Of a DNA stretch of 64,000 nt, positions 1 through 64,000 are shown in pieces. The stretch lies in the NCBI RefSeq assembly GCF_003790525.1, contig NZ_CP033635.1. One strand, written 5' to 3'. Both the position numbers and the translations under genes were made by a program. The notes under the pieces are model-generated. The model saw nothing but the letters and a program-made list of their open reading frames with translations. It did not search any database and was not told the DNA's origin. The stretch is from Escherichia coli. GTDB taxonomy: Bacteria > Pseudomonadota > Gammaproteobacteria > Enterobacterales > Enterobacteriaceae. Numbering within the stretch: position 1 is the first letter of the stretch; each line of letters starts with the position of its first letter.

Positions 1-187
1 GTACCATATTTGTGGCGAGGACATCATTAAGCCCCAATTCACCGTCCTGTACTTTTTGCACCATAAACGCCATCGCTTCATTGACGGCGAGCTTCGCGCC
101 TTCTCCTCCCTGCGAAACGCTACCTGCGCCATCAGCAAGGAACATCACCAGTAATGGCTGCTGGTCATTTAGCCAGGCAACCTGCAT
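1..187 (-). CDS. yegK: PP2C-like serine/threonine phosphatase, N-terminal part only (gene continues past window start)
   Basis: Minus-strand frame open from ATG (plus 185-187) to the window edge: MQVAWLNDQQPLLVMFLADGAGSVSQGGEGAKLAVNEAMAF...; the DGAGS stretch resembles a PP2C metal-binding motif. Absent from the ORF track because no stop lies inside the window. Sits downstream of yegL as in E. coli. Confidence 0.5.
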   Translation of the reverse strand, partial: MQVAWLNDQQPLLVMFLADGAGSVSQGGEGAKLAVNEAMAFMVQKVQDGELGLNDVLATNMV

Positions 188-264
188 CTGGCAGGCATCC
201 TGACAAGGTAAATCAGCGCTAATGTGCGACGTTCCAACAGCGGATGCATAAACCAGACGCCAGC

Positions 265-924
265 TCACACTGACGTCCAGCCTTTTGGCGCTTCCAGCAC
301 AACTTCCGTTCCCGGCGTGGAGCGGGAAACCGAACGCAGTGAACTGGATAACCAGCTAAACAGTTCGCGGAATTGTAATCCCTGCAGAGACAAAGGCTGA
401 CGGACGCTGATTTGGGCCAGCGTCTTCATATCCGCCCCCTGAACACCGATGGAAAAGAAGGCAAACTTCTTATCTTCTTCCCCCTGAAACACTTTGTTGG
501 CGGCAGCCTGCCACTCATCGGTTGGAGCGCCATCGGTGATCAGGAAAATCCACGGGCGATAATACGAAATACCATTTGCACGATACTCACGTTTCCGCTC
601 CTCTACCATATCCAGGGCTTTGGTAATGGCGGCACCCATTGGTGTATCGCCCTGGGCAAACAGGATGGGCGGGAAAAAATTAGCGGCGCTGGTAAAGGGT
701 TGTTCCACATGCACCGGGCCGAACGTCACAATACCAAGTTCCACTCTTTTTAAGGCCAGCGGGTCGGCAAGCAGCTCATCGCGAAAGGTAACCAATCCGG
801 CGTTAAGTTCATTAATGGGTCTACCGTTCATCGAACCAGAAACATCCAGCAGCAAAATGCAGGGGCAACGTGGTTCCGGGTTACTGGCAAAATCGCTGGT
901 GGCAAACGTGATTTGTTCGCTCAT
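265..924 (-). CDS. yegL: von Willebrand factor A (vWA) domain protein
   Basis: 219-aa ORF; MIDAS-type motif LLLDVSGSM near the N-terminus; position before mdtA matches E. coli yegL. Confidence 0.85.
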
Positions 925-1105
925 AAGAAATCCTTTCTTAGAGAATTATTGAGGTCCGGTATCATACCGATTGCAATAATGAAATAAGAGCAAACGAAGA
1001 AACTTTCAGAATTAGGCCCGGCGGCGCAGAAAATTTTGCTATTCGCCTCGCAAGAACGGAGAGCCGTCGATTGACACTAAGGGCGGAGTGACATAATTTC
1101 AGGAG

Positions 1106-1256
1106 TGAGGGTTAGGGAGAGGTTTCCCCCTCCCCCTGGTGTTCTTAGTAAGCCTGGAAGCTAATCACTAAGAGTATCACCAGTATGATGACGTGCTTCA
1201 TCATAACCCTTTCCTTATTTAAAAGCCCTCTTCTCCGGGAGAGGGTTCCCCGTTTT
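1106..1256 (+). ncRNA. sibA: Sib-type antisense sRNA (antitoxin) fully overlapping the ibs ORF; ends approximate
   Basis: Promoter TTGACA (1071-1076) - 17 bp - TAATTT (1094-1099) on plus strand; GC-rich hairpin plus T-run at about 1225-1256; arrangement antisense to the ibs ORF as known for Sib RNAs. Confidence 0.6.
1145..1204 (-). CDS. ibsA: Ibs-family type I toxin peptide (19 aa, MMKHVIILVILLVISFQAY)
   Basis: Hand translation of the minus strand; matches the Ibs toxin family pattern (MMK + hydrophobic core + FPAY-like end) remembered from E. coli ibsA-E. Confidence 0.75.
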   Translation of the reverse strand: MMKHVIILVILLVISFQAY

Positions 1257-1441
1257 AGCGTCCCGCTGAAATCGTCGGCTTACCTCCTTTCGCCCTGAAT
1301 GCAGTCTATCGCTGACTTGCGGATAAAATAGTTTCAAGTGTGATTATTGCGTAACGACTCGCAAAGAATATTTGCTGGCAGGATCGCAGACTGCAAAGCC
1401 TGCAGATTGACAATCTTATCGTGAAGGCATACTTTCAGGAG

Positions 1442-1584
1442 TGAGGGTAGAGCGGGGTTTCCCCCGCCCTGGTAGTCTTAGTAAGCGGGGAAGCTTATGA
1501 CTAAGAGCACCACGATGATGAGTAGCTTCATCATGACCCTTTCCTTATTTAAGGCCCCTTCCTCGGGAGGGGCTTTCCCGTTTC
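1442..1584 (+). ncRNA. sibB: Sib-type antisense sRNA (antitoxin); ends approximate
   Basis: Promoter TTGACA (1407-1412) - 17 bp - TACTTT (1430-1435); hairpin plus T-run at about 1554-1584. Confidence 0.6.
1478..1534 (-). CDS. ibsB: Ibs-family type I toxin peptide (18 aa, MMKLLIIVVLLVISFPAY)
   Basis: Hand translation of the minus strand; sequence as remembered for E. coli IbsB. Confidence 0.8.
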   Translation of the reverse strand: MMKLLIIVVLLVISFPAY

Positions 1585-1769
1585 AGCGTCCCGCTGAAAT
1601 CTTCGGCTTACCTCCTTTCGCCCTGTATGCAGTCTATCGCTGACTTGCGGATAAAATAGTTTCAAGTGTGATTATTGCGTAACGCCTCGCAAAGAATATT
1701 TGCTGGCAGGATCGCAGACTGCAAAGCCTGCGGATTGACAATCTGACCGTGAAGGCATACTTTCAGGAG

Positions 1770-1903
1770 TGAGGGTTGAGCGGGGTTTCCCCCGCCCTGG
1801 TAGTCTTAGTAAGCCGGGAAGCTTATGACTAAGAGCACCACGATGATGATCCACTTCATCATGACCCTTTCCTTATTTATGGCCCCTTCCTCGGGAGGGG
1901 CTT
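1770..1903 (+). ncRNA. Sib-type antisense sRNA (antitoxin), third copy; ends approximate
   Basis: Promoter TTGACA (1735-1740) - 17 bp - TACTTT (1758-1763); hairpin plus T-run at about 1873-1903. Confidence 0.55.
1806..1862 (-). CDS. Ibs-family type I toxin peptide, third copy (18 aa, MMKWIIIVVLLVISFPAY)
   Basis: Hand translation of the minus strand inside the third repeat unit; same family signature. Confidence 0.75.
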   Translation of the reverse strand: MMKWIIIVVLLVISFPAY

Positions 1904-2069
1904 TCCCGTTTCAGCGTCCCGCTGAAATCGTCGGCTTACCTCCTTTCGCCATGCAAGCAGTCTATCGCTAACGCGTAGATAAAATAGTTTCCTGTGTTAT
2001 TACTGGATGCGTGCTCGCAAATGTGCCCGCCATTCAGACGATTCCCGATAGTGTTTCATAATTCCTCCA

Positions 2070-2087
2070 TTTTTCTCCCTTATTGGC
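2070..2087 (+). promoter_or_regulatory. BaeR box upstream of mdtA
   Basis: TTTTTCTCCCTTATTGGC matches the published BaeR consensus TTTTTCTCCATDATTGGC at 17 of 18 positions, about 55 bp upstream of the mdtA start. Confidence 0.6.
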
Positions 2088-2140
2088 TGGCTACACTAGT
2101 ATCATTCCGCGAAACGTTTCAGGAAGAGAAACTCTTAACG

Positions 2141-3388
2141 ATGAAAGGCAGTTATAAATCCCGTTGGGTAATCGTAATCGTGGTGGTTATCGCCGCCATC
2201 GCCGCATTCTGGTTCTGGCAAGGCCGCAATGACTCCCAGAGTGCAGCCCCAGGGGCGACGAAACAAGCGCAGCAATCGCCAGCGGGTGGTCGCCGTGGTA
2301 TGCGTTCCGGCCCATTAGCCCCGGTTCAGGCGGCGACCGCCGTAGAACAGGCAGTTCCGCGTTACCTCACCGGGCTTGGCACCATTACCGCTGCTAACAC
2401 CGTTACGGTGCGCAGCCGCGTAGATGGTCAGTTGATGGCGTTACATTTCCAGGAAGGCCAGCAGGTCAAAGCAGGCGATTTACTGGCAGAAATTGACCCC
2501 AGCCAGTTCAAAGTTGCATTAGCACAAGCCCAGGGCCAACTGGCAAAAGATAAAGCCACGCTTGCCAACGCCCGCCGTGACCTGGCGCGTTATCAACAAC
2601 TGGTAAAAACCAATCTCGTATCTCGTCAGGAACTGGATGCCCAACAAGCGCTGGTCAGTGAAACCGAAGGCACCATTAAGGCTGATGAAGCAAGCGTCGC
2701 CAGCGCACAGCTGCAACTCGACTGGAGCCGCATCACCGCACCAGTCGATGGTCGCGTTGGTCTCAAGCAGGTTGATGTTGGTAACCAAATCTCCAGTGGT
2801 GATACCACCGGAATTGTGGTGATCACCCAGACGCATCCTATCGATTTGCTCTTTACCCTGCCGGAAAGCGATATCGCTACCGTTGTGCAGGCGCAAAAAG
2901 CCGGAAAACCGCTGGTGGTAGAAGCCTGGGATCGCACCAACTCGAAGAAATTAAGTGAAGGCACGCTGTTAAGTCTCGATAACCAAATCGATGCCACTAC
3001 CGGTACGATTAAAGTGAAAGCACGCTTTAATAATCAGGATGATGCGCTGTTTCCCAATCAGTTTGTTAACGCGCGCATGTTAGTCGACACCGAACAAAAC
3101 GCCGTAGTGATCCCAACAGCCGCCCTGCAAATGGGCAATGAAGGCCATTTTGTCTGGGTACTGAATAGCGAAAACAAGGTCAGCAAACATCTGGTGACGC
3201 CGGGCATTCAGGACAGTCAGAAAGTGGTGATCCGCGCAGGTATTTCTGCGGGCGATCGCGTGGTGACAGACGGCATTGATCGCCTGACCGAAGGGGCGAA
3301 AGTGGAAGTGGTGGAAGCCCAGAGCGCCACCACTCCGGAAGAGAAAGCCACCAGCCGCGAATACGCGAAAAAAGGAGCACGCTCCTGA
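2141..3388 (+). CDS. mdtA: RND efflux membrane fusion protein MdtA (415 aa)
   Basis: ORF 1994-3388 trimmed to ATG at 2141 ([14 protein letters not shown]...); periplasmic adaptor-like sequence; stop overlaps the mdtB start (TGATG). Confidence 0.9.
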
Positions 3389-6300
3389 TGCAGGTGTTAC
3401 CCCCGAGCAGCACAGGCGGCCCGTCGCGCCTGTTTATTATGCGTCCTGTGGCCACCACGCTGCTGATGGTGGCGATCTTACTCGCCGGGATTATCGGTTA
3501 TCGCGCCCTGCCCGTTTCGGCGCTGCCGGAAGTGGACTATCCGACCATTCAGGTGGTCACGCTCTACCCAGGTGCGAGCCCGGATGTCATGACCTCTGCC
3601 GTTACCGCGCCGCTCGAACGCCAGTTCGGGCAGATGTCTGGTCTGAAACAGATGTCGTCGCAAAGTTCCGGCGGTGCGTCAGTTATCACTTTGCAGTTCC
3701 AGCTAACATTACCGCTGGATGTCGCCGAGCAGGAAGTACAGGCCGCGATTAACGCTGCGACCAACTTGTTGCCGAGCGATCTGCCTAACCCGCCGGTTTA
3801 CAGCAAAGTGAACCCGGCAGATCCGCCGATCATGACGCTCGCCGTCACCTCAACAGCCATGCCGATGACGCAAGTGGAAGATATGGTGGAAACCCGCGTC
3901 GCGCAGAAAATCTCGCAGATTTCCGGCGTCGGCCTGGTGACGCTTTCCGGCGGCCAGCGTCCGGCTGTTCGCGTCAAACTTAACGCTCAGGCGATTGCCG
4001 CCCTCGGCCTGACCAGCGAAACCGTGCGCACCGCCATTACCGGCGCTAACGTTAACTCGGCAAAAGGTAGCCTCGACGGCCCTTCCCGCGCGGTTACGCT
4101 TTCCGCGAATGACCAAATGCAATCTGCGGAAGAATATCGCCAGTTGATTATCGCCTACCAGAACGGCGCGCCGATTCGTCTGGGCGATGTCGCAACTGTA
4201 GAGCAAGGTGCAGAAAACAGCTGGCTCGGCGCATGGGCGAACAAAGAACAGGCCATTGTGATGAATGTTCAGCGCCAGCCCGGTGCTAACATTATCTCCA
4301 CCGCCGACAGCATCCGGCAGATGCTGCCACAGCTCACCGAGAGTTTGCCGAAATCGGTGAAGGTGACGGTACTTTCTGACCGTACCACCAATATCCGCGC
4401 ATCTGTCGATGATACTCAGTTTGAATTGATGATGGCTATCGCGCTGGTAGTCATGATTATCTACCTGTTTTTGCGCAATATTCCGGCGACCATCATTCCC
4501 GGTGTTGCCGTGCCGCTGTCGTTAATCGGCACTTTTGCGGTTATGGTGTTTCTCGATTTTTCAATCAATAACCTGACACTGATGGCGTTAACTATCGCCA
4601 CCGGATTCGTGGTCGATGACGCCATCGTGGTGATCGAAAACATTTCCCGCTATATCGAAAAAGGCGAAAAACCGTTGGCGGCGGCGCTCAAGGGCGCAGG
4701 TGAAATCGGCTTTACCATTATCTCGCTGACCTTCTCACTGATTGCGGTGTTGATCCCACTGCTGTTTATGGGCGATATCGTCGGGCGACTGTTCCGCGAA
4801 TTTGCTATTACCCTGGCGGTAGCGATTTTGATCTCAGCGGTGGTGTCGCTGACCCTGACACCGATGATGTGCGCGCGGATGCTCAGCCAGGAGTCGTTGC
4901 GTAAACAGAACCGCTTCTCCCGTGCCTCGGAAAAAATGTTCGACAGGATAATCGCCGCCTATGGTCGTGGACTGGCGAAAGTGCTGAATCATCCGTGGCT
5001 GACCTTAAGCGTGGCACTCAGCACGCTGCTGCTTAGCGTGCTGCTGTGGGTGTTCATTCCGAAAGGTTTCTTCCCGGTACAGGACAATGGCATTATTCAG
5101 GGCACTTTGCAGGCACCGCAATCCAGCTCCTTTGCCAATATGGCCCAGCGACAACGCCAGGTCGCGGACGTGATTTTGCAGGATCCGGCAGTGCAAAGCC
5201 TGACCTCATTTGTTGGCGTTGATGGCACTAACCCGTCGCTGAACAGTGCACGTTTACAAATCAACCTCAAACCGTTGGATGAACGTGATGATCGGGTGCA
5301 AAAAGTCATCGCCCGTCTGCAAACGGCGGTAGATAAAGTGCCGGGCGTCGATCTCTTCCTGCAACCAACGCAGGATCTGACTATTGATACTCAGGTCAGC
5401 CGCACCCAGTACCAGTTTACCTTGCAGGCCACGTCACTGGATGCGCTCAGTACCTGGGTGCCACAGTTGATGGAAAAACTCCAGCAACTGCCACAGCTTT
5501 CTGATGTCTCCAGCGACTGGCAGGACAAAGGGCTGGTGGCGTATGTCAATGTTGATCGCGACAGCGCCAGCCGTCTGGGGATCAGCATGGCGGATGTCGA
5601 TAACGCCCTGTACAACGCGTTTGGTCAGCGGCTGATTTCCACTATTTATACTCAGGCCAACCAGTATCGCGTGGTGCTGGAGCACAACACCGAAAATACC
5701 CCAGGCCTCGCGGCGCTGGATACCATTCGCCTGACCAGCAGCGACGGCGGCGTGGTGCCGCTAAGCTCAATTGCCAAAATTGAGCAGCGTTTTGCGCCGC
5801 TCTCCATCAACCATCTGGATCAGTTCCCGGTAACGACCATCTCCTTTAACGTGCCGGATAACTATTCGCTGGGCGATGCGGTGCAGGCGATTATGGACAC
5901 CGAAAAGACGCTGAATCTGCCGGTGGATATCACCACGCAGTTCCAGGGCAGCACCCTCGCCTTCCAGTCGGCGCTGGGCAGCACTGTCTGGCTGATTGTC
6001 GCGGCGGTGGTGGCGATGTATATCGTGCTCGGCATTCTGTACGAGAGCTTTATTCACCCGATCACCATTCTCTCGACGCTACCCACCGCAGGGGTTGGCG
6101 CACTGCTGGCGTTGCTGATTGCTGGTAGCGAACTGGATGTGATTGCGATTATCGGCATTATTTTGCTGATCGGTATCGTGAAGAAGAACGCCATCATGAT
6201 GATCGACTTCGCGCTGGCTGCCGAGCGCGAGCAAGGCATGTCGCCGCGCGAGGCAATCTACCAGGCTTGTCTGTTGCGTTTTCGTCCGATCCTGATGACC

Positions 6301-6510
6301 ACCCTGGCGGCTCTGCTTGGCGCGCTGCCGCTGATGTTGAGTACCGGGGTCGGCGCGGAACTGCGTCGTCCGTTAGGTATCGGCATGGTCGGCGGCCTGA
6401 TTGTCAGCCAGGTGCTGACGCTGTTCACCACGCCGGTGATTTATCTGCTGTTCGACCGCCTGGCATTGTGGACCAAAAGCCGCTTTGCCCGTCATGAAGA
6501 GGAGGCGTAA
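3388..6510 (+). CDS. mdtB: RND multidrug efflux transporter MdtB (1040 aa)
   Basis: 1040-aa ORF with 12-TM RND architecture, a paralog of the next ORF. Confidence 0.95.
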
Positions 6511-9500
6511 GTGAAGTTTTTTGCCCTCTTCATTTACCGTCCGGTGGCGACGATTTTACTGTCGGTTGCCATTACCCTGTGCGGCATACTGGGCTTCCGT
6601 ATGCTGCCGGTCGCCCCGCTGCCGCAGGTCGATTTTCCGGTGATTATGGTCAGCGCCTCGCTGCCCGGTGCGTCACCAGAAACAATGGCGTCTTCCGTTG
6701 CCACGCCGCTGGAGCGCTCACTTGGGCGCATTGCCGGAGTCAGTGAAATGACCTCCAGCAGTTCGCTCGGCAGCACGCGTATTATTTTGCAGTTTGATTT
6801 TGACCGGGATATCAACGGCGCAGCGCGTGATGTGCAGGCGGCGATCAACGCTGCACAAAGTTTGCTGCCCAGTGGGATGCCCAGCCGCCCGACCTATCGC
6901 AAAGCGAACCCGTCGGATGCGCCAATTATGATCCTCACGCTGACGTCCGATACTTATTCGCAGGGTGAACTGTACGATTTCGCCTCGACGCAGCTGGCTC
7001 CGACGATTTCGCAAATCGACGGTGTTGGTGATGTCGATGTCGGAGGCAGCTCACTGCCCGCCGTACGCGTCGGGCTGAATCCGCAGGCGCTGTTTAATCA
7101 GGGCGTGTCGCTGGACGACGTACGCACCGCCGTCAGCAATGCCAACGTGCGTAAACCGCAGGGCGCGCTGGAAGATGGCACTCACCGCTGGCAGATCCAG
7201 ACCAATGATGAGCTAAAAACCGCCGCTGAATATCAGCCGTTGATTATTCACTACAACAACGGCGGCGCGGTTCGTCTGGGCGATGTGGCGACGGTGACCG
7301 ACTCAGTGCAGGATGTGCGCAACGCCGGGATGACCAACGCCAAACCGGCTATTTTACTGATGATCCGCAAACTGCCGGAAGCCAATATTATCCAGACGGT
7401 TGACAGCATCCGGGCAAAATTACCGGAGTTGCAGGAAACCATTCCGGCGGCGATTGATCTGCAAATTGCCCAGGATCGCTCCCCCACCATTCGCGCCTCG
7501 CTGGAAGAAGTCGAGCAAACGCTGATTATCTCGGTGGCGCTGGTGATTCTGGTGGTGTTTTTATTCCTGCGCTCGGGTCGCGCCACTATTATTCCCGCCG
7601 TTTCGGTGCCGGTTTCGCTGATTGGTACGTTTGCGGCGATGTACCTGTGCGGATTCAGTCTCAATAACCTTTCGTTAATGGCGCTCACCATCGCTACTGG
7701 TTTCGTGGTGGATGACGCCATCGTGGTGCTGGAAAACATTGCACGTCATCTGGAAGCGGGAATGAAACCGTTGCAAGCCGCACTGCAAGGTACTCGCGAA
7801 GTCGGTTTTACGGTGCTGTCGATGAGTCTGTCACTGGTGGCGGTGTTCCTGCCGCTGCTGTTGATGGGCGGATTGCCGGGCCGACTGTTACGCGAATTTG
7901 CCGTGACGCTTTCTGTCGCCATTGGTATATCGTTGCTGGTTTCTCTGACATTAACGCCAATGATGTGTGGCTGGATGCTGAAAGCCAGCAAGCCGCGCGA
8001 GCAAAAGCGACTGCGTGGTTTTGGTCGCATGTTGGTAGCCCTGCAACAAGGCTACGGCAAGTCACTGAAATGGGTGCTCAATCATACCCGTCTGGTGGGC
8101 GTGGTGCTGCTTGGCACCATTGCGCTGAATATCTGGCTGTATATCTCGATCCCGAAAACCTTCTTCCCGGAGCAGGACACTGGCGTGTTGATGGGCGGGA
8201 TTCAGGCGGATCAGAGTATTTCGTTTCAGGCGATGCGCGGTAAGTTGCAGGATTTCATGAAAATTATCCGTGACGATCCGGCAGTGGATAATGTCACCGG
8301 CTTTACAGGCGGTTCGCGAGTGAACAGCGGGATGATGTTTATCACCCTCAAGCCACGCGACGAACGCAGCGAAACGGCGCAGCAAATTATCGACCGTCTG
8401 CGCGTAAAACTGGCGAAAGAACCGGGGGCGAATCTGTTCCTGATGGCGGTACAGGATATTCGCGTTGGTGGGCGTCAGTCGAACGCCAGCTACCAGTACA
8501 CGTTGTTATCCGACGACCTGGCGGCACTGCGAGAATGGGAGCCGAAAATCCGCAAAAAACTGGCGACGTTGCCGGAACTGGCGGACGTGAACTCCGATCA
8601 GCAGGATAACGGCGCGGAGATGAATCTGGTTTACGACCGCGACACCATGGCACGGCTGGGAATCGACGTACAAGCCGCCAACAGTCTGTTAAATAACGCC
8701 TTCGGTCAGCGGCAAATCTCGACCATTTACCAGCCGATGAACCAGTATAAAGTGGTGATGGAAGTGGATCCGCGCTATACCCAGGACATCAGTGCGCTGG
8801 AAAAAATGTTCGTTATCAATAACGAAGGCAAAGCGATCCCGCTGTCGTATTTCGCTAAATGGCAACCGGCGAATGCCCCACTATCGGTGAATCATCAGGG
8901 ATTATCGGCGGCCTCGACCATTTCGTTTAACCTGCCGACCGGAAAATCGCTCTCGGACGCCAGTGCGGCGATCGATCGCGCAATGACCCAGCTTGGTGTG
9001 CCTTCGACGGTGCGCGGCAGTTTTGCCGGCACGGCGCAGGTGTTCCAGGAGACGATGAACTCGCAGGTGATCCTGATTATCGCCGCCATCGCCACGGTGT
9101 ATATCGTGCTGGGTATCCTTTACGAGAGTTACGTACATCCGCTGACGATTCTCTCCACCCTGCCCTCGGCGGGCGTTGGAGCGCTGTTGGCGCTGGAGCT
9201 GTTCAATGCCCCGTTCAGCCTAATCGCCCTGATAGGGATCATGCTTTTAATCGGCATCGTGAAGAAAAACGCCATTATGATGGTCGATTTTGCGCTTGAA
9301 GCCCAACGGCACGGTAACCTGACGCCGCAGGAAGCTATTTTCCAGGCCTGTCTGCTGCGTTTTCGCCCGATTATGATGACTACCCTGGCGGCGCTGTTTG
9401 GTGCGCTGCCGCTGGTATTGTCGGGCGGCGACGGCTCGGAGCTGCGGCAACCCCTGGGGATCACCATTGTCGGCGGACTGGTAATGAGCCAGCTCCTTAC

Positions 9501-9588
9501 GCTGTATACCACGCCGGTGGTGTATCTCTTTTTCGACCGTCTGCGGCTGCGTTTTTCGCGTAAACCTAAACAAACGGTAACCGAGTAA
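6511..9588 (+). CDS. mdtC: RND multidrug efflux transporter MdtC (1025 aa), GTG start
   Basis: 1025-aa ORF immediately after mdtB; RND family. Confidence 0.95.
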
Positions 9589-11004
9589 ATGACAGATCTT
9601 CCCGACAGCACCCGTTGGCAATTGTGGATTGTGGCTTTCGGCTTCTTTATGCAGTCGCTGGACACCACCATCGTAAACACCGCCCTTCCCTCAATGGCGC
9701 AAAGCCTCGGGGAAAGTCCGTTGCATATGCACATGGTCATTGTCTCTTATGTGCTGACCGTGGCGGTGATGCTGCCCGCCAGCGGCTGGCTGGCGGACAA
9801 AGTCGGCGTGCGCAATATTTTCTTTACCGCCATCGTGCTGTTTACTCTCGGTTCACTGTTTTGCGCGCTTTCCGGCACGCTGAACGAACTGTTGCTGGCA
9901 CGCGCGTTACAGGGCGTTGGCGGCGCGATGATGGTGCCGGTCGGCAGATTGACGGTGATGAAAATCGTACCGCGCGAGCAATATATGGCGGCGATGACCT
10001 TTGTCACGTTACCCGGTCAGGTCGGTCCGCTGCTCGGTCCGGCGCTCGGCGGTCTGCTGGTGGAGTACGCATCGTGGCACTGGATCTTTTTGATCAACAT
10101 TCCGGTGGGGATTATCGGTGCGATCGCCACATTGCTGTTAATGCCAAACTACACCATGCAGACGCGGCGCTTTGATCTCTCCGGATTTTTATTGCTGGCG
10201 GTTGGCATGGCGGTATTAACCCTGGCGCTGGACGGCAGTAAAGGTACAGGTTTATCGCCGCTGACGATTGCAGGCCTGGTCGCAGTTGGCGTGGTGGCAC
10301 TGGTGCTTTATCTGCTGCACGCCAGAAATAACAACCGTGCCCTGTTCAGTCTGAAACTGTTCCGTACTCGTACCTTTTCGCTGGGCCTGGCGGGGAGCTT
10401 TGCCGGACGTATTGGCAGTGGCATGTTGCCCTTTATGACACCGGTTTTCCTGCAAATTGGCCTCGGTTTCTCGCCGTTTCATGCCGGACTGATGATGATC
10501 CCGATGGTGCTTGGCAGCATGGGAATGAAGCGAATTGTGGTACAGGTGGTGAATCGCTTTGGTTATCGTCGGGTACTGGTAGCGACCACGCTGGGTCTGT
10601 CGCTGGTCACCCTGTTGTTTATGACTACCGCCCTGCTGGGCTGGTACTACGTTTTGCCGTTCGTCCTGTTTTTACAAGGGATGGTCAACTCGACGCGTTT
10701 CTCCTCCATGAACACCCTGACGCTGAAAGATCTCCCGGACAATCTGGCGAGCAGCGGCAACAGCCTGCTGTCGATGATTATGCAATTGTCGATGAGTATC
10801 GGCGTCACTATCGCCGGGCTGTTGCTGGGACTTTTTGGTTCACAGCATGTCAGCGTCGACAGCGGCACCACACAAACCGTCTTTATGTACACCTGGCTTA
10901 GCATGGCGTTGATCATCGCCCTTCCGGCGTTCATCTTTGCCAGAGTGCCGAACGATACGCATCAAAATGTAGCTATTTCGCGGCGAAAAAGGAGCGCGCA
11001 ATGA
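9589..11004 (+). CDS. mdtD: MFS transporter MdtD (471 aa)
   Basis: 471-aa polytopic membrane protein; start abuts the mdtC stop (TAAATG); stop overlaps the baeS start (ATGA). Confidence 0.9.
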
Positions 11005-12404
11005 AGTTCTGGCGACCCGGTATTACCGGCAAACTGTTTCTGGCGATTTTCGCCACCTGCATTGTCTTGCTGATCAGTATGCACTGGGCGGTGCGTATCA
11101 GTTTTGAGCGTGGCTTTATTGATTACATCAAGCATGGTAATGAACAGCGATTACAACTGTTAAGTGATGCGCTTGGCGAGCAGTATGCGCAGCATGGCAA
11201 CTGGCGCTTCCTGCGCAACAATGATCGCTTTGTCTTTCAGATCCTGCGTTCATTTGAACACGATAATTCGGAAGATAAACCCGGCCCGGGTATGCCACCG
11301 CACGGCTGGCGTACCCAGTTCTGGGTGGTTGATCAAAACAACAAAGTGCTGGTTGGTCCGCGAGCGCCGATTCCACCTGACGGTACACGGCGACCCATTC
11401 TGGTCAACGGTGCGGAAGTTGGCGCGGTGATCGCCTCCCCCGTTGAGCGGTTAACGCGCAATACTGATATCAATTTCGATAAACAACAGCGGCAAACCAG
11501 CTGGTTGATTGTCGCCCTGGCAACGTTACTCGCGGCACTTGCCACTTTTCTGCTGGCGCGCGGTTTACTGGCACCGGTAAAACGACTTGTCGATGGCACG
11601 CACAAACTGGCGGCGGGCGATTTCACTACCCGCGTAACGCCCACCAGTGAAGATGAACTGGGCAAACTGGCGCAAGACTTCAACCAGCTTGCCAGCACAC
11701 TGGAGAAAAACCAGCAAATGCGGCGCGATTTTATGGCCGATATTTCTCACGAACTGCGTACGCCATTAGCGGTGCTGCGCGGTGAACTGGAAGCCATTCA
11801 GGATGGCGTGCGTAAATTCACGCCGGAGACGGTGGCGTCTTTACAGGCGGAGGTCGGTACACTGACCAAACTGGTTGACGATCTCCATCAGTTGTCGATG
11901 TCTGATGAAGGCGCTCTCGCCTATCAAAAAGCACCGGTAGATTTGATCCCACTGCTGGAAGTGGCGGGCGGCGCATTTCGCGAACGATTCGCCAGTCGTG
12001 GCCTGAAACTGCAATTTTCCCTGCCAGACAGTATTACCGTATTTGGCGATCGCGACCGTTTAATGCAGTTATTCAATAACTTACTGGAAAACAGCCTGCG
12101 CTACACTGACAGCGGCGGCAGCCTGCAAATCTCTGCCGGGCAGCGCGACAAAACGGTGCGCCTGACCTTTGCCGACAGTGCGCCAGGTGTCAGTGACGAT
12201 CAGCTACAAAAATTGTTTGAACGTTTTTATCGCACCGAAGGTTCCCGCAACCGTGCCAGCGGCGGTTCCGGGCTGGGGCTGGCGATTTGCCTGAACATTG
12301 TTGAAGCACATAATGGTCGCATTATTGCTGCCCATTCGCCTTTTGGCGGGGTAAGCATTACAGTAGAGTTACCGCTGGAACGGGATTTACAGAGAGAAGT
12401 ATGA
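11001..12404 (+). CDS. baeS: Sensor histidine kinase BaeS (467 aa)
   Basis: Two TM segments, HAMP, H-box (ISHELRTPL) and ATPase G-boxes (GGSGLGLAI). Confidence 0.95.
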
Positions 12405-13123
12405 CCGAGTTACCAATCGACGAAAACACACCGCGTATTTTGATCGTGGAAGATGAACCGAAGCTGGGGCAGTTGCTCATTGATTATCTGCGTGCTGCGA
12501 GCTATGCGCCGACGCTTATCAGCCACGGCGATCAGGTACTGCCGTATGTGCGCCAGACACCACCGGATCTGATCCTGTTAGATCTGATGCTCCCTGGCAC
12601 CTATGGCCTGACGCTGTGCCGGGAAATTCGTCGTTTTTCTGACATTCCGATCGTGATGGTGACGGCAAAAATCGAAGAGATCGATCGCCTGCTGGGGCTG
12701 GAGATTGGCGCAGATGATTATATCTGTAAGCCGTACAGCCCACGGGAAGTGGTAGCGCGCGTCAAAACCATTTTGCGCCGTTGCAAACCGCAGCGCGAGT
12801 TGCAGCAACAGGATGCTGAAAGCCCGTTGATTATCGACGAAGGTCGTTTTCAGGCTTCATGGCGCGGTAAAATGCTTGACCTGACGCCTGCGGAATTTCG
12901 TCTGCTGAAAACGCTCTCTCACGAACCAGGAAAAGTGTTTTCCCGCGAGCAATTGCTCAATCATCTTTATGACGACTACCGCGTAGTAACCGACCGCACC
13001 ATCGACAGCCACATTAAAAACCTGCGCCGCAAGCTGGAATCTCTCGACGCCGAACAGTCATTTATCCGCGCCGTTTATGGCGTCGGTTACCGCTGGGAAG
13101 CCGACGCCTGCCGCATCGTTTAG
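12401..13123 (+). CDS. baeR: OmpR-family response regulator BaeR (240 aa)
   Basis: Receiver domain ([10 protein letters not shown]) plus winged-helix C-terminus; start overlaps the baeS stop. Confidence 0.95.
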
Positions 13124-13313
13124 TTTTAGCGACATTATTTTGTTAGCCGGAGATGGCGTTCAGACCAGATCCGGCAACATTATCCCACGCATGGTCAGCA
13201 AACTGACATTATCTCTCCGCCCTGGCAGGCATCAGAAAATCGCTCATACTTTAATCGGTAAACAGCACCTTTAGATGCTGTTTTCGATACACAATTTCAA
13301 TCAAGGAGTCATT

Positions 13314-13646
13314 ATGGCTGGTTGGTTTGAACTCAGTAAGAGCAGTGATAATCAGTTCCGGTTTGTGCTAAAAGCGGGCAATGGTGAGACTATCCTCACC
13401 AGCGAGCTTTATACCTCAAAAGCCTCTGCGGAAAAGGGCATCGCGTCGGTGCGTAGCAACAGCCCGCAAGAAGAACGCTATGAGAAAAAAACGGCAAGTA
13501 ACGGCAAATTCTATTTCAATCTGAAAGCCGCTAATCATCAAATTATCGGCTCCAGCCAGATGTACGCCACCGCGCAATCTCGTGAAACCGGAATTGCCTC
13601 CGTTAAAGCCAATGGCACAAGCCAGACGGTGAAAGACAATACGTAA
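13314..13646 (+). CDS. yegP: DUF1508/UPF0339 protein YegP (110 aa) with internal tandem duplication
   Basis: ORF 13275-13646 trimmed to ATG at 13314 after GGAG; two repeated halves (FRFVLKAGNGETI...GIASVRSN and KFYFNLKAANHQII...GIASVKAN). Confidence 0.85.
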   Translation: MAGWFELSKSSDNQFRFVLKAGNGETILTSELYTSKASAEKGIASVRSNSPQEERYEKKTASNGKFYFNLKAANHQIIGSSQMYATAQSRETGIASVKANGTSQTVKDNT

Positions 13647-13792
13647 TTACGATGCCGGGCGTGGGTTGTTGGCGTCCGGCGCTTTACCAGATCCCCCCAC
13701 AGCGCTACAATGCCCGCCCTTAAAGTGGGGGCACTCCCCTAACCGCTTCATCAGGTGAAGCGGATCTGACCTGTCATCAGAACGAGAGAATT

Positions 13793-15154
13793 ATGTTTAA
13801 ACCGGAACTCCTTTCCCCGGCGGGAACGCTGAAAAATATGCGTTACGCTTTCGCTTATGGCGCAGATGCTGTTTATGCGGGCCAGCCGCGTTACTCCCTG
13901 CGTGTGCGCAACAACGAATTCAACCACGAAAATCTTCAGCTCGGCATCAATGAAGCCCACGCGCTGGGGAAAAAGTTTTATGTCGTGGTCAACATTGCAC
14001 CGCACAACGCCAAGCTGAAAACCTTTATCCGTGACCTGAAACCGGTGGTGGAAATGGGGCCGGATGCGCTGATTATGTCCGATCCAGGGCTGATTATGCT
14101 GGTGCGTGAGCACTTCCCTGAAATGCCGATCCACCTCTCGGTGCAGGCTAACGCCGTAAACTGGGCGACGGTGAAATTCTGGCAGCAAATGGGCCTGACC
14201 CGCGTGATCCTCTCTCGCGAGCTGTCGCTGGAAGAGATTGAAGAGATCCGCAATCAGGTGCCGGATATGGAGATCGAGATCTTCGTTCACGGCGCACTGT
14301 GCATGGCCTACTCCGGTCGCTGCCTGCTCTCTGGCTATATCAACAAGCGCGATCCGAACCAGGGTACCTGCACCAACGCCTGCCGCTGGGAGTACAACGT
14401 CCAGGAAGGGAAAGAAGATGACGTTGGCAACATCGTACACAAGTACGAGCCGATTCCGGTGCAAAATGTTGAGCCGACGCTGGGTATCGGCGCGCCAACC
14501 GACAAAGTGTTTATGATCGAAGAAGCCCAGCGTCCGGGCGAGTATATGACCGCGTTTGAAGATGAGCACGGCACTTACATCATGAACTCGAAAGATCTGC
14601 GCGCCATCGCCCATGTAGAACGCCTGACCAAAATGGGCGTGCATTCGCTGAAAATCGAAGGCCGTACTAAATCTTTCTACTATTGCGCACGCACCGCACA
14701 GGTTTACCGTAAAGCTATCGATGACGCCGCTGCGGGCAAACCGTTCGATACCAGCCTGCTGGAAACTCTGGAAGGTCTGGCGCATCGTGGCTATACCGAA
14801 GGTTTCCTGCGTCGTCATACTCACGACGATTATCAGAACTACGAATACGGTTATTCAGTTTCTGACCGCCAGCAGTTTGTTGGTGAGTTTACCGGTGAGC
14901 GCAAGGGGGACCTCGCGGCGGTAGCGGTGAAAAATAAATTCTCCGTTGGCGACAGCCTTGAGCTGATGACGCCGCAAGGCAACATTAACTTTACCCTTGA
15001 GCACATGGAAAACGCCAAAGGTGAAGCGATGCCGGTCGCACCAGGCGATGGTTATACTGTGTGGCTCCCGGTCCCGCAGGATCTTGAGCTCAATTACGCT
15101 CTGCTGATGCGTAATTTCTCCGGGGAAACCACGCGTAACCCACACGGTAAGTGA
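13793..15154 (+). CDS. yegQ: Peptidase U32 family protein YegQ/TrhP (453 aa)
   Basis: 453-aa ORF, U32-type sequence with Cys-rich C-terminal half; position after yegP. Confidence 0.9.
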   Translation: MFKPELLSPAGTLKNMRYAFAYGADAVYAGQPRYSLRVRNNEFNHENLQLGINEAHALGKKFYVVVNIAPHNAKLKTFIRDLKPVVEMGPDALIMSDPGLIMLVREHFPEMPIHLSVQANAVNWATVKFWQQMGLTRVILSRELSLEEIEEIRNQVPDMEIEIFVHGALCMAYSGRCLLSGYINKRDPNQGTCTNACRWEYNVQEGKEDDVGNIVHKYEPIPVQNVEPTLGIGAPTDKVFMIEEAQRPGEYMTAFEDEHGTYIMNSKDLRAIAHVERLTKMGVHSLKIEGRTKSFYYCARTAQVYRKAIDDAAAGKPFDTSLLETLEGLAHRGYTEGFLRRHTHDDYQNYEYGYSVSDRQQFVGEFTGERKGDLAAVAVKNKFSVGDSLELMTPQGNINFTLEHMENAKGEAMPVAPGDGYTVWLPVPQDLELNYALLMRNFSGETTRNPHGK

Positions 15155-15238
15155 TTAATTTCGATTATTTTTCCCGGATGGAAAATTCTTAGAAACCGAT
15201 CACATACAGCTGCATTTATTAAGGTTATCATCCGTTTC

Positions 15239-15325
15239 GCTGAAAAACATAACCCATAAAATGCTAGCTGTACCAGGAACCACCTCCTTAGCCTGTGTAA
15301 TCTCCCTTACACGGGCTTATTTTTT
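15239..15325 (+). ncRNA. cyaR: CyaR (RyeE) Hfq-dependent sRNA
   Basis: GCTGAAAAACATAACCCATAAAATGCTAGCTGTACCAGGAACCACCTCCTTAGCCTGTGTAATCTCCCTTACACGGGCTTATTTTTT matches the CyaR sequence as remembered; ends in a hairpin (GTGTAATCTCCCTTACAC) plus T-run; a -10-like TATCAT lies about 8 bp upstream. Confidence 0.8.
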
Positions 15326-15483
15326 ATGCATAAGCCCTATCCCTGGTCACCGTCTTCCATTGACCACATCGATAGAATCTCCCTTCATAGCACGATGCCT
15401 TTCACGTAACGGCATCGTGCTCGCACAGGTTCCGGCTAAGCACAACCAGAACGCACATATTTGACGCTTACCAAAAAATATTC

Positions 15484-15801
15484 TCACTCTCCACATTTGA
15501 ATGTCAGACGAGCGACACCATGTAATCCTACACCTTCTGTCTTCAGCTCAACTATTTGCATTTTTTTGCCCTGAGTAACACAGAAATGGGCTGCATCATT
15601 TTTTACTATATTTTCTGCACCAGATATTCTACCCCTGGCTAAAGAAGCTTCGGCTTCGGTGTAGTATTGGTTATCGAGTTTACGCTGAATATTACTTTTA
15701 TATGCAAGGCCAAATTTACCGATACTTGTCTCATCATTATGCACAGCACAACCAGACATAAGAAAAACACTAATTAATGATATAGCAGCTATTTTATTCA
15801 C
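15484..15801 (-). CDS. yegR: Small lipoprotein-like protein YegR (105 aa, probable GTG start)
   Basis: ORF 15484-15906 trimmed to GTG giving (M)NKIAAISLISVFLMSGCAV..., signal peptide with lipobox LMSGC. Confidence 0.7.
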   Translation of the reverse strand: MNKIAAISLISVFLMSGCAVHNDETSIGKFGLAYKSNIQRKLDNQYYTEAEASLARGRISGAENIVKNDAAHFCVTQGKKMQIVELKTEGVGLHGVARLTFKCGE

Positions 15802-16214
15802 CTCACCTTCCCCCATTAAATACCAACGACACTCTCTAGTGTTTAAGTATAATAATGGCCGATCATTATAATTGAATAGGATTATAATAAATGTTTTGTA
15901 CAACATTTCCTACATAAGTAGGAATTACAGACTCAGAGGCCCTTCCGGGTAACCCTATGGGAGCTTTAATATATTTGGAATAGTATATTGAAGATGCCAC
16001 TGTTTAGTTGAATATTAGATATTTGCTCTTTTTTCAAATTTACCGGTGGCTACCGTTAACATTCACTGCCCCCATTGCAAGCTCCTGGTGGTAACAACTG
16101 AATTACCCATGCTTGAACTGACTTTTTATCCTCCGACTTTCATCCTGTTCTGACTCCACCTTTTGTTTTCTGCTCTACACTATCTACAGACCAATCATAA
16201 AGGCACATACGATC

Positions 16215-17114
16215 ATGGCAGAATTTCCCGCCAGCTTACTGATTCTTAATGGCAAAAGTACTGACAATCTACCCTTGCGCGAAGCAATTATGCTGTTGCG
16301 TGAGGAAGGAATGACGATCCATGTGCGGGTCACCTGGGAGAAAGGTGATGCCGCACGATTTGTAGAGGAGGCCCGGAAGTTGGGCGTCGCAACGGTGATT
16401 GCTGGAGGTGGCGATGGCACCATTAATGAAGTTTCTACGGCGTTGATTCAGTGTGAGGGGGATGACATACCCGCGCTGGGAATTTTACCATTAGGAACCG
16501 CCAATGATTTTGCCACCAGCGTAGGGATTCCTGAGGCACTGGATAAGGCGCTGAAACTGGCAATTGCCGGTGACGCCATTGCGATAGATATGGCGCAGGT
16601 CAACAAACAAACCTGTTTTATTAATATGGCGACAGGCGGATTTGGGACGCGTATTACCACAGAAACGCCGGAAAAATTAAAAGCCGCGCTGGGTAGCGTC
16701 TCTTACATCATTCATGGCTTAATGCGTATGGATACTCTGCAACCGGACCGTTGTGAAATCCGCGGTGAAAACTTTCACTGGCAAGGTGACGCCCTGGTCA
16801 TTGGTATTGGTAACGGGCGTCAGGCCGGTGGCGGTCAGCAATTGTGTCCGAACGCGTTAATTAACGATGGCTTGCTGCAACTGCGCATTTTTACCGGCGA
16901 TGAAATACTTCCGGCTCTCGTATCAACCTTAAAATCTGACGAAGATAACCCGAATATTATCGAAGGCGCTTCGTCGTGGTTTGATATTCAGGCACCACAC
17001 GACATCACCTTTAATCTTGATGGCGAACCGTTGAGTGGGCAAAATTTTCATATTGAAATACTTCCGGCAGCGTTGCGTTGCCGTCTGCCACCAGATTGCC
17101 CGCTTTTACGTTAA
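16215..17114 (+). CDS. yegS: Lipid kinase YegS (diacylglycerol-kinase catalytic-domain family, 299 aa)
   Basis: 299-aa ORF with GGDGT motif ([13 protein letters not shown]). Confidence 0.9.
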
Positions 17115-17187
17115 ATAAAAGCAAGCTCAGAAGCAGGATTAGCAGACCGGCATCATCCCTGGGATCTTCTGCGCTCACCCTTTTTTG

Positions 17188-17841
17188 TTACGCAGCTACG
17201 GCTAACGCTGCCAGTAATTCATTCATCGATAAATATCTTGCACTCGCCGCATTAAAGCAGGTTTGTTGGGCATCTTCTGATACCACAATGGTGTTTATTC
17301 CTGCCGCCTGTGCTGCCTGAAAACCACTCACGCTGTCCTCTATAACCAAACAATCTGCAGCAGACAGTTGCAATTCTCGCAGTGCAGAAAGATAAACTGC
17401 CGGATGGGGTTTCCCATGCTTTTCGTCATCAGCACTACAAATCACCGAAAAATAATGCTGAATATTGAGTTTTGTCAGTACAGCATCGATCACCTGGTAA
17501 GATGAAGAGGTTGCCAGCGCCAGTTGATAGCCACTCCGGCGCAAAAAAAATAACACGTCCTGAACGCCTGGCATCGCTTCGCCCGTCCCGGCAATCAACG
17601 TAGTGATCAGGCGGCGAATCTCACTTTCCAACAGTGCGGGTTCAATGTGTAAATGACAATATTCACACCAGGTTTGGGCAATCTCATCCAGCCTTTTACC
17701 TTTAGTCAGTCTTATACACTCTTCGTCACTGACACATGCGCCCCACCTTGCCAGTGCTCCCTTTTGTGCCTCACGCCATAACCCTTCCGAATCAATGATG
17801 ACGCCGTCCATATCAAAAATGACTGCTTTACAATTAAACAT
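17188..17841 (-). CDS. HAD-superfamily sugar-phosphate phosphatase (217 aa)
   Basis: ORF 17188-17886 trimmed to ATG at 17841 preceded by GAGGAA; HAD motif I FDMDGVIIDS; lies immediately downstream of atlT. Confidence 0.8.
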   Translation of the reverse strand: MFNCKAVIFDMDGVIIDSEGLWREAQKGALARWGACVSDEECIRLTKGKRLDEIAQTWCEYCHLHIEPALLESEIRRLITTLIAGTGEAMPGVQDVLFFLRRSGYQLALATSSSYQVIDAVLTKLNIQHYFSVICSADDEKHGKPHPAVYLSALRELQLSAADCLVIEDSVSGFQAAQAAGINTIVVSEDAQQTCFNAASARYLSMNELLAALAVAA

Positions 17842-17885
17842 TGTTCCTCGCAATAAAGCCTGGCACCACACCAGGCTTGTCGTCA

Positions 17886-19163
17886 TCAGGAAATGGTGGC
17901 GGTCTTCCCTTCACACACTTGCTGATTTGAGAATCCCGGTTGTTCGACGCGAATAAACGGGCAAATAATAAACGCTATCACATACAGGGTGGTGTAAGCG
18001 ATAACCACACCAATAGTACTGAAATAAGGCAGAAGTACCACGGCGATTGCCGGAGCAAGGAAGTTGGACAACCCGGCTGAAAGGTTATAAACCGAAATAG
18101 CTGCTCCTTTATGTTTCGGTTCCAGTGCCGGGAAAACGGCTGCCATCGGTACGAATGCAGCAACAAAGATCCCCAGTGCCACCGCAGGTATCAGCGCCAT
18201 AGCAAAGTTATGACCGAAATGTTGCGGCATGTAGTAGAACGCCAGGCTTGAAAGCGCCATTCCCACGCAACCAAACCAGCGAACAACTTTCATCCAGCCC
18301 ATTTTCTCTGCCAGCACGCCCCAGAATACGTTAGAGAAGATGGTGGTAAAGAAGAAGACTGCCCAGACCTGCAACCACTCAGAGGTGGTAAAGCCCAGCT
18401 CATCAACAAACATCATCGGCATAATTACGGCGAATCCGAATAAAGATAAGGTGTTGATAATGCGAACAATACTGGAAAGCAAAATATTGCGGTTGGTATA
18501 AAGCAAAGTCACCGCACGGCCCAGTTCGCTAAACTTCTCTTTTGTGGTTAGGTTTTGCATATGGCGTGGTGTTTCTACTTTGCGCATAGAAATTAACGCA
18601 ACAGCGCCACCAACCCCACAGAAGGCCAGCGCCAGCCATAATGTTCCCATTTCGCCAATAAGCGGAATGGTAAAACTGGGGATGTAGCTGCCGAATACGC
18701 CGATACCAATAGAGTAAACTGCCCAGAACCAGCCCAGAGCAGCACTGGTGCTGTCACTGCGTACGTTATGGACAATCGCCACAATAAAGGCGTAGAGGAA
18801 CAGCGGATAGGCTAGGCCACGAATACCATAAAACAGCAGGATTAACCCATAGTTCGCCTGCCCCAGACCAAAGACCAGAAACAGCACGTGAAATACGCAC
18901 CACAGCACAAAGCCGATAAACATGGTTTTTTGTGGCGTAATAATTTCGGCAACTACGCCGGAAACCCAGGCGGAAAGCGCTGCCGCCAGGCCATAGAGCG
19001 TAAAGGCAAAGGAGGCTTCTGCAGGCGTGAAACCCAGTGCTTTAATGTAATGCGACAGGAATGCCAGTTCAAAACCGTCTCCGGTCATAAAGATGGCAAT
19101 GGCAATATATCCCCACACCAGATTTAAGGGTAATCCCAGCCATTGTTTATTTGTTAACGACAT
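17886..19163 (-). CDS. atlT: MFS pentitol transporter, D-arabitol operon (425 aa)
   Basis: ORF trimmed to MSLTNKQWLGL...; about 85% identical by eye to the second MFS protein at 26892-28166. Confidence 0.85.
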   Translation of the reverse strand: MSLTNKQWLGLPLNLVWGYIAIAIFMTGDGFELAFLSHYIKALGFTPAEASFAFTLYGLAAALSAWVSGVVAEIITPQKTMFIGFVLWCVFHVLFLVFGLGQANYGLILLFYGIRGLAYPLFLYAFIVAIVHNVRSDSTSAALGWFWAVYSIGIGVFGSYIPSFTIPLIGEMGTLWLALAFCGVGGAVALISMRKVETPRHMQNLTTKEKFSELGRAVTLLYTNRNILLSSIVRIINTLSLFGFAVIMPMMFVDELGFTTSEWLQVWAVFFFTTIFSNVFWGVLAEKMGWMKVVRWFGCVGMALSSLAFYYMPQHFGHNFAMALIPAVALGIFVAAFVPMAAVFPALEPKHKGAAISVYNLSAGLSNFLAPAIAVVLLPYFSTIGVVIAYTTLYVIAFIICPFIRVEQPGFSNQQVCEGKTATIS

Positions 19164-19231
19164 AGTGACCTCGTTTGTAGGATACAAAACGCCGCTCCGG
19201 TGCAAACACCGGAGGGCATTTGTGACAGATG

Positions 19232-20695
19232 TTATTGATTGCGATAGTTCAGGTCGTTGTGATACAGCGCAGTAAACTGCTGATATCGTTGCATCAGCGC
19301 ATTATGACGTTCAGGATCGCTGCGCCAGGTTTTGAAGATTTCAGGTTTTTCACACACTGCCGCCAGTGGTTTTCCCGCAGCAAGACAGGCCAGACGCGCG
19401 GCTCCCAGCGCCCCACCCGTTTCACCGCCTTTATGCGTCACCACTGGCATATCGAGAATATCGGCCAGTAACTGCGCCCAGAATGGACTTCTCGCCCCCC
19501 CACCTACCAGCGAGCATTGCTCAATTGCCGTACCGCTTTCTTGCAGGACTCGCAGCCCATCGGCAATACCAAAGCTGACGCCTTCCAGCACTGCATATCC
19601 CATTAGCGCACGCTGACTGGAGTGTGTCAGCGCCCAGAACAATCCCCGGGCATGAGGATCGTTATGTGGCGTACGTTCACCAGAAAGATACGGGAGGAAC
19701 ATCGGTGCACTGGCTTTGTCTGCATCAGAAAGTTGGGCAATCTCTTCCAGTAACTCTGTTTCCGTTACCCCCACCAGACGGCAGAACCATTGCAGACAAC
19801 TGGCGGCACTGAGCATTACACTCATCTGGTGCCATAAATTCGGTAGTACGTGACAGAAAGCATGGACTGCTGATTGCGGCGCAGGACGATAGGCATCAGT
19901 CACTACAAACAACACCCCGGAAGTTCCCAAAGAAATAAACGCATCTCCGGGAGAAACGGCCCCCACACCAATTGCGCTCACGGCGTTATCGCCACCGCCA
20001 CCAGCAACTACAACCGAAGATGTCAGCCCCCAACGGCTGGCAACTTCAGGGGAAAGAGTGGCAGAAACGTCACAACCTTCCACCAGTTCCGGCATATTCG
20101 CCCGTGTCAGGCCACATTTTTCCAGCAACGAATCTGACCAGTCGCGTTTTTCCACGTCGAGCCACAACGTGCCAGCAGAATCCGACATATCGGAAATCTT
20201 TTGGCCGGTCATTTTGAAACGCAAATAGTCTTTCGGCAGTAAAACGGTGGAAATGCGCGCAAAGTGCTGCGGCTCATGGCGCCGTACCCATAGCAATTTG
20301 GGGGCGGTAAATCCAGGCATCGCCAGGTTTCCCGCTACCTGATGCAACTCTGGTGCGATCTCTTCCAGCTCCGCACACTCCTGCGCACTGCGGGTGTCGT
20401 TCCATAAAATCGCCGGACGAATCGCCTCTCCTTTTTCATCCAACAGGACGGCACCATGCATTTGACCAGAAAGGCCAATGGCTTTGATCGCCTGCCAGTG
20501 GTGACCGCATTTTTCCCGCAGGGTCGACATTAAATATTCCGTCGCTTCCCACCAGGCTTGCGGCGATTGTTCTGACCAGTGTGGATGGGGCCGCTGAATG
20601 GTCAGCGGCGCACTATGGGTGGCAACAATTTCATTGTTTTCATCAATGACCAGCGCCTTAACTTCCGATGTGCCCAGATCGATACCCAGATACAT
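19232..20695 (-). CDS. atlK: FGGY-family kinase, xylulokinase-like (487 aa)
   Basis: N-terminus MYLGIDLGTSEVKA typical of FGGY sugar kinases; AGGAGG before the ATG. Confidence 0.85.
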   Translation of the reverse strand: MYLGIDLGTSEVKALVIDENNEIVATHSAPLTIQRPHPHWSEQSPQAWWEATEYLMSTLREKCGHHWQAIKAIGLSGQMHGAVLLDEKGEAIRPAILWNDTRSAQECAELEEIAPELHQVAGNLAMPGFTAPKLLWVRRHEPQHFARISTVLLPKDYLRFKMTGQKISDMSDSAGTLWLDVEKRDWSDSLLEKCGLTRANMPELVEGCDVSATLSPEVASRWGLTSSVVVAGGGGDNAVSAIGVGAVSPGDAFISLGTSGVLFVVTDAYRPAPQSAVHAFCHVLPNLWHQMSVMLSAASCLQWFCRLVGVTETELLEEIAQLSDADKASAPMFLPYLSGERTPHNDPHARGLFWALTHSSQRALMGYAVLEGVSFGIADGLRVLQESGTAIEQCSLVGGGARSPFWAQLLADILDMPVVTHKGGETGGALGAARLACLAAGKPLAAVCEKPEIFKTWRSDPERHNALMQRYQQFTALYHNDLNYRNQ

Positions 20696-20708
20696 AACCG
20701 CCTCCTGG

Positions 20709-22076
20709 TTAGTTAATTAACGCGTAGACGTCAGCGATTTTTTCGCGCAACAACGCGGCAAAATCTTCACGTTCGGTTAAATCGCCAAACAGCGCTTTAT
20801 CACTGGCATAAACAGCGACGGGATCGGCAGACTGGAACATTGCATGGACAGCTGGTGCATCAAGGATGCCATCCTGATATTCATAGGGCAGTTTGCCGTG
20901 ATGCCATTGCTCCATGAATACGTAAAACAGTGCAGGTAACATGGCGGTGGCATTCGGGCGAACGCCTCGCTGGTAGCACTCTCGCAGTGTGGGGGCAATC
21001 ATCGCCGGAATTTTCGAGAAACCATCCGCAGCGACGCGTTGGTTGGTGTCCTGAATATGTGGATTGGTAAAACGCTTGAGTACAACATCACGGTAGGTTG
21101 GCAAATCGATACCGTTATCGCCCAAGCAAGGAATGACATCTTCCGTCACGTAGCGGTCGGCAATCTGATAGATAAAATCGGTCATTGTGCTTTCGTGGAT
21201 ATATTTTTGACCGATTAACGTACCTGCCCAGGCGATGCAACTGTGTGAAGAGTTAAGAATGCGAATCTTCGCCTCTTCATAGGGGATTACCGACGCCACC
21301 AGTTCGACACCGACCTTCTCCAGTGCCGGACGGACATCACGGAAATTATCTTCCACGACCCACTGGATAAAGGTTTCGCCCATTACCGGCGCTTTATCGG
21401 CAATACCCGTTTGAGCCTTGATCCGTGCCGGAAGTTCTGCTGCCGGACGAGGCGTAATGCGGTCAACCATGGTATTCGGGCAAGTGGTATTTGTACTCAG
21501 CCAGTCGATGACATCCTGTTTGCCAGTTAGCTGGAGAAACTCAACCAGGCCATCATGGAAACGTTCACCATTATGGCGCACGTTATCGCAATTCAGCAGG
21601 GTTAGTGGTCCGGCGTTATTTGCCATACGTGCTTCGAGGATACGGGTAATAACACCGTAAATTGTTTTGCATCCCCCTTTAAGATCTGCCGCTAAATCAG
21701 GATTGTTAACTTCCAGTTTGTGACTGGTATTCAGGTAGTACCCGCCTTCGGTGACGGTGAAAGCAATCACTTTTGTCTTCGGATCTGCCCCTTCAGCAAT
21801 CAGCGGTTGTAAATCTGCCTGCCACGGTATCAACTTCTGAATTGAGGTGATCTCTTCATATTCGCTTACCCCTTCCGGGCTGACGGTTTCCAGCACATAG
21901 CGACCTTTCTGTGCACTGAGTGCCTGTACGACATGTTCAGCATCATTACGAATATTGCCCGCAGCAATGCTCCAGCGTTTATCGCCCATCACCTGCAAAC
22001 GGTGTAGATACCACGCCTGATGTGCGCGATGAAAAGAACCTAACCCGATGTGCAGCCATGTAAATTGTTCGTTCAT
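20709..22076 (-). CDS. atlD: Mannitol-dehydrogenase-family polyol dehydrogenase, D-arabitol 4-dehydrogenase-like (455 aa)
   Basis: ORF 20709-22121 trimmed to [21 protein letters not shown] (Rossmann N-terminus); the start could instead be 15 codons upstream. Confidence 0.8.
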
Positions 22077-22288
22077 TGTTTCGTTCTCCATTGACGTTAT
22101 GGCTGAACTGTAATCGAACATTTGAGTTAATTAAGAGCGTTAGATCACAAAAGAACAATTGACCAAAAAAATTACAAATGACCAAATCAAAGCAATAAAC
22201 TTGCCTCGCGGTAAAGCTATGGCCAAAATGACGCTAATCAGTTGCGGGATTTTCACGATTCCGCACGCCACTTTTGAGGTAGGGAAAC

Positions 22289-23230
22289 GTGAACAAAGAA
22301 GATGACATCAGGCTCGATCAAAAAGTACGGGCGGCATGGATGTACTACATTGCCGGACTTAATCAGAGTGAAATCGCAAGTCAGTTAGGTACTTCACGGC
22401 CAGTGGTTCAACGCCTGATAGCAGCAGCGAAAGACGAAGGGATTGTGTCGATTGGATTGCATCATCCGGTTGCCAACTGTCTCGATTATGCCCAACTGTT
22501 AAAGGAAAAGTACCAATTAACCGACTGCAATATTATGCCGGTTTACAGTATTGAAAGTACGCTCGACAGCGTGACATTTGGCTGTTATCAACTGATGGCG
22601 CGTTACTTACAGGGTGACAAACCGACCATCGTTGGTATTGGTTCTGGCTTAACGTTGAAGAAAACCATTAAACGTATCGATTTTGATAGTCAGAATACCC
22701 GCTGTGTGGCGCTGATTAGCGCCATGAATGAACACGGGCAATGTAACTATTACGACGACGTACCGCTGCTTTTGGCGAGAAAAATTCAGGGAAAATATTA
22801 CCAGTGGCCAGCTCCACGCTATGCTCAGTCCCGCGAAGAGTACCAAATGTGGTCAACCAATCGATTGTTCCGCAACGTCTCTACCGTAGCGCGTGACTCT
22901 GATGTTATTTTCGTGGGTATTGGTGCTTTAGGTCGTCAAAGCCCTATTTTCAAAGATGGCTTTATTGATGAGCAGCAACTGGAAGAGTTAACAGCACGCG
23001 GAGGCGTTGGTGAAATCCTCGGACGCTTTATTGATGCTGAAGGCAATGTTGTGGAAAGCCAGATCAACCAGATGATCACCAGCCATGATATCCGCGAAAG
23101 CAACTGCCCACGTATCGCAGCTGCCTGTGGTGAGGATAAACGTCCGGCGATCCTCGCAGCATTAAAAGGTGGGTGGATCAACGGTCTGGTCACCGATGAA
23201 CACACCGCACGCTGGTTGCTGACACGTTAA
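22289..23230 (+). CDS. atlR: SorC/DeoR-type sugar-binding transcriptional regulator (313 aa)
   Basis: N-terminal HTH (LNQSEIASQLGTSRPVVQRL) plus sugar-binding domain; divergent from atlDKT. Symbol assigned by adjacency only. Confidence 0.75.
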   Translation: MNKEDDIRLDQKVRAAWMYYIAGLNQSEIASQLGTSRPVVQRLIAAAKDEGIVSIGLHHPVANCLDYAQLLKEKYQLTDCNIMPVYSIESTLDSVTFGCYQLMARYLQGDKPTIVGIGSGLTLKKTIKRIDFDSQNTRCVALISAMNEHGQCNYYDDVPLLLARKIQGKYYQWPAPRYAQSREEYQMWSTNRLFRNVSTVARDSDVIFVGIGALGRQSPIFKDGFIDEQQLEELTARGGVGEILGRFIDAEGNVVESQINQMITSHDIRESNCPRIAAACGEDKRPAILAALKGGWINGLVTDEHTARWLLTR

Positions 23231-23232
23231 TC

Positions 23233-24264
23233 TCAGCTGACAACATTCAGGCTCGGAATGAGTTGTGGCGGTATCTCAATGCGACGCAGGGTGGTATCGC
23301 CAGAATCCACAATTTCAAACACTTTTTCGAGCATGGCGGGTACATCCTGACGAACCATATCGATATCGTGCCCGAGCAGAGAAACAAAAGGATCCCAGTC
23401 AAAACACCCCATTGGCGGTTGATTGGCTCCCGTCTGCCCGGTTTGCGCCAGCCAGCGAACCACCCCTTCAAGAGAGATTGTCGAGTTGACGAATAACCCG
23501 TGAAGCGATACTGCAGAGCTTTGGAAGACCTCTTTCAGTAATCCCTCTACGCGAGCAGAAGAGTAGCCGGTAACCAGTTTATGTTCATCCGGTACGGTTA
23601 TCCCCAAAGCCTGATGGGCATCGACAAAACCACATAAACGTTCAGCAGTATTGTTATCGCTTATACGTCCACCGACAAAAGTCAAAGGTGCCAGCTTGCC
23701 ATAGCGTTTCTGGCTGTTGGCTAAAATTCTTTCCGTCAATAATTTCGCCCCCATATAGTTATCAGAAATGATCGACGGCGCCAGTGTTCCCGGCAGATCC
23801 AGATTCAGTGTCGGTACGCCCGCTTGCTGGCACATTTGGGCTATTTTATCCGGTTGAGTCGCTCCGGTAGCAATGACCCAATCCACCTGCCAGGAGAGCA
23901 TGGCGCGAGCAGCCTCAATTTCCAGTTCTGGCTGTCGCCGCGTACAGGTGATGATTGGCAGTAATCCTCTGGCACGCGCCATCTCTTCAAATTTTTCGGC
24001 AATCGATCCAAAGTATCGGTTGTCATATTTCGGCACAATCATGCCAATAACGTTGGATTTTTTACTGCGCAGTAAACTTGCCTGCCGATTAATGGCATAT
24101 CCCTGCTCTTCCGCAATACGGGTGACCTTCTCAGCCAGCTTTGCGCTGATGCGTCGCTTTTTCCAGTTGCCATTCAAAATAGCGCTTACCGCACTGGCAG
24201 AAACGCCGGTTAATTCTGCCAGGTCGTAAATGGTCGTTTTCTTCGTTTTCTCAACGCGTGTCAC
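23233..24264 (-). CDS. rtlR: LacI-family transcriptional repressor (343 aa)
   Basis: LacI-type HTH (TIYDLAELTGVSASAVS) plus periplasmic-binding-like domain; divergent from rtlDKT. Symbol assigned by adjacency only. Confidence 0.75.
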   Translation of the reverse strand: MTRVEKTKKTTIYDLAELTGVSASAVSAILNGNWKKRRISAKLAEKVTRIAEEQGYAINRQASLLRSKKSNVIGMIVPKYDNRYFGSIAEKFEEMARARGLLPIITCTRRQPELEIEAARAMLSWQVDWVIATGATQPDKIAQMCQQAGVPTLNLDLPGTLAPSIISDNYMGAKLLTERILANSQKRYGKLAPLTFVGGRISDNNTAERLCGFVDAHQALGITVPDEHKLVTGYSSARVEGLLKEVFQSSAVSLHGLFVNSTISLEGVVRWLAQTGQTGANQPPMGCFDWDPFVSLLGHDIDMVRQDVPAMLEKVFEIVDSGDTTLRRIEIPPQLIPSLNVVS

Positions 24265-24422
24265 AAATTTGCCTCTTCATTTTGAATGTCTCTTGCTGAG
24301 AATTTAAGCAAGTGCTAGATCTGCTTCATCGATTGAGCAGTTTGCTTCACACGGCAGCTAAATTCCCGTTCAGTGCGTGCAAGCAAACAGAGACTATAAA
24401 TTCGCCCTGGTAAAAGGATTAT

Positions 24423-25175
24423 ATGATGAATCACTCTGTGCCCTCTATGAATACTCCCCTTAATGGCAAAGTTGCAGCTATCACTGGCGCTGCGTCAGGT
24501 ATTGGCCTGCAATGTGCAAAAACGCTGCTCGATGCAGGAGCAAAGGTAGTATTGATTGACCGGGAAGGCGACAAACTGCACAAGATTGTCGCTGAGTTAG
24601 GCGAAAACGCGTACGCGCTGCAACTCGATCTCTTCAATAATCAGCAAGTCGATAACATGCTGGCGGACATTATCGAACTGGCGGGTGGGCTGGATATTTT
24701 TCATGCCAATGCAGGCGCTTATATTGGCGGCCCAGTGGCTGAAGGTGATCCAGATGTCTGGGATCGTGTGTTAAATCTGAATATAAATGCGGCGTTTCGC
24801 TGTGTCCGTGCAGTCCTGCCGCATATGATTGCGCAGAGGTCGGGCGATATAATTTTTACCAGTTCCATCGCGGGCGTCGTTCCGGTTATCTGGGAACCGA
24901 TCTACACCGCGTCCAAATTTGCCGTTCAGGCATTCGTACACACTACCCGCCGCCAGGTTTCTCAATATGGCGTGCGTGTGGGTGCGGTGCTGCCAGGACC
25001 AGTAGTCACTGCCCTGCTTGATGACTGGCCAAAAGCCAAAATGGAAGAAGCCCTGGCAAATGGTAGCCTGATGCAACCGATTGAAGTGGCGGAATCAGTA
25101 TTGTTTATGGTGACCCGCTCGAAAAATGTCACCGTGCGAGATTTAGTGATCCTGCCTGGCAGTGTCGATCTGTAA
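24423..25175 (+). CDS. rtlD: Short-chain dehydrogenase/reductase, ribitol 2-dehydrogenase-like (about 249 aa)
   Basis: SDR motifs TGAASGIG and YTASK; the start may be the second ATG at 24426. Confidence 0.85.
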
Positions 25176-25185
25176 GGGCGCAATC

Positions 25186-26790
25186 ATGACAATAACCAAA
25201 ACCGTTATTGGTGTTGATGTGGGATCAGGCAGTGTCCGCGCCGGGATTTTTGATCTCAACGGATCTCTGCTATCCCATGCCACAGAAAAAATCACGACTA
25301 CGCGGCGCAGCGGAAGCCGCGTGGAACAGTCCAGCCAGGAGATCTGGCAGGCGGTCTGTTCATGTATTCGTAATGCGCTCACTCTGGCAGACGTTTGTGC
25401 ACAAAGTGTGGCAGGCATCGGTTTTGATGCCACCTGTTCTCTGGTGGTACTGGATAAAAACGGTGATCCATTGCCTGTCAGCCCGGAAGGAGATGCAAAG
25501 CAAAATATCATTGTGTGGATGGATCACCGCGCCACCGAACAAGCAGAGCGAATCAATGCCACTCACCATCCGGTGCTGAACTACGTCGGTGGTAAAATTT
25601 CGCCTGAAATGGAAACACCGAAAATTCTCTGGCTGAAAGAAAATATGCCAGAGATCTACGAACGTGCCGGACAATTTTTCGATCTGGCCGATTTTCTGAC
25701 CTGGCGGGCTACCGGTGATTTAGCGCGTTCAGTATGCACTGTTACCTGTAAATGGACGTGGCTGGCACATGAAAATCGCTGGGATCCAGATTATTTCCGC
25801 ACCATTGGCCTTGCAGAGTTAGCGGATGAAGATTTTATTCGCATTGGTCATCATATTGTTTCTCCCGGAACACCTTGTGGAAATGGTTTAACAGCACAAG
25901 CCGCGGCAGAGATGGGATTACTCCCCGGCACACCTGTCGCTGTAGGGTTAATTGATGCTCACGCTGGTGGCATCGGTACGGTTGGCGTAGAAGGTGGAGC
26001 GCTGAACAATCTCGCGTATGTTTTCGGCACTTCTTCATGCACCATGGCATCTACCACTTCTCCCTCGTTTGTACCGGGTGTCTGGGGGCCGTATTACAGT
26101 GCGATGGTTCCAGGTCTGTGGTTAGTTGAAGGCGGGCAAAGTGCTGCGGGAGCAGCTATTGACCAGCTACTTGATTTCCATCCGGCTGTTGAAGAAGCTC
26201 GCGAAATGGCACAACGTGTGAATCAGCCCCTCCCCGTCTGGCTTGCTGATCGAATCCTCGAAAAAACGGCGCAACCATCAGATGCTGTCGCCCTGGCGAA
26301 AGGGCTACACGTGGTGCCGGAATTTCTCGGAAATCGCGCCCCCTTCGCAGATCCTCATGCCAGAGCGGTAATTTGTGGCCTGGGTATGGAGCGAGATCTG
26401 GATAATTTACTCGCCTTGTATATCGCTGGATTATGCGGAATTGGTTATGGTCTGCGCCAAATTCTCGACGCTCAAACAGCGCAGGGAGTAGTGAGTAAAA
26501 ATATCGTTATTAGCGGCGGTGCCGGGCAGCATCCACTGGTACGACAAATTCTGGCAGATACCTGCGGTATTCCGGTCATTACCACGCAATGCTGCGAACC
26601 GGTTTTATTAGGCTCGGCCATTCTTGGTGCTGTCGCCGGAAATATTGCACCTTCTGTTGGCGAAGCGATGCAACAATTCACCCATGTGGATAAATATTAT
26701 TATCCGCAAGAACGCTATCAATCTCTTCATCATCGTCGATATGAGGCCTATAAGCAGTTGCAGCATACTGCAAAATTACTCAGAGACTAA
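25186..26790 (+). CDS. rtlK: FGGY-family kinase, D-ribulokinase-like (534 aa)
   Basis: ORF 25162-26790 trimmed to ATG at 25186 (MTITKTVIGVDVGSGSVRAG...), 10 bp after the rtlD stop. Confidence 0.85.
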   Translation: MTITKTVIGVDVGSGSVRAGIFDLNGSLLSHATEKITTTRRSGSRVEQSSQEIWQAVCSCIRNALTLADVCAQSVAGIGFDATCSLVVLDKNGDPLPVSPEGDAKQNIIVWMDHRATEQAERINATHHPVLNYVGGKISPEMETPKILWLKENMPEIYERAGQFFDLADFLTWRATGDLARSVCTVTCKWTWLAHENRWDPDYFRTIGLAELADEDFIRIGHHIVSPGTPCGNGLTAQAAAEMGLLPGTPVAVGLIDAHAGGIGTVGVEGGALNNLAYVFGTSSCTMASTTSPSFVPGVWGPYYSAMVPGLWLVEGGQSAAGAAIDQLLDFHPAVEEAREMAQRVNQPLPVWLADRILEKTAQPSDAVALAKGLHVVPEFLGNRAPFADPHARAVICGLGMERDLDNLLALYIAGLCGIGYGLRQILDAQTAQGVVSKNIVISGGAGQHPLVRQILADTCGIPVITTQCCEPVLLGSAILGAVAGNIAPSVGEAMQQFTHVDKYYYPQERYQSLHHRRYEAYKQLQHTAKLLRD

Positions 26791-26891
26791 TTAACCAGCC
26801 GCCTGACGCTGTTTTCAGGCAATCACTAATAACGACTCACTCCGGTAATATCCCGGAGTGCATTCATCTGCACCCTAAAAACGAGGTTTAT

Positions 26892-28166
26892 ATGTCCAGA
26901 AATAATAAACAGTGGTTGGGTTTGCCACTGCATCTGATATGGGGATATATCGCCATCGCAGTATTTATGACTGGTGATGGTTTCGAACTCGCATTCTTAT
27001 CGCACTATATTAAATCGTTAGGCTTCACACCTGCGGAAGCCTCTTTTGCCTTTACGCTCTACGGCCTGGCGGCTGCCCTTTCCGCCTGGGTTTCTGGGGT
27101 AGTAGCGGAAATCATCACGCCGCAAAAAACCATGCTGATTGGTTTTGTCCTATGGTGCGTATTCCATGTTCTGTTTCTGGTCTTTGGATTAGGACAGGCA
27201 AACTATGGGTTAATCCTGCTGTTTTACGGGATTCGTGGTTTAGCGTATCCGCTATTTCTCTACTCATTTATCGTCGTTATTATTCATAACGTGCGTAGCG
27301 AAAATTCCAGTTCTGCTCTGGGTTGGTACTGGGCGGTATATTCAGTAGGGATCGGTGTTGCTGGCAGTTATATTCCCAGTTTTACGATACCGATTATGGG
27401 TGAAATGGGAACCTTATGGCTGGCACTGGCGTTCTGCTTTGCTGGCGGTGTCATTGCCATGATCTCCTTGCGTCATGTTAAAACGCCTGGACATATGCAT
27501 AATTTAACTCCCCGTGAGAAGTTTGCAGAATTAAGTCGGGCAGTAACTTTACTTTATACCAACCGCAATATTTTTCTCTCCAGTATTGTGCGCATTATAA
27601 ATACCTTATCGTTATTCGGTTTTGCGGTCATTATGCCAATGATGTTTGTGGATGAACTGGGATTCACCACCTCTGAATGGTTGCAGGTCTGGGCGGCATT
27701 TTTCTTTACCACTATTTTCTCTAATATTTTTTGGGGGATTGTGGCAGAAAAAATGGGCTGGATGCGTGTTATTCGCTGGTTTGGTTGCCTCGGGATGGCA
27801 GCATCAAGTTTAGCGTTTTACTACATGCCGCAATACTTTGGTCACAACTACTGGATGGCAATGATTCCGGCGATTGCTCTGGGAACTTTTGTTGCTGCAT
27901 TTGTGCCGATGGCCGCTGTCTTCCCGGCACTGGAACCAAAACACAAAGGTGCTGCAATCTCGGTTTACAACCTCTCTGCGGGTATGTCTAACTTCCTGGC
28001 TCCGGCAATTGCCGTGGTGTTATTACCGTGGTTTAGCACTATCGGTGTGGTCATTGCCTATACAGCATTGTATCTATTGGCCTTTGTCCTTTGCGCATTC
28101 ATTCGCGTTGAGCAGCCAGGATTCAGTTCTGCGCCAGTGACTGAGAAGGCATTGAATATCTCCTGA
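26892..28166 (+). CDS. rtlT: MFS pentitol transporter, ribitol operon (424 aa)
   Basis: Paralog of atlT (MSRNNKQWLGLPLHLIWGYIAIAVF...). Confidence 0.85.
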   Translation: MSRNNKQWLGLPLHLIWGYIAIAVFMTGDGFELAFLSHYIKSLGFTPAEASFAFTLYGLAAALSAWVSGVVAEIITPQKTMLIGFVLWCVFHVLFLVFGLGQANYGLILLFYGIRGLAYPLFLYSFIVVIIHNVRSENSSSALGWYWAVYSVGIGVAGSYIPSFTIPIMGEMGTLWLALAFCFAGGVIAMISLRHVKTPGHMHNLTPREKFAELSRAVTLLYTNRNIFLSSIVRIINTLSLFGFAVIMPMMFVDELGFTTSEWLQVWAAFFFTTIFSNIFWGIVAEKMGWMRVIRWFGCLGMAASSLAFYYMPQYFGHNYWMAMIPAIALGTFVAAFVPMAAVFPALEPKHKGAAISVYNLSAGMSNFLAPAIAVVLLPWFSTIGVVIAYTALYLLAFVLCAFIRVEQPGFSSAPVTEKALNIS

Positions 28167-28187
28167 AAAACGAAACGCATCAGGCAC

Positions 28188-28215
28188 TCATCCTCTCCCT
28201 CATGGGAGAGGATGA
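28188..28215. terminator. Perfect 12-bp stem / 4-nt loop hairpin between convergent rtlT and fbaB
   Basis: TCATCCTCTCCC-TCAT-GGGAGAGGATGA followed by TTT on the plus strand. Confidence 0.5.
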
Positions 28216-28222
28216 TTTCACA

Positions 28223-29275
28223 TCAGGCAATAGTGACTTTGTTATCGAGATAAACGTCCTGCACGGCGTTAATCAGTTTCACGCCGTCAGCCATCGATTT
28301 CTTAAATGCTTTCCGCCCCAGAATCAGCCCCATTCCGCCTGCGCGTTTGTTGATAACCGCAGTACGCACTGCATCGCTGAGGTCAGTTTCACCGCCCGCA
28401 GCACCGCCGGAGTTTATCAACCCAGCCCGACCCATATAGCAGTTAGCTAACTGATAACGCACCAGATCAATCGGGTTTTCGCTGGTCAATTTGCTGTAAA
28501 CACGATCGTCGGTGTAACCGTAATTAATTGCTTTATAGCCGCCGTTATTTTCCGCCATTTTTTGTTTGACGATATCTGCACCGATGGTTGCCGCCAGATG
28601 GTTTGCCTGACCGGTCAGGTCGGCGGAAACATGGTAATCAACGCCATCTTTCTTAAAGGCGGAGTTACGCAAATAGGCCCACAGCACTGTCACCATACCC
28701 AGCTCGTGCGCACGTTCAAAAGCCGCAGAAATTTCTTCAATCTGGCGACGTGACTCTTCCGAGCCAAAATAGATAGTCGCACCAACCGCAACCGCGCCCA
28801 TGTTGAACGCCTGCTCCACGCTGGCATACAGCGTTTGATCGTAGGTATTCGGGTAACTTAGCGTCTCGTTGTGATTAAGTTTGACGAGGAATGGAATGCG
28901 ATGCGCATAACGCCGCGATACCGACGCCAGCACGCCGTAAGTTGACGCCACACAGTTACAGCCCGCTTCGATCGCCAGTTCAACAATGTTTTTCGGGTCA
29001 AAGTAGAGCGGGTTAGCAGCAAATGAAGCTCCGGCAGAGTGCTCAACGCCCTGGTCAACCGGCAGAATAGAAAGATATCCTGTGCCAGCCAGACGCCCGG
29101 TGTTGTACAACGTCTGCATATTACGTAACACCGCTGGCGGGCGATTATTGTCAATCATTACGCGGTCTACGTAGTCATGTCCGGGGAGATAAAGCTGGTC
29201 AGAAGGAATTGTCATACAACGGTGCTGTAAAAGGTTGTCGGCGTCTTTGCCAAGCAACTGCGCAATATCTGTCAT
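28223..29275 (-). CDS. fbaB: Class I fructose-bisphosphate aldolase FbaB (350 aa)
   Basis: ORF 28223-29347 trimmed to [20 protein letters not shown]..., the FbaB N-terminus as remembered. Confidence 0.9.
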
Positions 29276-29531
29276 TACTATGCTCCCGTAAATTCCGATT
29301 GGATATCGGCTATGGATTGTCCTGGCCCGCCTTTTGCGGGCAATCATAATCCTGGTCGTTACGGGCGAGTTTTTCCATCTTTTGGATGTTTTTTCAGCGT
29401 TTTCTGTTGGCTCGATTCATCAGAAAAAATGTTAGCGCGGTCAAGTTTTCACCGCAAAGGTATTTAAAAGGTATTATTAAGTGGTATTGTCATCGCGTAC
29501 CTTACATTACCTGTCATGAAGGAATTAAAAG

Positions 29532-30809
29532 ATGAAAACAACAGCAAAGCTGTCGTTCATGATGTTTGTTGAATGGTTTATCTGGGGCGCGTGGTTTGTG
29601 CCATTGTGGTTGTGGTTAAGTAAAAGCGGTTTTAGTGCCGGAGAAATTGGCTGGTCGTATGCCTGTACCGCCATTGCGGCGATCCTGTCGCCAATTCTGG
29701 TTGGCTCCATCACTGACCGCTTTTTCTCGGCGCAAAAAGTGCTGGCGGTATTGATGTTCGCAGGCGCGCTGCTGATGTATTTCGCTGCGCAACAGACCAC
29801 TTTTGCCGGGTTCTTTCCGTTACTGCTGGCTTACTCTCTAACCTATATGCCGACCATTGCGCTGACTAACAGCATCGCTTTTGCCAACGTGCCGGATGTG
29901 GAGCGTGATTTCCCGCGCATTCGTGTGATGGGCACTATCGGCTGGATTGCCTCCGGTCTGGCATGTGGTTTCTTGCCGCAAATACTGGGGTATGCCGATA
30001 TCTCACCGACTAACATCCCGCTGCTGATTACCGCCGGAAGTTCTGCTCTGCTCGGTGTGTTTGCGTTTTTCCTGCCCGACACGCCACCAAAAAGCACCGG
30101 CAAAATGGATATTAAAGTCATGCTCGGCCTGGATGCGCTGATCCTGCTGCGCGATAAAAACTTCCTCGTCTTTTTCTTCTGTTCATTCCTGTTTGCGATG
30201 CCACTGGCGTTCTATTACATCTTTGCCAACGGTTATCTGACCGAAGTCGGCATGAAAAATGCCACCGGCTGGATGACGCTCGGCCAGTTCTCTGAAATAT
30301 TCTTTATGCTGGCATTACCGTTTTTCACTAAACGCTTTGGTATCAAAAAGGTATTATTGCTTGGTCTGGTCACCGCTGCGATCCGCTATGGCTTCTTTAT
30401 TTACGGTAGTGCGGATGAATATTTCACCTACGCGTTACTGTTCCTCGGTATTTTGCTTCACGGCGTAAGTTACGATTTTTACTACGTTACCGCTTACATC
30501 TATGTCGATAAAAAAGCCCCCGTGCATATGCGTACCGCCGCGCAGGGGCTGATCACGCTCTGCTGCCAGGGCTTCGGCAGTTTGCTCGGCTATCGTCTTG
30601 GCGGTGTGATGATGGAAAAGATGTTCGCTTATCAGGAACCGGTAAACGGACTGACTTTCAACTGGTCCGGGATGTGGACTTTTGGCGCGGTGATGATTGC
30701 CATTATCGCCGTGCTGTTCATGATTTTTTTCCGCGAATCCGACAACGAAATTACGGCTATCAAGGTCGATGATCGCGATATTGCGTTGACACAAGGGGAA
30801 GTTAAATGA
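29532..30809 (+). CDS. yegT: Nucleoside:H+ symporter-family MFS transporter YegT (425 aa)
   Basis: 12-TM ORF resembling NupG/XapB-type nucleoside permeases; position after fbaB. Confidence 0.85.
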   Translation: MKTTAKLSFMMFVEWFIWGAWFVPLWLWLSKSGFSAGEIGWSYACTAIAAILSPILVGSITDRFFSAQKVLAVLMFAGALLMYFAAQQTTFAGFFPLLLAYSLTYMPTIALTNSIAFANVPDVERDFPRIRVMGTIGWIASGLACGFLPQILGYADISPTNIPLLITAGSSALLGVFAFFLPDTPPKSTGKMDIKVMLGLDALILLRDKNFLVFFFCSFLFAMPLAFYYIFANGYLTEVGMKNATGWMTLGQFSEIFFMLALPFFTKRFGIKKVLLLGLVTAAIRYGFFIYGSADEYFTYALLFLGILLHGVSYDFYYVTAYIYVDKKAPVHMRTAAQGLITLCCQGFGSLLGYRLGGVMMEKMFAYQEPVNGLTFNWSGMWTFGAVMIAIIAVLFMIFFRESDNEITAIKVDDRDIALTQGEVK

Positions 30810-31810
30810 AAACAGAACGTATTCTCGGTGCTCTTTATGGGCAGGCGTTAGGGGATGCGATGGGGATGCCCTCCGAGCTTTGGCCACGCAGCCGCGTTAA
30901 AGCACACTTTGGCTGGATTGACCGTTTTCTTCCTGGACCAAAGGAGAATAACGCGGCCTGTTATTTTAACCGCGCCGAATTCACCGACGATACCTCGATG
31001 GCGCTGTGTCTGGCGGATGCGTTACTGGAACGTGAAGGCAAGATCGATCCGAATCTGATTGGGCGTAATATTCTCGACTGGGCGCTGCGTTTCGACGCCT
31101 TTAACAAAAACGTACTTGGTCCGACCTCGAAGATTGCGCTTAACGCCATTCGCGACGGTAAACCCATTGCTGAACTGGAAAACAACGGCGTGACCAACGG
31201 CGCAGCGATGCGCGTCTCGCCATTAGGTTGTTTGCTTCCGGCGCACGATGTTGATTCCTTTATTGATGATGTGGCGCTGGCGTCCAGCCCGACCCATAAA
31301 TCCGATCTGGCGATTGCAGGCGCGGTAGTCATCGCATGGGCGATTTCTCGTGCCATTGACGGAGAAAGCTGGTCAGCGATTGTAGATTCACTGCCTTCAA
31401 TTGCGCGACATGCACAGCAAAAACGCATCACTACCTTCAGCGCCTCACTGGCAGCACGTCTGGAGATTGCGCTGAAAATTGTGCGCAATGCCGACGGCAC
31501 CGAATCCGCCAGCGAACAGCTTTACCAGGTCGTTGGCGCAGGTACCAGCACTATTGAGTCCGTTCCGTGCGCCATTGCGCTGGTTGAACTGGCACAAACC
31601 GACCCGAATCGCTGCGCCGTCCTGTGCGCTAACCTTGGCGGCGACACAGACACCATCGGCGCTATGGCGACGGCGATTTGCGGCGCGTTGCATGGCGTTA
31701 ACGCTATCGATCCTGCATTAAAGGCGGAACTGGATGCGGTAAATCAGCTTGATTTCAACCGCTATGCCACAGCGCTGGCGAAATATCGTCAACAACGGGA
31801 GGCGGTATGA
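30806..31810 (+). CDS. yegU: ADP-ribosylglycohydrolase-family protein YegU (334 aa)
   Basis: 334-aa ORF; start overlaps the yegT stop (ATGA). Confidence 0.8.
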   Translation: MKTERILGALYGQALGDAMGMPSELWPRSRVKAHFGWIDRFLPGPKENNAACYFNRAEFTDDTSMALCLADALLEREGKIDPNLIGRNILDWALRFDAFNKNVLGPTSKIALNAIRDGKPIAELENNGVTNGAAMRVSPLGCLLPAHDVDSFIDDVALASSPTHKSDLAIAGAVVIAWAISRAIDGESWSAIVDSLPSIARHAQQKRITTFSASLAARLEIALKIVRNADGTESASEQLYQVVGAGTSTIESVPCAIALVELAQTDPNRCAVLCANLGGDTDTIGAMATAICGALHGVNAIDPALKAELDAVNQLDFNRYATALAKYRQQREAV

Positions 31811-32772
31811 GCGGCGCTCGATTACACACGCTGCTGCCTGAATTAACCTCGCGTCAGCCGGTGATGGTCGTCGGCGCGGCGGTCATTGATGTGATCGCCG
31901 ACGCTTATGCCCTCCCCTGGCGTGGGTGCGATATCGAACTGAAGCAGCAGAGCGTTAACGTTGGCGGCTGCGCACTGAATATTGCCGTGGCGTTAAAGCG
32001 CCTCGGCATCGAAGCGGGTAATGCCTTGCCGCTCGGTCAGGGCGTGTGGGCGGAGATTATTCGCAACCGGATGGCGAAAGAGGGGTTAATCAGCCTGATC
32101 GATAACGCCGAAGGCGATAACGGCTGGTGTCTGGCGCTGGTTGAGCCGGATGGCGAACGCACTTTTATGTCATTCAGCGGTGTGGAAAATCAGTGGAATC
32201 GCCAGTGGCTGGCGCGATTAACCGTTGCGCCTGGCAGCCTGCTCTATTTTTCCGGTTATCAACTGGCCTCGCCCTGCGGCGAATTGTTAGTGGAATGGCT
32301 GGAAAAGCTGCAAGACGTGACGCCGTTTATCGATTTTGGCCCACGTATCGGCGATATCCCGGACGCATTACTGGCGCGGATCATGGCCTGTCGACCTTTA
32401 GTATCACTCAATCGTCAAGAGGCTGAGATTGCCGCCGAACGTTTTGCTTTATCCGCAGAGATAACAACACTTGGCAAGCAATGGCAGGAGAAATCTGCCG
32501 CGCCGTTGATCGTTCGTCTCGATAAAGAGGGTGCATGGTATTTCAGCAACGACGCTTCTGGCTGCATTCCGGCATTTCCAACGCAAGTTGTAGACACCAT
32601 TGGGGCGGGCGACAGTCATGCAGGTGGCGTACTTGCCGGGCTGGCCTCTGGTCTGCCACTGGCGGATGCCGTATTACTGGGCAATGCAGTGGCGTCGTGG
32701 GTTGTCGGGCATCGGGGCGGTGATTGTGCGCCAACGCGCGAGGAACTACTCCTCGCACACAAAAACGTATAG
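31807..32772 (+). CDS. yegV: PfkB-family carbohydrate/nucleoside kinase YegV (321 aa)
   Basis: C-terminal PfkB signature DTIGAGDSHAGG; start overlaps the yegU stop. Confidence 0.85.
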   Translation: MSGARLHTLLPELTSRQPVMVVGAAVIDVIADAYALPWRGCDIELKQQSVNVGGCALNIAVALKRLGIEAGNALPLGQGVWAEIIRNRMAKEGLISLIDNAEGDNGWCLALVEPDGERTFMSFSGVENQWNRQWLARLTVAPGSLLYFSGYQLASPCGELLVEWLEKLQDVTPFIDFGPRIGDIPDALLARIMACRPLVSLNRQEAEIAAERFALSAEITTLGKQWQEKSAAPLIVRLDKEGAWYFSNDASGCIPAFPTQVVDTIGAGDSHAGGVLAGLASGLPLADAVLLGNAVASWVVGHRGGDCAPTREELLLAHKNV

Positions 32773-33492
32773 ATCGCTGCGACAGTGGCTAATGCTGTAC
32801 TCAATAGGCCGTTGCTGTTGGTCAAGCGCCACTTGCTTGATCACCAGCACCGGTATTTTGCTATCTAACTGAATATGTGACTGAAACTCGGCATCCGGCA
32901 TCCGGGCGCTAACGCGGGAACGTGTACGTTGTGGGTAAATGTGCTGGCTGCGGAAATAGTCATAAAGTGAAATCCCGATGGCATCAACATCATGAATTAA
33001 ATGCGCCGGAACCCACGATTCCTCAATCGATACCGCTTCTTCATCGACATAGCGAATACGCTTAAGCAAAAAGACATCACTTCCTGCTTCGACCGCCAGC
33101 TGCTGCGCGACTTCTTCGGGACATTTCACGACACGCTTGTTAACCCATAGCGTATCGGGCTTTTTCCCGCGCAATACCACCTGCTGAGAAAAACCTCGCG
33201 CTTCTTTCAACGAGTATTCGAAGATGTTGTTGATCTGCGTGCCGTAACCGCGCGAACGCGTCACCACACCCTCTTCTTCCAGCGCCTGCATCGCCTTGCG
33301 CACCGTAATGCGCGAAACGCCGGTTAACTGACTTAAATCACGCTCACCGGGCAAAATATTGCCATGCTCCAGCACCCCGCTGCGCACGGCATTTTTTACC
33401 GTTTCGGCAAACTTAATATAAAGCGGCGTGTTATCCGCAGCTAAAATACGCTCGTTCAGTTGGGCAATCAGCTGGGTATGCGCTTGTTCCAT
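32746..33492 (-). CDS. yegW: GntR/HutC-family transcriptional regulator YegW (248 aa)
   Basis: N-terminal GntR HTH (LPGERDLSQLTGVSRITVRKAMQAL) plus UTRA-like C-terminus; 3' end overlaps the yegV 3' end by 27 bp. Confidence 0.85.
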   Translation of the reverse strand: MEQAHTQLIAQLNERILAADNTPLYIKFAETVKNAVRSGVLEHGNILPGERDLSQLTGVSRITVRKAMQALEEEGVVTRSRGYGTQINNIFEYSLKEARGFSQQVVLRGKKPDTLWVNKRVVKCPEEVAQQLAVEAGSDVFLLKRIRYVDEEAVSIEESWVPAHLIHDVDAIGISLYDYFRSQHIYPQRTRSRVSARMPDAEFQSHIQLDSKIPVLVIKQVALDQQQRPIEYSISHCRSDLYVFVCEE

Positions 33493-33543
33493 TTGTCTTT
33501 TTCCTGCCAGGGAGTCTGGTGGGAGTATATCACTGCTTCTTAT

Positions 33544-34371
33544 TTAAGGCGTTTCTTTAATCCCATCAACGAATCCCTGCAACTCCTCCACCGTGCCATT
33601 AAACACATTAAAATCCACCGGACCATTGATGCCATCTACCTGTCCACGGTCGGAATGCTGCCAGAAGCGCCAGGCCATTCCGTCATTGTCCGGACGACGT
33701 TGATAATAGTGAGCCACCCACCACGGATATTCATTAAAATAGCCCGCCAGATTCGTGTGATAAAAAACGGCTCCTGAGTAAATAATCGGCTTTTTTCCCG
33801 TGCGTTTTTCTACCATTTTTAGCCACTGACTTACCCGCTTGCGTAATTCTTTTGCCGATAATTTTCCCCGTTCTTCTACGTCCAGCACGGCAGGGAAATC
33901 GCCTTGTGAGAAATCCACCGTTTGCAGAAATAATCGCGCCTGAACTGAAGCGGATACCGACGGGGAGAAATAATGATACGCCCCACGCAGCATGCCATTT
34001 TCGCGGCTTAGTTGCCAGTTACGCGAAAAATAGGGGTCCACCAGCTTTTCGCCTTCCGTCGCCTTAATAAAAGCAAACTGTAAGCGGATACCGTTGTCGC
34101 GCATTTTTGCCACCCGCTGCCAGTCGATCCGCTCCTGCCAGCGCGAAACATCTATTCCGTGAATGGTATAACTGGCAGGAATGCGAATTGCGAAAGATTT
34201 AACCGGGCGATAACCGTAGAAGTGGATGTAGTCTTTAATCTGAACTGCTGTCGAATAGAAAAAATTCACCGTCTGACGCGGATAAATTGCAATGATGGAA
34301 ATTAGCCCAAGAACGCATAATAAAGCGGTGAATTTTTTTCGACTGGTGATTCTCAGCTGCATTGGTTTCAT
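33544..34371 (-). CDS. yegX: Glycoside hydrolase family 25 (lysozyme-like) protein YegX (275 aa)
   Basis: N-terminal TM/signal segment followed by a GH25-like domain (GIDVSRWQ...). Confidence 0.8.
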   Translation of the reverse strand: MKPMQLRITSRKKFTALLCVLGLISIIAIYPRQTVNFFYSTAVQIKDYIHFYGYRPVKSFAIRIPASYTIHGIDVSRWQERIDWQRVAKMRDNGIRLQFAFIKATEGEKLVDPYFSRNWQLSRENGMLRGAYHYFSPSVSASVQARLFLQTVDFSQGDFPAVLDVEERGKLSAKELRKRVSQWLKMVEKRTGKKPIIYSGAVFYHTNLAGYFNEYPWWVAHYYQRRPDNDGMAWRFWQHSDRGQVDGINGPVDFNVFNGTVEELQGFVDGIKETP

Positions 34372-34426
34372 CCCTGAATGTCAGTGCCAAAGACTGACAA
34401 TAACCAAAGCAGCTATAGTACGGTGC

Positions 34427-35227
34427 TCACCACCAGGCGTGGAAGTGGTGAACCGGACCAATACCGTGACCAACTTCCAGCATGTCGGCCTGGGCTAACG
34501 CCGATGAAAGCCAGCTTTTTGCCTCCTGTACGGTGTCAGCCCAGTTTGTATGGCGCGGGCGTAGTGCAGCCAACGCCGCAGAGAGTGTACAACCAGTGCC
34601 GTGGGTGTTTTTGGTCATAATGCGCGGTGCGGTAAACCGTTGTTCACCCTCGCGAGTAAACAGCCAGTCCGGGCTTTGCTCATCATCCAGATGACCACCT
34701 TTCATTAGCACTGCGCCACAGCCCATCGCCAACAGCGATCGCCCTTGTTCCAGCATTTCCTGTTCGTTGCGCGCGTGTGGCGCGTCGAGCAAGGCGGCAG
34801 CTTCGGGCAAGTTTGGCGTTATTAATGAAACCTGTGGCAATAATCGACTGCGCAGCGTAGCAACCGCCGAAGGTGAAAGCAGCGGATCGCCGCTTTTTGC
34901 CAGCATAACAGTGTCGAGTACCACGTTTTGGATCTGATAACGTTGCAACCGTTCTGCCACCGCTTCAACAATATCGGTTTCCGCCAACATACCGATTTTA
35001 GTGGTATCGATTCGCACATCGCTGAACACCGAATCGAGCTGGGCGGCGACAAAATCAGGCTCAATGCGATACACCGACTGTACGCCACGGGTATTTTGCG
35101 CCACCAGTGCAGTAATAACTGAGCAACCATAAGCGCCAAGTGCCGAGAAGGTTTTAAGATCGGCCTGAATCCCCGCACCACCACTCGGATCAGTACCGGC
35201 AATCGTCAGAGCGTTAATTCGTTTCAT
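34427..35227 (-). CDS. thiD: Hydroxymethylpyrimidine/phosphomethylpyrimidine kinase ThiD (266 aa)
   Basis: [31 protein letters not shown]..., the ThiD/PdxK family N-terminus. Confidence 0.9.
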
Positions 35228-36012
35228 GCCTGCACCTCCTGCGTCAATTGCCAGAGCGCATCAAGGAAATGTGGAACAAAACTGCCTGGCCCCTCGCTTC
35301 TGGCGACAGCGCGTTCTCCGGCTTGTTTCATCCAGTGACAGGCAGATGCGACATTTTCCAGCATATCGCCTGGTAAGGCACAACAGGCAGCGACAACCGC
35401 CGATAATGCACAGCCAGTTCCTACCACTTTGGTCATTAACGGATCGCCACCGTGAATACCAATGATACGATGTCCATCGGTAACATAATCCACCTCGCCA
35501 GTGACCACGACGATTGCGCCAGTTTCCCGTGCCAGTGTTTGTGCAGCGGGTATCGCGTTAGCTGCGGCGTCAGTGGTATCCACTCCCCGTCCGCCATTAG
35601 CAATGCCAGCTAATGCCATGATTTCCGAAGCATTACCACGTATCGCTGCCGGTTTAAAAGATAAAAGTTCATGACAAAAATGGCGGCGATAATCGAGCGC
35701 ACCCACCGCTACTGGATCAAGCGTCCAGGGTGTTTGAGAGCTTTTTGCTTGCTCAACGGCAGCACGCATCGCCTGTGCGCGTGGCTGCGTCAGTGTGCCA
35801 ACGTTAATCAACAAGGCACTGGCGATAGCCGCAAACTGACTGGCCTCTTCGGTTTCGATAACCATCGCTGGCGATGCACCGAGCGCCAGCAAGGTATTGG
35901 CGGTAAAGGTTTGCACCACATCATTGGTCATGCAGTGCACAAGAGGGGAATGTTGGTGAAAAAGGTGTAACGCGTGCGCAGATTGCGCTGAACCCAGCAG
36001 GTCGACTTGCAT
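35224..36012 (-). CDS. thiM: Hydroxyethylthiazole kinase ThiM (262 aa)
   Basis: 262-aa ORF overlapping the thiD start; a TPP riboswitch lies immediately upstream. Confidence 0.9.
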
Positions 36013-36039
36013 AGTTTGCTCCTGCCATAACGTGAAGAA

Positions 36040-36145
36040 GCAATGACCTGGTGGTCCGTGACTTCCCTACGCTGGCATTATCCAGATCAGGTGATACGGG
36101 TATTTCTCAGCCTTCACGCAGAAGGGCACCCCGAGTCGTTTGGTT
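36040..36145 (-). ncRNA. TPP (thi-box) riboswitch in the thiMD leader; ends approximate
   Basis: Minus strand reads GGGGTGCCCTTCTGCGTGAAGGCTGAGAAATACCCGTATCACCTGATCTGGATAATGCCAGCGTAGGGAA, containing the conserved CTGAGA and ACCTGATCTGGATAATGCCAGCG elements of the thiM riboswitch. Confidence 0.85.
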
Positions 36146-36234
36146 GCGATGATAAATCGCAGAGGAGGATGGTAATGTCCAGCGCACGCGTTGTAAACGA
36201 GGAAAAACGGCAGTTTTACAATCGCGTTAATAAA

Positions 36235-36507
36235 TTATTTGATATATGAATCCAGCACCTTCAGAACGACATCCAGATCTTCTTCACGTTTTAGCTCATC
36301 CCCCTGGTGAACGATGTGTTCCGTCAGATGACCTTTAATCACTTCCCGCATCAGACCGTTTACCGCGCCACGGATAGCAGCAATCTGTTGTAAAACTGCA
36401 GCGCATTCGTGCGGCTCGTCGAGCATTTTCTTGAGCGCCACGACCTGGCCCTGAATCTTACTGGCACGCGCTTTCAGTTTCTGTTTATCACGGATTGTAT
36501 GAGACAT
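36235..36507 (-). CDS. rcnR: Ni/Co-responsive repressor RcnR (90 aa, RcnR/CsoR family)
   Basis: 90-aa [24 protein letters not shown]... divergent from rcnA. Confidence 0.9.
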
Positions 36508-36555
36508 GGCAACACCTGGTTAACAAGAATATGAAAAATCATAGCACTATTAATC

Positions 36556-36590
36556 TACTGGGGGGTAGTATCAGGTACTGGGGGGGAGTA
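36556..36590. promoter_or_regulatory. Tandem RcnR operator sites (TACT-G6/7-N-AGTA)
   Basis: TACTGGGGGGTAGTA (36556-36570) and TACTGGGGGGGAGTA (36576-36590) in the rcnR-rcnA intergenic region; matches the published RcnR recognition motif. Confidence 0.8.
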
Positions 36591-36627
36591 GAATCAGATT
36601 GCCGAATTAATACTAAGAATTATTATC

Positions 36628-37452
36628 ATGACCGAATTTACAACTCTTCTTCAGCAAGGAAACGCCTGGTTCTTCATCCCCAGCGCCATCTTACTTGGTG
36701 CGCTTCATGGCCTGGAACCAGGGCACTCAAAAACGATGATGGCGGCGTTTATCATCGCCATCAAAGGCACCATTAAACAGGCGGTGATGCTCGGACTGGC
36801 AGCAACCATTTCGCATACCGCGGTGGTCTGGTTGATTGCCTTTGGCGGGATGGTGATCAGTAAGCGCTTTACTGCTCAATCAGCAGAACCGTGGCTCCAG
36901 CTGATTTCCGCAGTGATCATTATTAGCACCGCGTTCTGGATGTTCTGGCGTACCTGGCGCGGCGAACGCAACTGGCTGGAGAATATGCACGGGCATGATT
37001 ATGAGCATCATCATCACGATCACGAAGATCACCACGACCATGGACATCATCACCATCACGAACATGGCGAGTATCAGGATGCCCATGCACGAGCCCATGC
37101 CAATGATATTAAACGACGCTTTGATGGTAGAGAGGTCACCAACTGGCAAATTTTGTTATTTGGCTTAACAGGTGGTCTTATCCCCTGTCCGGCAGCAATT
37201 ACCGTGCTGTTGATTTGCATTCAGTTGAAAGCCCTGACACTGGGCGCAACACTGGTCGTCAGTTTCAGCATTGGCCTGGCGTTAACGCTGGTCACCGTAG
37301 GCGTTGGCGCAGCAATCAGCGTTCAGCAGGTCGCAAAACGCTGGAGCGGATTTAACACTCTCGCTAAACGCGCCCCCTATTTTTCCAGTCTGTTGATTGG
37401 CTTAGTTGGTGTGTATATGGGCGTACATGGCTTCATGGGCATAATGCGATAA
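36628..37452 (+). CDS. rcnA: Nickel/cobalt efflux protein RcnA (274 aa) with His-rich loop
   Basis: Membrane protein with central loop HGHDYEHHHHDHEDHHDHGHHHHHEHGEYQDAHARAH. Confidence 0.9.
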   Translation: MTEFTTLLQQGNAWFFIPSAILLGALHGLEPGHSKTMMAAFIIAIKGTIKQAVMLGLAATISHTAVVWLIAFGGMVISKRFTAQSAEPWLQLISAVIIISTAFWMFWRTWRGERNWLENMHGHDYEHHHHDHEDHHDHGHHHHHEHGEYQDAHARAHANDIKRRFDGREVTNWQILLFGLTGGLIPCPAAITVLLICIQLKALTLGATLVVSFSIGLALTLVTVGVGAAISVQQVAKRWSGFNTLAKRAPYFSSLLIGLVGVYMGVHGFMGIMR

Positions 37453-37670
37453 CTCAATCCTTTAGGCTTGCATGTTATCTTCAGCCCAGGATGATTCTTA
37501 AATCAGCTATTTCCGCTGACTCTCTGCTCGCTAAGGATGCTTTTAGGGCATCCTTTCATTTACACTTTTTACGAAATCATGGGATCACTAACAAAATATC
37601 GCTTGTCAGTTATATTGTATGGCAGGAAAGATATGCGACTGATATTACAGATCCCCAAAGTGGAGAGTTT

Positions 37671-38009
37671 ATGACCATTAAAAATAAGATGTTGCTGGGT
37701 GTGCTTTTGCTGGTTACCAGTGCCGCCTGGGCCGCACCAGCCACCGCGGGTTCGACCAATACCTCGGGAATTTCTAAGTATGAGTTAAGTAGTTTCATTG
37801 CTGACTTTAAGCATTTCAAACCAGGTGATACCGTCCCAGAGATGTACCGCACCGATGAGTACAACATTAAGCAGTGGCAGTTACGTAACCTGCCCGCGCC
37901 TGATGCCGGGACGCACTGGACCTATATGGGTGGCGCGTACGTGTTGATCAGCGACACCGACGGTAAAATCATTAAAGCCTACGACGGTGAGATTTTTTAT
38001 CATCGCTAA
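37671..38009 (+). CDS. rcnB: Periplasmic protein RcnB/YohN (112 aa)
   Basis: ORF 37491-38009 trimmed to ATG at 37671 after GGAGAG; signal peptide MTIKNKMLLGVLLLVTSAAWA. Confidence 0.8.
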   Translation: MTIKNKMLLGVLLLVTSAAWAAPATAGSTNTSGISKYELSSFIADFKHFKPGDTVPEMYRTDEYNIKQWQLRNLPAPDAGTHWTYMGGAYVLISDTDGKIIKAYDGEIFYHR

Positions 38010-38035
38010 AAAAATCCCCCTCATCATGAGGGGGA
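38008..38035. terminator. Bidirectional intrinsic terminator between convergent rcnB and yehA
   Basis: A-run, then TCCCCCTCATCATGAGGGGGA; on the minus strand the hairpin is followed by a T-run. Confidence 0.65.
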
Positions 38036-38090
38036 AATGCAGACACCTTGTTATTTTTTATTATTAGCCACTTGCTCGTCTTGCTTGTTA

Positions 38091-39125
38091 TTAGTCGTAT
38101 TTCACGTTGATTAATGCGGTTGCCTCCAGTGCGCCAGATTTAACTTTGTTTGTATCGTAGACGTAGTAACTGGCTGTTATCGGAATTGAAACCGTTGTAT
38201 CTGTAAGTTTTGACTTTGCCGCAATTTCTTTTAAATTTGTGTATCCTTTGCTGTTATCAGTGATATTTAAAAGTGTGACTGGCGAACCATTACTTTCAAG
38301 AATAAATCCTACGCCATTATCTTCCGCACCTTTCAGTATTGTGTTGCTGTTGGTTAACAAGTCAGAACTTGATAAATACACCTGCATTTTCCGTGATGTT
38401 TGATTTTGTTGACCTAATAAATTTTTACAACGCAGAATAATATCCCCTTTTTTACTATTTATTGTTGCTTTGTTACCTGTGGCTGGTAATTGTGAAACGG
38501 GAATACCCTCTAAAGTAATTAATAAATCGTCCGGTTTGCAGGTTGTGGTTATCGGGTTGTATGACAAGGTCAGATTAAAGGAATAGACACCTGCATTTTG
38601 TGCCAATGCATTTCTATAGCTATTTACACATGCATCCCATGACTTGCCACCTAATAAACACAGTAGAAATTGTACTGCGGCACTCCCGCGTGTCGATGAT
38701 GAAGCACTGGATAATGTCGCAACACCATTAATCATCACTGAACCGCCGCCCCCCGCAGAAACATTCACTTTTGCATTACTGGCCGCAGGTGTCACCGTTA
38801 CCGAATAACCATTGGTGAAACTGGTCTGATTATTTGACAACGTGATGTTATTTTTATTGGTCCATTCAAAATGTAAATTTAATTTAATGGTATCGTTATA
38901 AAGTCCAACAATAATATCCGACGGGCTCATAGGGGTGATAGTATTTGTACTCACGCATGACGAATCATTAAAATTATGCTCATATGTCGCCATTTGTGTT
39001 TGAGTAAGTGCAAAATCCCCCTGAACAACCAAGTTGTGCTGAACAGATAACTCACTATAACATGCCGCATAGCTCACAGGCATAACCATCATCATTAATA
39101 TAAATAGCATTATGCGAATTTCCAT
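38091..39125 (-). CDS. yehA: Fimbrial adhesin-like protein YehA (344 aa)
   Basis: Signal peptide, Ser/Thr/Asn-rich, last gene of a chaperone-usher operon. Confidence 0.85.
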   Translation of the reverse strand: MEIRIMLFILMMMVMPVSYAACYSELSVQHNLVVQGDFALTQTQMATYEHNFNDSSCVSTNTITPMSPSDIIVGLYNDTIKLNLHFEWTNKNNITLSNNQTSFTNGYSVTVTPAASNAKVNVSAGGGGSVMINGVATLSSASSSTRGSAAVQFLLCLLGGKSWDACVNSYRNALAQNAGVYSFNLTLSYNPITTTCKPDDLLITLEGIPVSQLPATGNKATINSKKGDIILRCKNLLGQQNQTSRKMQVYLSSSDLLTNSNTILKGAEDNGVGFILESNGSPVTLLNITDNSKGYTNLKEIAAKSKLTDTTVSIPITASYYVYDTNKVKSGALEATALINVKYD

Positions 39126-39140
39126 AGAACCACCTGACTA

Positions 39141-41621
39141 TTACTGGCAAATATAATTTCTACTTTCATCAATCTCTTTACCGAAGGTGATTGTGCATGA
39201 AAGTCCTTGTTGCTTATCAATTGCTACATTAACCGATGGCGGTACTTCATTGGTGCGAATAAATAACTGGCTTCCCTGACCGACAACGCCAATATTATGA
39301 CCATGGATATCATTGACTTCATAACCAAACATTAATGGTTGCCCATCCGCTCTTAACGCTTTTATAAACCAGGGCTTGCGCTGATCGGTATCAAAATTAA
39401 CCAGTACAACCGCGCCGCGATAAGGGGCGGCAATTTTCCGGTTGCCACGTAATTCTGCTTCGCTATCGCTTTGCGACACATCCAGCATCAGGTGATTTTC
39501 CCGATAAGGTGTCATTCCGTCGTATACCACCACTCCATTACGGTTTGTTGTGCGATATTTTTGCCCATTGACATAAGCATCTTTAATTCCTGGGGCATTC
39601 ATCACAGCAAACGTTTCGGAAAGACGGTTCGCCAGATTAACGCCACCCGACCAGGCGACAATGCCCCCAGAAACACTGGCTCCAGCCTGTCGATAAGTAC
39701 TCGACTGACTATAACTGCCATTCACTGTCGCAACCGGCGCGTTCCAGGTCAAATTCGCCCCAGCTGTCGTTTCATTTCCCTGATGCTGATAACTCAGGTT
39801 GACCCCATAGTTAAACTGATCCCGGCTTCCAACGGTTCCTGATAATCCCGTATTATTTGAGGCAAACCCCTGATCATCAAACGTCGTTGAGTTAGACATA
39901 TATATTTGCCGACGAGGCGTCGTAACGTCATCACCCCAATCAAAGGGAATCGATATAAAAATATTAAATCGTTTCTCTTCATGATGATTCTCGTCATAAG
40001 CCTGGCTTGCCGCGAGGGTATAGCTTATCCGCCGCCAGTTATTGGAATAACTCAACTGATAATCCTTACTGCTGCCGCTACGTCCCCAGTAATCTCGCCA
40101 TAACGTACTTAAGGACACAGAACCCCAGCCTTCTGGCAATGACTGGCTCATATTGGCAGAAAAGCTATTTTTACGGCCAAAATCGTTCTGGTAATAATCG
40201 GCAATGTCATAGACATCGTTTTCATCACAGCGATAATTATCTTTATTGTTTGCCCAAACGTGATCATTAAATGTCCGGTAATCACGCGATGAATAACGCC
40301 AGGCCGCAAGACCAAAACGCGTCGACGTTTGGCTCACAAATTTGTTGTAGGCAATTTGATAACTTTGCCCGTCAAACACATCGCCGTTGTCTTGTTTACT
40401 ATGCGACTTAGTGGCATCGACGGAAATGGCACCAATGCGTGTATTCCAGCCAGTCCCCAAAGTAAACGCGTAATAATTATTCGCGACCATCGAGCCGCCA
40501 TACAGCGTCAATAAATTATTAAAACCATACTGATAACCCACCTGGACAAATTCACTTTGTTTGCTCGCCCCTTCAATATGGCTACGACCCGCCGCAAAAT
40601 CATATTTCGACACGCCGGGTTGCAGCATATTTGGCACCGCTGCATAAGGCACCAGATAGGTGGTTACCGAACCGTCCGCCTCTTTCACGCTGACATCAAG
40701 ATCTGCTCCACCACCGGCCAACTGCAAATCTGTAATCGCGAACGGGCCAGGAGGAACCTCTTTCTGATAAACGACAAAACCATTCTGTTCAATAGTTACC
40801 AGCGCGTTACTCTGAGCAATCCCCTGCACCCGTGGCGTAAAATTTTGTTTCGAGTTAGGCAACATCTGCATATCACGAAACAACCGCACACCTCTGAAGC
40901 GAACAGAATCAAAAATATCGCTTGATGTGTACATATCACCCACGCGAAGCGTGCCGAGAAGTTGGGCAAATCCACGTTCCAGATACAGGGTATTGCTTTT
41001 CCACACCCCTGGATTGTTATTTGTTTTACTGAAACTGGCATCAGAATGCAGTTGCCACCCCAGTAAATTTAACCCGCTGTTAAAACGTACATATGTACTC
41101 TTGTTATTACCCGACGCTTTATAGTCGCTGTAATACTGACTCAGATAATAAGAGGTATAAAACGCATTAATACCCCGCTCCCAGTTTTCCGGTGGAACAT
41201 AGCCACTTTCCAGTTCTTCCACCCAGGCCTGCGGGACACTGAAATCGAGACGAAAAACCCCGATATCCCAGGTATAGCTCCCACCCTGAACAAGTTGCTC
41301 AAATGTTAAACATTGCTTACCGCTGGCGAAGTTATCGCTATTAATGCCTAACCGCTTGATAACTTCTCTTGATAAACATGTTTCTTGCGGGTTGTCTTTA
41401 ACAATAATCTCATATTTCCCGCGCCATTGCTTATTGACATAAATATCGATGTCATACTGCCCCGGTAAGGGTTGATTATCATCAAGACGAATATTTGCAA
41501 CCTGCTGGTCTTTCATTCCACCTATCATAAAATGGGTATCAAAGGTTTCTTCAGCTGCATAAGCTTCAATGCCGAGCAATAACGCTACGATTGCTGATGC
41601 AAGTGGGGTCATTCTCAACAT
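39141..41621 (-). CDS. yehB: Fimbrial outer-membrane usher YehB (826 aa)
   Basis: ORF 39141-41636 trimmed to ATG at 41621 (AGGAG 7 bp upstream); usher-family size and sequence. Confidence 0.9.
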   Translation of the reverse strand: MLRMTPLASAIVALLLGIEAYAAEETFDTHFMIGGMKDQQVANIRLDDNQPLPGQYDIDIYVNKQWRGKYEIIVKDNPQETCLSREVIKRLGINSDNFASGKQCLTFEQLVQGGSYTWDIGVFRLDFSVPQAWVEELESGYVPPENWERGINAFYTSYYLSQYYSDYKASGNNKSTYVRFNSGLNLLGWQLHSDASFSKTNNNPGVWKSNTLYLERGFAQLLGTLRVGDMYTSSDIFDSVRFRGVRLFRDMQMLPNSKQNFTPRVQGIAQSNALVTIEQNGFVVYQKEVPPGPFAITDLQLAGGGADLDVSVKEADGSVTTYLVPYAAVPNMLQPGVSKYDFAAGRSHIEGASKQSEFVQVGYQYGFNNLLTLYGGSMVANNYYAFTLGTGWNTRIGAISVDATKSHSKQDNGDVFDGQSYQIAYNKFVSQTSTRFGLAAWRYSSRDYRTFNDHVWANNKDNYRCDENDVYDIADYYQNDFGRKNSFSANMSQSLPEGWGSVSLSTLWRDYWGRSGSSKDYQLSYSNNWRRISYTLAASQAYDENHHEEKRFNIFISIPFDWGDDVTTPRRQIYMSNSTTFDDQGFASNNTGLSGTVGSRDQFNYGVNLSYQHQGNETTAGANLTWNAPVATVNGSYSQSSTYRQAGASVSGGIVAWSGGVNLANRLSETFAVMNAPGIKDAYVNGQKYRTTNRNGVVVYDGMTPYRENHLMLDVSQSDSEAELRGNRKIAAPYRGAVVLVNFDTDQRKPWFIKALRADGQPLMFGYEVNDIHGHNIGVVGQGSQLFIRTNEVPPSVNVAIDKQQGLSCTITFGKEIDESRNYICQ

Positions 41622-41636
41622 AGGCAGCTCCTGCAA

Positions 41637-42356
41637 TTAAATTTTGTCACTAATATAGTTGCCATGGTCATCGATAATGGTCAGATGCCAGTTATTTGCA
41701 TTATTACTTTTGACATTAACACTCTGACTTTCTAAGGGGGCAATCATAATAGTTTCATAATTGACTTTGACATTATTAGCTTTGACATCCGAAATCGTCA
41801 CCCAATTAGCTGAGTCATTTTTTATCACCAAACCATTGCCACTGCGATTTACCAGCAATTTTTTAAATGTCGCTTTATTTACCGGAGCAATACCCGCTGG
41901 CCGGTAAAACAACTTAATTCTGTTTTGCATCGCAAACTTCAGTGCATTCTTACCTTCTTGCTCTGGACTATTTGGTGGAATATCCAGAACATTCAGATAA
42001 AAAATGCTTTCTTTATTAGTGGGCAGTTTATTCGGCATAATTTTGATTTTTACTTGCTGCCCGGAATTTGCCCCTATTTTTGCCACTGGTGGCGTTAACA
42101 TGAAAGGAACCTGAATTTTTTCTGGTGGTAATGACGTATCGCCATCATCAATCCACGCCTGCAGCAGCGAAGAACGGTTTCCCTGGTTCATCAACTGCAC
42201 CATCACTTCTTTATTTTCTGCCGGGTAAATAATGCGCGTCCCGTAGATAACAATTCCGGCATGTGCAGGAAGGACCATAGAAAAAATGAGTAAAGATAAT
42301 AATCCTTTCATTTTAATGCCTCTTAAATTAAAAGGCCGCCATGGGATAGCGGCCAT
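41637..42356 (-). CDS. yehC: Periplasmic pilus chaperone YehC (239 aa)
   Basis: PapD-like chaperone sequence; the start may be the internal MKGLLSLLIF. Confidence 0.85.
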   Translation of the reverse strand: MAAIPWRPFNLRGIKMKGLLSLLIFSMVLPAHAGIVIYGTRIIYPAENKEVMVQLMNQGNRSSLLQAWIDDGDTSLPPEKIQVPFMLTPPVAKIGANSGQQVKIKIMPNKLPTNKESIFYLNVLDIPPNSPEQEGKNALKFAMQNRIKLFYRPAGIAPVNKATFKKLLVNRSGNGLVIKNDSANWVTISDVKANNVKVNYETIMIAPLESQSVNVKSNNANNWHLTIIDDHGNYISDKI

Positions 42357-42390
42357 GTTTATTACCTGGAGAAACTTACAATTTTATTTA

Positions 42391-42933
42391 TTAATCCTGC
42401 GCCACACGCATAACCAGAGAAGATAACACATCACCTGATTGCACTGAGTTATCTGTCAGTTTCAGGTATTTTGCTTTAAACGGAATAGCATATTGACCTT
42501 CCGCTGTTTTATAACTCTCAATGTTAAAAGGTGCAGAAACATCCAGGACATCGCTGTTATCACCTAAATAGAGATAGTAACCCACGGTATCGTTGCTACT
42601 GGCTATCGCCTTATCGTTACCGGTTATTTTATCGTTGGTAATCAACGAGAGTTTTACACCAGCAACTTCTTTCGGGCAGCTAATTTTTAACATGCTGCTG
42701 GTTACACCGACTGCATCATCATAGGTAGAATATTTAGCTTTACCTTCAAAGACACTGGTTGGTACAGTCGGCATATTAATACTTACTGAATCACCACCCG
42801 CTTCGAATTTACACGGAGATTCTGCAATATTCCCCTTAATAGTTAATGTTCCGGTATCAACGTCTGCAGCAAATACTCCAGCGCTCATAAAAAAAGAAGA
42901 AAAGACAGCGGCAGCAATAATTGAACGTTTCAT
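42391..42933 (-). CDS. yehD: Fimbrial major subunit-like protein YehD (180 aa)
   Basis: Signal peptide MKRSIIAAAVFSSFFMSAGVFA and fimbrial subunit fold features. Confidence 0.85.
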   Translation of the reverse strand: MKRSIIAAAVFSSFFMSAGVFAADVDTGTLTIKGNIAESPCKFEAGGDSVSINMPTVPTSVFEGKAKYSTYDDAVGVTSSMLKISCPKEVAGVKLSLITNDKITGNDKAIASSNDTVGYYLYLGDNSDVLDVSAPFNIESYKTAEGQYAIPFKAKYLKLTDNSVQSGDVLSSLVMRVAQD

Positions 42934-43154
42934 AATATGTTCCTTAATAAAATTTTATTTTTGGTTGTTAAGAGTCTGTATCTCTTGGAAACAAATTTCT
43001 CACATCAAAAAAGTTGCCGCAATGTAAACACATTGTTTTATTGATTTAAAACAAATTAACCATTGCAATATAAATACAAAAAACATTTAAGAGTATTAAC
43101 TATTTATCGCATCTATCAATTAATGTAGATTTATGTAAATGGTATTGTTGATAT

Positions 43155-43194
43155 CAATAAAAAAGCCGAAATCATTTATATAAATGATTTCGGC
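43155..43194 (-). terminator. Intrinsic terminator downstream of yehE
   Basis: Perfect inverted repeat GCCGAAATCATTT-ATAT-AAATGATTTCGGC (43165-43194) followed on the minus strand by a T-run. Confidence 0.7.
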
Positions 43195-43226
43195 TTTCTA
43201 AATGCAATTAAAATCAGGTTGCCAAA

Positions 43227-43508
43227 TTAATCGTAGCGATTTAACACGATTCGACGTTTGCTATCGCTACCTGCAACAACCACTTCTGTCGTTACACCTT
43301 TGACGGGCGAAGAAAACAGATGACGGGTGTCAACATTATACGTTAACTGACCACAATGCTGTTGAGGTTGACCATTAACCATAGCCATACTGCATGTTGG
43401 GGGACTGATCCTGCCATTAATCGCTAATGTGGCAGTCTCTGAAGAGAATGCGGGAGAAGCCAATCCATAGGCAAGAAAAATAATTCCTGACAGCCAATAC
43501 TTATTCAT
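43227..43508 (-). CDS. yehE: Small secreted protein YehE (93 aa)
   Basis: Signal peptide MNKYWLSGIIFLAYGLASPAFS; position between yehD and mrp. Confidence 0.75.
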   Translation of the reverse strand: MNKYWLSGIIFLAYGLASPAFSSETATLAINGRISPPTCSMAMVNGQPQQHCGQLTYNVDTRHLFSSPVKGVTTEVVVAGSDSKRRIVLNRYD

Positions 43509-43770
43509 TGAACGTTATCCCTGTAGTAAAGGTTATGCCTGGATAGAATGAGTGCATAACAAACTATAGCTGTACATCCACTACACAGCCACGAAGGATG
43601 ATAATGAAGCATTGCCTGTATGATCAATCGACTTTGTAGAGTTTCGGACGAAGGTCCGCAGAATATTCGCAGTATTAAATAAGTGTTCATTAATGCGGCA
43701 AAAACTAATACACCGCATCAATGTAACATCTCTGCGGTGTATGAAGAATAACCAGAATGGTTAATAGGCG

Positions 43771-44880
43771 TTAGACCGCGCGGAAGGAAATCTCGCCTGG
43801 AATGACTTCACCCTGCCAGTAGAGCTGAGCTGCAACGCGGTCAGCCAGCTGGCGGTAGATAGCGGTAAATTCGCTCTCCGGACGGCTGATAACCGTTGGC
43901 GTACCTTTATCGAGATCCTCACGTAAGGAGATGTGTAACGGCATCTGCCCCAGCAGCTGTGTATGGTATTTTTCAGCCAGTTTCTCTGCACCACCGGTAC
44001 CGAAAATCGGTTCATGGTGACCACAGTTACTGCAAATATGCACACTCATGTTCTCGACAATACCGAGCACCGGAACCTCGACTTTCTCGAACATCACAAT
44101 GCCTTTTTTCGCATCGATCAGCGCGATGTCCTGCGGGGTGGTGACCACGACTGCACCGGTTACTGGAATGTTTTGCGCCAGCGTCAATTGAATGTCACCG
44201 GTGCCTGGCGGCATATCAAGCACCAGATAGTCGAGATCCGGCCACAAGGTTTCCTGCAACATCTGCATTAACGCCTTGCTCGCCATCGGTCCACGCCACA
44301 CCATCGCATTGTCGTCAGTGACCAGATAACCAATTGAATTGGTTGCCAGGCCATGAGACATAATCGGTGCCATATGGGTACCGTCCGGCGAAGTTGGACG
44401 CTGATTTTCTGCGCCCAACATTGTTGGGATTGATGGGCCGTAGATATCGGCGTCCAGAATGCCGACTTTCGCCCCTTCTGCCGCCAGCGCCAGTGCCAGG
44501 TTTACCGCCGTGGACGATTTACCCACGCCGCCTTTACCGGAACTCACCGCGATAATGTTCTTCACACCGTTAATTCCCGGCTGATTCTTCACGCGTTTCA
44601 GAGTGGCTATGTTATGCGACAGTTTCCAGTCGATAGCTTTCGCCCCGGTGATGCGCAGCAGTTCGGCGCTACATTGCTCTTTTAACTCTTCGAACGCGCT
44701 ATGCCAGACAAACGGCATAACCAGTTCCACATGCAACGTGTCGTCCATCCAGGCGACATGGTGCAACGCTTTCAGCGTGGTGAGGTTATGCTTCAGGGTT
44801 GGGTGCTGAAAATTGGCCAGTGTCCCGGCGACCATTGCGCGCAAGGCTTCTGGTGATTTGGCCTGGGATTGTTCGTTCAT
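43771..44880 (-). CDS. mrp: Fe-S cluster carrier ATPase Mrp/ApbC (369 aa)
   Basis: ORF trimmed to MNEQSQAKSPEAL (AGGAG upstream); P-loop GKGGVGKS and CxxC motif. Confidence 0.9.
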   Translation of the reverse strand: MNEQSQAKSPEALRAMVAGTLANFQHPTLKHNLTTLKALHHVAWMDDTLHVELVMPFVWHSAFEELKEQCSAELLRITGAKAIDWKLSHNIATLKRVKNQPGINGVKNIIAVSSGKGGVGKSSTAVNLALALAAEGAKVGILDADIYGPSIPTMLGAENQRPTSPDGTHMAPIMSHGLATNSIGYLVTDDNAMVWRGPMASKALMQMLQETLWPDLDYLVLDMPPGTGDIQLTLAQNIPVTGAVVVTTPQDIALIDAKKGIVMFEKVEVPVLGIVENMSVHICSNCGHHEPIFGTGGAEKLAEKYHTQLLGQMPLHISLREDLDKGTPTVISRPESEFTAIYRQLADRVAAQLYWQGEVIPGEISFRAV

Positions 44881-45011
44881 CCCGACTCCTTTTTTGTATA
44901 GATAAACCATCAGCTGATAGTTTACCTGAAGAATATAGAGAAGTACTTACTTAACATTTTCCCATTTGGTACTATCTAACCCCTTTTCACTATTAAGAAG
45001 TAATGCCTACT

Positions 45012-47045
45012 ATGACTCAAGTCGCGAAGAAAATTCTGGTGACGTGCGCACTGCCGTACGCTAACGGCTCAATCCACCTCGGCCATATGCTGGAGCACAT
45101 CCAGGCTGATGTCTGGGTCCGTTACCAGCGAATGCGCGGCCACGAGGTCAACTTCATCTGCGCCGACGATGCCCACGGTACACCGATCATGCTGAAAGCT
45201 CAGCAGCTTGGTATCACCCCGGAGCAGATGATTGGCGAAATGAGTCAGGAGCATCAGACTGATTTCGCAGGCTTTAACATCAGCTATGACAACTATCACT
45301 CGACGCACAGCGAAGAGAACCGCCAGTTGTCAGAACTTATCTACTCTCGCCTGAAAGAAAACGGTTTTATTAAAAACCGCACCATCTCTCAGCTGTACGA
45401 TCCGGAAAAAGGCATGTTCCTGCCGGACCGTTTTGTGAAAGGCACCTGCCCGAAATGTAAATCCCCGGATCAATACGGCGATAACTGCGAAGTCTGCGGC
45501 GCGACCTACAGCCCGACTGAACTGATCGAGCCGAAATCGGTGGTTTCTGGCGCTACGCCGGTAATGCGTGATTCTGAACACTTCTTCTTTGATCTGCCCT
45601 CTTTCAGCGAAATGTTGCAGGCATGGACCCGCAGCGGTGCGTTGCAGGAGCAGGTGGCAAATAAAATGCAGGAGTGGTTTGAATCTGGCCTGCAACAGTG
45701 GGATATCTCCCGCGACGCCCCTTACTTCGGTTTTGAAATTCCGAACGCGCCGGGCAAATATTTCTACGTCTGGCTGGACGCACCGATTGGCTACATGGGT
45801 TCTTTCAAGAATCTGTGCGACAAGCGCGGCGACAGCGTAAGCTTCGATGAATACTGGAAGAAAGACTCCACCGCCGAGCTGTACCACTTCATCGGTAAAG
45901 ATATTGTTTACTTCCACAGCCTGTTCTGGCCTGCCATGCTGGAAGGCAGCAACTTCCGCAAGCCGTCCAACCTGTTTGTTCATGGCTATGTGACGGTGAA
46001 CGGCGCAAAGATGTCCAAGTCTCGCGGCACCTTTATTAAAGCCAGCACCTGGCTGAATCATTTTGACGCAGACAGCCTGCGTTACTACTACACTGCGAAA
46101 CTCTCTTCGCGCATTGATGATATCGATCTCAACCTGGAAGATTTCGTTCAGCGTGTGAATGCCGATATCGTTAACAAAGTGGTTAACCTGGCCTCCCGTA
46201 ATGCGGGCTTTATCAACAAGCGTTTTGACGGCGTGCTGGCAAGCGAACTGGCTGACCCGCAGTTGTACAAAACCTTCACTGATGCCGCTGAAGTGATTGG
46301 TGAAGCGTGGGAAAGCCGTGAATTTGGTAAAGCCGTGCGCGAAATCATGGCGCTGGCTGATCTGGCTAACCGCTATGTCGATGAACAGGCTCCGTGGGTG
46401 GTGGCGAAACAGGAAGGCCGCGATGCCGACCTGCAGGCAATTTGCTCAATGGGCATCAACCTGTTCCGCGTGCTGATGACTTACCTGAAGCCGGTACTGC
46501 CGAAACTGACCGAGCGTGCAGAAGCATTCCTCAATACGGAACTGACCTGGGATGGTATCCAGCAACCGCTGCTGGGCCACAAAGTGAATCCGTTCAAGGC
46601 GCTGTATAACCGCATCGATATGAGGCAGGTTGAAGCACTGGTGGAAGCCTCTAAAGAAGAAGTAAAAGCCGCTGCCGCGCCGGTAACTGGCCCGCTGGCA
46701 GATGATCCGATTCAGGAAACCATCACCTTTGACGACTTCGCTAAAGTTGACCTGCGCGTGGCGCTGATTGAAAACGCAGAGTTTGTTGAAGGTTCTGACA
46801 AACTGCTGCGCCTGACGCTGGATCTCGGCGGTGAAAAACGCAATGTCTTCTCCGGTATTCGTTCTGCTTACCCGGATCCGCAGGCACTGATTGGTCGTCA
46901 CACCATTATGGTGGCTAACCTGGCACCACGTAAAATGCGCTTCGGTATCTCTGAAGGCATGGTGATGGCTGCCGGTCCTGGCGGGAAAGATATTTTCCTG
47001 CTAAGCCCGGATGCCGGTGCTAAACCGGGTCATCAGGTGAAATAA
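45012..47045 (+). CDS. metG: Methionyl-tRNA synthetase MetG (677 aa)
   Basis: [29 protein letters not shown]... with KMSKS motif and zinc knuckles (CPKC...CEVC). Confidence 0.95.
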
Positions 47046-47054
47046 TCCCCCTTC

Positions 47055-47086
47055 AAGGCGCTGCATCGACAGCGCCTTTTCTTTAT
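47055..47086 (+). terminator. Intrinsic terminator of metG
   Basis: AAGGCGCTG-CATCGA-CAGCGCCTT followed by TTTCTTTAT. Confidence 0.75.
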
Positions 47087-48715
47087 AAATTCCTAAAGTT
47101 GTTTTCTTGCGATTTTGTCTCTCTCTAACCCGCATAAATACTGGTAGCATCTGCATTCAACTGGATAAAATTACAGGGATGCAGAATGAGACACTTTATC
47201 TATCAGGACGAAAAATCACATAAATTCAGGGCAGTTGAGCAACAGGGAAACGAGTTGCATATCAGTTGGGGAAAAGTTGGCACCAAAGGGCAAAGCCAGA
47301 TAAAAAGTTTTTCAGATGCTGCGGCAGCGGCAAAAGCGGAGCTTAAGCTGATTGCGGAGAAGGTGAAGAAGGGGTATGTGGAGCAAGCGAAGGATAATTC
47401 TTTGCAACCTTCCCAAACGGTAACGGGCTCTCTCAAGGTAGCGGACTTATCCACCATTATTCAGGAACAACCCTCTTTCGTAGCAGAAACCCGTGCGCCT
47501 GACAAAAATACAGATGCTGTTTTACCGTGGCTGGCGAAAGATATTGCTGTCGTTTTTCCGCCCGAAGTTGTACACACCACGTTAAGTCATCGCCGCTTTC
47601 CCGGAGTTCCTGTTCAGCAAGCAGACAAATTGCCCCAATTACGTCGCTTAGCCTGTAGTGTGTCGCAACGGGATAATAAAACAGCCACATTTGACTTCAG
47701 CGCCTGTTCTTTAGAATGGCAAAACACCGTCGCCCAGGCGATCAGTCAGATCGACGGCCTGAAAACAACACAGTTACCATCACCAGTAATGGCTGTACTC
47801 ACGGCACTTGAAATGAAATGCACAAGATATAAAGTGCGTGAGGATGTTATGGATCAGATCGTCCAGGAAGGCGGTCTGGAATATGCTACTGATGTAATAA
47901 TACACCTTCAACAGATTGATATTGAATGGGATTATGCGAATAATGTCATTATTATTCTGCCGTCTGGCATTGCACCTAGCTACTTGGAGCAATATTCCAG
48001 ATTTGAATGACGCCTACGTAAACATTTATCACTGACGGAAGAGTCTCTCTGGCAAAAATGTGCACAAAAACTTATTGCCGCAATTCCACATATTCCAGAA
48101 TGGCGGCAACCATTAATTGCTTTGTTATTACCCGAAAAACCAGAAATTGCACATGAAATTGCCCAGCGTCTACTGGGGCAAAAAAAATTACCCTCGCTTG
48201 AGTGGTTAAAAATAGTGGCGACTGATGAGCACATTCTTGCCTCATTAGAAAAATATCACGAACCATATGCCATTTTTGATGATTACTATTGTGGTGCGAT
48301 ATGGTCAGCCACCGTATTACAGGAGCAAGGTGTTGCAGCCCTGCCCCGATTTGCTCCCTATGCCGCAAGTGACTACTGCGCCGATGTGTTGCGTCATATC
48401 AATCATCCGTTCGCATTGACACTGCTTATACGTGTAGCCGGGCAAACTAAACGCTGTCACGATCGGATGACGAAAGCCATTGCTGCGTTCCCACATGCAG
48501 CAATGGCGGCACTGACGGAACTTCTTGGGCAAAAAGAAGAGAACAGTTGGCGCATTATGCTAATGACAATGCTTATCTCACAACCAGCACTGGCAGAACA
48601 GGTCATTCCCTGGCTCTCGACACCCGCAGTTGCCGTACTGAAATCATGCCAGCAACAACTGACACAGCCCTCAAACCATGCCAGCGCCGATCTACTGCCA
48701 GCCGTAGTAGTCTCC

Positions 48716-50054
48716 CATAAGCGCTAACTTAAGGGTTGTGGTATTACGCCTGATATGATTTAACGTGCCGATGAATTACTCTCACGATAACTGGTCAGCA
48801 ATTCTGGCCCATATTGGTAAGCCCGAAGAACTGGATACTTCGGCACGTAATGCCGGGGCTCTAACCCGCCGCCGCGAAATTCGTGATGCTGCAACTCTGC
48901 TACGTCTGGGGCTGGCTTACGGCCCCGGGGGGATGTCATTACGTGAAGTCACTGCATGGGCTCAGCTCCATGACGTTGCAACATTATCTGACGTGGCTCT
49001 CCTGAAGCGGCTGCGGAATGCCGCCGACTGGTTTGGCATACTTGCCGCACAAACACTTGCTGTACGCGCCGCAGTTACGGGTTGTACAAGCGGAAAGAGA
49101 TTGCGTCTTGTCGATGGAACAGCAATCAGTGCGCCCGGGGGCGGCAGCGCTGAATGGCGACTACATATGGGATATGATCCTCATACCTGTCAGTTCACTG
49201 ATTTTGAGCTAACCGACAGCAGAGACGCTGAACGGCTGGACCGATTTGCGCAAACGGCAGACGAGATACGCATTGCTGACCGGGGATTCGGTTCGCGTCC
49301 CGAATGTATCCGCTCACTTGCTTTTGGAGAAGCTGATTATATCGTCCGGGTTCACTGGCGAGGATTGCGCTGGTTAACTGCAGAAGGAATGCGCTTTGAC
49401 ATGATGGGTTTTCTGCGCGGGCTGGATTGCGGTAAGAACGGTGAAACCACTGTAATGATAGGCAATTCAGGTAATAAAAAAGCCGGAGCTCCCTTTCCGG
49501 CACGTCTCATTGCCGTATCACTTCCTCCCGAAAAAGCATTAATCAGTAAAACCCGACTGCTCAGCGAGAATCGTCGAAAAGGACGAGTAGTTCAGGCGGA
49601 AACGCTGGAAGCAGCGGGCCATGTGCTATTGCTAACATCATTACCGGAAGATGAATATTCAGCAGAGCAAGTGGCTGATTGTTACCGTCTGCGATGGCAA
49701 ATTGAACTGGCTTTTAAGCGGCTCAAAAGTTTGCTGCACCTGGATGCTTTGCGTGCAAAGGAACCTGAACTCGCGAAAGCGTGGATATTTGCTAATCTAC
49801 TCGCCGCATTTTTAATTGACGACATAATCCAGCCATCGCTGGATTTCCCCCCCAGAAGTGCCGGATCCGAAAAGAAGAACTAACTCGTTGTGGAGAATAA
49901 CAAAAATGGTCATCTGGAGCTTACAGGTGGCCATTCGTGGGACAGTATCCCTGACAGCCTACAAAACGCAATTGAAGAACGCGAGGCATCGTCTTAACGA
50001 GGCACCGAGGCGTCGCATTCTTCAGATGGTTCAACCCTTAAGTTAGCGCTTATG
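48716..50054 (+). mobile_element. IS186 (IS4 family), about 1339 bp, with perfect 23-bp terminal inverted repeats and 10-bp target-site duplication
   Basis: Left end CATAAGCGCTAACTTAAGGGTTG (48716-48738), right end CAACCCTTAAGTTAGCGCTTATG (50032-50054); direct repeats AGTAGTCTCC at 48706-48715 and 50055-50064. Confidence 0.9.
48771..49883 (+). CDS. IS186 transposase (DDE, IS4 family; about 370 aa)
   Basis: MNYSHDNWSAILAHIGKPEELDTSARNAGALTRRREIRDAATLLRLGLAYGPGG..., the IS186 transposase as remembered; the ORF track starts two codons earlier at GTG 48765. Confidence 0.85.
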   Translation: MNYSHDNWSAILAHIGKPEELDTSARNAGALTRRREIRDAATLLRLGLAYGPGGMSLREVTAWAQLHDVATLSDVALLKRLRNAADWFGILAAQTLAVRAAVTGCTSGKRLRLVDGTAISAPGGGSAEWRLHMGYDPHTCQFTDFELTDSRDAERLDRFAQTADEIRIADRGFGSRPECIRSLAFGEADYIVRVHWRGLRWLTAEGMRFDMMGFLRGLDCGKNGETTVMIGNSGNKKAGAPFPARLIAVSLPPEKALISKTRLLSENRRKGRVVQAETLEAAGHVLLLTSLPEDEYSAEQVADCYRLRWQIELAFKRLKSLLHLDALRAKEPELAKAWIFANLLAAFLIDDIIQPSLDFPPRSAGSEKKN

Positions 50055-52338
50055 AGTAGTCTCCCCTCCCTGGCTTTCGAAAAAGAAAAAATCGCCGATT
50101 CCGGTGCTGGATTTAGCGCCATTAGGCATTGAGCCAATCTGTTATCTGACAGAAGAAATCAGTAATCAACTTTTGGCGAAATATATCTGGTATTCAAAAC
50201 ACATCACGGTTAGCCATGAAGAAAGTACTACCAACCTGTTGGCAAGGATGGGTTTTCAACGACGGATCGCTGGTACATATATTAAAGCTCCCGAAGCGGT
50301 AGTTGAGGCATGGCTAAATGAAGATTATTCAACCTTACTAAGTGAATTTAAGGTGTTTCATTCACCTACCGGGCATTATTGGCAGTTGGGGATTTTGACA
50401 ACATTGCCGCTGGAGAAAGCAGTAAAAGCATGGAATGCCCTTACCCTATCTCCACATACCGATACCGAATACTCCATGTTACATTTTGGACTCAAAGGGT
50501 TACCTGGGTTAGTAAACTCACTTGCACGCTATCCACAAGAAGCCTTGCCCATCACGAATTACTTCGCAGCGAGTGAGCTGGCTCCTGCCGTCGCCCGTGC
50601 CTTCAACAAACTGAAAACGCTACGCGAAAACGCCCGTAGCTGGCTGTTGAAATACCCGGAACATGCCCTTACCGGCCTGCTGCCTGCGGCGCTCGGCAAA
50701 GCCGGTGAAGCACAGGATAACGCCCGCGCTGCCTTGCGTATGCTTACCGAAAACGGTCATCAGCCATTACTGCAAGAAATCGCCCGACGTTATAACCAGC
50801 CGGAAGTAACCGATGCGGTGAACGCTCTGCTTGCGCTCGATCCCTTAGATAATCACCCGACAAAAATCCCCACTCTTCCGGCCTTTTATCAGCCATCGCT
50901 CTGGACGCGCCCGGTATTAAAAGCAAATGCCCAATCACTGCCAGATAGCGCCCTCCTCCACCTCGGTGAAATGCTCCGCTTCCCTCAGGAAGAGGCTCTG
51001 TATCCGGGATTATTGCAGGTGAAAGACGTCTGTTCCGCCGACTCACTGGCGGGATTTGCCTGGGATCTGTTTACCGCCTGGCAGACCGCTGGCGCGCCGT
51101 CGAAAGAGAGTTGGGCGTTCACTGCGTTAGGCGTTCTCGGTAACGATGACACCGCCCGCAAACTGACGCCATTAATACGCGCCTGGCCTGGTGAATCCCA
51201 GCATAAACGCGCCACCGTTGGGTTGGATATTCTCGCTGCTATCGGTAGTGATATCGCCCTTATGCAGCTTAACGGCATCGCCCAGAAACTGAAATTCAAA
51301 GCATTACAGGAGCGGGCAAAAGAAAAAATTGCCGACATTGCCGAGAGCCGCGAACTCACGGTGGCGGAGCTTGAAGATCGGTTAGCACCGGATCTCGGTC
51401 TGGATGATAACGGTTCGCTGCTGCTGGATTTTGGCCCACGGCAGTTCACCGTCAGCTTTGATGAAACCTTAAAACCGTTTGTGCGTGATGTTTCCGGCAG
51501 CCGCCTGAAAGACCTGCCCAAACCGAACAAAAGCGATGATGAAACGCGGGCGAACGATGCGGTTAACCGCTACAAATTGCTGAAAAAAGATGCGCGTACC
51601 ATCGCCGCCCAGCAGGTAGCAAGGCTGGAATCCGCCATGTGCCTGCGCCGCCGCTGGTCGCTGGAAAACTTCCAGCTCTTCCTGGTTGAGCATCCGCTGG
51701 TTCGTCACTTAACCCGCCGTCTGATTTGGGGCGTTTATAGCGCCGAAAACCAGCTACTGGCTTGCTTTCGCGTAGCAGAAGATAACAGCTCCAGCACCGC
51801 TGACGATGATCTTTTCACCCTGCCGGAAGGCGATATCTCTATCGGCACTCCTCACGTTCTGGAAATATCACCAACGGATGCTGCCGCCTTTGGTCAGCTT
51901 TTTGCCGACTACGAACTGCTACCACCGTTCCGCCAGCTCGACCGTAACAGCTACGCCCTGACAGAAGCCGAGCGCAATGCCAGTGAACTGACCCGCTGGG
52001 CAGGCAGAAAATGCCCGAGTGGTCGGGTCATGGGGCTGGCGAATAAAGGCTGGATAAAGGGCGAACCACAGGATGGAGGCTGGATCGGATGGATGATCAA
52101 ACCTTTGGGTCGCTGGTCGTTAATCATGGAAATCGATGAAGGCTTTGCGGTAGGCATGTCGCCAGCCGAACTCAGCGCTGAGCAGCTCTTAAGCAAGCTG
52201 TGGCTATGGGAAGGCAAAGCAGAAAGATATGGCTGGGGGAGTAATTCAACACAGGAAGCGCAGTTCTCCGTAATCGATGCCATCACCGCCAGCGAGCTAA
52301 TTAACGATATTGAAGCCCTGTTTGAATAAGGAAAGAGC

Positions 52339-55300
52339 ATGGACAAGGAATTACCGTGGCTGGCGGATAACGCCCAACTGGAACTGAAATATAAAAAAGG
52401 CAAAACGCCGCTCAGTCATCGTCGCTGGCCGGGCGAACCAGTGTCCGTTATCACTGGAAGTCTCATCCAGACATTGGGTGATGAATTGCTACAAAAAGCT
52501 GAGAAGAAAAAAAACATTGTCTGGCGTTATGAGAATTTTTCACTGGAGTGGCAGTCCGCCATCACGCAGGCCATCAACTTGATCGGCGAACACAAACCCT
52601 CAATCCCGGCCCGGACAATGGCGGCGCTAGCCTGTATCGCGCAAAATGACAGCCAACAGTTGCTCGACGAAATCGTCCAACAAGAGGGGCTGGAATATGC
52701 GACTGAGGTGGTGATTGCACGCCAGTTTATTGCGCGGTGTTATGAGAGTGATCCTCTGGTAGTGACATTGCAGTATCAGGACGAGGATTATGGCTATGGT
52801 TATCGCTCAGAAACCTATAACGAATTCGATCTCCGACTGCGTAAGCATCTCTCTCTGGCAGAGGAAAGCTGCTGGCAGCGTTGCGCCGACAAACTCATTG
52901 CCGCACTACCAGGAATAACCAAAGTTCGCCGCCCTTTTATTGCGCTGATCCTCCCGGAAAAACCAGAAATAGCCAATGAGTTGGTAGGCCTTGAATGCCC
53001 GCGAACTCATTTTCATTCTAAGGAGTGGTTAAAAGTTGTTGCTAATGACCCCACAGCGGTGAGAAAACTCGAACACTACTGGAGCCAGGATATATTTAGC
53101 GATCGAGAAGCCAGCTACATGTCGCATGAAAACCACTTCGGCTACGCGGCCTGCGCCGCCCTTTTGCGCGAACAAGGACTGGCAGCCATTCCGCGCCTCG
53201 CGATGTATGCCCATAAAGAAGATTGCGGCAGTCTGCTGGTACAAATTAACCATCCGCAAGTCATCCGCACCTTGCTACTGGTGGCTGATAAAAACAAACC
53301 CAGCCTGCAACGTGTAGCTAAATACCATAAAAACTTCCCCCATGCGACGCTCGCCGCACTGGCAGAACTGCTGGCGTTAACAGAACCACCAGCCCGCCCT
53401 GGTTATCCAATCATCGAAGACAAAAAGCTGCCTGCACAGCAAAAAGCACGCGATGAATACTGGCGTACGCTGTTACAAACGCTGATGGCATCGCAGCCAC
53501 AACTGGCAGCAGAAGTGATGCCGTGGTTAAGTACTCAACCCCAGTCAGTGCTGAAGAGTTATTTATCGGCACCGCCCAAACCGGTTATTGATGGCACCGA
53601 TAACAGCAATCTGCCAGAAATCCTCGTTTCACCACCGTGGCGTAGTAAGAAAAAAATGACAGCTCCACGTCTTGATTTGGCACCGCTCGAATTAACTCCG
53701 CAAGTTTACTGGCAACCAGGCGAACAAGAGAGGCTTGCCGCCACTGAGCCTGCCCGTTATTTCAGCACGGAATCTCTTGCGCAACGCATGGAACAAAAAA
53801 GTGGACGAGTTGTATTACAGGAACTGGGTTTTGGGGATGATGTATGGCTGTTTCTGAATTATATACTCCCCGGAAAACTGGATGCTGCACGCAATTCACT
53901 CTTGTTCAGTGGCATTACTACCAGGGGCGGGTTGAAGAGATCCTGAATGGCTGGAACTCCCCGGAAGCACAATTAGCAGAACAGGCGCTCCGCAGCGGTC
54001 ACATAGAAGCGTTAATTAACATATGGGAAAATGACAACTACTCACATTATCGTCCGGAAAAGAGTGTCTGGAACCTGTATTTATTGGCACAGTTGCCGCG
54101 TGAGATGGCTTTGACCTTCTGGCTGCGTATCAATGAGAAAAAGCATCTGTTCGCGGGTGAGGACTATTTTCTCAGTATCCTCGGATTGGATGCGCTACCA
54201 GGTCTGCTGTTGGCTTTTTCACATCGTCCAAAAGAAACATTTCCGTTAATTTTAAATTTTGGCGCAACAGAACTGGCGCTGCCTGTTGCCCACGTCTGGC
54301 GACGTTTCGCGGCGCAGCGTGATCTGGCTCGCCAGTGGATTTTACAATGGCCGGAACATACGGCTAGTGCACTTATCCCTCTTGTCTTTACCAAACCCAG
54401 CGATAATAGCGAAGCCGCATTACTTGCCCTGCGTTTACTGTACGAACAGGGACATGGCGAATTGCTACAAACCGTGGCAAACCGCTGGCAGCGTACAGAT
54501 GTATGGTCTGCCCTGGAGCAGTTGCTTAAACAGGGTCCAATGGACATTTACCCGGCACGCATTCCAAAAGCCCCTGATTTCTGGCATCCGCAAATGTGGT
54601 CCAGGCCGCGCCTTATCACTAATAATCAAACTGTTACCAATGACGCTCTGGAAATTATCGGCGAAATGCTGCGCTTTACCCAGGGGGGACGTTTTTATAG
54701 CGGGCTGGAACAACTGAAAACGTTCTGCCAGCCACAAACGCTGGCAGCTTTTGCCTGGGATCTCTTCACTGCGTGGCAACAAGCTGGTGCCCCCGCAAAA
54801 GACAACTGGGCATTTCTGGCGTTAAGTCTCTTTGGTGACGAAAGCACGGCACGGGATCTGACGACACAGATCCTCGCCTGGCCACAAGAAGGCAAATCTG
54901 CCCGTGCTGTCAGCGGCCTGAACATCCTTACCCTGATGAATAATGATATGGCGCTGATACAGCTGCATCATATATCGCAACGGGCTAAATCCCGCCCCTT
55001 ACGTGATAACGCGGCGGAATTTCTTCAGGTGGTCGCAGAAAATCGCGGGCTAAGCCAGGAAGAGCTAGCGGACAGATTAGTCCCAACCCTGGGCCTTGAT
55101 GATCCGCAGGCGTTGAGTTTTGATTTTGGTCCCCGGCAGTTTACCGTTCGCTTCGATGAAAATCTCAACCCGGTTATCTTTGATCAGCAAAACGTTCGCC
55201 AGAAAAGCGTTCCCCGTTTGCGCGCCGATGACGATCAACTGAAAGCGCCCGAGGCACTGGCCCGACTAAAAGGGCTAAAAAAAGATGCTACTCAGGTGAG

Positions 55301-55970
55301 CAAAAACCTGCTCCCGCGTCTTGAAACGGCCCTACGTACCACCCGACGCTGGTCGCTGGCAGATTTTCATTCTCTGTTTGTTAATCATCCCTTTACCCGT
55401 CTGGTTACCCAGCGATTAATATGGGGGGTTTATCCGGCAAATGAACCGCGTTGTTTACTCAAAGCCTTTCGTGTGGCCGCAGAGGGGGAGTTCTGCAATG
55501 CGCAAGATGAGCCAATTGACCTGCCTGCGGACGCTCTGATTGGCATTGCCCACCCGTTAGAAATGACAGCAGAAATGCGCAGTGAATTTGCACAGCTTTT
55601 TGCCGATTACGAAATTATGCCGCCTTTTCGCCAGTTGTCGCGCCGCACGGTGCTGCTCACACCTGACGAGTCAACCAGTAACAGCCTGACTCGCTGGGAA
55701 GGTAAATCCGCTACCGTTGGGCAACTTATGGGAATGCGATACAAAGGCTGGGAGTCAGGCTATGAGGACGCATTTGTCTATAACCTGGGTGAGTACCGGC
55801 TGGTCCTTAAGTTTTCACCCGGTTTTAACCACTACAATGTTGATAGCAAAGCGCTAATGAGCTTCCGTTCTCTTCGAGTGTACCGTGACAATAAATCCGT
55901 CACTTTTGCCGAACTTGATGTGTTTGATTTGAGTGAGGCGTTAAGCGCACCTGACGTCATTTTCCATTAA
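52339..55970 (+). pseudogene. yehI: yehI-like DUF4132 large protein gene with an apparent -1 frameshift inside 53844-53946
   Basis: Two overlapping ORFs (52339-53946 in frame 1, 53844-55970 in frame 0); total span 3632 nt is one nt short of an intact 1210-codon gene; both halves are colinear with the molR paralog. Confidence 0.7.
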
Positions 55971-56030
55971 AACACAGCGGGCAGTGATGCAACTGCCCGT
56001 TATCAACACGACTTACCAGCGGGGAAAGCG

Positions 56031-56348
56031 ATGATCGTGCAAAAAGAGCTGGTTGCTATTTACGATTATGAGGTCCCTGTACCTGAAGATCCGTTTTCCT
56101 TCAGACTTGAGATCCATAAATGCTCTGAATTATTTACAGGTTCCGTCTATCGACTGGAGCGATTCCGGCTACGTCCAACATTTCATCAACGTGATCGAGA
56201 AGATGCTGACCCGCTAATAAATGATGCGTTGATTTATATAAGAGATGAGTGTATTGATGAGCGGAAATTACGAGGTGAATCACCTGAAACTGTAATAGCA
56301 ATTTTTAATCGTGAACTACAGAATATATTCAACCAAGAAATAGAATAA
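56031..56348 (+). CDS. yehK: Small uncharacterized protein YehK (105 aa)
   Basis: 105-aa ORF with no recognizable domain, followed by an intrinsic terminator. Confidence 0.7.
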   Translation: MIVQKELVAIYDYEVPVPEDPFSFRLEIHKCSELFTGSVYRLERFRLRPTFHQRDREDADPLINDALIYIRDECIDERKLRGESPETVIAIFNRELQNIFNQEIE

Positions 56349-56516
56349 TATACTCTAAATAATTCAAATTGGTCCGATCCGGCGCAACGTCCCAATGGCC
56401 TGGATTATAAATCTCATTATCTTAATTGCAACGGGGTCCAGCCGTGGTTATAATTCGTTCGTTGGAACACGATGTTGCACAGGCTGTGGTGTTAGGCCTG
56501 AAAATAGTAAATAAAA

Positions 56517-56546
56517 GAACCTGCCTCACCAGCAGGTTTTTTTATT
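56517..56546 (+). terminator. Intrinsic terminator downstream of yehK
   Basis: CCTGC-CTCACCA-GCAGG followed by TTTTTTT. Confidence 0.75.
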
Positions 56547-56654
56547 TACTGTGATCTGCTTTCCAGATATTTTTCGCTCAAACAACTAATGCGCCAAACA
56601 TTTATTGCGCGTAAAATATCGTTTATTTCATTAATACATTTCAGGGATGAATAT

Positions 56655-57743
56655 ATGTCACCGCAGAATAATCATCTGCAGCGTCCGCCTGCTGCTGTGT
56701 TATACGCCGATGAACTGGCAAAATTAAAACAAAATGATAACGCACCTTGCCCGCCCGGTTGGCAGTTAAGTTTGCCTGCGGCCCGTGCTTTTATCCTTGG
56801 CGACGAAGCGCAAAATATCAGCCGTAAAGTGGTGATTAGCCCCTCCGCTGTCGAACGTATGTTAGTCACTCTTGCTACCGGCCGCGGTTTGATGTTGGTG
56901 GGGGAACCGGGTACCGCAAAATCTCTTCTTTCTGAATTACTGGCAACCGCTATTAGCGGCGATGCCGGGTTAACCATCCAGGGCGGGGCATCTACCACCG
57001 AAGATCAAATCAAGTATGGCTGGAACTACGCCCTGCTTATCAATCATGGTCCGTCAACGGAAGCGCTGGTCCCTGCCCCGCTTTATCAGGAAATGCGCGA
57101 CGGCAAAATCGTCCGTTTCGAAGAGATAACGCGTACACCGCTGGAAGTGCAGGACTGTCTGTTAGGTATGCTTTCTGACAGGGTGATGACGGTGCCGGAA
57201 CTCACTGGTGAAGCCAGTCAGCTCTATGCGCGAGAAGGCTTTAATATTATTGCCACTGCCAATACCCGCGATCGCGGCGTCAATGAAATGAGTGCTGCGC
57301 TAAAGCGTCGCTTCGATTTTGAAACGGTTTTTCCGATTATGGATTTCGCCCAGGAGTTGGAACTGGTCGCCAGTGCTTCGGCGCGTTTGCTGGCCCATAG
57401 CGGTATTCCGCATAAAGTGCCTGACGCGGTACTGGAATTACTGGTCCGCACCTTCCGCGATCTGCGTGCCAACGGCGAAAAGAAAACGTCAATGGATACA
57501 CTGACAGCGATTATGTCCACCGCTGAAGCCGTGAACGTGGCCCATGCTGTGGGCGTCCGCGCCTGGTTTTTAGCGAATCGCGCGGGGGAGCCTGCCGACC
57601 TGGTGGAATGTATTGCCGGAACCATCGTCAAAGATAACGAAGAAGATCGCGCGCGTCTGCGCCGTTACTTCGAACAGCGTGTCGCCACACATAAAGAAGC
57701 TCACTGGCAGGCTTATTATCAAGCCCGCCACCGCCTGCCGTGA
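56655..57743 (+). CDS. yehL: MoxR-like AAA+ ATPase YehL (362 aa)
   Basis: ORF 56589-57743 trimmed to ATG at 56655 (MSPQNNHLQRP...); Walker A GEPGTAKS, Walker B-like FNIIATAN. Confidence 0.85.
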   Translation: MSPQNNHLQRPPAAVLYADELAKLKQNDNAPCPPGWQLSLPAARAFILGDEAQNISRKVVISPSAVERMLVTLATGRGLMLVGEPGTAKSLLSELLATAISGDAGLTIQGGASTTEDQIKYGWNYALLINHGPSTEALVPAPLYQEMRDGKIVRFEEITRTPLEVQDCLLGMLSDRVMTVPELTGEASQLYAREGFNIIATANTRDRGVNEMSAALKRRFDFETVFPIMDFAQELELVASASARLLAHSGIPHKVPDAVLELLVRTFRDLRANGEKKTSMDTLTAIMSTAEAVNVAHAVGVRAWFLANRAGEPADLVECIAGTIVKDNEEDRARLRRYFEQRVATHKEAHWQAYYQARHRLP

Positions 57744-57753
57744 GGAAAGATGC

Positions 57754-60033
57754 ATGAGCGAGCCGTTAATTGTCGGCATCCGGCATCATAGTCCGGCCTG
57801 CGCCCGGCTGGTGAAATCGTTAATCGAAAGCCAGCGGCCACGATACGTGTTGATTGAAGGCCCGGCTGATTTTAATGACCGGGTAGACGAACTGTTTTTA
57901 GCCCACCAGCTTCCGGTAGCTATTTACAGTTATTGCCAGTATCAGGACGGTGCAGCCCCCGGGCGTGGTGCCTGGACGCCATTTGCTGAATTTTCGCCGG
58001 AGTGGCAGGCGCTACAAGCCGCACGTCGCATTCAGGCACAAACTTACTTCATCGATTTGCCTTGCTGGGCGCAGAGTGAAGAAGAGGACGATTCGCCTGA
58101 TACGCAAGATGAAAGCCAGGCCTTACTGCTGCGTGCCACCCGCATGGATAACAGCGATACCCTGTGGGATCACTTGTTCGAAGATGAAAGCCAGCAAACT
58201 GCATTACCCTCTGCGCTGGCGCACTATTTTGCCCAACTGCGGGGCGACGCCTCCGGCGATGCGCTCAATCGTCAGCGCGAAGCCTTTATGGCCCGCTGGA
58301 TTGGATGGGCGATGCAGCAAAATAATGGCGACGTGTTAGTTGTCTGCGGTGGCTGGCACGCTCCGGCACTGGCAAAGATGTGGCGCGAATGCCCTCAGAA
58401 AATTAACAAGCCAGAATTGCCCTCGCTGGCAGATGCCGTTACAGGTTGTTATCTCACACCCTACAGTGAAAAGCGCCTTGATGTGCTGGCAGGATACCTT
58501 TCAGGAATGCCTGCCCCGGTATGGCAAAACTGGTGCTGGCAGTGGGGCTTGCAGAAGGCCGGTGAACAACTGCTAAAAACTATCCTTACCCGTTTGCGCC
58601 AGCACAAATTGCCCGCTTCTACCGCGGATATGGCTGCCGCTCATCTGCATGCGATGGCGCTGGCACAGTTGCGCGGTCATACACTACCGTTACGCACTGA
58701 CTGGCTGGATGCCATAGCAGGCTCGCTGATTAAAGAAGCCCTGAACGCGCCGTTGCCGTGGAGCTATCGCGGCGTTATTCATCCCGATACCGATCCGATT
58801 CTGCTAACGTTGATAGACACATTAGCGGGTGACGGATTCGGTAAACTTGCCCCTTCTACGCCACAACCGCCTCTGCCAAAAGATGTCACCTGCGAACTGG
58901 AACGTACCGCAATCTCCCTTCCGGCGGAGCTTACCTTAAATCGCTTTACCCCCGATGGGCTGGCGCAAAGTCAGGTGTTACATCGGCTGGCAATACTGGA
59001 GATCCCTGGGATTGTACGCCAGCAGGGAAGTACACTGACACTTGCAGGCAACGGTGAAGAACGCTGGAAATTAACCCGCCCGCTTAGCCAGCATGCGGCA
59101 TTGATTGAGGCCGCCTGTTTTGGTGCCACACTCCAGGAAGCCGCACGCAATAAATTAGAAGCCGATATGCTGGACGCGGGCGGAATCGGCAGTATCACCA
59201 CATGTCTTAGCCAGGCGGCGTTAGCGGGTCTGGCGTCCTTCAGTCAACAATTACTGGAGCAACTCACACTATTAATCGCCCAGGAAAATCAATTTGCCGA
59301 AATGGGCCAGGCGCTGGAAGTGCTTTATGCCTTATGGCGGCTGGATGAAATTAGCGGTATGCAAGGCGCGCAGATATTACAAACGACGTTATGCGCGACT
59401 ATCGATCGCACGCTGTGGCTGTGTGAATCTAACGGCAGACCGGATGAAAAGGAGTTTCACGCTCACCTGCATAGCTGGCAAGCGCTTTGCCATATTCTGC
59501 GCGATCTACATAGCGGCGTTAATTTACCCGGCGTTTCTCTTTCTGCGGCGGTAGCCTTACTGGAGCGACGCAGTCAGGCAATTCATGCCCCGGCGCTGGA
59601 TCGCGGCGCGGCTCTTGGCGCACTAATGCGTCTGGAACATCCCAACGCCAGTGCCGAAGCGGCGCTGACGATGCTGGCGCAGTTATCCCCGGCACAATCT
59701 GGTGAGGCGCTGCACGGTTTGCTGGCGCTGGCCCGCCATCAACTGGCCTGTCAGCCGGCATTTATCGCCGGTTTCAGCAGTCATTTAAATCAACTGAGTG
59801 AAGCCGATTTTATTAACGCCCTGCCCGATTTACGCGCGGCGATGGCCTGGCTACCACCACTAGAACGCGGGACGCTGGCGCATCAGGTGCTTGAGCATTA
59901 TCAACTGGCGCAACTTCCCGTTTCGGCGCTGCAAATGCCGTTGCATTGTCCACCACAGGCCATTGCACATCATCAACAACTCGAACAGCAGGCACTGGCA
60001 TCGCTGCAAAACTGGGGAGTTTTCCATGTCTGA
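57754..60033 (+). CDS. yehM: Large uncharacterized protein YehM (759 aa)
   Basis: ORF 57613-60033 trimmed to ATG at 57754 after GAGGAAAG, 10 bp after the yehL stop; no motif I can name. Confidence 0.8.
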   Translation: MSEPLIVGIRHHSPACARLVKSLIESQRPRYVLIEGPADFNDRVDELFLAHQLPVAIYSYCQYQDGAAPGRGAWTPFAEFSPEWQALQAARRIQAQTYFIDLPCWAQSEEEDDSPDTQDESQALLLRATRMDNSDTLWDHLFEDESQQTALPSALAHYFAQLRGDASGDALNRQREAFMARWIGWAMQQNNGDVLVVCGGWHAPALAKMWRECPQKINKPELPSLADAVTGCYLTPYSEKRLDVLAGYLSGMPAPVWQNWCWQWGLQKAGEQLLKTILTRLRQHKLPASTADMAAAHLHAMALAQLRGHTLPLRTDWLDAIAGSLIKEALNAPLPWSYRGVIHPDTDPILLTLIDTLAGDGFGKLAPSTPQPPLPKDVTCELERTAISLPAELTLNRFTPDGLAQSQVLHRLAILEIPGIVRQQGSTLTLAGNGEERWKLTRPLSQHAALIEAACFGATLQEAARNKLEADMLDAGGIGSITTCLSQAALAGLASFSQQLLEQLTLLIAQENQFAEMGQALEVLYALWRLDEISGMQGAQILQTTLCATIDRTLWLCESNGRPDEKEFHAHLHSWQALCHILRDLHSGVNLPGVSLSAAVALLERRSQAIHAPALDRGAALGALMRLEHPNASAEAALTMLAQLSPAQSGEALHGLLALARHQLACQPAFIAGFSSHLNQLSEADFINALPDLRAAMAWLPPLERGTLAHQVLEHYQLAQLPVSALQMPLHCPPQAIAHHQQLEQQALASLQNWGVFHV

Positions 60034-61162
60034 ACTGAACGATCTTCTGACCACCCGTGAGCTACAACGCTGGCGATTAATTCTTGGCGAAGCGGCAGAA
60101 ACGACGCTTTGTGGGCTGGATGACAACGCCCGGCAGATAGACCACGCGCTGGAGTGGCTGTATGGGCGCGATCCTGAACGGCTCCAGCGTGGTGAACGTT
60201 CCGGTGGATTAGGTGGCTCAAATCTCACCACCCCTGAGTGGATCAACAGTATTCACACGCTGTTTCCGCAGCAGGTGATTGAGCGGCTGGAAAGCGATGC
60301 CGTGCTGCGCTACGGCATTGAAGATGTGGTGACGAATCTCGACGTGCTGGAACGTATGCAGCCTTCTGAAAGCCTGCTACGCGCTGTTTTGCACACCAAA
60401 CATCTGATGAACCCCGAAGTACTGGCTGCCGCCCGCCGGATAGTGTGCCAGGTTGTTGAAGAAATTATGGCTCGACTGGCAAAGGAAGTTCGTCAGGCTT
60501 TTTCTGGTGTCCGCGATCGCCGTCGCCGTTCATTTATTCCACTGGCGCGAAACTTTGATTTCAAAAGTACTCTGCGCGCCAACCTGCAACACTGGCACCC
60601 GCAACACGGCAAGTTGTATATCGAATCCCCCCGCTTTAACAGCCGCATTAAACGCCAAAGCGAACAATGGCAACTGGTCTTACTGGTTGATCAAAGCGGA
60701 TCGATGGTTGACTCGGTGATCCACTCTGCGGTGATGGCGGCCTGTTTATGGCAGTTACCCGGCATTCGTACCCATCTGGTGGCGTTTGACACCAGCGTCG
60801 TTGATCTCACGGCAGACGTTGCTGATCCGGTAGAGTTATTAATGAAAGTACAACTGGGCGGCGGGACCAATATCGCCAGTGCCGTGGAGTATGGTCGGCA
60901 ACTTATTGAACAACCAGCAAAAAGCGTCATTATCCTCGTGAGCGATTTCTATGAAGGGGGTTCATCATCATTGCTGACGCATCAGGTGAAAAAGTGTGTC
61001 CAGAGCGGCGTCAAAGTGCTGGGACTGGCGGCGCTCGATAGCACCGCAACACCTTGCTATGACCGCGATATGGCCCAGGCGCTGGTTAATGTCGGCGCAC
61101 AAATAGCTGCCATGACACCGGGCGAACTGGCGGCCTGGCTTGCGGAGAATCTTCAGTCATGA
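60026..61162 (+). CDS. yehP: vWA-domain protein YehP (378 aa)
   Basis: ORF 59891-61162 trimmed to ATG at 60026 (MSELNDLLTT...), overlapping the yehM stop by 8 nt; MIDAS motif LVDQSGSM. Confidence 0.85.
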   Translation: MSELNDLLTTRELQRWRLILGEAAETTLCGLDDNARQIDHALEWLYGRDPERLQRGERSGGLGGSNLTTPEWINSIHTLFPQQVIERLESDAVLRYGIEDVVTNLDVLERMQPSESLLRAVLHTKHLMNPEVLAAARRIVCQVVEEIMARLAKEVRQAFSGVRDRRRRSFIPLARNFDFKSTLRANLQHWHPQHGKLYIESPRFNSRIKRQSEQWQLVLLVDQSGSMVDSVIHSAVMAACLWQLPGIRTHLVAFDTSVVDLTADVADPVELLMKVQLGGGTNIASAVEYGRQLIEQPAKSVIILVSDFYEGGSSSLLTHQVKKCVQSGVKVLGLAALDSTATPCYDRDMAQALVNVGAQIAAMTPGELAAWLAENLQS

Positions 61163-63159
61163 ATTCACTACGTCCGGAATTATTAGAACTGACGCCGCAG
61201 GCCCTGACGGCGTTAAGCAATGCCGGTTTTGTTAAACGCAGTCTTAAGGAACTGGAAAATGGCAACGTCCCGGAAATCAGCCATAAGAACGGCGCTTTAA
61301 TCGCCACCTTCAGTGACGGTGTCCGTACCCAGCTGGCGAACGGTCAGGCACTGAAAGAGGCTCAATGCAGCTGCGGGGCCAACGGTATGTGCCGTCATCG
61401 CGTGATGCTGGTGTTAAGTTATCAACGACTTTGTGCCACCACTCAGTCTACGGAAAAAGAAGAAGAGTGGGATCCGGCAATCTGGCTGGAAGAACTGGCT
61501 ACCCTTCCCGATGCTACCCGCAAACGCGCACAGGCGCTGGTCGCTAAAGGCATCACCATTGAGTTGTTCTGTGCGCCGGGTGAAATTCCCTCTGCCCGCT
61601 TACCGATGAGCGATGTGCGTTTTTATTCCCGCAGCAGTATTCGTTTCGCCCGTTGTGATTGTATTGAAGGCACACTTTGCGAACATGTCGTACTGGCGGT
61701 ACAGGCCTTCGTCGAGGCCAAAGCGCAGCAAGTAGAATTTAACCATTTAATCTGGCAGATGCGCAGCGAACACGTCACATCATCTGACGATCCGTTTGCC
61801 AGCGAAGAAGGCAACGCGTGTCGTCAATATGTTCAGCAATTAAGCCAGACATTATGGCTTGGCGGCATCAGCCAGCCGCTCATCCATTACGAGGCAGCAT
61901 TCAACCGCGCATTGCAGGCGGCAGAGACCTGCAACTGGCGCTGGGTGAGTGAATCGCTACGGCAACTGCGCGCCAGCGTTGATGCCTTCCACGCCCGCGC
62001 CAGCCACTATAATGCCGGAGAATGCTTACATCAGCTTGCGGCATTAAACAGTCGATTAAATTGCGCACAAGAGATGGCCCGGCGCGACAGTATTGGTGAA
62101 GTTCCTCCTGTGCCGTGGCGCACGGTCGTTGGCTCTGGCATTGCCGGAGAAGCAAAGCTTGATCATCTGCGGCTGGTGTCTTTAGGTATGCGTTGCTGGC
62201 AGGATATTGAGCATTATGGTTTACGCATCTGGTTTACCGATCCCGACACCGGCAGTATTTTGCACCTTTCGCGCAGTTGGCCGCGAAGTGAACAGGAAAA
62301 CTCACCGGCAGCTACGCGTCGGCTGTTTAGTTTTCAGGCTGGCGCACTGGCGGGCGGGCAAATTGTTTCACAAGCAGCAAAACGCAGTGCCGATGGCGAG
62401 CTGCTGTTAGCTACCCGCAACCGCTTAAGCAGCGTTGTGCCGCTGTCGCCTGATGCCTGGCAAATGTTGAGCGCGCCGTTACGCCAGCCGGGCATTGTGG
62501 CTTTGCGGGAATATTTACGCCAGCGTCCCCCCGCCTGCATACGGCCTCTTAATCAGGTCGATAACTTATTTATTCTGCCGGTCGCTGAGTGTATTTCGCT
62601 CGGTTGGGACAGCAGCCGCCAGACGCTGGATGCGCAGGTCATTAGCGGCGAAGGGGAAGATAATGTGCTGACGTTATCATTACCAGCCTCAGCCAGCGCA
62701 CCTTATGCCGTTGAACGCATGGCGGCGCTTTTGCAACAAACAGACGACCCCGTGTGTCTGGTTTCTGGCTTTGTCAGTTTTGTTGAAGGGCAATTGACAC
62801 TGGAACCACGGGTGATGATGACAAAAACCCGTGCCTGGGCGCTGGACGCAGAAACTACGCCTGTGGCACCGCTACCTTCTGCCAGCGTTTTGCCTGTGCC
62901 GTCTACTGCTCATCAGTTGCTGATACGCTGCCAGGCGTTACTTATTCAACTGCTCCATAACGGCTGGCACTATCAGGAACAGAGTGCTATTGGTCAGGCA
63001 GAGTTGCTGGCGAATGACCTCACCGCGGTGGGTTTTTATCGGCTGGCACATGTGTTGGGACAATTTCGTAATACAGAAAGCGAGGCACGGGTAGAAGCAA
63101 TGAATAACGGTGTTTTGCTTTGCGAACAATTATTCCCCATGCTTCAGCAACAAGGATGA
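61159..63159 (+). CDS. yehQ: SWIM zinc-finger-like protein YehQ (666-aa ORF)
   Basis: Start overlaps the yehP stop (ATGA); two CxC...CxH motifs (CSCGANGMCRHRV and CDCIEGTLCEHVV) typical of SWIM fingers. Confidence 0.8.
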   Translation: MNSLRPELLELTPQALTALSNAGFVKRSLKELENGNVPEISHKNGALIATFSDGVRTQLANGQALKEAQCSCGANGMCRHRVMLVLSYQRLCATTQSTEKEEEWDPAIWLEELATLPDATRKRAQALVAKGITIELFCAPGEIPSARLPMSDVRFYSRSSIRFARCDCIEGTLCEHVVLAVQAFVEAKAQQVEFNHLIWQMRSEHVTSSDDPFASEEGNACRQYVQQLSQTLWLGGISQPLIHYEAAFNRALQAAETCNWRWVSESLRQLRASVDAFHARASHYNAGECLHQLAALNSRLNCAQEMARRDSIGEVPPVPWRTVVGSGIAGEAKLDHLRLVSLGMRCWQDIEHYGLRIWFTDPDTGSILHLSRSWPRSEQENSPAATRRLFSFQAGALAGGQIVSQAAKRSADGELLLATRNRLSSVVPLSPDAWQMLSAPLRQPGIVALREYLRQRPPACIRPLNQVDNLFILPVAECISLGWDSSRQTLDAQVISGEGEDNVLTLSLPASASAPYAVERMAALLQQTDDPVCLVSGFVSFVEGQLTLEPRVMMTKTRAWALDAETTPVAPLPSASVLPVPSTAHQLLIRCQALLIQLLHNGWHYQEQSAIGQAELLANDLTAVGFYRLAHVLGQFRNTESEARVEAMNNGVLLCEQLFPMLQQQG

Positions 63160-63283
63160 AATAGTGTTTTTTACTAAGAGTTCTACTCCAGTTCCGGACT
63201 GCTCACGCCACGGTATTAGGCATATCCTATATAGCCCCTGGTGAGAGTCACCAGTTCCTTGATTAAATAAAATGGAGTTTTAC

Positions 63284-63745
63284 ATGAAGGCTTTCAATAA
63301 GCTGTTTTCCCTCGTTGTTGCATCTGTTCTGGTTTTCTCTCTTGCTGGCTGCGGTGACAAAGAAGAATCGAAGAAATTCAGCGCCAATCTGAACGGCACT
63401 GAAATTGCCATTACCTATGTCTACAAAGGTGACAAGGTGCTTAAGCAATCTTCTGAAACCAAAATTCAATTTGCCTCCATTGGTGCAACCACCAAAGAAG
63501 ATGCTGCCAAGACACTTGAGCCGTTAAGCGCCAAATACAAAAACATCGCGGGTGTTGAAGAAAAATTAACCTATACCGATACCTACGCGCAGGAAAACGT
63601 GACTATCGATATGGAAAAAGTGGATTTTAAAGCCCTGCAGGGTATTTCAGGAATCAACGTTTCTGCTGAAGATGCCAAAAAAGGTATCACTATGGCGCAA
63701 ATGGAACTGGTGATGAAAGCCGCTGGTTTTAAAGAAGTGAAATAA
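63284..63745 (+). CDS. yehR: Lipoprotein YehR (153 aa)
   Basis: ORF 63272-63745 trimmed to MKAFNKLFSLVVASVLVFSLAGC with lipobox LAGC. Confidence 0.85.
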   Translation: MKAFNKLFSLVVASVLVFSLAGCGDKEESKKFSANLNGTEIAITYVYKGDKVLKQSSETKIQFASIGATTKEDAAKTLEPLSAKYKNIAGVEEKLTYTDTYAQENVTIDMEKVDFKALQGISGINVSAEDAKKGITMAQMELVMKAAGFKEVK

Positions 63746-63749
63746 TCGG

Positions 63750-63786
63750 TTGGCGGTCATGCTCTAAACATGACCGCCAATTTTTT
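63750..63786 (+). terminator. Intrinsic terminator of yehR
   Basis: TTGGCGGTCATG-CTCTAAA-CATGACCGCCAA followed by TTTTTT; overlaps the stop of the convergent yehS ORF. Confidence 0.8.
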
Positions 63787-64000
63787 AGCCTTTTTTCACA
63801 TGCTGGCGCGCTGCCAGTCCACGCAGAAAATAACGTAAAAATTGATCGCCGCATTCGCGGAAGTTTTTATGATCCGGTGCGCGCATCATCGCTGTAATTT
63901 CCGGCATCGAAACGCGGAACTGCTGTTCGGTGAGGATAGCCAGAATGTCATCGGTTTTCAGCGAAAACGCGATGCGTAATTTTTTCAGCACGATGTTGTT
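63785..64000 (-). CDS. yehS: C-terminal part of YehS-like protein (gene continues past window end)
   Basis: Minus-strand frame open from the window edge to the stop at 63785-63787 (...LKKLRIAFSLKTDDILAILTEQQF...). Confidence 0.6.
   Translation of the reverse strand, partial: NNIVLKKLRIAFSLKTDDILAILTEQQFRVSMPEITAMMRAPDHKNFRECGDQFLRYFLRGLAARQHVKKG

Follow-up and report, generated by a model that had tools for sequence, protein, structure and literature searches.

An E. coli C-Type Ribitol and D-Arabitol (rtl-atl) Locus in the yegS–fbaB Interval of an Escherichia coli Genome

Results

Gene Content and Boundaries of the Locus

The window analyzed here is a 64-kb stretch of Escherichia coli DNA. 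At positions 17188–28166, between the core genes yegS and fbaB, it carries a pentitol cluster of nine genes, all of which have intact reading frames. On the left, homology to K-12 stops at the stop codon of yegS (lipid kinase; 16215–17114, plus strand), which converges on the first gene of the cluster, a HAD-family gene, across a spacer (17115–17187) without K-12 homology that is also found in the O55:H7 allele described below. On the right, K-12 homology is back at 28222, adjoining fbaB (class I fructose-bisphosphate aldolase; 28223–29275, minus strand). The variable segment is 17115–28221 (11.1 kb), and both breakpoints of K-12 similarity coincide with the stops of the flanking genes. The GC content inside the island was 0.45–0.54, which showed no contrast with the flanks. 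Gene coordinates were checked against the RefSeq annotation of a strain 100% identical across window positions 16000–29500; the annotated starts of atlD, rtlK, atlT, and the HAD gene lie downstream of the starts of the longest open reading frames.

A preliminary description of this DNA had proposed two divergent polyol operons between yegS and fbaB, and the open reading frames were found where it placed them, in agreement with RefSeq. It had expected the replacement junctions near 17115–17190 and 28167–28222, and alignment to K-12 put them at 17114/17115 and 28221/28222. The gene families that it named were borne out by NCBIfam cut-offs, by solved ribitol 2-dehydrogenase structures, and by comparison with Klebsiella pneumoniae. 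The curated NCBIfam cut-offs were passed by DalD, XylB, the pentulose kinase, and both RbtT/DalT transporters.

D-Arabitol Genes

The D-arabitol side (atl, or dal in Klebsiella) lies on the minus strand. Its first gene, atlD/dalD (20709–22076), encodes a 455-aa D-arabinitol 4-dehydrogenase of the mannitol-dehydrogenase family, which scored 755.7 bits against the equivalog model NF043014 (cut-off 600). It is followed by atlK/dalK (19232–20695), a D-xylulokinase of 487 aa (TIGR01312, 636.3 bits; cut-off 380.25), and by atlT/dalT (17886–19163), a D-arabitol MFS transporter of 425 aa (TIGR00897, 513.9 bits; cut-off 375). The last gene on this side (17188–17841) encodes a 217-aa HAD-IA sugar-phosphatase-like protein, whose best family, HxpB, was matched under its cut-off. 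A HAD gene occupies the equivalent position in K. pneumoniae, Leclercia, and Citrobacter koseri. The spacer that separates atlT from the HAD gene contains a minus-strand hairpin (17852–17879; z −2.6), with a 9-bp stem followed by UUUAUU, which is a possible partial terminator.

Ribitol Genes

The ribitol side (rtl, or rbt in Klebsiella) lies on the plus strand. The 249-aa product of rtlD/rbtD (24426–25175), a ribitol 2-dehydrogenase of the SDR family, matched PDB entries 9x6o and 9x6l, both titled "Ribitol 2-dehydrogenase", over its full length (E 1.6e-145) and showed 86% identity with its K. pneumoniae counterpart; in NCBIfam it had generic SDR matches only. Directly downstream is rtlK/rbtK (25186–26790), a D-ribulokinase of the FGGY pentulose kinase family (534 aa; TIGR01315, 919.7 bits; cut-off 408.7) with 72.5% identity to the K. 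pneumoniae gene at the matching position. The side ends with rtlT/rbtT (26892–28166), a ribitol MFS transporter of 424 aa (TIGR00897, 514.7 bits; cut-off 375). The gap that separates rtlT from the convergent fbaB holds a hairpin with a perfect 12-bp stem (28188–28215; −27.6 kcal/mol, z −6.65), likely a bidirectional terminator.

Regulators and Control Regions

Two regulator genes, both assigned by family matches, occupy the middle of the cluster: atlR/dalR, of the SorC family (313 aa; 22289–23230, plus strand), and rtlR/rbtR, of the LacI family (343 aa; 23233–24264, minus strand). They lie tail to tail, and since the TAA of atlR is at 23228–23230 and the TCA (complement of TGA) of rtlR is at 23233–23235, their stops are 2 bp apart, just as the preliminary description had read them. 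The SorC-type regulator was paired with atl and the LacI-type regulator with rtl on the basis of co-occurrence: the SorC gene accompanies atl in atl-only loci, as in Enterobacter asburiae, which has atl and a SorC regulator only, and in O127:H6 the LacI gene is decaying alongside rtl.

Each regulator gene is transcribed away from a dehydrogenase gene across a divergent control region. The atlD/atlR spacer (22077–22288) contains blocks that were invariant in seven sequences, including GATCACAAAAGA (22143–22154), AAATTACAAATGACCA (22169–22184), and CTTGCC; from their conservation, operator, CRP, or promoter roles might tentatively be proposed for them. In the rtlR/rtlD spacer (24265–24425), the near-palindrome GCTTCATCGATTGAGCA (24323–24339) was invariant in six sequences, is conserved in Klebsiella, and is a candidate RtlR operator. 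A scan for sigma-70 consensus promoters returned no site in either control region, which suggests that the rtl and atl promoters are weak or activator-dependent; overall hits were fewer than in shuffles.

Paralogous Transporters and the Inverted Repeat

A long inverted repeat (1,256 nt, 78%) spans the cluster, with arms at 17931–19186 and 26869–28124. Each arm consists of transporter sequence with a 23-nt leader, atlT on the left and rtlT on the right; the repeat is two paralogous transporter genes and not a pair of transposon ends. AtlT and RtlT share 84–85% amino-acid identity and sit at the outer operon ends in inverted orientation. The transporters do not group by orthology at the distance of Klebsiella, which could reflect gene conversion or saturation.

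Link and Reiner are said to have reported in 1982 inverted repeats of about 1.4 kb around the E. coli C genes, which fed an early mobile-element reading. A composite-transposon-like element bounded by long inverted repeats would account for a repeat near both island ends and for a patchy presence in E. coli (5.7% of genomes), and horizontal acquisition of the genes is stated in PMC6805351. Yet the two arms, complementary at only 78%, consist of intact transporter coding sequences, each above its family cut-off, and the repeat is not terminal on the left, where the variable segment runs on past the arm to take in the HAD gene. We looked for a transposase, an integrase, a tRNA gene, and a flanking direct repeat or target-site duplication and found none of them. 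Variation begins exactly at the yegS and fbaB stop codons, the same cluster adjoins fbaB in Klebsiella, Citrobacter, Leclercia, and Enterobacter asburiae, and none of 337 places found was on a plasmid. With coding repeat arms, a conserved fbaB site, and absent mobility genes, the transposon identity of the island is largely refuted, and we regard it as barely credible.

Frequency and a Second Allele in E. coli

In the set of 5,426 complete genomes of E. coli, 308 (5.7%) carried the island. Its rtlT–fbaB junction was present in 307, and with rtlT directly beside fbaB these lack gat at the locus. DNA of the galactitol (gat) operon, the alternative content of the interval, was found in 5,112 of the same 5,426 (about 94%). 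Taken as totals only, the two counts are compatible with exclusion, as 308 and 5,112 together do not exceed 5,426.

A divergent allele was observed in O55:H7 and O127:H6. On the left it joins yegS at the identical point, and from the HAD gene through rtlK its genes are ordered as in the island, with about 83% nucleotide identity to the latter compared with 98% in the flanks. It is without rtlT, and an intact gatR-gatDCBAZY follows. This second E. coli allele is decaying: rtlD has an internal stop in O55:H7 strain TB182A, and in O127:H6 deletions or frameshifts affect the rtl genes. At about 83% identity, the two E. coli alleles are as distant from one another as those of different species.

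Predicted Physiology

We hold with high confidence that this is an rtl-atl locus of the E. coli C type, the counterpart of rbt-dal of Klebsiella, made up of two divergently arranged and separately regulated pentitol operons that form an alternative allele of the yegS–fbaB interval. Ribitol would be taken up by RtlT, oxidized to D-ribulose by RtlD acting as an NAD-dependent SDR, and phosphorylated to D-ribulose-5-phosphate by RtlK. D-arabitol would enter through AtlT and be converted to D-xylulose by AtlD and to D-xylulose-5-phosphate by AtlK, and both pentulose phosphates would pass into the pentose-phosphate pathway. LacI-type RtlR is predicted to repress rtlDKT, and probably rtlR too, through the conserved palindrome in the rtlR-rtlD spacer, while SorC-type AtlR would control atlDKT and the HAD gene. 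The HAD phosphatase may remove sugar-alcohol phosphates that arise as side products.

According to passages of PMC6805351 and PMC2806823, E. coli C grows on ribitol and D-arabitol. Given the near-identity of the two loci and this phenotype, as cited in PMC6805351, inducible growth on both pentitols is predicted for the source of the window. It is very improbable that the cluster is instead cryptic in the source strain or works chiefly on polyols other than these two, for example xylitol, L-arabitol, or hexitols. Such a reading is consistent with the frequent promiscuity of SDR and FGGY enzymes, with the generic NCBIfam matches of RtlD, and with the similarity of the HAD gene to hexitol-phosphate phosphatase; against it, RtlD matches solved ribitol 2-dehydrogenases with the strength given above, DalD passes an equivalog model, and all nine frames are intact and nearly identical to those of the pentitol-positive E. 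coli C.

Discussion

Relatives in Other Genera and Origin of the Locus

For some E. coli and for Klebsiella, PMC12307932 reports a ribitol locus that encodes D-ribulokinase, a polyol permease, and ribitol dehydrogenase, and the dal-rbt regulon of K. pneumoniae and K. aerogenes is attributed to Heuel et al. (1998, Microbiology 144:1631) where PMC12307932 cites it. The gene order in K. pneumoniae, HAD-dalT-dalK-dalD-dalR-rbtR-rbtD-rbtK-rbtT-fbaB, is identical to that of the island, and its SorC-type and LacI-type regulators are likewise convergent. It differs in sequence (73–75% nucleotide and 61–87% amino-acid identity), in a left flank that is not yegS, and in an rbtR-rbtD spacer that is about 90 nt longer. 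Other relatives were sought among GTDB species representatives by an AtlR-based contig search, which recovered five loci and missed Klebsiella; the Klebsiella locus was reached by an exact-protein look-up. Pentitol genes also lie beside fbaB in C. koseri, Leclercia, and Enterobacter asburiae, with yegS at the left only in C. koseri. The closest species representative found was C. koseri, with 77–80% identity, compared with 84% for the flanking fbaB–yegT genes.

These comparisons bear on whether the island was recently imported into E. coli from Klebsiella or Enterobacter. The identical gene order in K. pneumoniae, the lack of the island in most E. coli, and the horizontal acquisition described in PMC6805351 would fit such an import, but we consider it unlikely: the nucleotide identity to K. 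pneumoniae is too low, that to C. koseri is not above the value of its flanking genes, the GC content is unremarkable, and no donor with at least 90% identity was found among the GTDB species representatives covered by the five-locus, AtlR-based search. An old orthologous locus, kept or swapped by homologous recombination among close relatives, fits better. Recent transfer from Klebsiella in particular was accordingly rejected.

More tentatively, and with somewhat less than even confidence, we propose that the fbaB-adjacent interval is a "polyol slot" of long standing that the Enterobacteriaceae have in common, and not an island insertion site. If so, exclusion would reflect at least one cross-species import in which yegS and fbaB served for homologous recombination and after which the redundant partner was lost, and the conserved HAD phosphatase would be a real fourth gene of the atl side that, for example, clears toxic pentitol phosphates.

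Comparison with E. coli C and K-12

The island is 99.9% identical at the nucleotide level to that of E. coli C (CP020543), which has the same nine genes at the same yegS–fbaB site. Of the nine proteins, seven match exactly. In each of the remaining two a single residue is changed: AtlK has Ala at residue 355 where E. coli C has Gly, and RtlR has Cys at residue 211 where E. coli C has Arg. The rtl-atl locus of E. coli C was reportedly described by Reiner in 1975 and by Link and Reiner in 1983. In K-12, the same interval is filled by gatR-gatDCBAZY, a cluster that likewise serves polyol catabolism and includes a dedicated repressor. It has no sequence similarity to the island, and its chemistry is unrelated, with a PTS transporter, a galactitol-1-phosphate dehydrogenase, and a tagatose-bisphosphate aldolase.

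The classical pentitol literature is cited here through passages of later papers (PMC6805351, PMC2806823, PMC12307932, PMC6685057). PMC6805351 and PMC2806823 refer to Link and Reiner (1983) for the "genotypic exclusion" of rtl-atl and gat, with regard to E. coli C and O55:H7. The flanks shared by both alleles account for it, as homologous recombination that imports one allele removes the other. Exclusion is not absolute in the species because 27 complete genomes carry the divergent, partly decayed atl-rtl allele beside an intact gat.

The preliminary description had recognized this exclusion as in E. coli C, and the near-complete identity in the same interval upholds that reading, with the qualification made by the 27 gat-bearing genomes. 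It had also stated that gat is absent, and neither gat DNA nor a Gat protein homologue was found anywhere in the 64-kb window. Its assignment to a non-K-12 lineage agrees with a source that carries the C-type pentitol allele where K-12 holds gat. The locus identifies its source as an E. coli other than K-12, with predicted growth on ribitol and D-arabitol and a predicted galactitol-negative phenotype. What the present analysis adds is modest: the precise junctions, a count of how often the island occurs among 5,426 complete genomes, the identification of the inverted repeats as paralogous transporters, and a divergent allele that coexists with gat. The finding has little importance beyond correct annotation. 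The feature itself is already known, the classic pentitol cluster of E. coli C, correctly read but ordinary, and together with the gat operon of K-12 it makes a textbook case of two unrelated catabolic clusters acting as alleles of one chromosomal site.

Gene Organization and Protein Identities of the rtl-atl Island

An ORF map drawn over 14000-31000 of the window was set against the RefSeq annotation of E. coli TUM9803, a strain 100% identical to the window over 16000-29500. Flanked by yegS on the left (16215-17114, plus strand) and fbaB on the right (28223-29275, minus strand), the minus strand encoded a HAD hydrolase (17188-17841), the MFS transporter atlT (17886-19163), the xylulokinase atlK (19232-20695) and the D-arabinitol 4-dehydrogenase atlD (20709-22076). 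The plus strand encoded the SDR rtlD (24426-25175), the FGGY pentulose kinase rtlK (25186-26790) and a second MFS transporter, rtlT (26892-28166). Between them, the SorC-type regulator atlR (22289-23230, plus strand) and the LacI-type regulator rtlR (23233-24264, minus strand) converged with stop codons 2 bp apart. The TUM9803 annotation agreed with the layout and strands proposed in the preliminary description, regulator arrangement included, and the proposed span of 17188-28166 was exact, bounded by the stop codons of the HAD gene and rtlT. The rtl-atl island is a known, annotated polymorphism with a long history of study; its observation in place of gat was confirmed, and that interpretation was supported.

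Curated NCBIfam cut-offs were exceeded for four families: the DalD equivalog NF043014 (755.7 bits vs. a cut-off of 600), XylB (TIGR01312, 636 vs. 380), FGGY pentulose kinase (TIGR01315, 919.7 vs. 408.7) and the RbtT/DalT/CsbX transporters (~514 bits for both MFS genes vs. 375). For RtlD, NCBIfam gave generic matches only. Over its entire length the protein matched 9x6o and 9x6l, solved structures titled "Ribitol 2-dehydrogenase" (E 1.6e-145). It was 86-88% identical to Klebsiella proteins, and a Citrobacter koseri protein with the UniRef name ribitol 2-dehydrogenase shared 93% identity with it. AtlR (313 aa) was placed in the SorC family because it matched the structures of LsrR, B. subtilis DeoR and K. 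pneumoniae SorC. The HAD protein was nearest to E. coli 2-deoxyglucose-6-phosphate phosphatase (PDB 1te2), with HxpB as its best NCBIfam match, under the cut-off. The HAD gene was also far less conserved than its neighbours (61% vs. Klebsiella and 81% vs. the O55:H7 allele, with 85-94% for the other genes), and Enterobacter asburiae showed none next to atlT.

Proposed Pathway and Regulation

Building on the enzyme assignments demonstrated by these matches, we infer two routes. Ribitol would enter through RtlT, be oxidized to D-ribulose by RtlD and be phosphorylated to D-ribulose-5-phosphate by RtlK, while D-arabitol would enter through AtlT and be converted to D-xylulose by AtlD and to D-xylulose-5-phosphate by AtlK. 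Loci with atl alone kept the SorC gene, and decay of rtl was accompanied by decay of the LacI gene; because of this co-occurrence, we pair the SorC regulator with atl and the LacI regulator with rtl.

In a cross-taxon alignment of the control regions, the near-palindrome GCTTCATCGATTGAGCA (24323-24339) was invariant, with a central CG as in LacI-family operators. The atl control region held the invariant blocks GATCACAAAAGA (22143-22154) and AAATTACAAATGACCA (22169-22184). These conserved blocks are candidate operators or a CRP half-site. A consensus promoter scan gave no hit in the control regions. The rtlT-fbaB spacer contained a hairpin with a 12-bp perfect stem (28188-28215; z −6.65), likely a bidirectional terminator, and a smaller hairpin followed by UUUAUU lay between atlT and the HAD gene.

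Junctions with K-12 and Relation to gat

BLASTN of the K-12 region NC_000913 2164000-2184000 against the window located both junctions. Homology ended at 17114, the final base of the yegS stop, and returned at 28222, one base ahead of the fbaB stop, which puts the replaced segment at 17115-28221 (11,107 bp). The corresponding K-12 interval held gatR (split by IS3E) and gatDCBAZY. Neither K-12 gat DNA (BLASTN) nor any of the seven Gat proteins (tblastn) had a match anywhere in the 64-kb window, which upheld the claim that gat is absent here.

In the alignment, palindromic units such as GCCGGATGCGGTGTAAACACCTTATCCGGCATAC, presumably REP-like, bordered the gat segment on both sides in K-12 (5613-5700 and 13206-13511 of region L002); no such units were seen at the junctions of the window's island. 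In most E. coli genomes, identity to the window was just 90-95% at the 3' ends of the two flanking genes, yegS (16850-17114) and fbaB (28222-28500). This is far under the usual core-gene identity and suggests repeated recombination or hitch-hiking around the site.

The island was matched in 335 of 5,426 complete E. coli genomes (308 at >=99% identity and 27 at ~82%), and gat DNA was found in 5,112. Counted by junction, 307 genomes had rtlT|fbaB and 329 had yegS|HAD. The sum of 308 and 5,112, 5,420, is under 5,426; being totals and not per-genome counts, these figures allow for, without proving, strict mutual exclusion of gat and the C-type allele. Such "genotypic exclusion" of rtl-atl and gat goes back to Link and Reiner 1983, as cited in PMC6805351 and PMC2806823.

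The 27 divergent alleles include those of O55:H7 and O127:H6, and their gene order was read in these two regions (L003 12069-27966 and L004 12077-26707, respectively). Both ran yegS-HAD-atlTKD-atlR-rtlR-rtlD-rtlK, immediately followed by intact gatR-gatDCBAZY and then fbaB, and both were without rtlT. O55:H7 TB182A carried an internal stop in rtlD, and in O127:H6 the rtl genes were frameshifted or deleted. This order agrees with the remark that O55:H7 CB9615 has both clusters (PMC2806823). The two alleles were 83.5% identical over atlK-atlD-atlR and the fbaB-yegT flank 98%, so that the alleles stand apart to a between-species degree.

Other Features of the Window

An insertion sequence of 1,338 bp (48717-50054) ended in perfect inverted repeats of 23 bp (CATAAGCGCTAACTTAAGGGTTG). 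Its target site was duplicated over 11 bp (AGTAGTCTCCC; copies at 48706-48716 and 50055-50065), and its single ORF (48765-49883) encoded a 372-aa transposase of the IS4 family. RefSeq labels the element IS421-family; we take it to be IS186-like. The gene that it splits carries the label DUF4132 domain protein in TUM9803, where it is an internal-stop pseudogene; in other strains the annotation reads WGR domain protein. The element was missing from TUM9803, elsewhere 99.8-99.98% identical, and its site was common to only 5 of the 5,426 complete genomes.

The sRNA gene cyaR (15237-15322) ran directly into the yegR side, and this region (15237-15333) lacked PR-X, the ~600-bp remnant of a cryptic prophage (ogrK, yegZ) present in K-12. 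Three tandem SIB antitoxin RNA copies lay at 1071-1877, where the matching strain is annotated with three Ibs toxin genes; K-12 has two at this site. The OrzO-P RNA at 56468-56543 (99.9 bits), the antitoxin partner in a type I toxin-antitoxin locus (zor-orz), is not known to belong to the K-12 genome.

Origin and Comparison with Known Systems

In C. koseri, the order was yegS-HAD-atl-rtl-fbaB-yegT. One Leclercia genome had HAD-atl-rtlDK-fbaB and a second rtlDKT-fbaB, and Enterobacter asburiae had atlTKD-atlR-fbaB-yegT. Pentitol genes adjoined fbaB in L005, L007, L008, L009 and L012 (regions of C. koseri, Leclercia adecarboxylata, E. asburiae and K. pneumoniae), including variants without rtlT or with atl only; the Enterobacter cloacae contig L006 carried the cluster and ended inside it. 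In C. koseri, yegS was present to the left as well. Pentitol genes beside fbaB are therefore widespread in the family, and the position looks ancestral and not particular to E. coli C.

This breadth, a GC content without contrast to the flanks, and the lack of tRNA, integrase or transposase genes at the island favour, by inference, an old orthologous locus swapped by homologous recombination. A mobile island is disfavoured by the same lack of mobility genes. Recent import from Klebsiella is likewise disfavoured, as over atlK-atlD-atlR each E. coli allele was only ~75% identical to K. pneumoniae and ~80% to C. koseri. A scan of GTDB species representatives gave no donor nearer than C. koseri.

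A repeat finder detected inverted arms at 17931-19186 and 26869-28124 (1,256 nt, 78% complementary), which correspond to both transporter genes plus a 23 nt leader. Around the genes of E. coli C, Link and Reiner (Nature 1982) reportedly described inverted repeats of ~1.4 kb and weighed a transposon-like origin; Heuel and colleagues are said to have later put these repeats down to dalT and rbtT. The window sequence supports the paralogue explanation. AtlT (17886-19163) and RtlT (26892-28166) did not sort by orthology when set against DalT and RbtT of Klebsiella: aa identity was 83-87% in all four cross-comparisons. Saturation, or gene conversion between these inverted paralogues, may account for this.

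The preliminary comparison with E. coli C-type strains was borne out by the chromosome of E. coli C (CP020543), the classical pentitol-positive strain. Its island was 99.9% identical to that of the window and 7/9 proteins were identical, the differences being AtlK residue 355 and RtlR residue 211. A K. pneumoniae contig reached via the RbtD protein showed the same order as the window, HAD-dalT-dalK-dalD-dalR-rbtR-rbtD-rbtK-rbtT and then fbaB, at 73% nucleotide identity and with aa identities from 61% (HAD) up to 87%. A Klebsiella-like grouping of D-ribulokinase with a polyol permease and ribitol dehydrogenase has also been described for a clade of Escherichia strains (PMC12307932).

What the first reader, a model, noticed from the sequence alone, without database searches (positions are those of the whole stretch)
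17188..17841. HAD-family phosphatase gene translationally coupled to the end of the arabitol operon
Its ATG (17841, with GAGGAA) lies about 45 bp after the atlT stop on the same strand, so it is probably the last gene of atlDKT. A sugar-phosphate phosphatase cotranscribed with a xylulokinase could act as a safety valve against pentulose-phosphate accumulation. That role is inference.
Basis: inference. Interest (0 to 1): 0.35.

Follow-up and report, generated by a model that had tools for sequence, protein, structure and literature searches.

The report
Accessory phosphatase gene ending arabitol operon
The gene is real: an uncharacterised sugar-phosphate phosphatase that travels as an optional fourth gene of the D-arabitol operon in many gut and marine bacteria, sitting behind a conserved RNA hairpin rather than being translationally coupled. 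It is a sound but fairly ordinary finding.

Summary
Window 17188..17841 (minus strand) is an intact 217-aa HAD-IA phosphatase gene. It matches the RefSeq call WP_000481293.1 "HAD family hydrolase" exactly, in an E. coli strain carrying the arabitol/ribitol island (about 6% of complete genomes).

The protein is a distant paralogue of E. coli HxpB/YniC (32% identity, below the NCBIfam cut-off). All catalytic motifs are present and it is under purifying selection, though weaker than on atlD, atlK and atlT.

The order atlD-atlK-atlT-HAD recurs in 24 other loci, from Klebsiella to Vibrio. Serratia, Erwinia and a Neisseriaceae locus have dalDKT without it, so the gene is accessory. In Pectobacterium and Aeromonas, transaldolase and transketolase follow it.

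"Translationally coupled" is not supported. The gap holds a covarying 9-bp hairpin, found in 23 of the 25 loci where this junction could be read, and the gene has its own ribosome-binding site.

A conserved terminator-like element with no Rfam match follows the HAD stop. This supports "last gene of the operon".

A relief-valve role on C5 sugar or polyol phosphates remains inference. AraL and Pho13 are precedents.

The parts
17188..17841 (-). Coding sequence of the 217-aa HAD-IA (C1-cap) phosphatase, a paralogue of HxpB/YniC
   Evidence: ORF. RefSeq annotation at identical coordinates. Pfam HAD_2 1e-34. TIGR01509 HAD-IA 64 bits against a cut-off of 29; HxpB model 171.5 against a cut-off of 191. 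Motifs D10-x-D12, T111, K144 and E168-D169 are invariant. AF2 model pLDDT 94; best PDB match YniC 1te2, TM 0.87.
17844..17849 (-). Shine-Dalgarno sequence GAGGAA of the HAD gene
   Evidence: Read directly from the sequence. Equivalent GAGG/GGAG motifs precede the start in most orthologous loci.
17856..17878 (-). Intercistronic stem-loop between atlT and HAD: AAGCCUGGU / GUGGU / GCCAGGCUU, followed by UAUUG
   Evidence: dG -14.4 kcal/mol. A hairpin sits in the same position in 19 of 20 loci, starting 5-14 nt after the stop codon in the 18 where a single clean stem was parsed, with a stem of 8-13 bp. Four further loci also have it. On a 19-sequence alignment, 8 of 9 pairs show compensatory changes, 91.7% of cells are paired, and 0 of 500 shuffles reach this.
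17886..19163 (-). atlT/dalT, the D-arabitol MFS transporter
   Evidence: TIGR00897 RbtT/DalT/CsbX, 514 bits. RefSeq coordinates.
19184..19223 (-). Intercistronic stem-loop between atlK and atlT
   Evidence: dG -29.8 kcal/mol, z = -3.7. A hairpin is present at this junction in all 13 loci examined, with differing stem sequences.
19232..20695 (-). atlK/dalK, D-xylulokinase
   Evidence: TIGR01312 XylB, 636 bits.
20709..22076 (-). atlD/dalD, D-arabinitol 4-dehydrogenase
   Evidence: NF043014 DalD, 756 bits against a cut-off of 600. RefSeq start.
22077..22288 (.). Divergent atlR-atlD control region with conserved repeats (TGGTCATTTG, TTTTGTGATC)
   Evidence: Alignment of 13 species. A regulatory function is inferred, not tested.
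22289..23230 (+). atlR/dalR, a SorC/DeoR-type sugar-binding repressor
   Evidence: Pfam Sugar-bind 2e-51; similar to LsrR and DeoR.
17113..17180 (-). Conserved structured 3' element (terminator-like) directly after the HAD stop. It fills the spacer up to the yegS stop codon.
   Evidence: 13-bp outer stem, 7 pairs with compensatory changes. Loop with near-invariant GGGAUGUAAACGGUC. Covariance model R1 scores 65.8 bits here and 50-80 bits in 16 other Enterobacteriaceae loci, always directly after HAD; the sense strand scores far above the antisense. No Rfam family matches.
17543..17550 (-). T8 homopolymer run inside the HAD coding sequence (codons for V-L-F-F-L)
   Evidence: Read from the sequence. 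The truncated public alleles P0102 and P0104 lose frame exactly here.

Best explanation
The ORF encodes a soluble, Mg-dependent HAD-IA phosphatase with a four-helix C1 cap. It belongs to the sugar/polyol-phosphate phosphatase lineage that includes HxpB/YniC, but it is a separate paralogue, not the HxpB orthologue.

It is the optional fourth and last gene of the AtlR-controlled D-arabitol operon atlD-atlK-atlT-HAD. This operon lies at the very edge of the arabitol/ribitol island, which occupies the gat locus next to yegS.

The gene is most likely transcribed by read-through from the atl promoter. Transcription has to pass a conserved stem-loop that sits 7 nt after the atlT stop. Translation then starts from the gene's own Shine-Dalgarno sequence. 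The transcript probably ends at the conserved hairpin-plus-U element after the HAD stop.

The hairpin probably keeps phosphatase output below that of the catabolic genes, either by partial termination or by protecting the upstream atlDKT message.

The enzyme most likely hydrolyses phosphorylated C5 compounds that build up when arabitol flux exceeds what the pentose-phosphate pathway can take. Candidates are D-xylulose-5-P made by AtlK, and/or pentitol phosphates made by promiscuous kinases or PTS transporters. In that role it works as an overflow or detoxification valve.

Shown here: the gene, its fold and motifs, purifying selection, the conserved linkage, both hairpins and the 3' element. 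Inferred: co-transcription, attenuation by the hairpin, and the substrate and physiological role.
For: Gene and enzyme class:
- Family assignments and catalytic motifs.
- Confident AF2 model; top fold matches are YniC, CbbY (xylulose-1,5-bisphosphate phosphatase) and the mannitol-1-P phosphatase domain of MtlD.

Selection:
- dN/dS is 0.07-0.18 in eight of nine pairs with finite estimates (0.45 in one near-identical Vibrio pair with few substitutions). atlD, atlK and atlT give 0.003-0.10.

Linkage:
- 19 loci from the genome scan plus V. natriegens, C. koseri, E. hormaechei, Pectobacterium and Aeromonas have HAD directly after dalT (after dalK in Aeromonas, where dalT is degraded) on the same strand.
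- In E. coli, 326-330 of 5426 genomes carry the gene together with the island.

Operon end:
- No promoter-like site before HAD.
- The conserved 3' element occurs only after HAD.
- The hairpin after atlK shows that such stem-loops are read through inside this operon, because atlT lies beyond one.

Role:
- Transaldolase and transketolase genes follow HAD in Pectobacterium and Aeromonas.
- B. subtilis AraL is a HAD phosphatase inside a pentose operon. It is active on Xu5P and held down about 30-fold by an mRNA hairpin (PMC3207120).
- Pho13 dephosphorylates Xu5P and forms a futile cycle with xylulokinase (PMC3582614).
- D-arabitol is toxic to gat-positive E. coli (PMC5094792). That paper cites Reiner 1977, whose title attributes the toxicity to derepressed galactitol and sorbitol phosphotransferases.
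Against: - No transcript, protein or enzyme data were available. Co-transcription and substrate are both inferred.
- dalDKT operons without the HAD exist in Serratia, Erwinia and a Neisseriaceae locus. The gene is therefore dispensable for arabitol growth.
- HAD-less operons also carry a hairpin right after dalT. In C. koseri and Vibrio the hairpin is followed by a U-tract. It could therefore be an efficient terminator that leaves the HAD nearly silent.
- The E. coli hairpin is the weakest of the set (z = -1.5).
- A phosphatase acting on Xu5P next to a xylulokinase wastes ATP.
- The protein evolves 2-4 times faster than its neighbours.
- Frameshifted alleles exist.
Confidence: 0.6

Rival explanations
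1. The enzyme is a pentitol-phosphate phosphatase. It removes D-arabitol or ribitol phosphates formed by side reactions of PTS transporters or pentulokinases, rather than acting on xylulose-5-P. The anatomy is the same; only the substrate and purpose differ.
For: The closest characterised relatives are hexitol- or mannitol-phosphate phosphatases: the HxpB model is the best NCBIfam hit, and the MtlD mannitol-1-P phosphatase domain matches at TM 0.86. D-arabitol toxicity in gat-positive E. coli is documented (PMC5094792); that paper cites Reiner 1977, whose title attributes it to derepressed PTS systems. Acting on a dead-end by-product would avoid the futile cycle with AtlK.
Against: The transaldolase and transketolase genes behind HAD in two genera point to the Xu5P drain instead. 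Nothing in the sequence distinguishes polyol phosphates from ketose phosphates. The clade-specific K/R at position 49, where HxpB relatives have L/M, shows the pocket differs from HxpB.
Confidence: 0.25
2. The gene is an independently expressed or nearly silent passenger. The hairpin after atlT is the true operon terminator. The HAD is then a neighbour kept by linkage at the island edge, either transcribed from a weak promoter inside atlT or barely transcribed at all.
For: A hairpin follows dalT in HAD-less operons too. A U-tract follows it in Vibrio and C. koseri, and partly in E. coli (UUUAUUG). The HAD evolves faster than its neighbours, and frameshift alleles occur at a T8 run.
Against: dN/dS is mostly 0.07-0.18 and the catalytic residues are invariant across genera whose synonymous sites are saturated, which argues for expression and function. 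Most enterobacterial hairpins lack a U-tract. No promoter-like site was found. V. albus has a 17-nt gap with no hairpin. In Pectobacterium, tal and tkt lie downstream of HAD in the same direction.
Confidence: 0.12
3. The two genes are truly translationally coupled: ribosomes finishing atlT reinitiate at the HAD start or unmask it.
For: In E. coli, a ribosome stopped at the atlT UGA would cover the 5' arm of the hairpin, which starts 7 nt downstream. In a 101-nt fold, UCCU at the atlT stop pairs with the AGGA of the HAD Shine-Dalgarno sequence. The ATG at 17886 overlaps the stop codon.
Against: The stop-to-start gap is 44-62 nt in all but one locus. Predicted accessibility of the Shine-Dalgarno region ranges from 0.12 to 0.86 with no consistent masking. 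The overlapping ATG is not the conserved start.
Confidence: 0.08

Closest known systems
HxpB / YniC of E. coli (hexitol / 2-deoxyglucose-6-P phosphatase, PDB 1te2)
   Same: Same HAD-IA fold with a C1 helical cap (TM 0.87). Same catalytic motifs. The DSExLW substrate-loop residues are shared. It is the best NCBIfam and PDB sequence hit.
   Different: Only 32% identical and below the equivalog cut-off (171.5 against 191). The host has its own hxpB at another locus. This clade has G-K/R-R where HxpB relatives have G-L/M-R, plus a one-residue insertion and a conserved W-C pair. HxpB is a stand-alone housekeeping gene, not part of an operon.
AraL of the Bacillus subtilis araABDLMNPQ-abfA operon (PMC3207120)
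   Same: A HAD phosphatase embedded in a pentose-type catabolic operon whose pathway ends in xylulose-5-P. It is dispensable for growth on the substrate. An mRNA stem-loop next to its start keeps expression low. A detoxification role has been proposed.
   Different: AraL belongs to HAD subfamily IIA (NagD type, C2 cap), so it is an analogue and not a homologue at subfamily level. Its hairpin sequesters the ribosome-binding site, whereas here the Shine-Dalgarno sequence lies outside the hairpin and is not consistently masked.
Pho13 of Saccharomyces cerevisiae (PMC3582614)
   Same: Crude extracts of a PHO13-overexpressing strain show raised phosphatase activity on xylulose-5-P. The paper suggests Pho13 forms a futile cycle with overexpressed xylulokinase. 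This illustrates both the chemistry and its cost.
   Different: A eukaryotic stand-alone gene. Its activity is detrimental in engineered strains. Not tested for homology here.
YigL, the sugar-phosphate stress phosphatase of enteric bacteria (own knowledge: Papenfort et al. 2013)
   Same: A HAD phosphatase that relieves sugar-phosphate stress. Its expression is controlled post-transcriptionally within a polycistronic message.
   Different: A different HAD subfamily (Cof type, IIB). It is regulated by the sRNA SgrS and is not linked to a catabolic operon. Not compared here.
CbbY, a xylulose-1,5-bisphosphate phosphatase (PDB 4uar/4uat)
   Same: Second-best structural match (TM 0.86). It is a HAD-IA enzyme selective for a xylulose phosphate ester.
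   Different: 26% identity. It acts on a bisphosphate in a Rubisco context. No residue-level comparison of the distal phosphate site could be made.

Membership tests
HAD superfamily phosphatase | Four catalytic motifs: I DxD, II S/T, III K, IV (E/D)D | tested here: met
   D10-M-D12, T111, K144 and E168-D169 are invariant in 12 orthologues and throughout an 80-locus alignment. Pfam HAD_2 1e-34.
HAD superfamily phosphatase | Rossmannoid core fold | tested here: met
   AF2 model pLDDT 94.4, pTM 0.89. All top PDB matches are HAD enzymes, with E down to 3e-18.
HAD subfamily IA (C1 cap) | Helical cap inserted between motifs I and II; match to the subfamily model | tested here: met
   Four helices (residues 19-86) lie between strand 1 and strand 2. 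TIGR01509 HAD-SF-IA-v3 scores 64.3 bits against a cut-off of 29.4.
HxpB (hexitol phosphatase B) equivalog | Score at or above the curated NF008087 cut-off (191 bits); orthology to E. coli b1727 | tested here: not met
   171.5 bits. 32% identity to K-12 HxpB, which sits at another locus.
HxpB (hexitol phosphatase B) equivalog | Phosphatase activity on hexitol or sugar phosphates | not testable with these tools
   Needs an enzyme assay.
beta-phosphoglucomutase | Score at or above the TIGR01990 cut-off (189.4 bits) | tested here: not met
   91.6 bits.
atl/dal D-arabitol operon (as its distal gene) | Same strand, short gap, conserved adjacency to dalT across taxa | tested here: met
   44-nt gap here. 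HAD lies directly after dalT in 23 other loci, and after dalK in Aeromonas where dalT is degraded.
atl/dal D-arabitol operon (as its distal gene) | No separate promoter; terminator after, not before, the gene | tested here: inconclusive
   No promoter-like site was found, and a conserved terminator-like element follows HAD. However, a hairpin also precedes HAD, and it has a partial U-tract in E. coli.
atl/dal D-arabitol operon (as its distal gene) | Co-transcription and AtlR- or arabitol-dependent expression | not testable with these tools
   Needs RNA data.
atl/dal D-arabitol operon (as its distal gene) | Present in every dal operon | tested here: not met
   Absent after dalT in the Serratia rubidaea, Erwinia and Neisseriaceae loci. 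The gene is accessory, not a core member.
Translationally coupled gene pair | Stop and start overlap or lie within a few nucleotides, or the upstream ribosome is needed to unmask the start | tested here: not met
   The gap is 44 nt (17-62 nt elsewhere) and includes a stable hairpin. The gene has its own Shine-Dalgarno sequence, and masking of it is inconsistent.
Intrinsic (Rho-independent) terminator: the atlT-HAD hairpin | GC-rich stem directly followed by a U-tract | tested here: inconclusive
   The stem is conserved. The 8 nt after the maximal stem hold 6 U in two Vibrio loci and 0-4 U elsewhere. C. koseri has UUUUU. The E. coli tail is UUUAUUG if the two A-U closing pairs are left open. 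The scan did not call it a terminator.

The most novel reading that the evidence does not exclude
The dal-linked HAD clade would be a dedicated C5 ketose- or pentitol-phosphate phosphatase. Its invariant G-K/R-R cap motif and W-C pair would give it a specificity distinct from HxpB.

In addition, the conserved roughly 65-nt element after its stop would be more than a terminator: a new 3'-UTR-derived regulatory RNA or protein-binding RNA tied to pentitol metabolism. The loop GGGAUGUAAACGGUC is better conserved than the coding sequence itself. The element has no Rfam family and is found only behind this gene in Enterobacteriaceae.
Probability: 0.15. Interest if true: 0.55.

Novelty: new member of a known kind. 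Interest (0 to 1): 0.3.

Why it matters
The classical dal/atl and rbt pentitol operons are textbook models of enzyme evolution and gene acquisition, and they are described as three-gene units. This work shows that a fourth gene is co-inherited with them across many genera, that it encodes a phosphatase, and that it sits behind a conserved RNA hairpin.

Together these facts suggest that overload of phosphorylated C5 intermediates is a recurring cost of arabitol catabolism, and that bacteria meet it with a tightly dosed relief enzyme. The same logic appears independently in B. subtilis AraL.

There are practical uses. The gene is a candidate xylulose- or pentitol-phosphate phosphatase for making rare sugars or polyols. 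It is also a possible cause of ATP-wasting futile cycling in engineered pentose pathways.

The gain in understanding is incremental rather than surprising.

Tried and rejected
- **Longer ORF from ATG 17886 (232 aa, overlapping the atlT stop).** Rejected. Homologue N-termini do not include the extension, and it runs through the conserved hairpin.
- **HxpB orthologue.** Rejected: below the cut-off, 32% identity, and the host has its own hxpB.
- **Pseudogene or decaying gene.** Rejected for the window allele: motifs are intact and dN/dS is well below 1. Frameshifted alleles do exist in public data.
- **Hairpin sequesters the Shine-Dalgarno sequence, as in AraL.** Not supported as a general feature. 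Predicted unpaired probability of the Shine-Dalgarno zone ranges from 0.12 to 0.86.
- **Hairpin is a known RNA family.** No Rfam match at gathering threshold or up to E = 10.
- **The 3' element is a dispersed repeat.** Rejected within the data held. The covariance model finds one copy per locus, always after HAD, in about 650 kb searched. A 15-mer from the loop has no meaningful second site in the window. One degenerate pattern search was badly designed and uninformative.
- **The 3' element loop shares the putative AtlR operator of the promoter region.** Both contain GGTC and GTAA, but in a different order and spacing. Not convincing and dropped.
- **Literature.** Searches for a described gene downstream of dalT, or for a xylulose-5-P or pentitol-phosphate phosphatase in this operon, found nothing specific. 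The E. coli C genome paper only lists it as 'yniC_1' among strain-specific genes. Reiner 1977 (PMC221841) is not held. A search for the Kuznetsova HAD survey returned nothing.
Full report
**Where the window comes from.** The window is an E. coli chromosome segment running mdtBCD-baeSR-yegPQRS, then the arabitol/ribitol island, then fbaB-yegT and beyond. It is essentially identical to E. coli 4/2-1 and many other strains. The island lies between yegS and fbaB. Its gene order is: HAD, atlT, atlK and atlD on the minus strand; atlR on the plus strand; a LacI-type regulator on the minus strand; then an SDR dehydrogenase, a pentulose kinase and a second RbtT/DalT transporter on the plus strand. Only 326-330 of 5426 complete E. 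coli genomes carry it. In all other genomes, similarity to the window stops exactly at the last base of the yegS stop codon, window 17114. The HAD gene is therefore the outermost gene of the island.

**Checking the observation.** The ATG is at 17841, GAGGAA at 17849..17844, the stop codon at 17190..17188, and the atlT stop at 17888..17886, leaving a 44-nt gap. PGAP annotates the same 654 bp as 'HAD family hydrolase' WP_000481293.1. A longer reading frame from an ATG at 17886 overlaps the atlT stop (TGATGA), and some pipelines call it (P0001, 232 aa). Orthologues from twelve genera, however, all start M-x-x-K-A-V-I-F-D-M-D-G, so 17841 is the real start.

**What the protein is.**
- Pfam HAD_2 (1e-34) and the HAD-IA subfamily model (64 bits against a cut-off of 29) are met.
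- The best specific model is HxpB, but at 171.5 bits it falls below the 191-bit cut-off.
- Identity to the host's own HxpB (b1727) is only 32%.
- The four catalytic motifs (D10-x-D12, T111, K144, E168-D169) are invariant.
- An AlphaFold model built on 12 orthologues is confident (pLDDT 94). It shows a Rossmannoid core with a four-helix cap.
- The closest solved structures are YniC/HxpB (TM 0.87), CbbY xylulose-1,5-bisphosphate phosphatase (0.86) and the mannitol-1-phosphate phosphatase domain of MtlD (0.86).
- The dal-linked clade and its nearest kin carry G-K/R-R at residues 48-50, where the wider HxpB-like family has G-L/M/F-R. They also have a one-residue insertion and a W-C pair. In HxpB the equivalent Leu52 is predicted to contact the sugar (PMC10576766). 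The substrate pocket therefore probably differs.

**Selection.** In nine species pairs with unsaturated synonymous sites, HAD dN/dS is 0.07-0.18 in eight. The ninth, a near-identical Vibrio pair with few substitutions, gives 0.45. The values for atlD, atlK and atlT are 0.003-0.10. Amino-acid identity between E. coli and Klebsiella is 61% for HAD but 84-86% for its three neighbours. The gene is functional but under looser constraint, as expected for an accessory enzyme.

**Linkage.**
- A scan of one genome per species returned 80 loci. In 19 of them HAD lies directly downstream of dalT on the same strand, with dalK, dalD and a divergent dalR upstream wherever the contig reaches that far. The taxa are Klebsiella (4 species), Raoultella, two Enterobacter-labelled genomes, Rouxiella, Mangrovibacter, Cedecea, Superficieibacter, Pluralibacter, three Vibrio and two MAGs.
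- Only two loci with at least 48% identity lack the linkage: a Flavobacterium and V. ruber.
- Look-ups added V. natriegens, C. koseri, E. hormaechei, Pectobacterium odoriferum and Aeromonas caviae.
- In Pectobacterium and Aeromonas, transaldolase and transketolase genes follow HAD in the same direction, 45-79 nt after it. These are the enzymes that drain xylulose-5-P.
- Conversely, Serratia rubidaea, an Erwinia and a Neisseriaceae locus have dalR-dalDKT with no HAD. The gene is a recurrent but optional fourth gene.

**The junction with atlT.** The 44-nt spacer folds into a 9-bp stem (17878..17870 with 17864..17856, loop GUGGU, dG -14.4 kcal/mol).
- A hairpin sits at the same place in 19 of 20 loci compared. 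In the 18 where a single clean stem was parsed, it starts 5-14 nt after the stop codon (mostly 7-10), has a stem of 8-13 bp and ends 13-22 nt before the start. Four further loci also have it.
- The stem sequences differ but pairing is kept. On a 19-sequence alignment, 8 of 9 pairs show double compensatory changes and 91.7% of cells are paired. The covariation score is 0.54, against at most 0.17 for slid registers, and 0 of 500 shuffles reach it.
- A U-tract follows the stem in the two Vibrio loci scored (6 of 8 U) and in C. koseri (UUUUU). In E. coli the tail is partial (UUUAUUG). Most enterobacterial copies have none. The conserved role is therefore probably not full intrinsic termination.
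- The Shine-Dalgarno sequence is not consistently masked.
- The atlK-atlT spacer holds a similar conserved hairpin (19223..19184, z = -3.7) in all 13 loci checked. Because atlT lies beyond that hairpin, such structures must be read through in this operon.
- HAD-less operons also carry a hairpin just after dalT.

Taken together, the hairpins look like intercistronic elements that grade expression along the message, either by partial termination or by blocking 3' decay. The HAD would be the least expressed cistron.

**The operon end.** Directly after the HAD stop lies a conserved structured element (window about 17180..17113).
- It has a 13-bp outer stem (consensus GUGAGCGCAGAA / UUCUGCGCUCAC, with 7 pairs showing compensatory changes).
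- It has a loop with near-invariant GGGAUGUAAACGGUC, and usually a U-rich tail.
- A covariance model finds it once per locus, always right after HAD, in all 17 Enterobacteriaceae loci. Sense-strand scores are 50-80 bits against 13-33 bits for the antisense strand.
- It is absent from the Vibrio, Rouxiella, Pectobacterium, Aeromonas and HAD-less loci searched, and elsewhere in about 650 kb.
- No Rfam family matches it.
- In E. coli its U-tail overlaps the yegS stop codon, so it could terminate both convergent genes.

I could not explain why its loop sequence is better conserved than the protein.

**Likely function.** Nothing here measures activity. The argument for an overflow valve on phosphorylated C5 compounds rests on five points:
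1. The enzyme class and its nearest characterised relatives.
2. Persistent linkage to a xylulokinase.
3. The tal-tkt extension in two genera.
4. The B. subtilis precedent AraL. This is a HAD phosphatase in the arabinose operon. It is active on xylulose-5-P, dispensable for growth, held down about 30-fold by an mRNA hairpin, and proposed to detoxify accumulated sugar phosphates (PMC3207120).
5. Pho13, whose xylulose-5-P phosphatase activity forms a costly futile cycle with xylulokinase (PMC3582614). This would explain why expression needs to be kept low.

An equally reasonable substrate is a pentitol phosphate. D-arabitol is toxic to gat-positive E. coli (PMC5094792). That paper cites Reiner 1977, whose title attributes the toxicity to derepressed galactitol and sorbitol phosphotransferases. 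The closest relatives are also polyol-phosphate phosphatases. I cannot separate these two readings.

**Prior knowledge and novelty.** The gene is annotated, and the E. coli C genome paper lists it as 'yniC_1' among strain-specific genes (PMC6805351). In the library held I found no description of it as part of the dal/atl operon and no biochemical work. It is a new, uncharacterised member of a familiar kind: a promiscuous HAD phosphatase tucked into a catabolic operon. The finding is sound but modest. The unexplained 3' element is the most unusual thing in the neighbourhood.

Noticed in passing
window 17113-17180 (minus strand); also L002 8665-8746, L004 8662-8743, L089 6662-6741 and others: A conserved structured element of about 65 nt lies right after the HAD stop. 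It has a 13-bp covarying outer stem, a near-invariant loop GGGAUGUAAACGGUC and a U-rich tail. It occurs only behind this gene in 17 Enterobacteriaceae loci and matches no Rfam family. The loop is better conserved than the HAD protein itself, which is unexplained.
   Followed up: partly
window 19184-19223 (minus strand): A strong hairpin (dG -29.8 kcal/mol, z = -3.7) with a nearby U-run lies in the atlK-atlT spacer. A hairpin is present at the same junction in all 13 species checked, followed by a conserved CCUGUACCCUAAAAACGAGGUCA leader before atlT.
   Followed up: partly
L091 6001-9698 (Pectobacterium odoriferum); L092 6001-9713 (Aeromonas caviae): In these genera the operon continues past HAD into transaldolase and transketolase genes (dalD-dalK-dalT-HAD-tal-tkt). 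In the Aeromonas locus dalT is reduced to a 62-aa remnant and no dalR is present.
   Followed up: partly
window 17114 / 16950-17114: Similarity to gat-type E. coli genomes ends exactly at the yegS stop codon. The last 165 bp of yegS are only 80-90% identical to 3842 of the 5385 matching records, and about 95% identical to K-12. This suggests the island arrived together with flanking yegS sequence.
   Followed up: partly
window 17543-17550 (minus strand): A T8 homopolymer run lies inside the HAD gene. The truncated public alleles P0102 (134 aa) and P0104 (149 aa), each representing 12-13 sequences, lose frame exactly here. They may be real slippage variants or sequencing errors.
   Followed up: no
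protein P0003 (Escherichia sp. MR, 81% identical orthologue): Motif I reads D-M-N instead of D-M-D, so the general acid/base aspartate is replaced. This allele may be catalytically impaired.
   Followed up: no
L088 833-1995 (E. coli CX21 and sister strains): An IS3 element is inserted in the yegS-HAD spacer, inside or next to the 3' element, without breaking either gene.
   Followed up: no
window 22077-22288: The atlR-atlD control region carries repeated TGGTCATTTG-like motifs and a TTTTGTGATC motif, conserved from E. coli to Vibrio. These are probably AtlR operators and a CRP half-site.
   Followed up: partly
L005, dalK-dalT spacer (Enterobacter sp. 10-1): The spacer is 194 nt instead of about 68 nt, because of a long imperfect palindrome that looks like an ERIC-type repeat. 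It is inserted upstream of the conserved hairpin.
   Followed up: no
L013 7267-8654 (Ulvibacter); L019 3002-4396 (Lutibacter): In Flavobacteriia the closest non-dal homologues (46-47% identity) lie immediately after an NrtR/AraR-type NUDIX-wHTH regulator. In Ulvibacter (the locus scanned with Pfam) this is next to a sugar ABC transporter. That is another sugar-utilisation context.
   Followed up: partly
window 1071-1877, 15237-15322, 36047-36143, 56468-56543: Rfam matches at gathering score: three tandem SIB antitoxin RNAs, CyaR between yegQ and yegR, the thiM TPP riboswitch, and an OrzO-P antitoxin RNA.
   Followed up: no

Follow-up and report, generated by a model that had tools for sequence, protein, structure and literature searches.

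The permease genes ending the mirror operons of the Escherichia coli pentitol island are very probably old duplicates, inert in E. coli and converting in related genera

Two MFS transporter genes, atlT and rtlT, close the ribitol/D-arabitol (rtl-atl) island in the 64,000-nucleotide stretch of E. coli DNA analyzed here (the window). We regard them as very probably old duplicate permeases, each ending one of two mirror-image operons, that form a pair inert in E. coli but converting in relatives. The first-pass annotation had suggested that the two genes could mediate inversion of the intervening operons or gene conversion between the transporters. Inversion found no support in E. coli or in any other genus, whereas conversion, not found at the E. 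coli locus, is clearly seen for the same inverted pair in Enterobacter and Raoultella.

The island lies between the conserved flanks yegS (16215..17114, plus strand) and fbaB (28223..29275, minus), and its RefSeq-annotated genes follow the mirror order T-K-D-R / R-D-K-T, in which the two regulator genes adjoin each other at the center. A HAD-family phosphatase gene (17188..17841, minus; HxpB-like at 171 bits, below the cutoff of 191) forms the atl end and adjoins atlT across genera, with synteny at more than 25 loci. The leftward operon atlD-atlK-atlT comprises the D-arabinitol 4-dehydrogenase gene atlD, or dalD (20709..22076, minus; NF043014 DalD, 756 bits, cutoff 600), the xylB-type D-xylulokinase gene atlK (19232..20695, minus; TIGR01312 XylB, 636 bits, cutoff 380) and the promoter-distal transporter gene. 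Divergent from it is atlR (22289..23230, plus), specifying a SorC/DeoR-type sugar-binding regulator with weak, sub-cutoff matches to DeoR/LsrR models, followed by the LacI-family regulator gene rtlR (23233..24264, minus; LacI-family matches). The rightward operon rtlD-rtlK-rtlT likewise ends in its transporter gene. It begins with an SDR-family dehydrogenase gene (rtlD; 24426..25175, plus; SDR matches), whose product is by context a putative ribitol 2-dehydrogenase, by analogy with the Klebsiella rbt operon, and continues with an FGGY pentulose kinase gene (rtlK; 25186..26790, plus; TIGR01315, 920 bits, cutoff 409), by context a D-ribulokinase. The same mirror order occurs in K. pneumoniae, Raoultella, and Enterobacter, and the yegS-fbaB location is constant in E. 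coli, Enterobacter, Klebsiella, Raoultella, and Leclercia. Within E. coli, the island is present in about 6% of genomes. The window has no gat genes, and K-12 has the gat operon at the position of the island, in line with the reported alternation of the two in E. coli (PMC2806823); the O55:H7 island allele is an exception in that it carries both, and it lacks rtlT.

Both transporter ORFs lie at the coordinates and on the strands first assigned to them: atlT (dalT homologue) at 17886..19163, minus, and rtlT (rbtT homologue) at 26892..28166, plus. A RefSeq genome of 100% identity carries them as the CDSs WP_000060034.1 and WP_000089321.1, respectively, both named 'RbtT/DalT/CsbX family MFS transporter', and both products match TIGR00897 (RbtT/DalT/CsbX) over its full length (model positions 1-401 of 401), with 514 bits for AtlT and 514.7 bits for RtlT against a cutoff of 375. 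The operon of each gene also encodes a pentulose kinase and a pentitol dehydrogenase, a context that, together with the Klebsiella literature, points to D-arabitol as the probable substrate of AtlT and ribitol as that of RtlT. At the DNA level, the pair forms an inverted repeat with arms of 1,256 nt (17931..19186 and 26869..28124; 78% complementary) and 7,682 nt between them, which bears out the earlier estimate of about 1.3-kb repeats roughly 7.7 kb apart. The repeat spans the ribosome-binding site and the CDS and excludes the last ~45 nt, which encode the diverged C-terminal tail; the left arm thus consists of the atlT CDS minus its 3' tail plus a 23-nt leader with the ribosome-binding site. 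The second-longest inverted repeat in the 16-kb region measures 32 nt, so the transporter repeat is far beyond chance.

The pair had been described as near-identical, with about 85% protein identity over the full length. The protein figure is accurate (361/424 residues, 85.1%), but the description overstates the likeness of the DNA, which is identical at 980 of 1,272 positions (77.0%). Identity at the first, second, and third codon positions is 86, 94, and 51%, respectively, with dN of 0.094-0.098 and dS of 1.79, and the resulting dN/dS of about 0.05 indicates purifying selection on the protein. The 85% protein identity of the E. coli pair would thus have been kept by selection and not by DNA exchange. 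A recent inverted duplication was rejected on the dS value, which also exceeds that between the two E. coli atlT alleles (1.16) and makes the E. coli pair the most diverged among the two-copy genomes examined (0.72 in K. pneumoniae). The longest exact tracts measure 26, 23, and then 17 bp. Shuffling of codon columns yielded a mean longest tract of 23.1 bp, and the observed length shows no excess over this expectation (P = 0.28). Sites shared with rtlT, compared with the O55-type atlT, numbered 92 versus 71 (P = 0.12) and were neither in excess nor clustered.

The pair would go back to an old duplication that involved only the transporter gene; the dehydrogenases and the regulators of the atl and rtl operons are non-homologous to each other. 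An rtl-type motif in an unconverted Raoultella patch is also present in K. pneumoniae and in E. coli rtlT. This sharing argues for one old duplication, a model whose basis is a single diagnostic column plus the short motif, which also occurs in single-transporter genera, Dryocola and Cedecea among them. Alternatively, rtlT or the whole rtl half may have been imported from another lineage, in which case the repeat would be a juxtaposition of diverged homologues. E. coli rtlT stands alone on a long branch, its product shares more with transporters of Enterobacter (88-90% protein identity) than with AtlT from the same island (85%), and the O55-type allele has no rtlT. Moreover, dS between the two island alleles of E. 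coli is about 1.0-1.35, against 0.145 for the flanking yegS, so whole-island import does occur. However, a second transporter gene lies downstream of rtlK and beside fbaB in four genera, the motif and the diagnostic residue are common to rtl-side copies across genera, and rtlT reaches at most about 77% nucleotide identity to any copy examined, so that a recent donor is not evident. We consider import unlikely, though still credible; it concerns the origin of the pair only and leaves the conclusion of inertness in E. coli unaffected.

Old duplication followed by divergence would leave repeats that are practically inactive as substrates of RecA-dependent recombination in E. coli, and the likely reason is that synonymous sites are near saturation and no identical tract exceeds chance. 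The minimal identical segment for recombination in bacteria is at most ~30 bp, and mismatch repair would reject exchange amid 23% mismatches (PMC8918686). At 77% identity and with exact tracts of only 26 and 23 bp, no longer than that minimal segment, the pair is essentially too diverged and too fragmented for the homologous recombination that had been envisaged. The opposite proposal, that the repeats actively recombine in E. coli and either flip the 7.7-kb interior or appreciably exchange transporter sequence, draws on the sheer presence of a 1,256-nt inverted repeat, on two tracts near the minimal segment, on conversion of the same pair in Enterobacter and Raoultella, and on an inversion that would leave both operons intact and would probably be tolerated. 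Against it stand the saturated synonymous sites, the chance-level tract lengths, the absence of any signal when the O55-type atlT is compared, and the population data.

In these data, the inverted configuration, with the HAD gene joined to rtlK, was matched by an inversion bait in 0 of 307 complete E. coli genomes, assemblies that report the majority configuration only and leave low-frequency subpopulations invisible. Every one of the 304 carrier genomes (304/304) had atlT unsplit and at a single place. A conversion bait detected no rtlT tract in atlT, the top score being 4,879 against a baseline of 4,874 bits; the score ceiling was used instead of coverage, as megablast extended through the 77% middle. 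rtlT was matched at two places in two genomes; the bait and split-gene tests, run across the whole genome set, speak against a converted atlT or an inversion in them. A truncated atlT in LF3-1 and a truncated rtlT in PSS-08-2 were considered as recombinants and rejected, each being an IS1-associated deletion. The colinear 14-kb region was found in 314 genomes, as many as the 314 with the island interior. This equality suggests no inversion but lacks rigor, since partial deletions might balance the counts, and it is superseded by the split-gene and bait tests. At the level of fixed genomes, active recombination in E. coli is thus largely refuted, and we consider it very improbable. Very rare exchange may still take place, especially in mismatch-repair mutators, given that the 26- and 23-bp tracts are near the minimal segment.

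Least credible, to the point of being scarcely worth entertaining, is a mobile element resembling a composite transposon, with the repeats as its arms and the pentitol genes as its cargo, an idea reportedly raised by the heteroduplex mapping that first saw them and encouraged by ~1.3-kb inverted repeats that bracket a dispensable block alternating with gat: the arms are MFS transporter genes without transposase or IS features, neither the arms nor the island borders are accompanied by a direct repeat of at least 8 bp, the island keeps to yegS-fbaB throughout five genera, and the O55:H7 allele and many relatives have islands with a single transporter gene. The E. coli set contained no plasmid match (0) to the island interior or to either transporter gene, and no block bounded exactly by both transporter genes was found at another site with target duplications. 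The composite transposon was thus rejected on its non-IS arms, the lack of target-site duplication, and the single locus.

The same inverted pair behaves differently where its copies are more alike. In Enterobacter, the two genes match exactly over stretches of 943, 890, and 767 bp. A polymorphism between strains shows an rtl-to-atl conversion tract, with rtl-side sequence standing in at ~60 differing positions within nt 336-651 of the atl-side copy. One pair of Enterobacter permeases differs at residues 1-67 and in the C-terminal tail only. The Raoultella paralogs differ at a dS of 0.12-0.13, compared with 0.39-0.40 between orthologs and 0.43-0.56 in neighboring genes; quartet sites are distributed as 87 concerted, 23 orthologous, and 4 other, and exact tracts reach 263 bp. 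The K. pneumoniae copies are 85.4% identical in amino acids and 82.3% in nucleotides. No inversion between transporter copies was found in any genome of any genus examined. Non-reciprocal conversion, weaker in K. pneumoniae, homogenizes the gene core in these more similar pairs and leaves the 3' tail distinct.

A well-known precedent is tufA/tufB, inverted paralogs homogenized by RecA-dependent gene conversion so that they are more alike than interspecies orthologs; their concerted evolution in enterobacteria was reportedly documented by Abdulkarim and Hughes in 1996 and by Lathe and Bork in 2001. The Raoultella and Enterobacter pairs resemble tufA/tufB in that paralogs within a genome are more similar than orthologs. 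They differ from it in that conversion is partial and mosaic, the 3' tail remains distinct, inversion between the copies was not found in the genomes examined, and only 7.7 kb separates the arms, against hundreds of kilobases for tufA/tufB. The E. coli pair is unlike tufA/tufB altogether, with no long tracts, a paralog dS above the allele dS, and no inverted or chimeric isolates among the genomes searched.

We lean toward viewing the pair across genera as a natural concerted-evolution series caught at different stages. Conversion would plausibly be ongoing in Enterobacter and Raoultella, weakened in K. pneumoniae, and escaped by divergence in E. coli. It also seems rather likely that the 3' tail is exempt from conversion in every case, along with, according to lineage, the first ~200 nt or a patch at codons ~277-287. 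If this series holds, the two permeases are either interchangeable in function or held apart by selection in small segments that determine specificity. To our knowledge, concerted evolution of dalT/rbtT has not previously been described. Taken from E. coli through to Enterobacter, the series would offer a compact natural example of divergence shutting down inverted-repeat gene conversion, and it could indicate which parts of the permeases, if any, set substrate choice.

Neither feature is new: the DalT/RbtT pair and these inverted repeats have reportedly been described before. Link and Reiner reportedly described in Nature in 1982 inverted repeats flanking the rtl-atl genes of E. coli C, mapped by heteroduplexes and unsequenced. 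The repeats in the window very probably correspond to the ones mapped then. NCTC122, which by its strain history would be E. coli C, has an island that matches the window interior at 99.9% identity. As in the window, this island takes the place of gat and ends on either side in imperfect inverted repeats of ~1.3-1.4 kb; the present analysis identifies the repeats as transporter genes and puts their nucleotide identity at 77%. A related 1983 paper on 'genotypic exclusion' is cited in PMC6805351 and PMC2806823.

Gene order, mirror symmetry, and flanks of the K. pneumoniae dalDKT/rbtDKT operons are the same as those of the E. coli island, and the identities within the K. pneumoniae pair are close to the E. 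coli values, but the E. coli orthologs share only 75-77% DNA identity with the Klebsiella genes. These operons, with DalT and RbtT, were reportedly characterized by Heuel et al. in Microbiology in 1998. The title of a 1997 article by Heuel et al. in the Journal of Bacteriology announces 'active hybrids' between DalT and RbtT, and the natural chimeras found here fit with such active transporter hybrids.

For the window itself, the feature amounts to ordinary diverged paralogous transporters in a long-studied island, with no detectable rearrangement risk in E. coli. In Enterobacter and Raoultella, the near-identity of the pair makes best-hit labeling of either copy as 'DalT' or 'RbtT' unreliable and breaks short-read assemblies symmetrically inside both genes. 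E. cloacae M-7-type loci found via the kinase protein were present as contigs only, broken inside both transporter genes; complete Enterobacter loci were obtained through transporter homologues.

In E. coli, atlT (17886-19163, minus strand) and rtlT (26892-28166, plus strand) are inverted, operon-terminal paralogous permease genes of high synonymous divergence. These ORFs coincide exactly with the coordinates of the first-pass annotation, which described near-identical MFS transporter genes that could mediate inversion or gene conversion. The paired arrangement was confirmed by a repeat search of the 16-kb region, which recovered two arms (17931-19186 and 26869-28124; 1256 nt, 78% complementary, 7682 nt apart) and otherwise only inverted repeats of at most 32 nt, and by 85.1% protein identity (361/424). 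"Near-identical" thus holds loosely for the proteins but not for the DNA, which is 77.0% identical (86%, 94%, and 51% at codon positions 1, 2, and 3); dN is 0.094-0.098 and dS is 1.79, placing synonymous sites near saturation. Both transporters match TIGR00897 in a profile search (514 bits; cutoff, 375), as DalD, XylB, and the FGGY pentulose kinase match their own profiles (756, 636, and 920 bits). They are the sole close paralogs between the two operons: the dehydrogenases (mannitol-dehydrogenase family versus SDR) and the regulators (SorC type versus LacI type) are unrelated, so that what is repeated is just the transporter gene together with its ribosome-binding site.

The 14 kb around the repeat pair is 100% identical to several complete E. 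coli genomes, in which RefSeq lists yegS, a HAD-family hydrolase, an RbtT/DalT/CsbX MFS transporter, xylB, dalD, a sugar-binding regulator, a LacI-family regulator, an SDR oxidoreductase, an FGGY pentulose kinase, a second RbtT/DalT/CsbX MFS transporter, and fbaB. The region is the rtl-atl pentitol island, with mirror operons atlD-atlK-atlT and rtlD-rtlK-rtlT and central back-to-back regulator genes. Flanked by yegS and fbaB, it occupies the site of the gat operon in K-12-type strains, and papers citing Link & Reiner 1983 describe ribitol/arabitol genes as alternating with gat (PMC2806823). Among 5,426 complete E. coli genomes, 330 have the island interior, and 303 of these carry the window allele (at least 99% identity). 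One of the latter is NCTC122, which, by its strain history, we take to be E. coli C. The transporter pair is a real, ordinary, and already described feature. Link & Reiner reportedly found imperfect inverted repeats of ~1.4 kb flanking rtl-atl in E. coli C in 1982, and Heuel and colleagues are said to have sequenced and studied the Klebsiella dalT/rbtT pair, ~86% identical, in 1997-98, so the inverted pair as such was already known. Our value for the K. pneumoniae pair, 85.4%, fits the latter figure.

Identical tracts between atlT and rtlT reach 26 and 23 bp at most; the next longest are six of 17 bp. In shuffled codon columns the longest run averaged 23.1 (sd 4.6; P=0.28 for at least 26), so the two longest tracts are a chance product of such divergence. 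The minimal identical segment for bacterial recombination is put at no more than ~30 bp, recombination falls exponentially with divergence, and exchanges running from identity into mismatches are aborted by mismatch repair (PMC8918686). In a three-way comparison of both window genes with the divergent O55:H7-type atlT, sites common to atlT and rtlT showed neither significant excess (92 versus 71, P=0.12) nor clustering and hence no conversion trace. With exact tracts this short, inversion or conversion is essentially refuted at the E. coli locus, and the genome data agree.

Megablast required a 28-bp exact word, longer than any tract common to the paralogs, so each gene query should match itself alone. 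The atlT query hit one place in each of 304 genomes, always at ≥99% identity and with ≥80% coverage in 303; a crossover inside the genes would have split atlT into two places. The rtlT query hit 309 places in 307 genomes, two of which had two separate matches; as the atlT query and the two baits described next rule out both a converted atlT and an inversion, rtlT is probably split there by an insertion. A conversion bait, with rtlT substituted at the atlT position between the HAD phosphatase gene and atlK, gave full-length alignments at 91.8% throughout and reached at most 4879 bits against a baseline of 4874, a ceiling that revealed no rtlT-derived tract in atlT in any complete E. coli genome. 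An inversion bait, HAD fused to the reverse complement of rtlK, matched 307 genomes, none of which had its two halves adjoining, and the truncated transporter copies inspected were IS1-associated deletions. There is thus no exchange among ~300 E. coli genomes, as counted from assemblies, which show the majority configuration and could let rare subpopulations escape. The atlT/rtlT pair is recombinationally silent in E. coli.

Operon context and the Klebsiella literature suggest that each permease takes up the pentitol of the operon it belongs to. The E. coli pair would be inert because its identical segments are too short to start strand exchange, which mismatch repair would also reject, and purifying selection (dN/dS ~0.05) probably keeps the proteins similar. 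Were an inversion to run through the genes, both operons would stay intact and the permeases would be chimeric.

A scan with one genome per species yielded 77 loci, onto which nine island proteins were mapped. In all loci that captured both flanks (E. coli and several other genera), the island is bordered by yegS and fbaB, and every visible flank places the atl side towards HAD/yegS and the rtl side towards fbaB. No transporter gene accompanies rtlDK in many relatives (Leclercia, K. oxytoca, K. michiganensis, K. spallanzanii, R. terrigena) or in the O55:H7-type E. coli allele; the mirror layout with two transporters occurs in K. pneumoniae, R. ornithinolytica, another Raoultella, and Enterobacter. 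Orientation is canonical in seven of seven Enterobacter loci, both Raoultella loci, and the full K. pneumoniae locus with flanks (L091), and a second K. pneumoniae locus with the yegS-side flank only (L037) agrees.

Exchange in relatives is clear and non-reciprocal. In the gene tree, rtl-side copies form no clade and cluster with the atl-side copies of their own genomes. Within-genome dS and longest exact tract are 1.79 and 26 bp in E. coli, 0.72 and 36 bp in K. pneumoniae, 0.30 and 245 bp in Enterobacter type B, 0.13 and 943 bp in Enterobacter type A, and 0.12-0.13 and 182-263 bp in Raoultella, where paralog dS is far below that of orthologs between the two species (0.39-0.40; neighbouring genes, 0.43-0.56). 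Quartet sites in Raoultella join paralogs within a genome in 87 cases, orthologs in 23, and the third pattern in 4, the ortholog-joining sites all falling within nt 830-861 or at the 3' end; segment trees likewise group the core by genome and, in Raoultella, the 3' tail by orthology. Three Enterobacter loci have copies identical from nt 201 to ~1144, and in three others the copies are 82.6% identical over nt 300-650. Within this block the first-group atl-side copy equals the rtl-side copy and differs at ~60 sites from the second-group atl-side copy; the block is a recent rtl-to-atl conversion tract. Contigs from independent E. cloacae short-read assemblies, L056 and L082 (9285 bp each) and L083 (7957 bp), end symmetrically inside both transporter genes, at nt ~781 or ~117, as expected of exact inverted repeats, which makes island orientation unresolvable in such assemblies. 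The conversion proposed in the first-pass annotation occurs in Enterobacter and Raoultella but not in E. coli, as judged by bait and tracts, and none of the genomes examined, of whatever genus, showed the proposed inversion. Conversion is without accompanying fixed inversion in this small sample of Enterobacter, Raoultella, and K. pneumoniae loci.

As to origin, the unconverted patch at nt 830-861 holds a motif, FWGIVAEKMGWM, common to the rtl-side copies of both Raoultella, K. pneumoniae, and E. coli, and a diagnostic column has V in 5/6 rtl-side and I in 30/30 atl-side copies. These sequence features favour a single old duplication with later homogenisation rather than a series of duplications, with moderate support since the motif occurs too in some single-transporter genera. 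Separate import of rtlT is a possible origin of the pair and, bearing on origin alone, leaves the functional conclusion unchanged. A recent inverted duplication is ruled out by the E. coli dS. A composite transposon is rejected: neither arm is an insertion sequence, no target duplications were found, and the island keeps to a single locus in all cases and is absent from plasmids in the E. coli set. Homogenisation of duplicate genes is familiar from tufA/tufB, and the concerted evolution of the Enterobacter/Raoultella pair, of which we know no description, is a process of this type; the cross-genus conversion series alone is modestly new.

Found in 27 E. coli genomes, a second island allele, of O55:H7 type (L002, E. 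coli O55:H7 DEC5D, 2891-13313; compare window 17188-28166), shows only ~83% DNA identity, with island-gene dS of 1.0-1.35 versus 0.145 for yegS in the flank. This allele lacks rtlT and carries an rtlD pseudogene with an internal stop; gatR and the gat operon directly follow the island, in coexistence rather than replacement. In E. coli LF3-1 (L081, NZ_CM139230.1, 4319-6910, corresponding to window 17886-28166), the entire island interior is deleted, and a single IS1A lies between 3' remnants of rtlT (nt 361-1275) and atlT (nt 370-1278). In this one genome the two breakpoints map to homologous positions with an offset of exactly 9 bp, as long as an IS1 target duplication, which fits IS1 insertion at rtlT nt 361-369 and a later intramolecular IS1 event at the homologous atlT site. 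In E. coli PSS-08-2 (L080, 3500-6545), an IS1A-associated deletion extends between the yeh fimbrial usher gene and rtlT nt 730 and has taken out the island together with ~40 kb of adjacent chromosome that the window retains.

Two loci with Bacteroidota labels, L051 ("Chryseobacterium sp. 18061") and L026 (a "Lacinutrix" MAG), carry islands that resemble Enterobacterales or Vibrio in sequence and synteny and share 79-84% protein identity with E. coli atlT, pointing to contamination or mis-binning. In several NCBI records the permeases are named "cytochrome C biogenesis protein CcdA", which looks like a misannotation that has spread. The HAD-family phosphatase gene (window 17188-17841; HxpB-like, 171 bits, under the cutoff of 191) lies directly downstream of atlT in more than 25 loci of Enterobacteriaceae and Vibrio, with a terminator-like hairpin ahead of it (window 17852-17879). 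A CTCCGG...CCGGAG stem-loop occupies both kinase-transporter gaps (window 19194-19215, minus; 26838-26860, plus), ~30-50 nt upstream of a common AAACGAGGT ribosome-binding site, with a short T-run after the atl copy. These stem-loops may be intercistronic attenuators or mRNA-stability elements setting transporter expression.

Follow-up and report, generated by a model that had tools for sequence, protein, structure and literature searches.

A cassette-borne palindromic hairpin between rtlT and fbaB in Escherichia coli as a candidate shared transcript-end structure

Introduction

In the 64,000-nt stretch of Escherichia coli DNA analysed here (the window), a palindromic hairpin stands between two convergent genes, rtlT and fbaB, close to the place where a pentitol cassette gives way to the core genome. 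A sequence-only reading of this DNA proposed that the hairpin probably acts as a terminator and that its position near the presumed junction of island and core may mark a recombination boundary. The locus raises the question of whether the hairpin belongs to the cassette or to the core, what it does for the two transcripts that meet there, and whether it had any part in the arrival of the cassette. Most likely it is a transcript-end structure of an ordinary type, of little weight when taken alone.

The hairpin and its flanking genes

The hairpin occupies positions 28188–28215 and consists of a left arm at 28188–28199 (TCATCCTCTCCC), the loop TCAT at 28200–28203, and a right arm at 28204–28215 (GGGAGAGGATGA); all 12 of the 12 pairs are perfect, and the loop is 4 nt long. 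The upstream gene, rtlT (26892–28166, + strand; stop codon 28164–28166), closes the ribitol operon and encodes an MFS polyol transporter of the RbtT/DalT/CsbX family, while the gene facing it, fbaB (28223–29275, − strand; stop codon on the complement of 28223–28225), encodes a class I fructose-bisphosphate aldolase and is the first core gene to the right; the annotation of these genes is that of a RefSeq genome identical across the stretch. The spacer between the two convergent stop codons measures 56 nt, with the hairpin starting 21 nt past the stop of rtlT and ending 7 nt before that of fbaB. The earlier description of a perfect 12-bp hairpin with a 4-nt loop between the convergent ends of rtlT and fbaB is therefore borne out in every detail by sequence and annotation. 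An antisense open reading frame at 28202–28450 starts in the loop, lies wholly within the antisense strand of fbaB, and has no ribosome-binding site.

The folding energy, which the sequence-only reading had named as a check, is about −23 kcal/mol on either strand: as RNA, the 28-mer gave −22.9 kcal/mol for the + strand and −22.3 kcal/mol for the − strand (z of about −4.8), and none of 200 dinucleotide shuffles folded as stably. Not one of 30 first-order Markov shuffles of the entire window contained a perfect stem of 12 bp or more with a loop of 3–8 nt, and the actual window holds three (28188–28215, 43162–43197, and 63750–63780); chance falls far short of explaining the hairpin. The stem at 43162–43197 is a perfect 16-bp palindrome (AAAGCCGAAATCATTT-ATAT-AAATGATTTCGGCTTT) in the yehD/yehE spacer, is conserved in K-12, and looks like a bidirectional terminator; the one at 63750–63780 is a perfect 12-bp stem (TTGGCGGTCATG..CATGACCGCCAA), and a perfect 9-bp stem (TCCCCCTCA-TCA-TGAGGGGGA) was also observed at 38015–38035. 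No second copy of the hairpin arm was found in the 64 kb. A search of Rfam at a permissive threshold over 27900–28500 returned only weak matches to eukaryotic families, which carry no meaning, and a literature search in which gene-name queries were drowned by unrelated acronyms found the hairpin nowhere described.

On either side of the hairpin stands one copy of an 11-nt direct repeat; the two copies differ at one position. The left copy (28176–28186, − strand), TGCCTGATGCG, has the Klebsiella counterpart CCGCATCTGGTAC after rbtT; the right copy (28219–28229, − strand), TGCCTGATGTG, overlaps the stop and the last codons of fbaB, so that it is mostly fbaB coding sequence, which is conserved in K-12. 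Only one other copy of the 11-mer, allowing up to one mismatch, occurs in the 64 kb, and it lies 29 kb away. The repeat may be a coincidence, a pair of REP remnants, or a target duplication.

Cassette sequence and core sequence

The ribitol/D-arabitol (rtl-atl) cassette (17115–28221) stands in place of gatR-gatY of K-12 and carries genes for a HAD hydrolase, atlT, atlK, atlD, atlR, rtlR, rtlD, rtlK, and rtlT. In a comparison with 40 kb of K-12, the left break falls at the stop codon of yegS (17114) and the right break at that of fbaB (28222/28223). Alignment with the K-12 gatY-fbaB junction, which had been suggested as the way to assign the hairpin, places it on the island side, with K-12 homology restarting at 28222, 7 nt to its right. 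Past the fbaB stop, K-12 has three REP elements (BIME) followed by the gatY upstream region, and no such hairpin was found in the region downstream of its fbaB.

The same division is seen across the species. A 1-kb query spanning the junction matched 5,415 of 5,426 complete E. coli genomes, at full length in only 307; in the others, K-12 among them, the match begins at query positions 520–523, which correspond to window positions 28219–28222. The 56-nt spacer used as a query was found in 307 genomes, as a single copy in each, and these are the same 307 cassette carriers; elsewhere in the 5,426 genomes it gave one partial match only (E = 4). An identical hairpin in gat strains, the observation named beforehand as the one that would speak against island membership, is absent from all gat-only genomes among the 5,426. 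By these comparisons the hairpin is cassette sequence, the final element of the cassette at its right edge, and not core. Within the cassette, atlT and rtlT form an inverted repeat of 1,256 nt with 78% identity (arms at 17931–19186 and 26869–28124); the hairpin lies outside this repeat, since the right arm of the repeat ends 64 nt short of it. The atlT/rtlT repeat is presumably that described as ‘1.4-kb inverted repeats’ in the heteroduplex mapping of E. coli C by Link and Reiner (1982). Farther to the left, the ogrK/P2-like prophage remnant that K-12 has between yegQ and yegR is missing from the window strain (window 15308–15333).

The same junction in other Enterobacteriaceae

The gene order around the hairpin recurs outside E. 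coli. In Klebsiella pneumoniae, rbtR-rbtD-rbtK-rbtT converges on fbaB-thiD-thiM, in Enterobacter hormaechei, rbtR-D-K-T converges on fbaB-yegT-yegU, and in Superficieibacter, dalT-HAD converges on yegS-yegQ; because these convergent junctions recur, the rtl-atl “island” can be said to sit in the orthologous yegS-fbaB slot of other Enterobacteriaceae. Transporter homologues from Salmonella salamae, a Logan contig, Klebsiella sp. RIT-PI-d, Buttiauxella, Dryocola, and Enterobacter cloacae were also considered, but these are of the dalT type or lie away from fbaB and added no junctions.

The rbtT/fbaB spacer of Klebsiella pneumoniae is 58 nt long and contains AATCCGGGCGG-tg-CCGCCCGGATT followed by TTTTG, with the fbaB stop 6 nt further on; by its sequence, this hairpin is a canonical terminator for rbtT. 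The spacer of Enterobacter hormaechei is 54 nt long and contains TTCCTGCCGGG-(10 nt)-CCCGGCAGGAA, which folds at −23 to −25 kcal/mol and is not followed by a U-tail. Both hairpins have 11–12 bp and are unrelated in sequence to that of E. coli. Immediately upstream of the hairpin, the E. coli sequence AAACGCATCAGGCAC and the Klebsiella sequence AAACCGCATCTGGTAC can still be aligned; therefore the rtlT/fbaB spacer is homologous, and the hairpin inside this spacer has undergone turnover. With K-12 and the REPs after its fbaB counted in, the occurrence of four unrelated palindromes in four lineages argues that this junction requires a stem-loop whose sequence can vary freely.

In a third E. coli haplotype, represented by 28 genomes with O55:H7 among them, a diverged atl-rtl cluster that lacks rtlT is followed by gatR...gatY and then by fbaB. 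In O55:H7 RM12579, the atl-rtl cluster is about 86% identical overall, rtlD is a pseudogene, rtlT is missing, and the cluster is joined to a complete gat cluster; the coexistence of atl-rtl and gat has likewise been noted in PMC2806823. The convergent rtlK/gatR junction of this haplotype has a canonical bidirectional terminator (AAAAAAACCGGGAC...GTTCCCGGTTTTATT), and because this junction too has a terminator, hairpins at convergent ends appear as the rule at this locus. This haplotype also carries a RelE/ParD toxin–antitoxin pair near yegQ.

Hairpin alleles within E. coli

The main allele of the hairpin is unchanged in 305 genomes and 16 metagenome contigs. The latter came from a metagenome scan anchored on the flanks of the hairpin and aimed at new alleles, which found none, as all 16 contigs carried the main allele. 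A second allele is found in two genomes (FLI21 and PS2Canimalfeces12) and reads TTATCCTCTCCC-TTAT-GGGAGAGGATAA; it has six substitutions in the 56-nt spacer versus a single one over the 750 nt of rtlT that come before, and the fbaB of these two genomes is 3–4% diverged from that of the window. C28189T together with G28214A is a compensatory change of a C-G pair to T-A (U-A in RNA), so that the stem stays perfect, and T28216G adds a C-G pair, which lengthens the stem to 14 bp; with it the T-tail is lost, the stem being followed by TCACAT. These paired changes fit what selection on pairing would predict, with two sequences only to compare. In a covariation control, 262 of 500 shuffles scored as high, a test that cannot discriminate with two alleles only. 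A perfect palindrome can also persist through template-switch (quasipalindrome) mutation without selection, and the same pattern may arise in that way.

Termination and 3′-end protection

The sequence, fold, and position of the hairpin, its restriction to the cassette, the upkeep of its pairing, and the hairpins in other genera lead us to infer a role in termination and RNA protection. We consider it somewhat better than an even chance that, in the main allele, the hairpin serves as a weak intrinsic terminator of the rtl operon and that on both strands it protects 3′ ends and limits read-through. The hairpin would then be the shared 3′-end structure of two convergent transcription units; because the palindrome is perfect, one and the same hairpin is present in both transcripts. 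Where UUU follows it, on the rtlT strand, it most likely acts as a weak intrinsic terminator, and on both strands it probably blocks 3′-to-5′ exonucleases and read-through into the opposing gene. REPs are known to protect mRNA 3′ ends (REP-mediated mRNA stabilisation), and in gat-type strains such as K-12 the REP/BIME elements after fbaB would do this job.

The proposal that the hairpin is a terminator holds for the stem and less well for the tail. With 12 bp, a loop of 4 nt, and −22.9 kcal/mol, the stem-loop lies within the ranges used for intrinsic terminators (about 5–14 bp, loop of 3–8 nt, near a stop), and it shares with the intrinsic terminators between convergent genes a strong G+C-containing stem, a 4-nt loop, a place near facing stops, and Ts on the rbtT strand; it also has a canonical counterpart in Klebsiella pneumoniae at the identical position of the rbtT/fbaB junction. 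The stem sequences of the two are unrelated, however, and the E. coli tail differs in being UUU and then CACAU, with none in the second allele or on the fbaB strand. The short T-run (TTT at 28216–28218 on the rtlT strand, then CACAT) is a weak U-tail: the tail UUUCACAU (TTTCACAT) has four U in eight, and a consensus terminator scan, which asks for at least five T in eight, rejected it and left the hairpin uncalled. On the fbaB strand, the stem is followed by GUGCCUGA (GTGCCTGA), which is no U-tail at all. On a decaying T-weight score, Klebsiella reached 3.4, the window 2.5, and the FLI21 allele 1.0, and no tail on the fbaB strand exceeded 0.9.

Relation to REP and BoxC elements

REP elements are imperfect palindromes of about 35 nt, with a GCC(G/T)GATG head and a CTTATC..GGCCTAC tail, and occur in hundreds of copies. 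Like REP/BIME elements, the hairpin is an extragenic palindrome at the 3′ end of fbaB and would be expected to block 3′ exonucleases; unlike them, it holds no REP consensus, is perfect rather than imperfect, and is present in a single copy. It is unrelated to the K-12 REPs at the equivalent place, and only the adjacent 11-mer of the left direct-repeat copy equals or resembles a REP head.

The likeness to BoxC/PIT/TMECO elements is closer. Their intrastrand-triplex consensus is CCCTCNCCC-N3-6-GGGNGAGGG-N3-GGGNGAGGG, with 23 copies in K-12, and TMECO loci are reported to show more rearrangement from strain to strain (Holder et al. 2015, PMC4666352); earlier work cited in PMC4666352 reported that BoxC/PIT elements lack terminator activity, which speaks against the terminator reading. 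On the − strand, the hairpin reads TCCTCTCCC-ATGA-GGGAGAGGA-TGA, and TMECO no. 2 of K-12 (CCCTCTCCC-TTGA-GGGAGAGGG-TTA; PMC4666352, Table 1) matches it at 21 of the first 25 positions. The two have in common a pyrimidine arm (CCTCTCCC), a 4-nt loop, a purine arm (GGGAGAGG), an intergenic position, and a strain-variable locus. The differences lie in the missing third GGGNGAGGG block, in arms that are each one base off, in four extra pairs, and in one copy as against about 23. Against the triplex consensus, the arms TCCTCTCCC and GGGAGAGGA match at 8 of 9 positions each, and the exact pattern has no site in the window; the third block after N3 is absent on both sides, where the flanks TTTCACATC (+) and GTGCCTGAT (−) match at no more than 3 of 9 positions. 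The hairpin is not dispersed, with one copy per carrier genome and none elsewhere, and the E = 4 match to its spacer is an inverted pair of BoxC/TMECO elements in the hrpB-mrcB spacer of E. coli 1008S19.

When 100,044 species genomes were searched for ATCCTCTCCC-N3-6-GGGAGAGGAT, at least 120 loci from many phyla emerged, many of them with a CCCTCACC flank; among the matches listed, 32 of 121 have a BoxC-type third block (CCCTCNCC/GGNGAGGG) and 19 of 121 a clear U-tract. A more than 100-fold enrichment of a special family was considered and then dropped, since in viral-contig controls the pattern had 10 matches, the opposite polarity 10, and a shuffled arm 1, and genomes are so rich in hairpins that any stable 10-bp stem recurs. 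These counts point to GGGAGAGG-type stems being generally favoured rather than to a specific family. Judged by its sequence, the hairpin is not a member of BoxC, and it may be derived from the hairpin module of BoxC/PIT/TMECO.

Alternative explanations

One alternative is that the hairpin is a truncated or derived BoxC/PIT/TMECO element, a structural module at the DNA level with no transcriptional role, whose variable locus reflects the rearrangement association reported by Holder et al. for TMECO loci. The 21 of 25 positions shared with TMECO no. 2, the identity of the sole other BLAST match of the spacer in the 5,426 E. coli genomes as a BoxC pair, and the third block in 32 of the 121 listed hairpins that share the stem all speak for it; that match has an E value of only 4, however, neither flank supplies the third block by which the family is defined (3 of 9), both arms have one base that deviates from the consensus, no genome has more than one copy, and the viral contigs gave as many matches for the opposite polarity as for the pattern itself, with one for a shuffled arm. 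We regard this alternative as unlikely, though less so than the others. A further conjecture, which we hold to be quite improbable, is that a truncated BoxC-type palindrome with its 11-nt duplication was left behind when the rtlT/fbaB joint of E. coli arose, BoxC-like hot spots seeding or delimiting the exchange of gat for rtl-atl; if true, it would give a concrete example of the instability association of Holder et al. Slightly more doubtful than the BoxC alternative is a neutral palindrome without function, the footprint of a small insertion or of IS excision, kept perfect by template-switch mutation. Its geometry, held to be just as doubtful, would be a palindromic insert of 32–34 nt between target duplications of 9–11 nt. 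The 11-nt direct repeat that brackets the hairpin (one mismatch; 28176–28186 and 28219–28229) suits such an insertion, and the concerted changes of FLI21 in one arm, in the partner arm, and in the stem extension are what templated correction would produce. Yet the left copy has its counterpart in Klebsiella, where this hairpin is absent, and most of the right copy belongs to the coding sequence of fbaB and is conserved in K-12, so that neither copy need stem from a duplication; the E. coli genomes yielded no related element that has such termini, and the upkeep of a hairpin of similar size at the junction in other genera argues for a requirement.

The reading of the hairpin as the site of recombination or attachment used by the integrating pentitol island starts from its distance of 7 nt from the point where gat-type homology resumes. 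The nearness to the island/core junction claimed by the sequence-only reading is confirmed by this distance; its suggestion that the hairpin marks a recombination boundary is not supported. Klebsiella and Enterobacter share the gene junction with other, unrelated hairpins, and the third E. coli haplotype, in which atl-rtl and gat stand together in the slot, likewise argues against a mechanistic role. The annotation of the cassette lists catabolic, transport, and regulator genes only, with no integrase or recombinase; neither the hairpin arm nor the 11-mer, both confined to the right edge, recurs at the left edge, and the left spacer has no comparable perfect hairpin, so that repeats at both ends are lacking. 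Nor does the insertion split a contiguous core junction, as the gat cassette holds the same slot in K-12. Both breaks coincide with the stop codons of conserved genes, and the non-homology stops there because conserved coding sequence starts there; the hairpin would stand at the cassette edge since cassette-specific DNA meets the conserved coding sequence of fbaB, and not through recombination at that place. Divergence from K-12 is 1–4% within about 13.7–40.7 kb, on both sides of the cassette, and outside this tract the sequences are nearly identical. The diverged tract reaches far past the hairpin, and raised divergence over about 13 kb on either side is expected of homologous import via flanking genes; this points to the import of the tract of about 27 kb, with the cassette in it, by homologous recombination with endpoints in distant core genes. 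An attachment site is accordingly very improbable. We judge it equally improbable that a dimeric DNA-binding protein, for instance a regulator of fbaB or rtl, binds here: the perfect dyad symmetry would suit one, but both genes have the hairpin at their 3′ ends, well away from their promoters, arms of 12 bp around a 4-nt centre are atypical of operators, and unrelated sequences hold this place in other genera. The shared transcript-end structure is the reading that we prefer.

Implications

For the reading of cassette borders, the locus shows that the edge of non-homology at a stop codon is not to be taken as a recombination site; the cassette would have been exchanged between E. coli lineages via homologous recombination in the flanking core genes. 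At one junction, four unrelated 3′-end structures are met, namely a BoxC-like hairpin, a canonical terminator, a REP-like hairpin, and a BIME, which would amount to a turnover of 3′ ends.

Follow-up and report, generated by a model that had tools for sequence, protein, structure and literature searches.

Within a 64,000-nucleotide stretch of Escherichia coli DNA (contig NZ_CP033635.1; hereafter the window), we analyzed the yegTUV operon and the adjoining gene yegW. The open reading frame listing and the raw sequence place three genes on the plus strand: yegT (29532-30809; 425 aa), encoding an NHS family permease, yegU (30806-31810; 334 aa), encoding an ARH-fold metal-dependent hydrolase, and yegV (31807-32772; 321 aa), encoding a PfkB/ribokinase-family kinase. 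On the minus strand, yegW (ggaR; 32746-33492; 248 aa) encodes a repressor of the GntR family (HutC subfamily) that carries a UTRA effector domain. The RefSeq annotation gives identical boundaries for all four genes. The locus is part of the E. coli core genome, being present in 5419 of 5426 complete genomes. The operon and its repressor YegW (GgaR) are already described in the literature, and most of the checks proposed in an earlier note on this DNA are already published. New here are the retention of key residues in YegU and YegV, the linkage, fusions and transporter swaps seen across phyla, and a tandem GGTATT box.

Gene overlaps, transcript and GgaR-bound regions

The overlaps described in the earlier note are exact. 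The yegU ATG (30806-30808) lies over the yegT TGA (30807-30809) and the yegV ATG (31807-31809) over the yegU TGA (31808-31810), both as ATGA, and the 3' end of yegV overlaps yegW on the opposite strand by 27 bp (32746-32772). In the raw sequence, SD-like runs precede both downstream start codons by 4-6 nt: GGGGA within yegT (30795-30799) and GGGAGG within yegU (31797-31802). This arrangement of overlaps and internal sites implies that translation of the three genes would be coupled. All three overlaps (4, 4 and 27 nt) are identical in about 18 enterobacterial loci from Escherichia, Citrobacter, Enterobacter, Kluyvera, Pseudocitrobacter, Superficieibacter, Cedecea, Mangrovibacter and Pectobacterium; they are not kept in Budvicia, Tatumella (4 nt), Gilliamella, Hafnia and Vibrio. 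The four-base ATGA is the commonest overlap class of bacterial operons, so the yegTUV overlaps are genuine but ordinary. It is less usual for a convergent overlap of 27 bp to persist from genus to genus.

The three genes are co-transcribed, as the earlier note's reading of the locus presupposed: on Northern blots, a yegT probe and a yegV probe detect the same single yegTUV mRNA of ~3.3 kb (PMC10819704). In agreement with a single transcription unit, no internal terminator stands out in a sequence scan of yegTUV. A candidate intrinsic terminator for the operon (32809-32866, plus strand), composed of a hairpin (32809-32853) and a T-rich tail, is located ~40-95 nt beyond the yegV stop, inside the yegW coding region. 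The 151-nt region containing it has a folding z of -4.16, and the hairpin is retained in 11 genera with compensatory change at two pairs. Because the coding constraint on yegW confounds this conservation, we can only infer a terminator here.

Upstream of yegT, a consensus scan predicts a sigma-70 promoter-like site at 29448-29477 (plus strand; TTCACC, 18 nt spacer, TATTAT; 9 of 12 matches). Ahead of it lies a putative CRP-like site, TGTTA-N6-TCAAG (29430-29445, plus strand), with conserved columns among 16 orthologous upstream regions; a CRP SELEX peak, 'fbaB<CRP>yegT', has been published (PMC3105977). We identified a candidate GgaR operator at 29459-29501 (plus strand), consisting of three GGTATT boxes (29459-29464, 29470-29475 and 29483-29488) and an inverted GTACC (29497-29501). 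The second box overlaps the predicted -10 element. In an upstream alignment of 16 genera, boxes 1 and 2 and the ACC of GTACC are invariant and the flanks variable, and the tandem GGTATT is found upstream of yegT in all NHS-type loci fetched. GGTATT-N5-GGTATT occurs only twice in the 64 kb window, a count that none of 100 shuffles reaches. The candidate operator lies inside the 190-bp probe-2, which GgaR shifts (PMC10819704). The second copy, GGTATCAAAAAGGTATT (30339-30355, plus strand; one mismatch), lies within yegT at codons G-I-K-K-V-L. It falls in probe-5 (yegT nt 571-869) and under the second ChIP peak; GgaR shifts this probe at higher protein concentration, indicating a weaker site inside yegT (PMC10819704). 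Both intragenic boxes are retained in 14 of 22 yegT orthologues via the rare codons GTA and TTA. The tandem box is present at both published GgaR-bound regions and is, on sequence grounds, a candidate for the operator.

Binding of YegW to the fbaB-yegT spacer, a check that the earlier note had proposed, was published in 2024, when ChIP-chip, EMSA, Northern and RT-qPCR experiments identified GgaR as a single-target repressor of yegTUV (PMC10819704). We propose that GgaR, sitting on the tandem boxes over the -10 element and on the copy inside yegT, would hold the operon ~30-fold repressed until an effector releases it. As the 3' ends of yegV and yegW are convergent and overlapping, induced yegTUV transcription would run antisense into yegW.

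Protein families and active-site residues

Pfam backs the family calls made in the earlier note. YegT matches Nuc_H_symport over its full length (PF03825, 3.5e-184) and passes the NHS family model TIGR00889 (654.9 bits vs a cut-off of 446.1), YegU matches ADP_ribosyl_GH (PF03747, 2.2e-66; 224.9 bits vs 26.2) and YegV matches PfkB (PF00294, 9.7e-56; 189.7 bits). YegW combines an N-terminal GntR winged helix (PF00392, 59.2 bits) with a C-terminal UTRA domain (PF07702, 125.1 bits) and reaches none of the NCBIfam equivalog models, the best being PhnF (129 bits vs 156.8). A crystal structure of YegT has been published, and isothermal titration calorimetry (ITC) gave no signal with U, A, C or G (PMC11979927); YegT transports none of uridine, cytidine, xanthosine and gemcitabine (PMC11241209).

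The active-site comparison suggested for YegU and YegV found all seven ARH metal and catalytic residues and the PfkB kinase motifs kept. YegU E24, T60, D61, D62, D280, D282 and T283 align with ARH3 E41, T76, D77, D78, D314, D316 and T317, so that the catalytic Glu and the six metal-site residues are all present, consistent with a glycohydrolase-like enzyme. In the YegU family alignment D61 and D282 are invariant, conservation is 90% or higher at T60, D62, D280 and T283, and 21 of 25 sequences have the catalytic E24. The AF2 model of YegU (pLDDT 96.8) matches 1t5j, ARH3 and DraG at TM 0.72-0.90, the closest being MJ1187 (1t5j), then ARH3 and DraG. Characterized ARH enzymes act on ADP-ribosyl conjugates, and in ARH3 residues F143/Y149 form an adenine clamp (PMC7050489). 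The clamp residues correspond to YegU N126/V129 with a 3-residue deletion between them, although this result is weak because it comes from a pairwise alignment of only about 22% identity; the YegU family alignment has no conserved aromatic at the clamp columns.

A complete ARH fold and catalytic site, along with weak NCBIfam matches to DraG and Tri1, could also befit a macromolecular de-ADP-ribosylase (DraG, Tri1 or ARH3-like) with a protein or nucleic acid target, the transporter and kinase being unrelated neighbours. We consider this highly improbable. The matches fall far under threshold (DraG 80 vs 337 bits, Tri1 70 vs 490), the adenine clamp residues are not kept, the locus has no partner ADP-ribosyltransferase, and PADLOC returns no defence-system matches. 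Moreover, yegU is part of a single operon and its relatives are repeatedly fused to a kinase.

In YegV, G53-G54, N202/E205 (NxxE) and G266-A-G-D269 are invariant among 26 family members, as are D28 (the ribose-binding Asp) and N58. No NCBIfam equivalog cut-off is reached, and the pseudouridine-kinase model PsuK scores 20 bits vs 540. The earlier note held that the substrate is not evident; indeed, YegV was still classed as an uncharacterised sugar kinase in a 2025 listing.

Linkage across phyla and a proposed riboside pathway

Of 79 YegU-like loci examined in Proteobacteria, Firmicutes, Actinobacteria and Chloroflexi, 64 carry a YegV-like PfkB gene no more than 4 kb from the YegU-like one, and 52 have a GntR/UTRA regulator nearby; under a stricter gene set, 62 of 77 loci have the kinase and 57 of 77 the kinase and a transporter. 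Fusions of ARH and PfkB domains account for 8 of 10 long YegU relatives tested, in either domain order, and those with ARH N-terminal and PfkB C-terminal bear the YegV-family motifs GERTF and GAGD[AT]H. The pair is widespread in gut Firmicutes, soil Actinobacteria and Chloroflexi. Five transporter types are found beside it (NHS in 28 loci, NCS1 in 20, PnuC-like PF04973 in 12, plus ECF and ABC), the transporter being swapped between loci while the enzymes stay constant. Common to the five families is transport of nucleoside- or vitamin-like ribosides. PnuC-like genes directly follow the kinase gene. PnuC-family carriers rely on facilitated diffusion, a kinase trapping what has entered (PMC5749112), and this adjacency therefore favours a kinase-first order. 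No other enzyme gene is consistently linked near the pairs, so what the cell gains is probably ribose-5-phosphate or some common aglycone. DeoB-like and DeoC genes adjoin one fusion locus. Hints to the aglycone are anecdotal, amounting to one NrtR/NadC and two isochorismatase contexts.

These comparative data (linkage, fusions and transporters) strengthen the earlier proposal of uptake and processing of a nucleoside or ribosylated compound. Most likely, yegTUV serves the import and degradation of a ribose-linked compound of an unusual kind. More specifically, we regard it as somewhat probable that the operon is a repressor-controlled uptake and breakdown module for a non-canonical riboside in which the kinase acts before the hydrolase. 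YegT would bring in the riboside by proton symport, YegV would phosphorylate its ribosyl 5'-OH, and the two-metal centre of YegU would then cleave at ribose C1' by hydrolysis, to yield ribose-5-phosphate and free aglycone. Several observations count against this reading. Neither YegU nor YegV has a reported enzymatic activity, YegT has no reported substrate, 15 of the 79 loci have no nearby kinase, the only demonstrated GgaR effector is ADP-glucose and no simple riboside, and the published phenotypes all concern glycogen. ARH enzymes prefer alpha-1'' linkages (PMC7050489), whereas ordinary nucleosides are beta.

The fusions and gene linkage are compatible with either step order. YegU could instead act first, freeing ribose and the aglycone, with YegV as a dedicated ribokinase paralogue making ribose-5-phosphate; the top NCBIfam and PDB matches of YegV are ribokinases. 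We find this order rather unlikely. YegV scores 84 bits vs 299.65 and 61 vs 341 against the ribokinase equivalogs, and the sugar-adjacent Asn and Lys of ribokinases (GSvNvD, GGKGaN) are replaced by Val26 and Cys55, a change conserved across the YegV family. PnuC-type carriers need a kinase that acts on the transported molecule itself, the ribose bound by ARH enzymes carries a 5''-phosphate (PMC7050489), and E. coli already has RbsK.

The riboside reading of the earlier note does not address the published link of the operon to ADP-glucose and glycogen. In vitro, ADP-glucose at 10-100 uM frees GgaR from DNA while glucose and ADP do not, and ggaR deletion raises glycogen 2-3 fold (PMC10819704); in a genome-wide screen, yegV deletion lowered glycogen. 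Saito et al. (2024) accordingly proposed that the operon acts on or supplies ADP-glucose, through uptake by YegT and conversion by YegU/YegV, and that GgaR senses it and sets glycogen. This model, which we judge unlikely, proposes no reaction by which an enzyme pair of this kind, ARH hydrolase plus PfkB kinase, would be connected with ADP-glucose. Its effector assay covered three compounds, ADP-glucose, glucose and ADP (PMC10819704), a set without ADP-ribose, AMP or ribotides, and glycogen could have changed indirectly, for instance through altered AMP or ribose-5-phosphate pools at 30-fold derepression. In lactic acid bacteria, Clostridia, Actinobacteria and Chloroflexi, the enzyme pair travels with PnuC, NCS1, ECF and ABC importers, which points to a scavenged small riboside.

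A broader possibility, which we advance tentatively, is that YegU-type ARH enzymes were recruited from ADP-ribose signalling into metabolism as phosphoribohydrolases, forming with YegV-type kinases an undescribed multi-phylum riboside route. The substrate might then be a pyridine riboside of the nicotinamide or nicotinate type, as hinted by the PnuC/NCS1 carriers, the NrtR-NadC neighbourhood and two amidase neighbourhoods; ARH stereochemistry hints instead at an alpha-linked riboside. Under this broader possibility GgaR would in truth be induced by the phosphorylated intermediate, and the effects of ADP-glucose and on glycogen would reflect mimicry or side effects.

The yegTUV genes form one of the remaining E. 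coli core operons for which regulator, transcript and transporter structure have been established ahead of the chemistry. The comparative evidence turns it into a concrete, testable pathway, from riboside to 5'-phosphoriboside to ribose-5-phosphate and aglycone, and leaves the status of the locus as already described unchanged. Identification of the substrate would show what a large and so far uncharacterised part of the ARH family does and clarify whether the published glycogen link is direct.

Comparison with known systems

The yegV-yegW pair is a putative excludon, listed by ExcludonFinder from RNA-seq coverage (PMC12288877). As in excludons, a class marked by overlapping convergent transcripts with mutually exclusive expression, its convergent 3' ends overlap. 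Here, the overlap pairs a repressor with its own target, and any effect would therefore act as feedback. With the HutC/UTRA-type GntR repressors NagR/DasR, PhnF, FrlR and MngR, YegW shares the winged helix, the UTRA domain and local repression of an adjoining catabolic operon. It differs from them in its reported effector, ADP-glucose, and, in place of a simple palindrome, its candidate operator has directly repeated tandem boxes spaced 11 bp apart and a single inverted one.

YegT has the fold and the GxxxD protonation motif of the nucleoside:H+ symporters NupG and XapB. However, identity is ~27%, the uridine-contact residues of NupG are not kept, and YegT neither binds nor transports the common nucleosides tested. 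YegU has in common with ARH1, ARH3, DraG and Tri1 the all-helical fold, the two-metal centre (T-D-D and D-x-D-T) and the catalytic Glu of the Glu flap. Unlike these enzymes, which strip ADP-ribose from proteins, poly(ADP-ribose) or O-acetyl-ADP-ribose, YegU resides in a transporter/kinase operon, shows no counterpart of the ARH3 adenine clamp when aligned and is nearest to the uncharacterised MJ1187. The chemistry proposed for YegU, conversion of a ribotide to ribose-5-phosphate and a base, is that of the nucleotide 5'-monophosphate phosphoribohydrolases LOG, PpnN, Amn and Rcl, whose folds are unrelated to YegU.

The same three-part logic as proposed for yegTUV operates in E. coli pseudouridine catabolism by PsuT-PsuK-PsuG (yeiM-yeiC-yeiN), in which a nucleoside importer is combined with a PfkB-family kinase producing the 5'-monophosphate and a glycosidase releasing ribose-5-phosphate and the base. 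The two systems differ in transporter family (CNT for pseudouridine, NHS for YegT) and in glycosidase fold, PsuG being IndA-like and YegU an ARH protein with no PsuG homology. As with the ARH and PfkB domains described here, fusions of the PsuK/PsuG type are also known.

Gene layout and transcription of the yegTUV-yegW locus

The four genes that the earlier note had placed at this locus were found at identical coordinates in the ORF listing and in the raw sequence: yegT (29532-30809, plus strand), yegU (30806-31810, plus), yegV (31807-32772, plus) and yegW (32746-33492, minus). The ATGA overlaps it described are present at the yegT/yegU and yegU/yegV junctions, and each downstream ATG has a purine-rich Shine-Dalgarno-like sequence within the preceding gene (GGGGA at 30795-30799 in yegT for yegU; GGGAGG at 31797-31802 in yegU for yegV). 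Its family calls agree with Pfam (Nuc_H_symport, ADP_ribosyl_GH, PfkB, and GntR plus UTRA). RefSeq carries the same four genes under generic names, and no NCBIfam equivalog model was reached for YegU, YegV or YegW. Of 5426 complete E. coli genomes, 5419 carry the segment 29300-33600 with at least 95% identity (megablast).

The annotated gene order (ribitol/arabitol-type cluster, fbaB, yegTUVW, yegX, thiDM) indicates a non-K-12 E. coli strain. The ribitol/arabitol-type cluster adjoins fbaB upstream (26892-28166 and beyond) and comprises a LacI regulator, an SDR, an FGGY pentulose kinase and an RbtT/DalT MFS transporter. The GH25 lysozyme-like gene yegX (33544-34371, minus strand) lies upstream of yegW on the same strand, and the 51-nt gap between them (33493-33543) might permit partial readthrough into yegW. 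We rejected a structured-RNA element in the locus, the only nearby Rfam match being the TPP riboswitch upstream of thiM (RF00059, 36047-36143, minus strand, 71.2 bits), as well as a defence-system reading, for which PADLOC gave zero hits.

The locus has already been described, and the earlier finding is accurate. ChIP-chip identified a single chromosomal target for YegW, since renamed GgaR (Saito et al. 2024, PMC10819704). Binding of YegW to the fbaB-yegT spacer, suggested earlier as a check, is part of the same publication: in EMSA, GgaR shifts a 190-bp probe taken from immediately in front of yegT, with weaker binding to yegT nt 571-869. The genes are also co-transcribed, Northern blotting having revealed yegTUV as one ~3.3 kb mRNA, only upon ggaR deletion, with a derepression of ~30-fold by RT-qPCR (PMC10819704). 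Saito et al. further reported that GgaR is released in vitro by ADP-glucose at 10-100 uM, not by glucose or ADP, and that glycogen goes up on ggaR loss. A role of the operon and its regulator in ADP-glucose and glycogen would follow their findings, which are real; however, these come without a proposed chemistry, three compounds were tried as effectors, and the effect on glycogen could be indirect under 30-fold yegTUV derepression. We consider such a role quite improbable.

Candidate operator and terminator

No operator motif is given for GgaR in PMC10819704. The fbaB-yegT spacer contains three direct GGTATT boxes (29459, 29470 and 29483), followed by an inverted GTACC (29497-29501). A single promoter-like site was found in the spacer, and its -10-like TATTAT shares bases with the second box. 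An alignment of 16 orthologous upstream regions from 16 genera shows no change in the first two boxes or in the ACC of the inverted box, against variable flanks; the tandem pattern lies upstream of yegT in every fetched locus with a nucleoside:H+ symporter (NHS). With at most one mismatch, the 64-kb window has two matches to GGTATT-N5-GGTATT, one at 29459-29475 and one within yegT (30339-30355), a number reached in 0 of 100 shuffles, and the exact 12-mer AAAGGTATTATT is confined to these two regions. Both positions fall within the two probes shifted by GgaR, and ChIP likewise places GgaR at these regions (PMC10819704). Of 22 orthologues, 14 preserve the intragenic copy, using the rare codons GTA and TTA. 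We propose the tandem array as a candidate GgaR operator. Ahead of the yegT promoter, the conserved TGTTA-N6-TCAAG (29430-29445) resembles a CRP half-site pair, in line with a CRP SELEX peak published for the spacer (PMC3105977).

At the other end of the operon, the 3' ends of the yegV and yegW reading frames overlap by 27 bp (32746-32772), as had been noted. The exact overlap recurs in ~18 loci from ten enterobacterial genera and is absent in more distant relatives. In Vibrio, an extra MFS transporter gene lies between yegV and a co-directional yegW, indicating that the convergent arrangement is specific to Enterobacterales. ExcludonFinder includes the pair in its list of convergent overlaps with RNA-seq support (PMC12288877). 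For the yegTUV terminator, the strongest candidate is a stable hairpin on the plus strand (32809-32866) that has a T-rich tail, lies within yegW coding sequence and is retained in 11 enterobacterial genera. Termination there would yield an mRNA of ~3.38 kb from the predicted promoter, matching the Northern blot, and an antisense overlap of ~120 nt with the yegW message. In that case, yegTUV transcription upon induction could reduce expression of yegW and sharpen the induction. The perfect palindrome CGAGGAACTACTCCTCG at 32738-32756, which spans the coding overlap, is probably not a terminator, having no downstream U-run on either strand; a simple terminator scan found no more sites than in shuffles.

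Active sites and genomic neighbourhoods of YegU and YegV

The possibility raised earlier that YegU lacks glycohydrolase catalytic residues is not borne out. In a HMMER alignment with human ARH3, a member of the ADP-ribosylglycohydrolase (ARH) family, YegU E24, T60, D61, D62, D280, D282 and T283 align to E41, T76, D77, D78, D314, D316 and T317, of which E41 is the catalytic Glu and the other six are ligands of the two-metal centre (PMC7050489). D61 and D282 never vary among 25 diverse YegU-family members; conservation of the other metal ligands is 90% or higher, and 21 of the sequences have the catalytic Glu. Structural matches to the confident AlphaFold model of YegU (pLDDT 96.8) are led by the uncharacterised MJ1187 and an ARH-like protein from Thermus, with ARH3 and DraG next. 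Searches of the PDB by sequence and by fold offered no substrate clue, the matches being uncharacterised relatives or ADP-ribosyl hydrolases. The adenine clamp of ARH3, F143/Y149, aligns to YegU N126/V129 beside a three-residue deletion, and the family alignment has no conserved aromatic at these columns. Because the clamp is not kept, the YegU substrate may perhaps be one without the adenosine part of ADP-ribose.

In YegV, the Asp that binds ribose (D28), the GG pair, NxxE and the catalytic Asp of GAGD are all present, and none of them varies in 26 family members; where ribokinases have the Asn of GSxNxD and the Lys of GGKGxN, YegV has Val26 and Cys55.

YegU relatives numbered 6840 in an exhaustive profile search, with E ≤ 1e-30 for 237. 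Among the top 150, 12 have a length of ~600-760 residues, and 8 of 10 long relatives tested are ARH+PfkB fusions, in both domain orders; those with an N-terminal ARH and a C-terminal PfkB domain carry the YegV-family signatures GERTF and GAGD[AT]H. Scanning one genome per species, we obtained 79 YegU-type loci from Enterobacterales, Vibrio, Aeromonas, Chromobacterium, Parasutterella, Bacillales, Lactobacillales, Clostridia/Lachnospiraceae, Dialister, Actinobacteria and Chloroflexi. Neighbours at up to 4 kb from the YegU-like gene include a YegV-like kinase in 64 loci, a GntR/UTRA regulator in 52, an NHS carrier in 28, an NCS1 carrier in 20 and a PnuC-like carrier (PF04973) in 12. Under a stricter gene set, 62 of 77 loci have the kinase and 57 have both it and a transporter. 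ECF and ABC importers appear as well, at fusion loci. Co-directional strings nearly always consist of ARH, carrier and kinase only, and no recurrent linked enzyme for aglycone processing appeared among the 79 loci.

Some loci depart from this pattern. In Leuconostoc holzapfelii (L065 5160-11258), YegU-NCS1-YegV is immediately preceded by genes for an NrtR-type regulator, an MFS transporter and a NadC-like phosphoribosyltransferase, a context in one locus that hints at a link to NAD metabolism. On two high-GC contigs (L090 1555-4172; L091 1-2522), one of which also has an NCS1 carrier, an isochorismatase-family (Cys amidase) gene overlaps the start of an ARH-PfkB fusion; it occurs beside these two actinobacterial-type fusions only. 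DeoB-like and DeoC genes adjoin another fusion. In five loci from Brenneria, Edwardsiella and Serratia (L033, L035, L037, L038 and L046), neither a YegV-like kinase nor an NHS carrier adjoins the YegU-like gene, which has a YegW-like regulator as its partner in all except Brenneria L033. In some lineages the hydrolase may thus act alone or with an unlinked kinase.

A proposed riboside scavenging pathway

A hydrolase and kinase that stay fixed or fused as five importer classes are exchanged argue for a scavenging pathway for a small molecule. The earlier interpretation, uptake and processing of a nucleoside or ribosylated compound, is now backed by this broader evidence. Our literature searches found no function assigned to YegU, YegV or ARH+PfkB clusters, and YegV was still classed as an uncharacterised sugar kinase in 2025; a paper on the ribokinase STM3547/RikA was set aside as it concerns an unrelated gene.

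Riboside transport is the trait common to NHS, NCS1 and PnuC carriers. In YegT, for which a 3.1 Å crystal structure exists, the residues through which NupG contacts uridine are not conserved, and no ITC signal was obtained with U, A, C or G (PMC11979927); uridine, cytidine, xanthosine and gemcitabine are not transported (PMC11241209). These negative results speak against a standard nucleoside as the cargo.

We favour an order in which a riboside would be imported, 5'-phosphorylated by YegV and then cleaved at C1' by YegU, releasing ribose-5-phosphate and the aglycone. PnuC-type carriers are facilitators whose cargo must be trapped by a cytoplasmic kinase (PMC5749112); in the Clostridia loci the PnuC-like gene directly follows the kinase gene; and ARH enzymes bind ribose bearing a 5''-phosphate (PMC7050489). 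Together these favour the kinase acting before the hydrolase; the reverse, with YegU first and YegV as a ribokinase, is unlikely. ARH1 and ARH3 select alpha-1'' linkages (PMC7050489), so the substrate may be an alpha-riboside, or stereospecificity may have changed in the YegU branch. The logic of the kinase-first pathway is that of the E. coli pseudouridine importer, kinase and glycosidase, PsuT-PsuK-PsuG, although the glycosidase fold differs.
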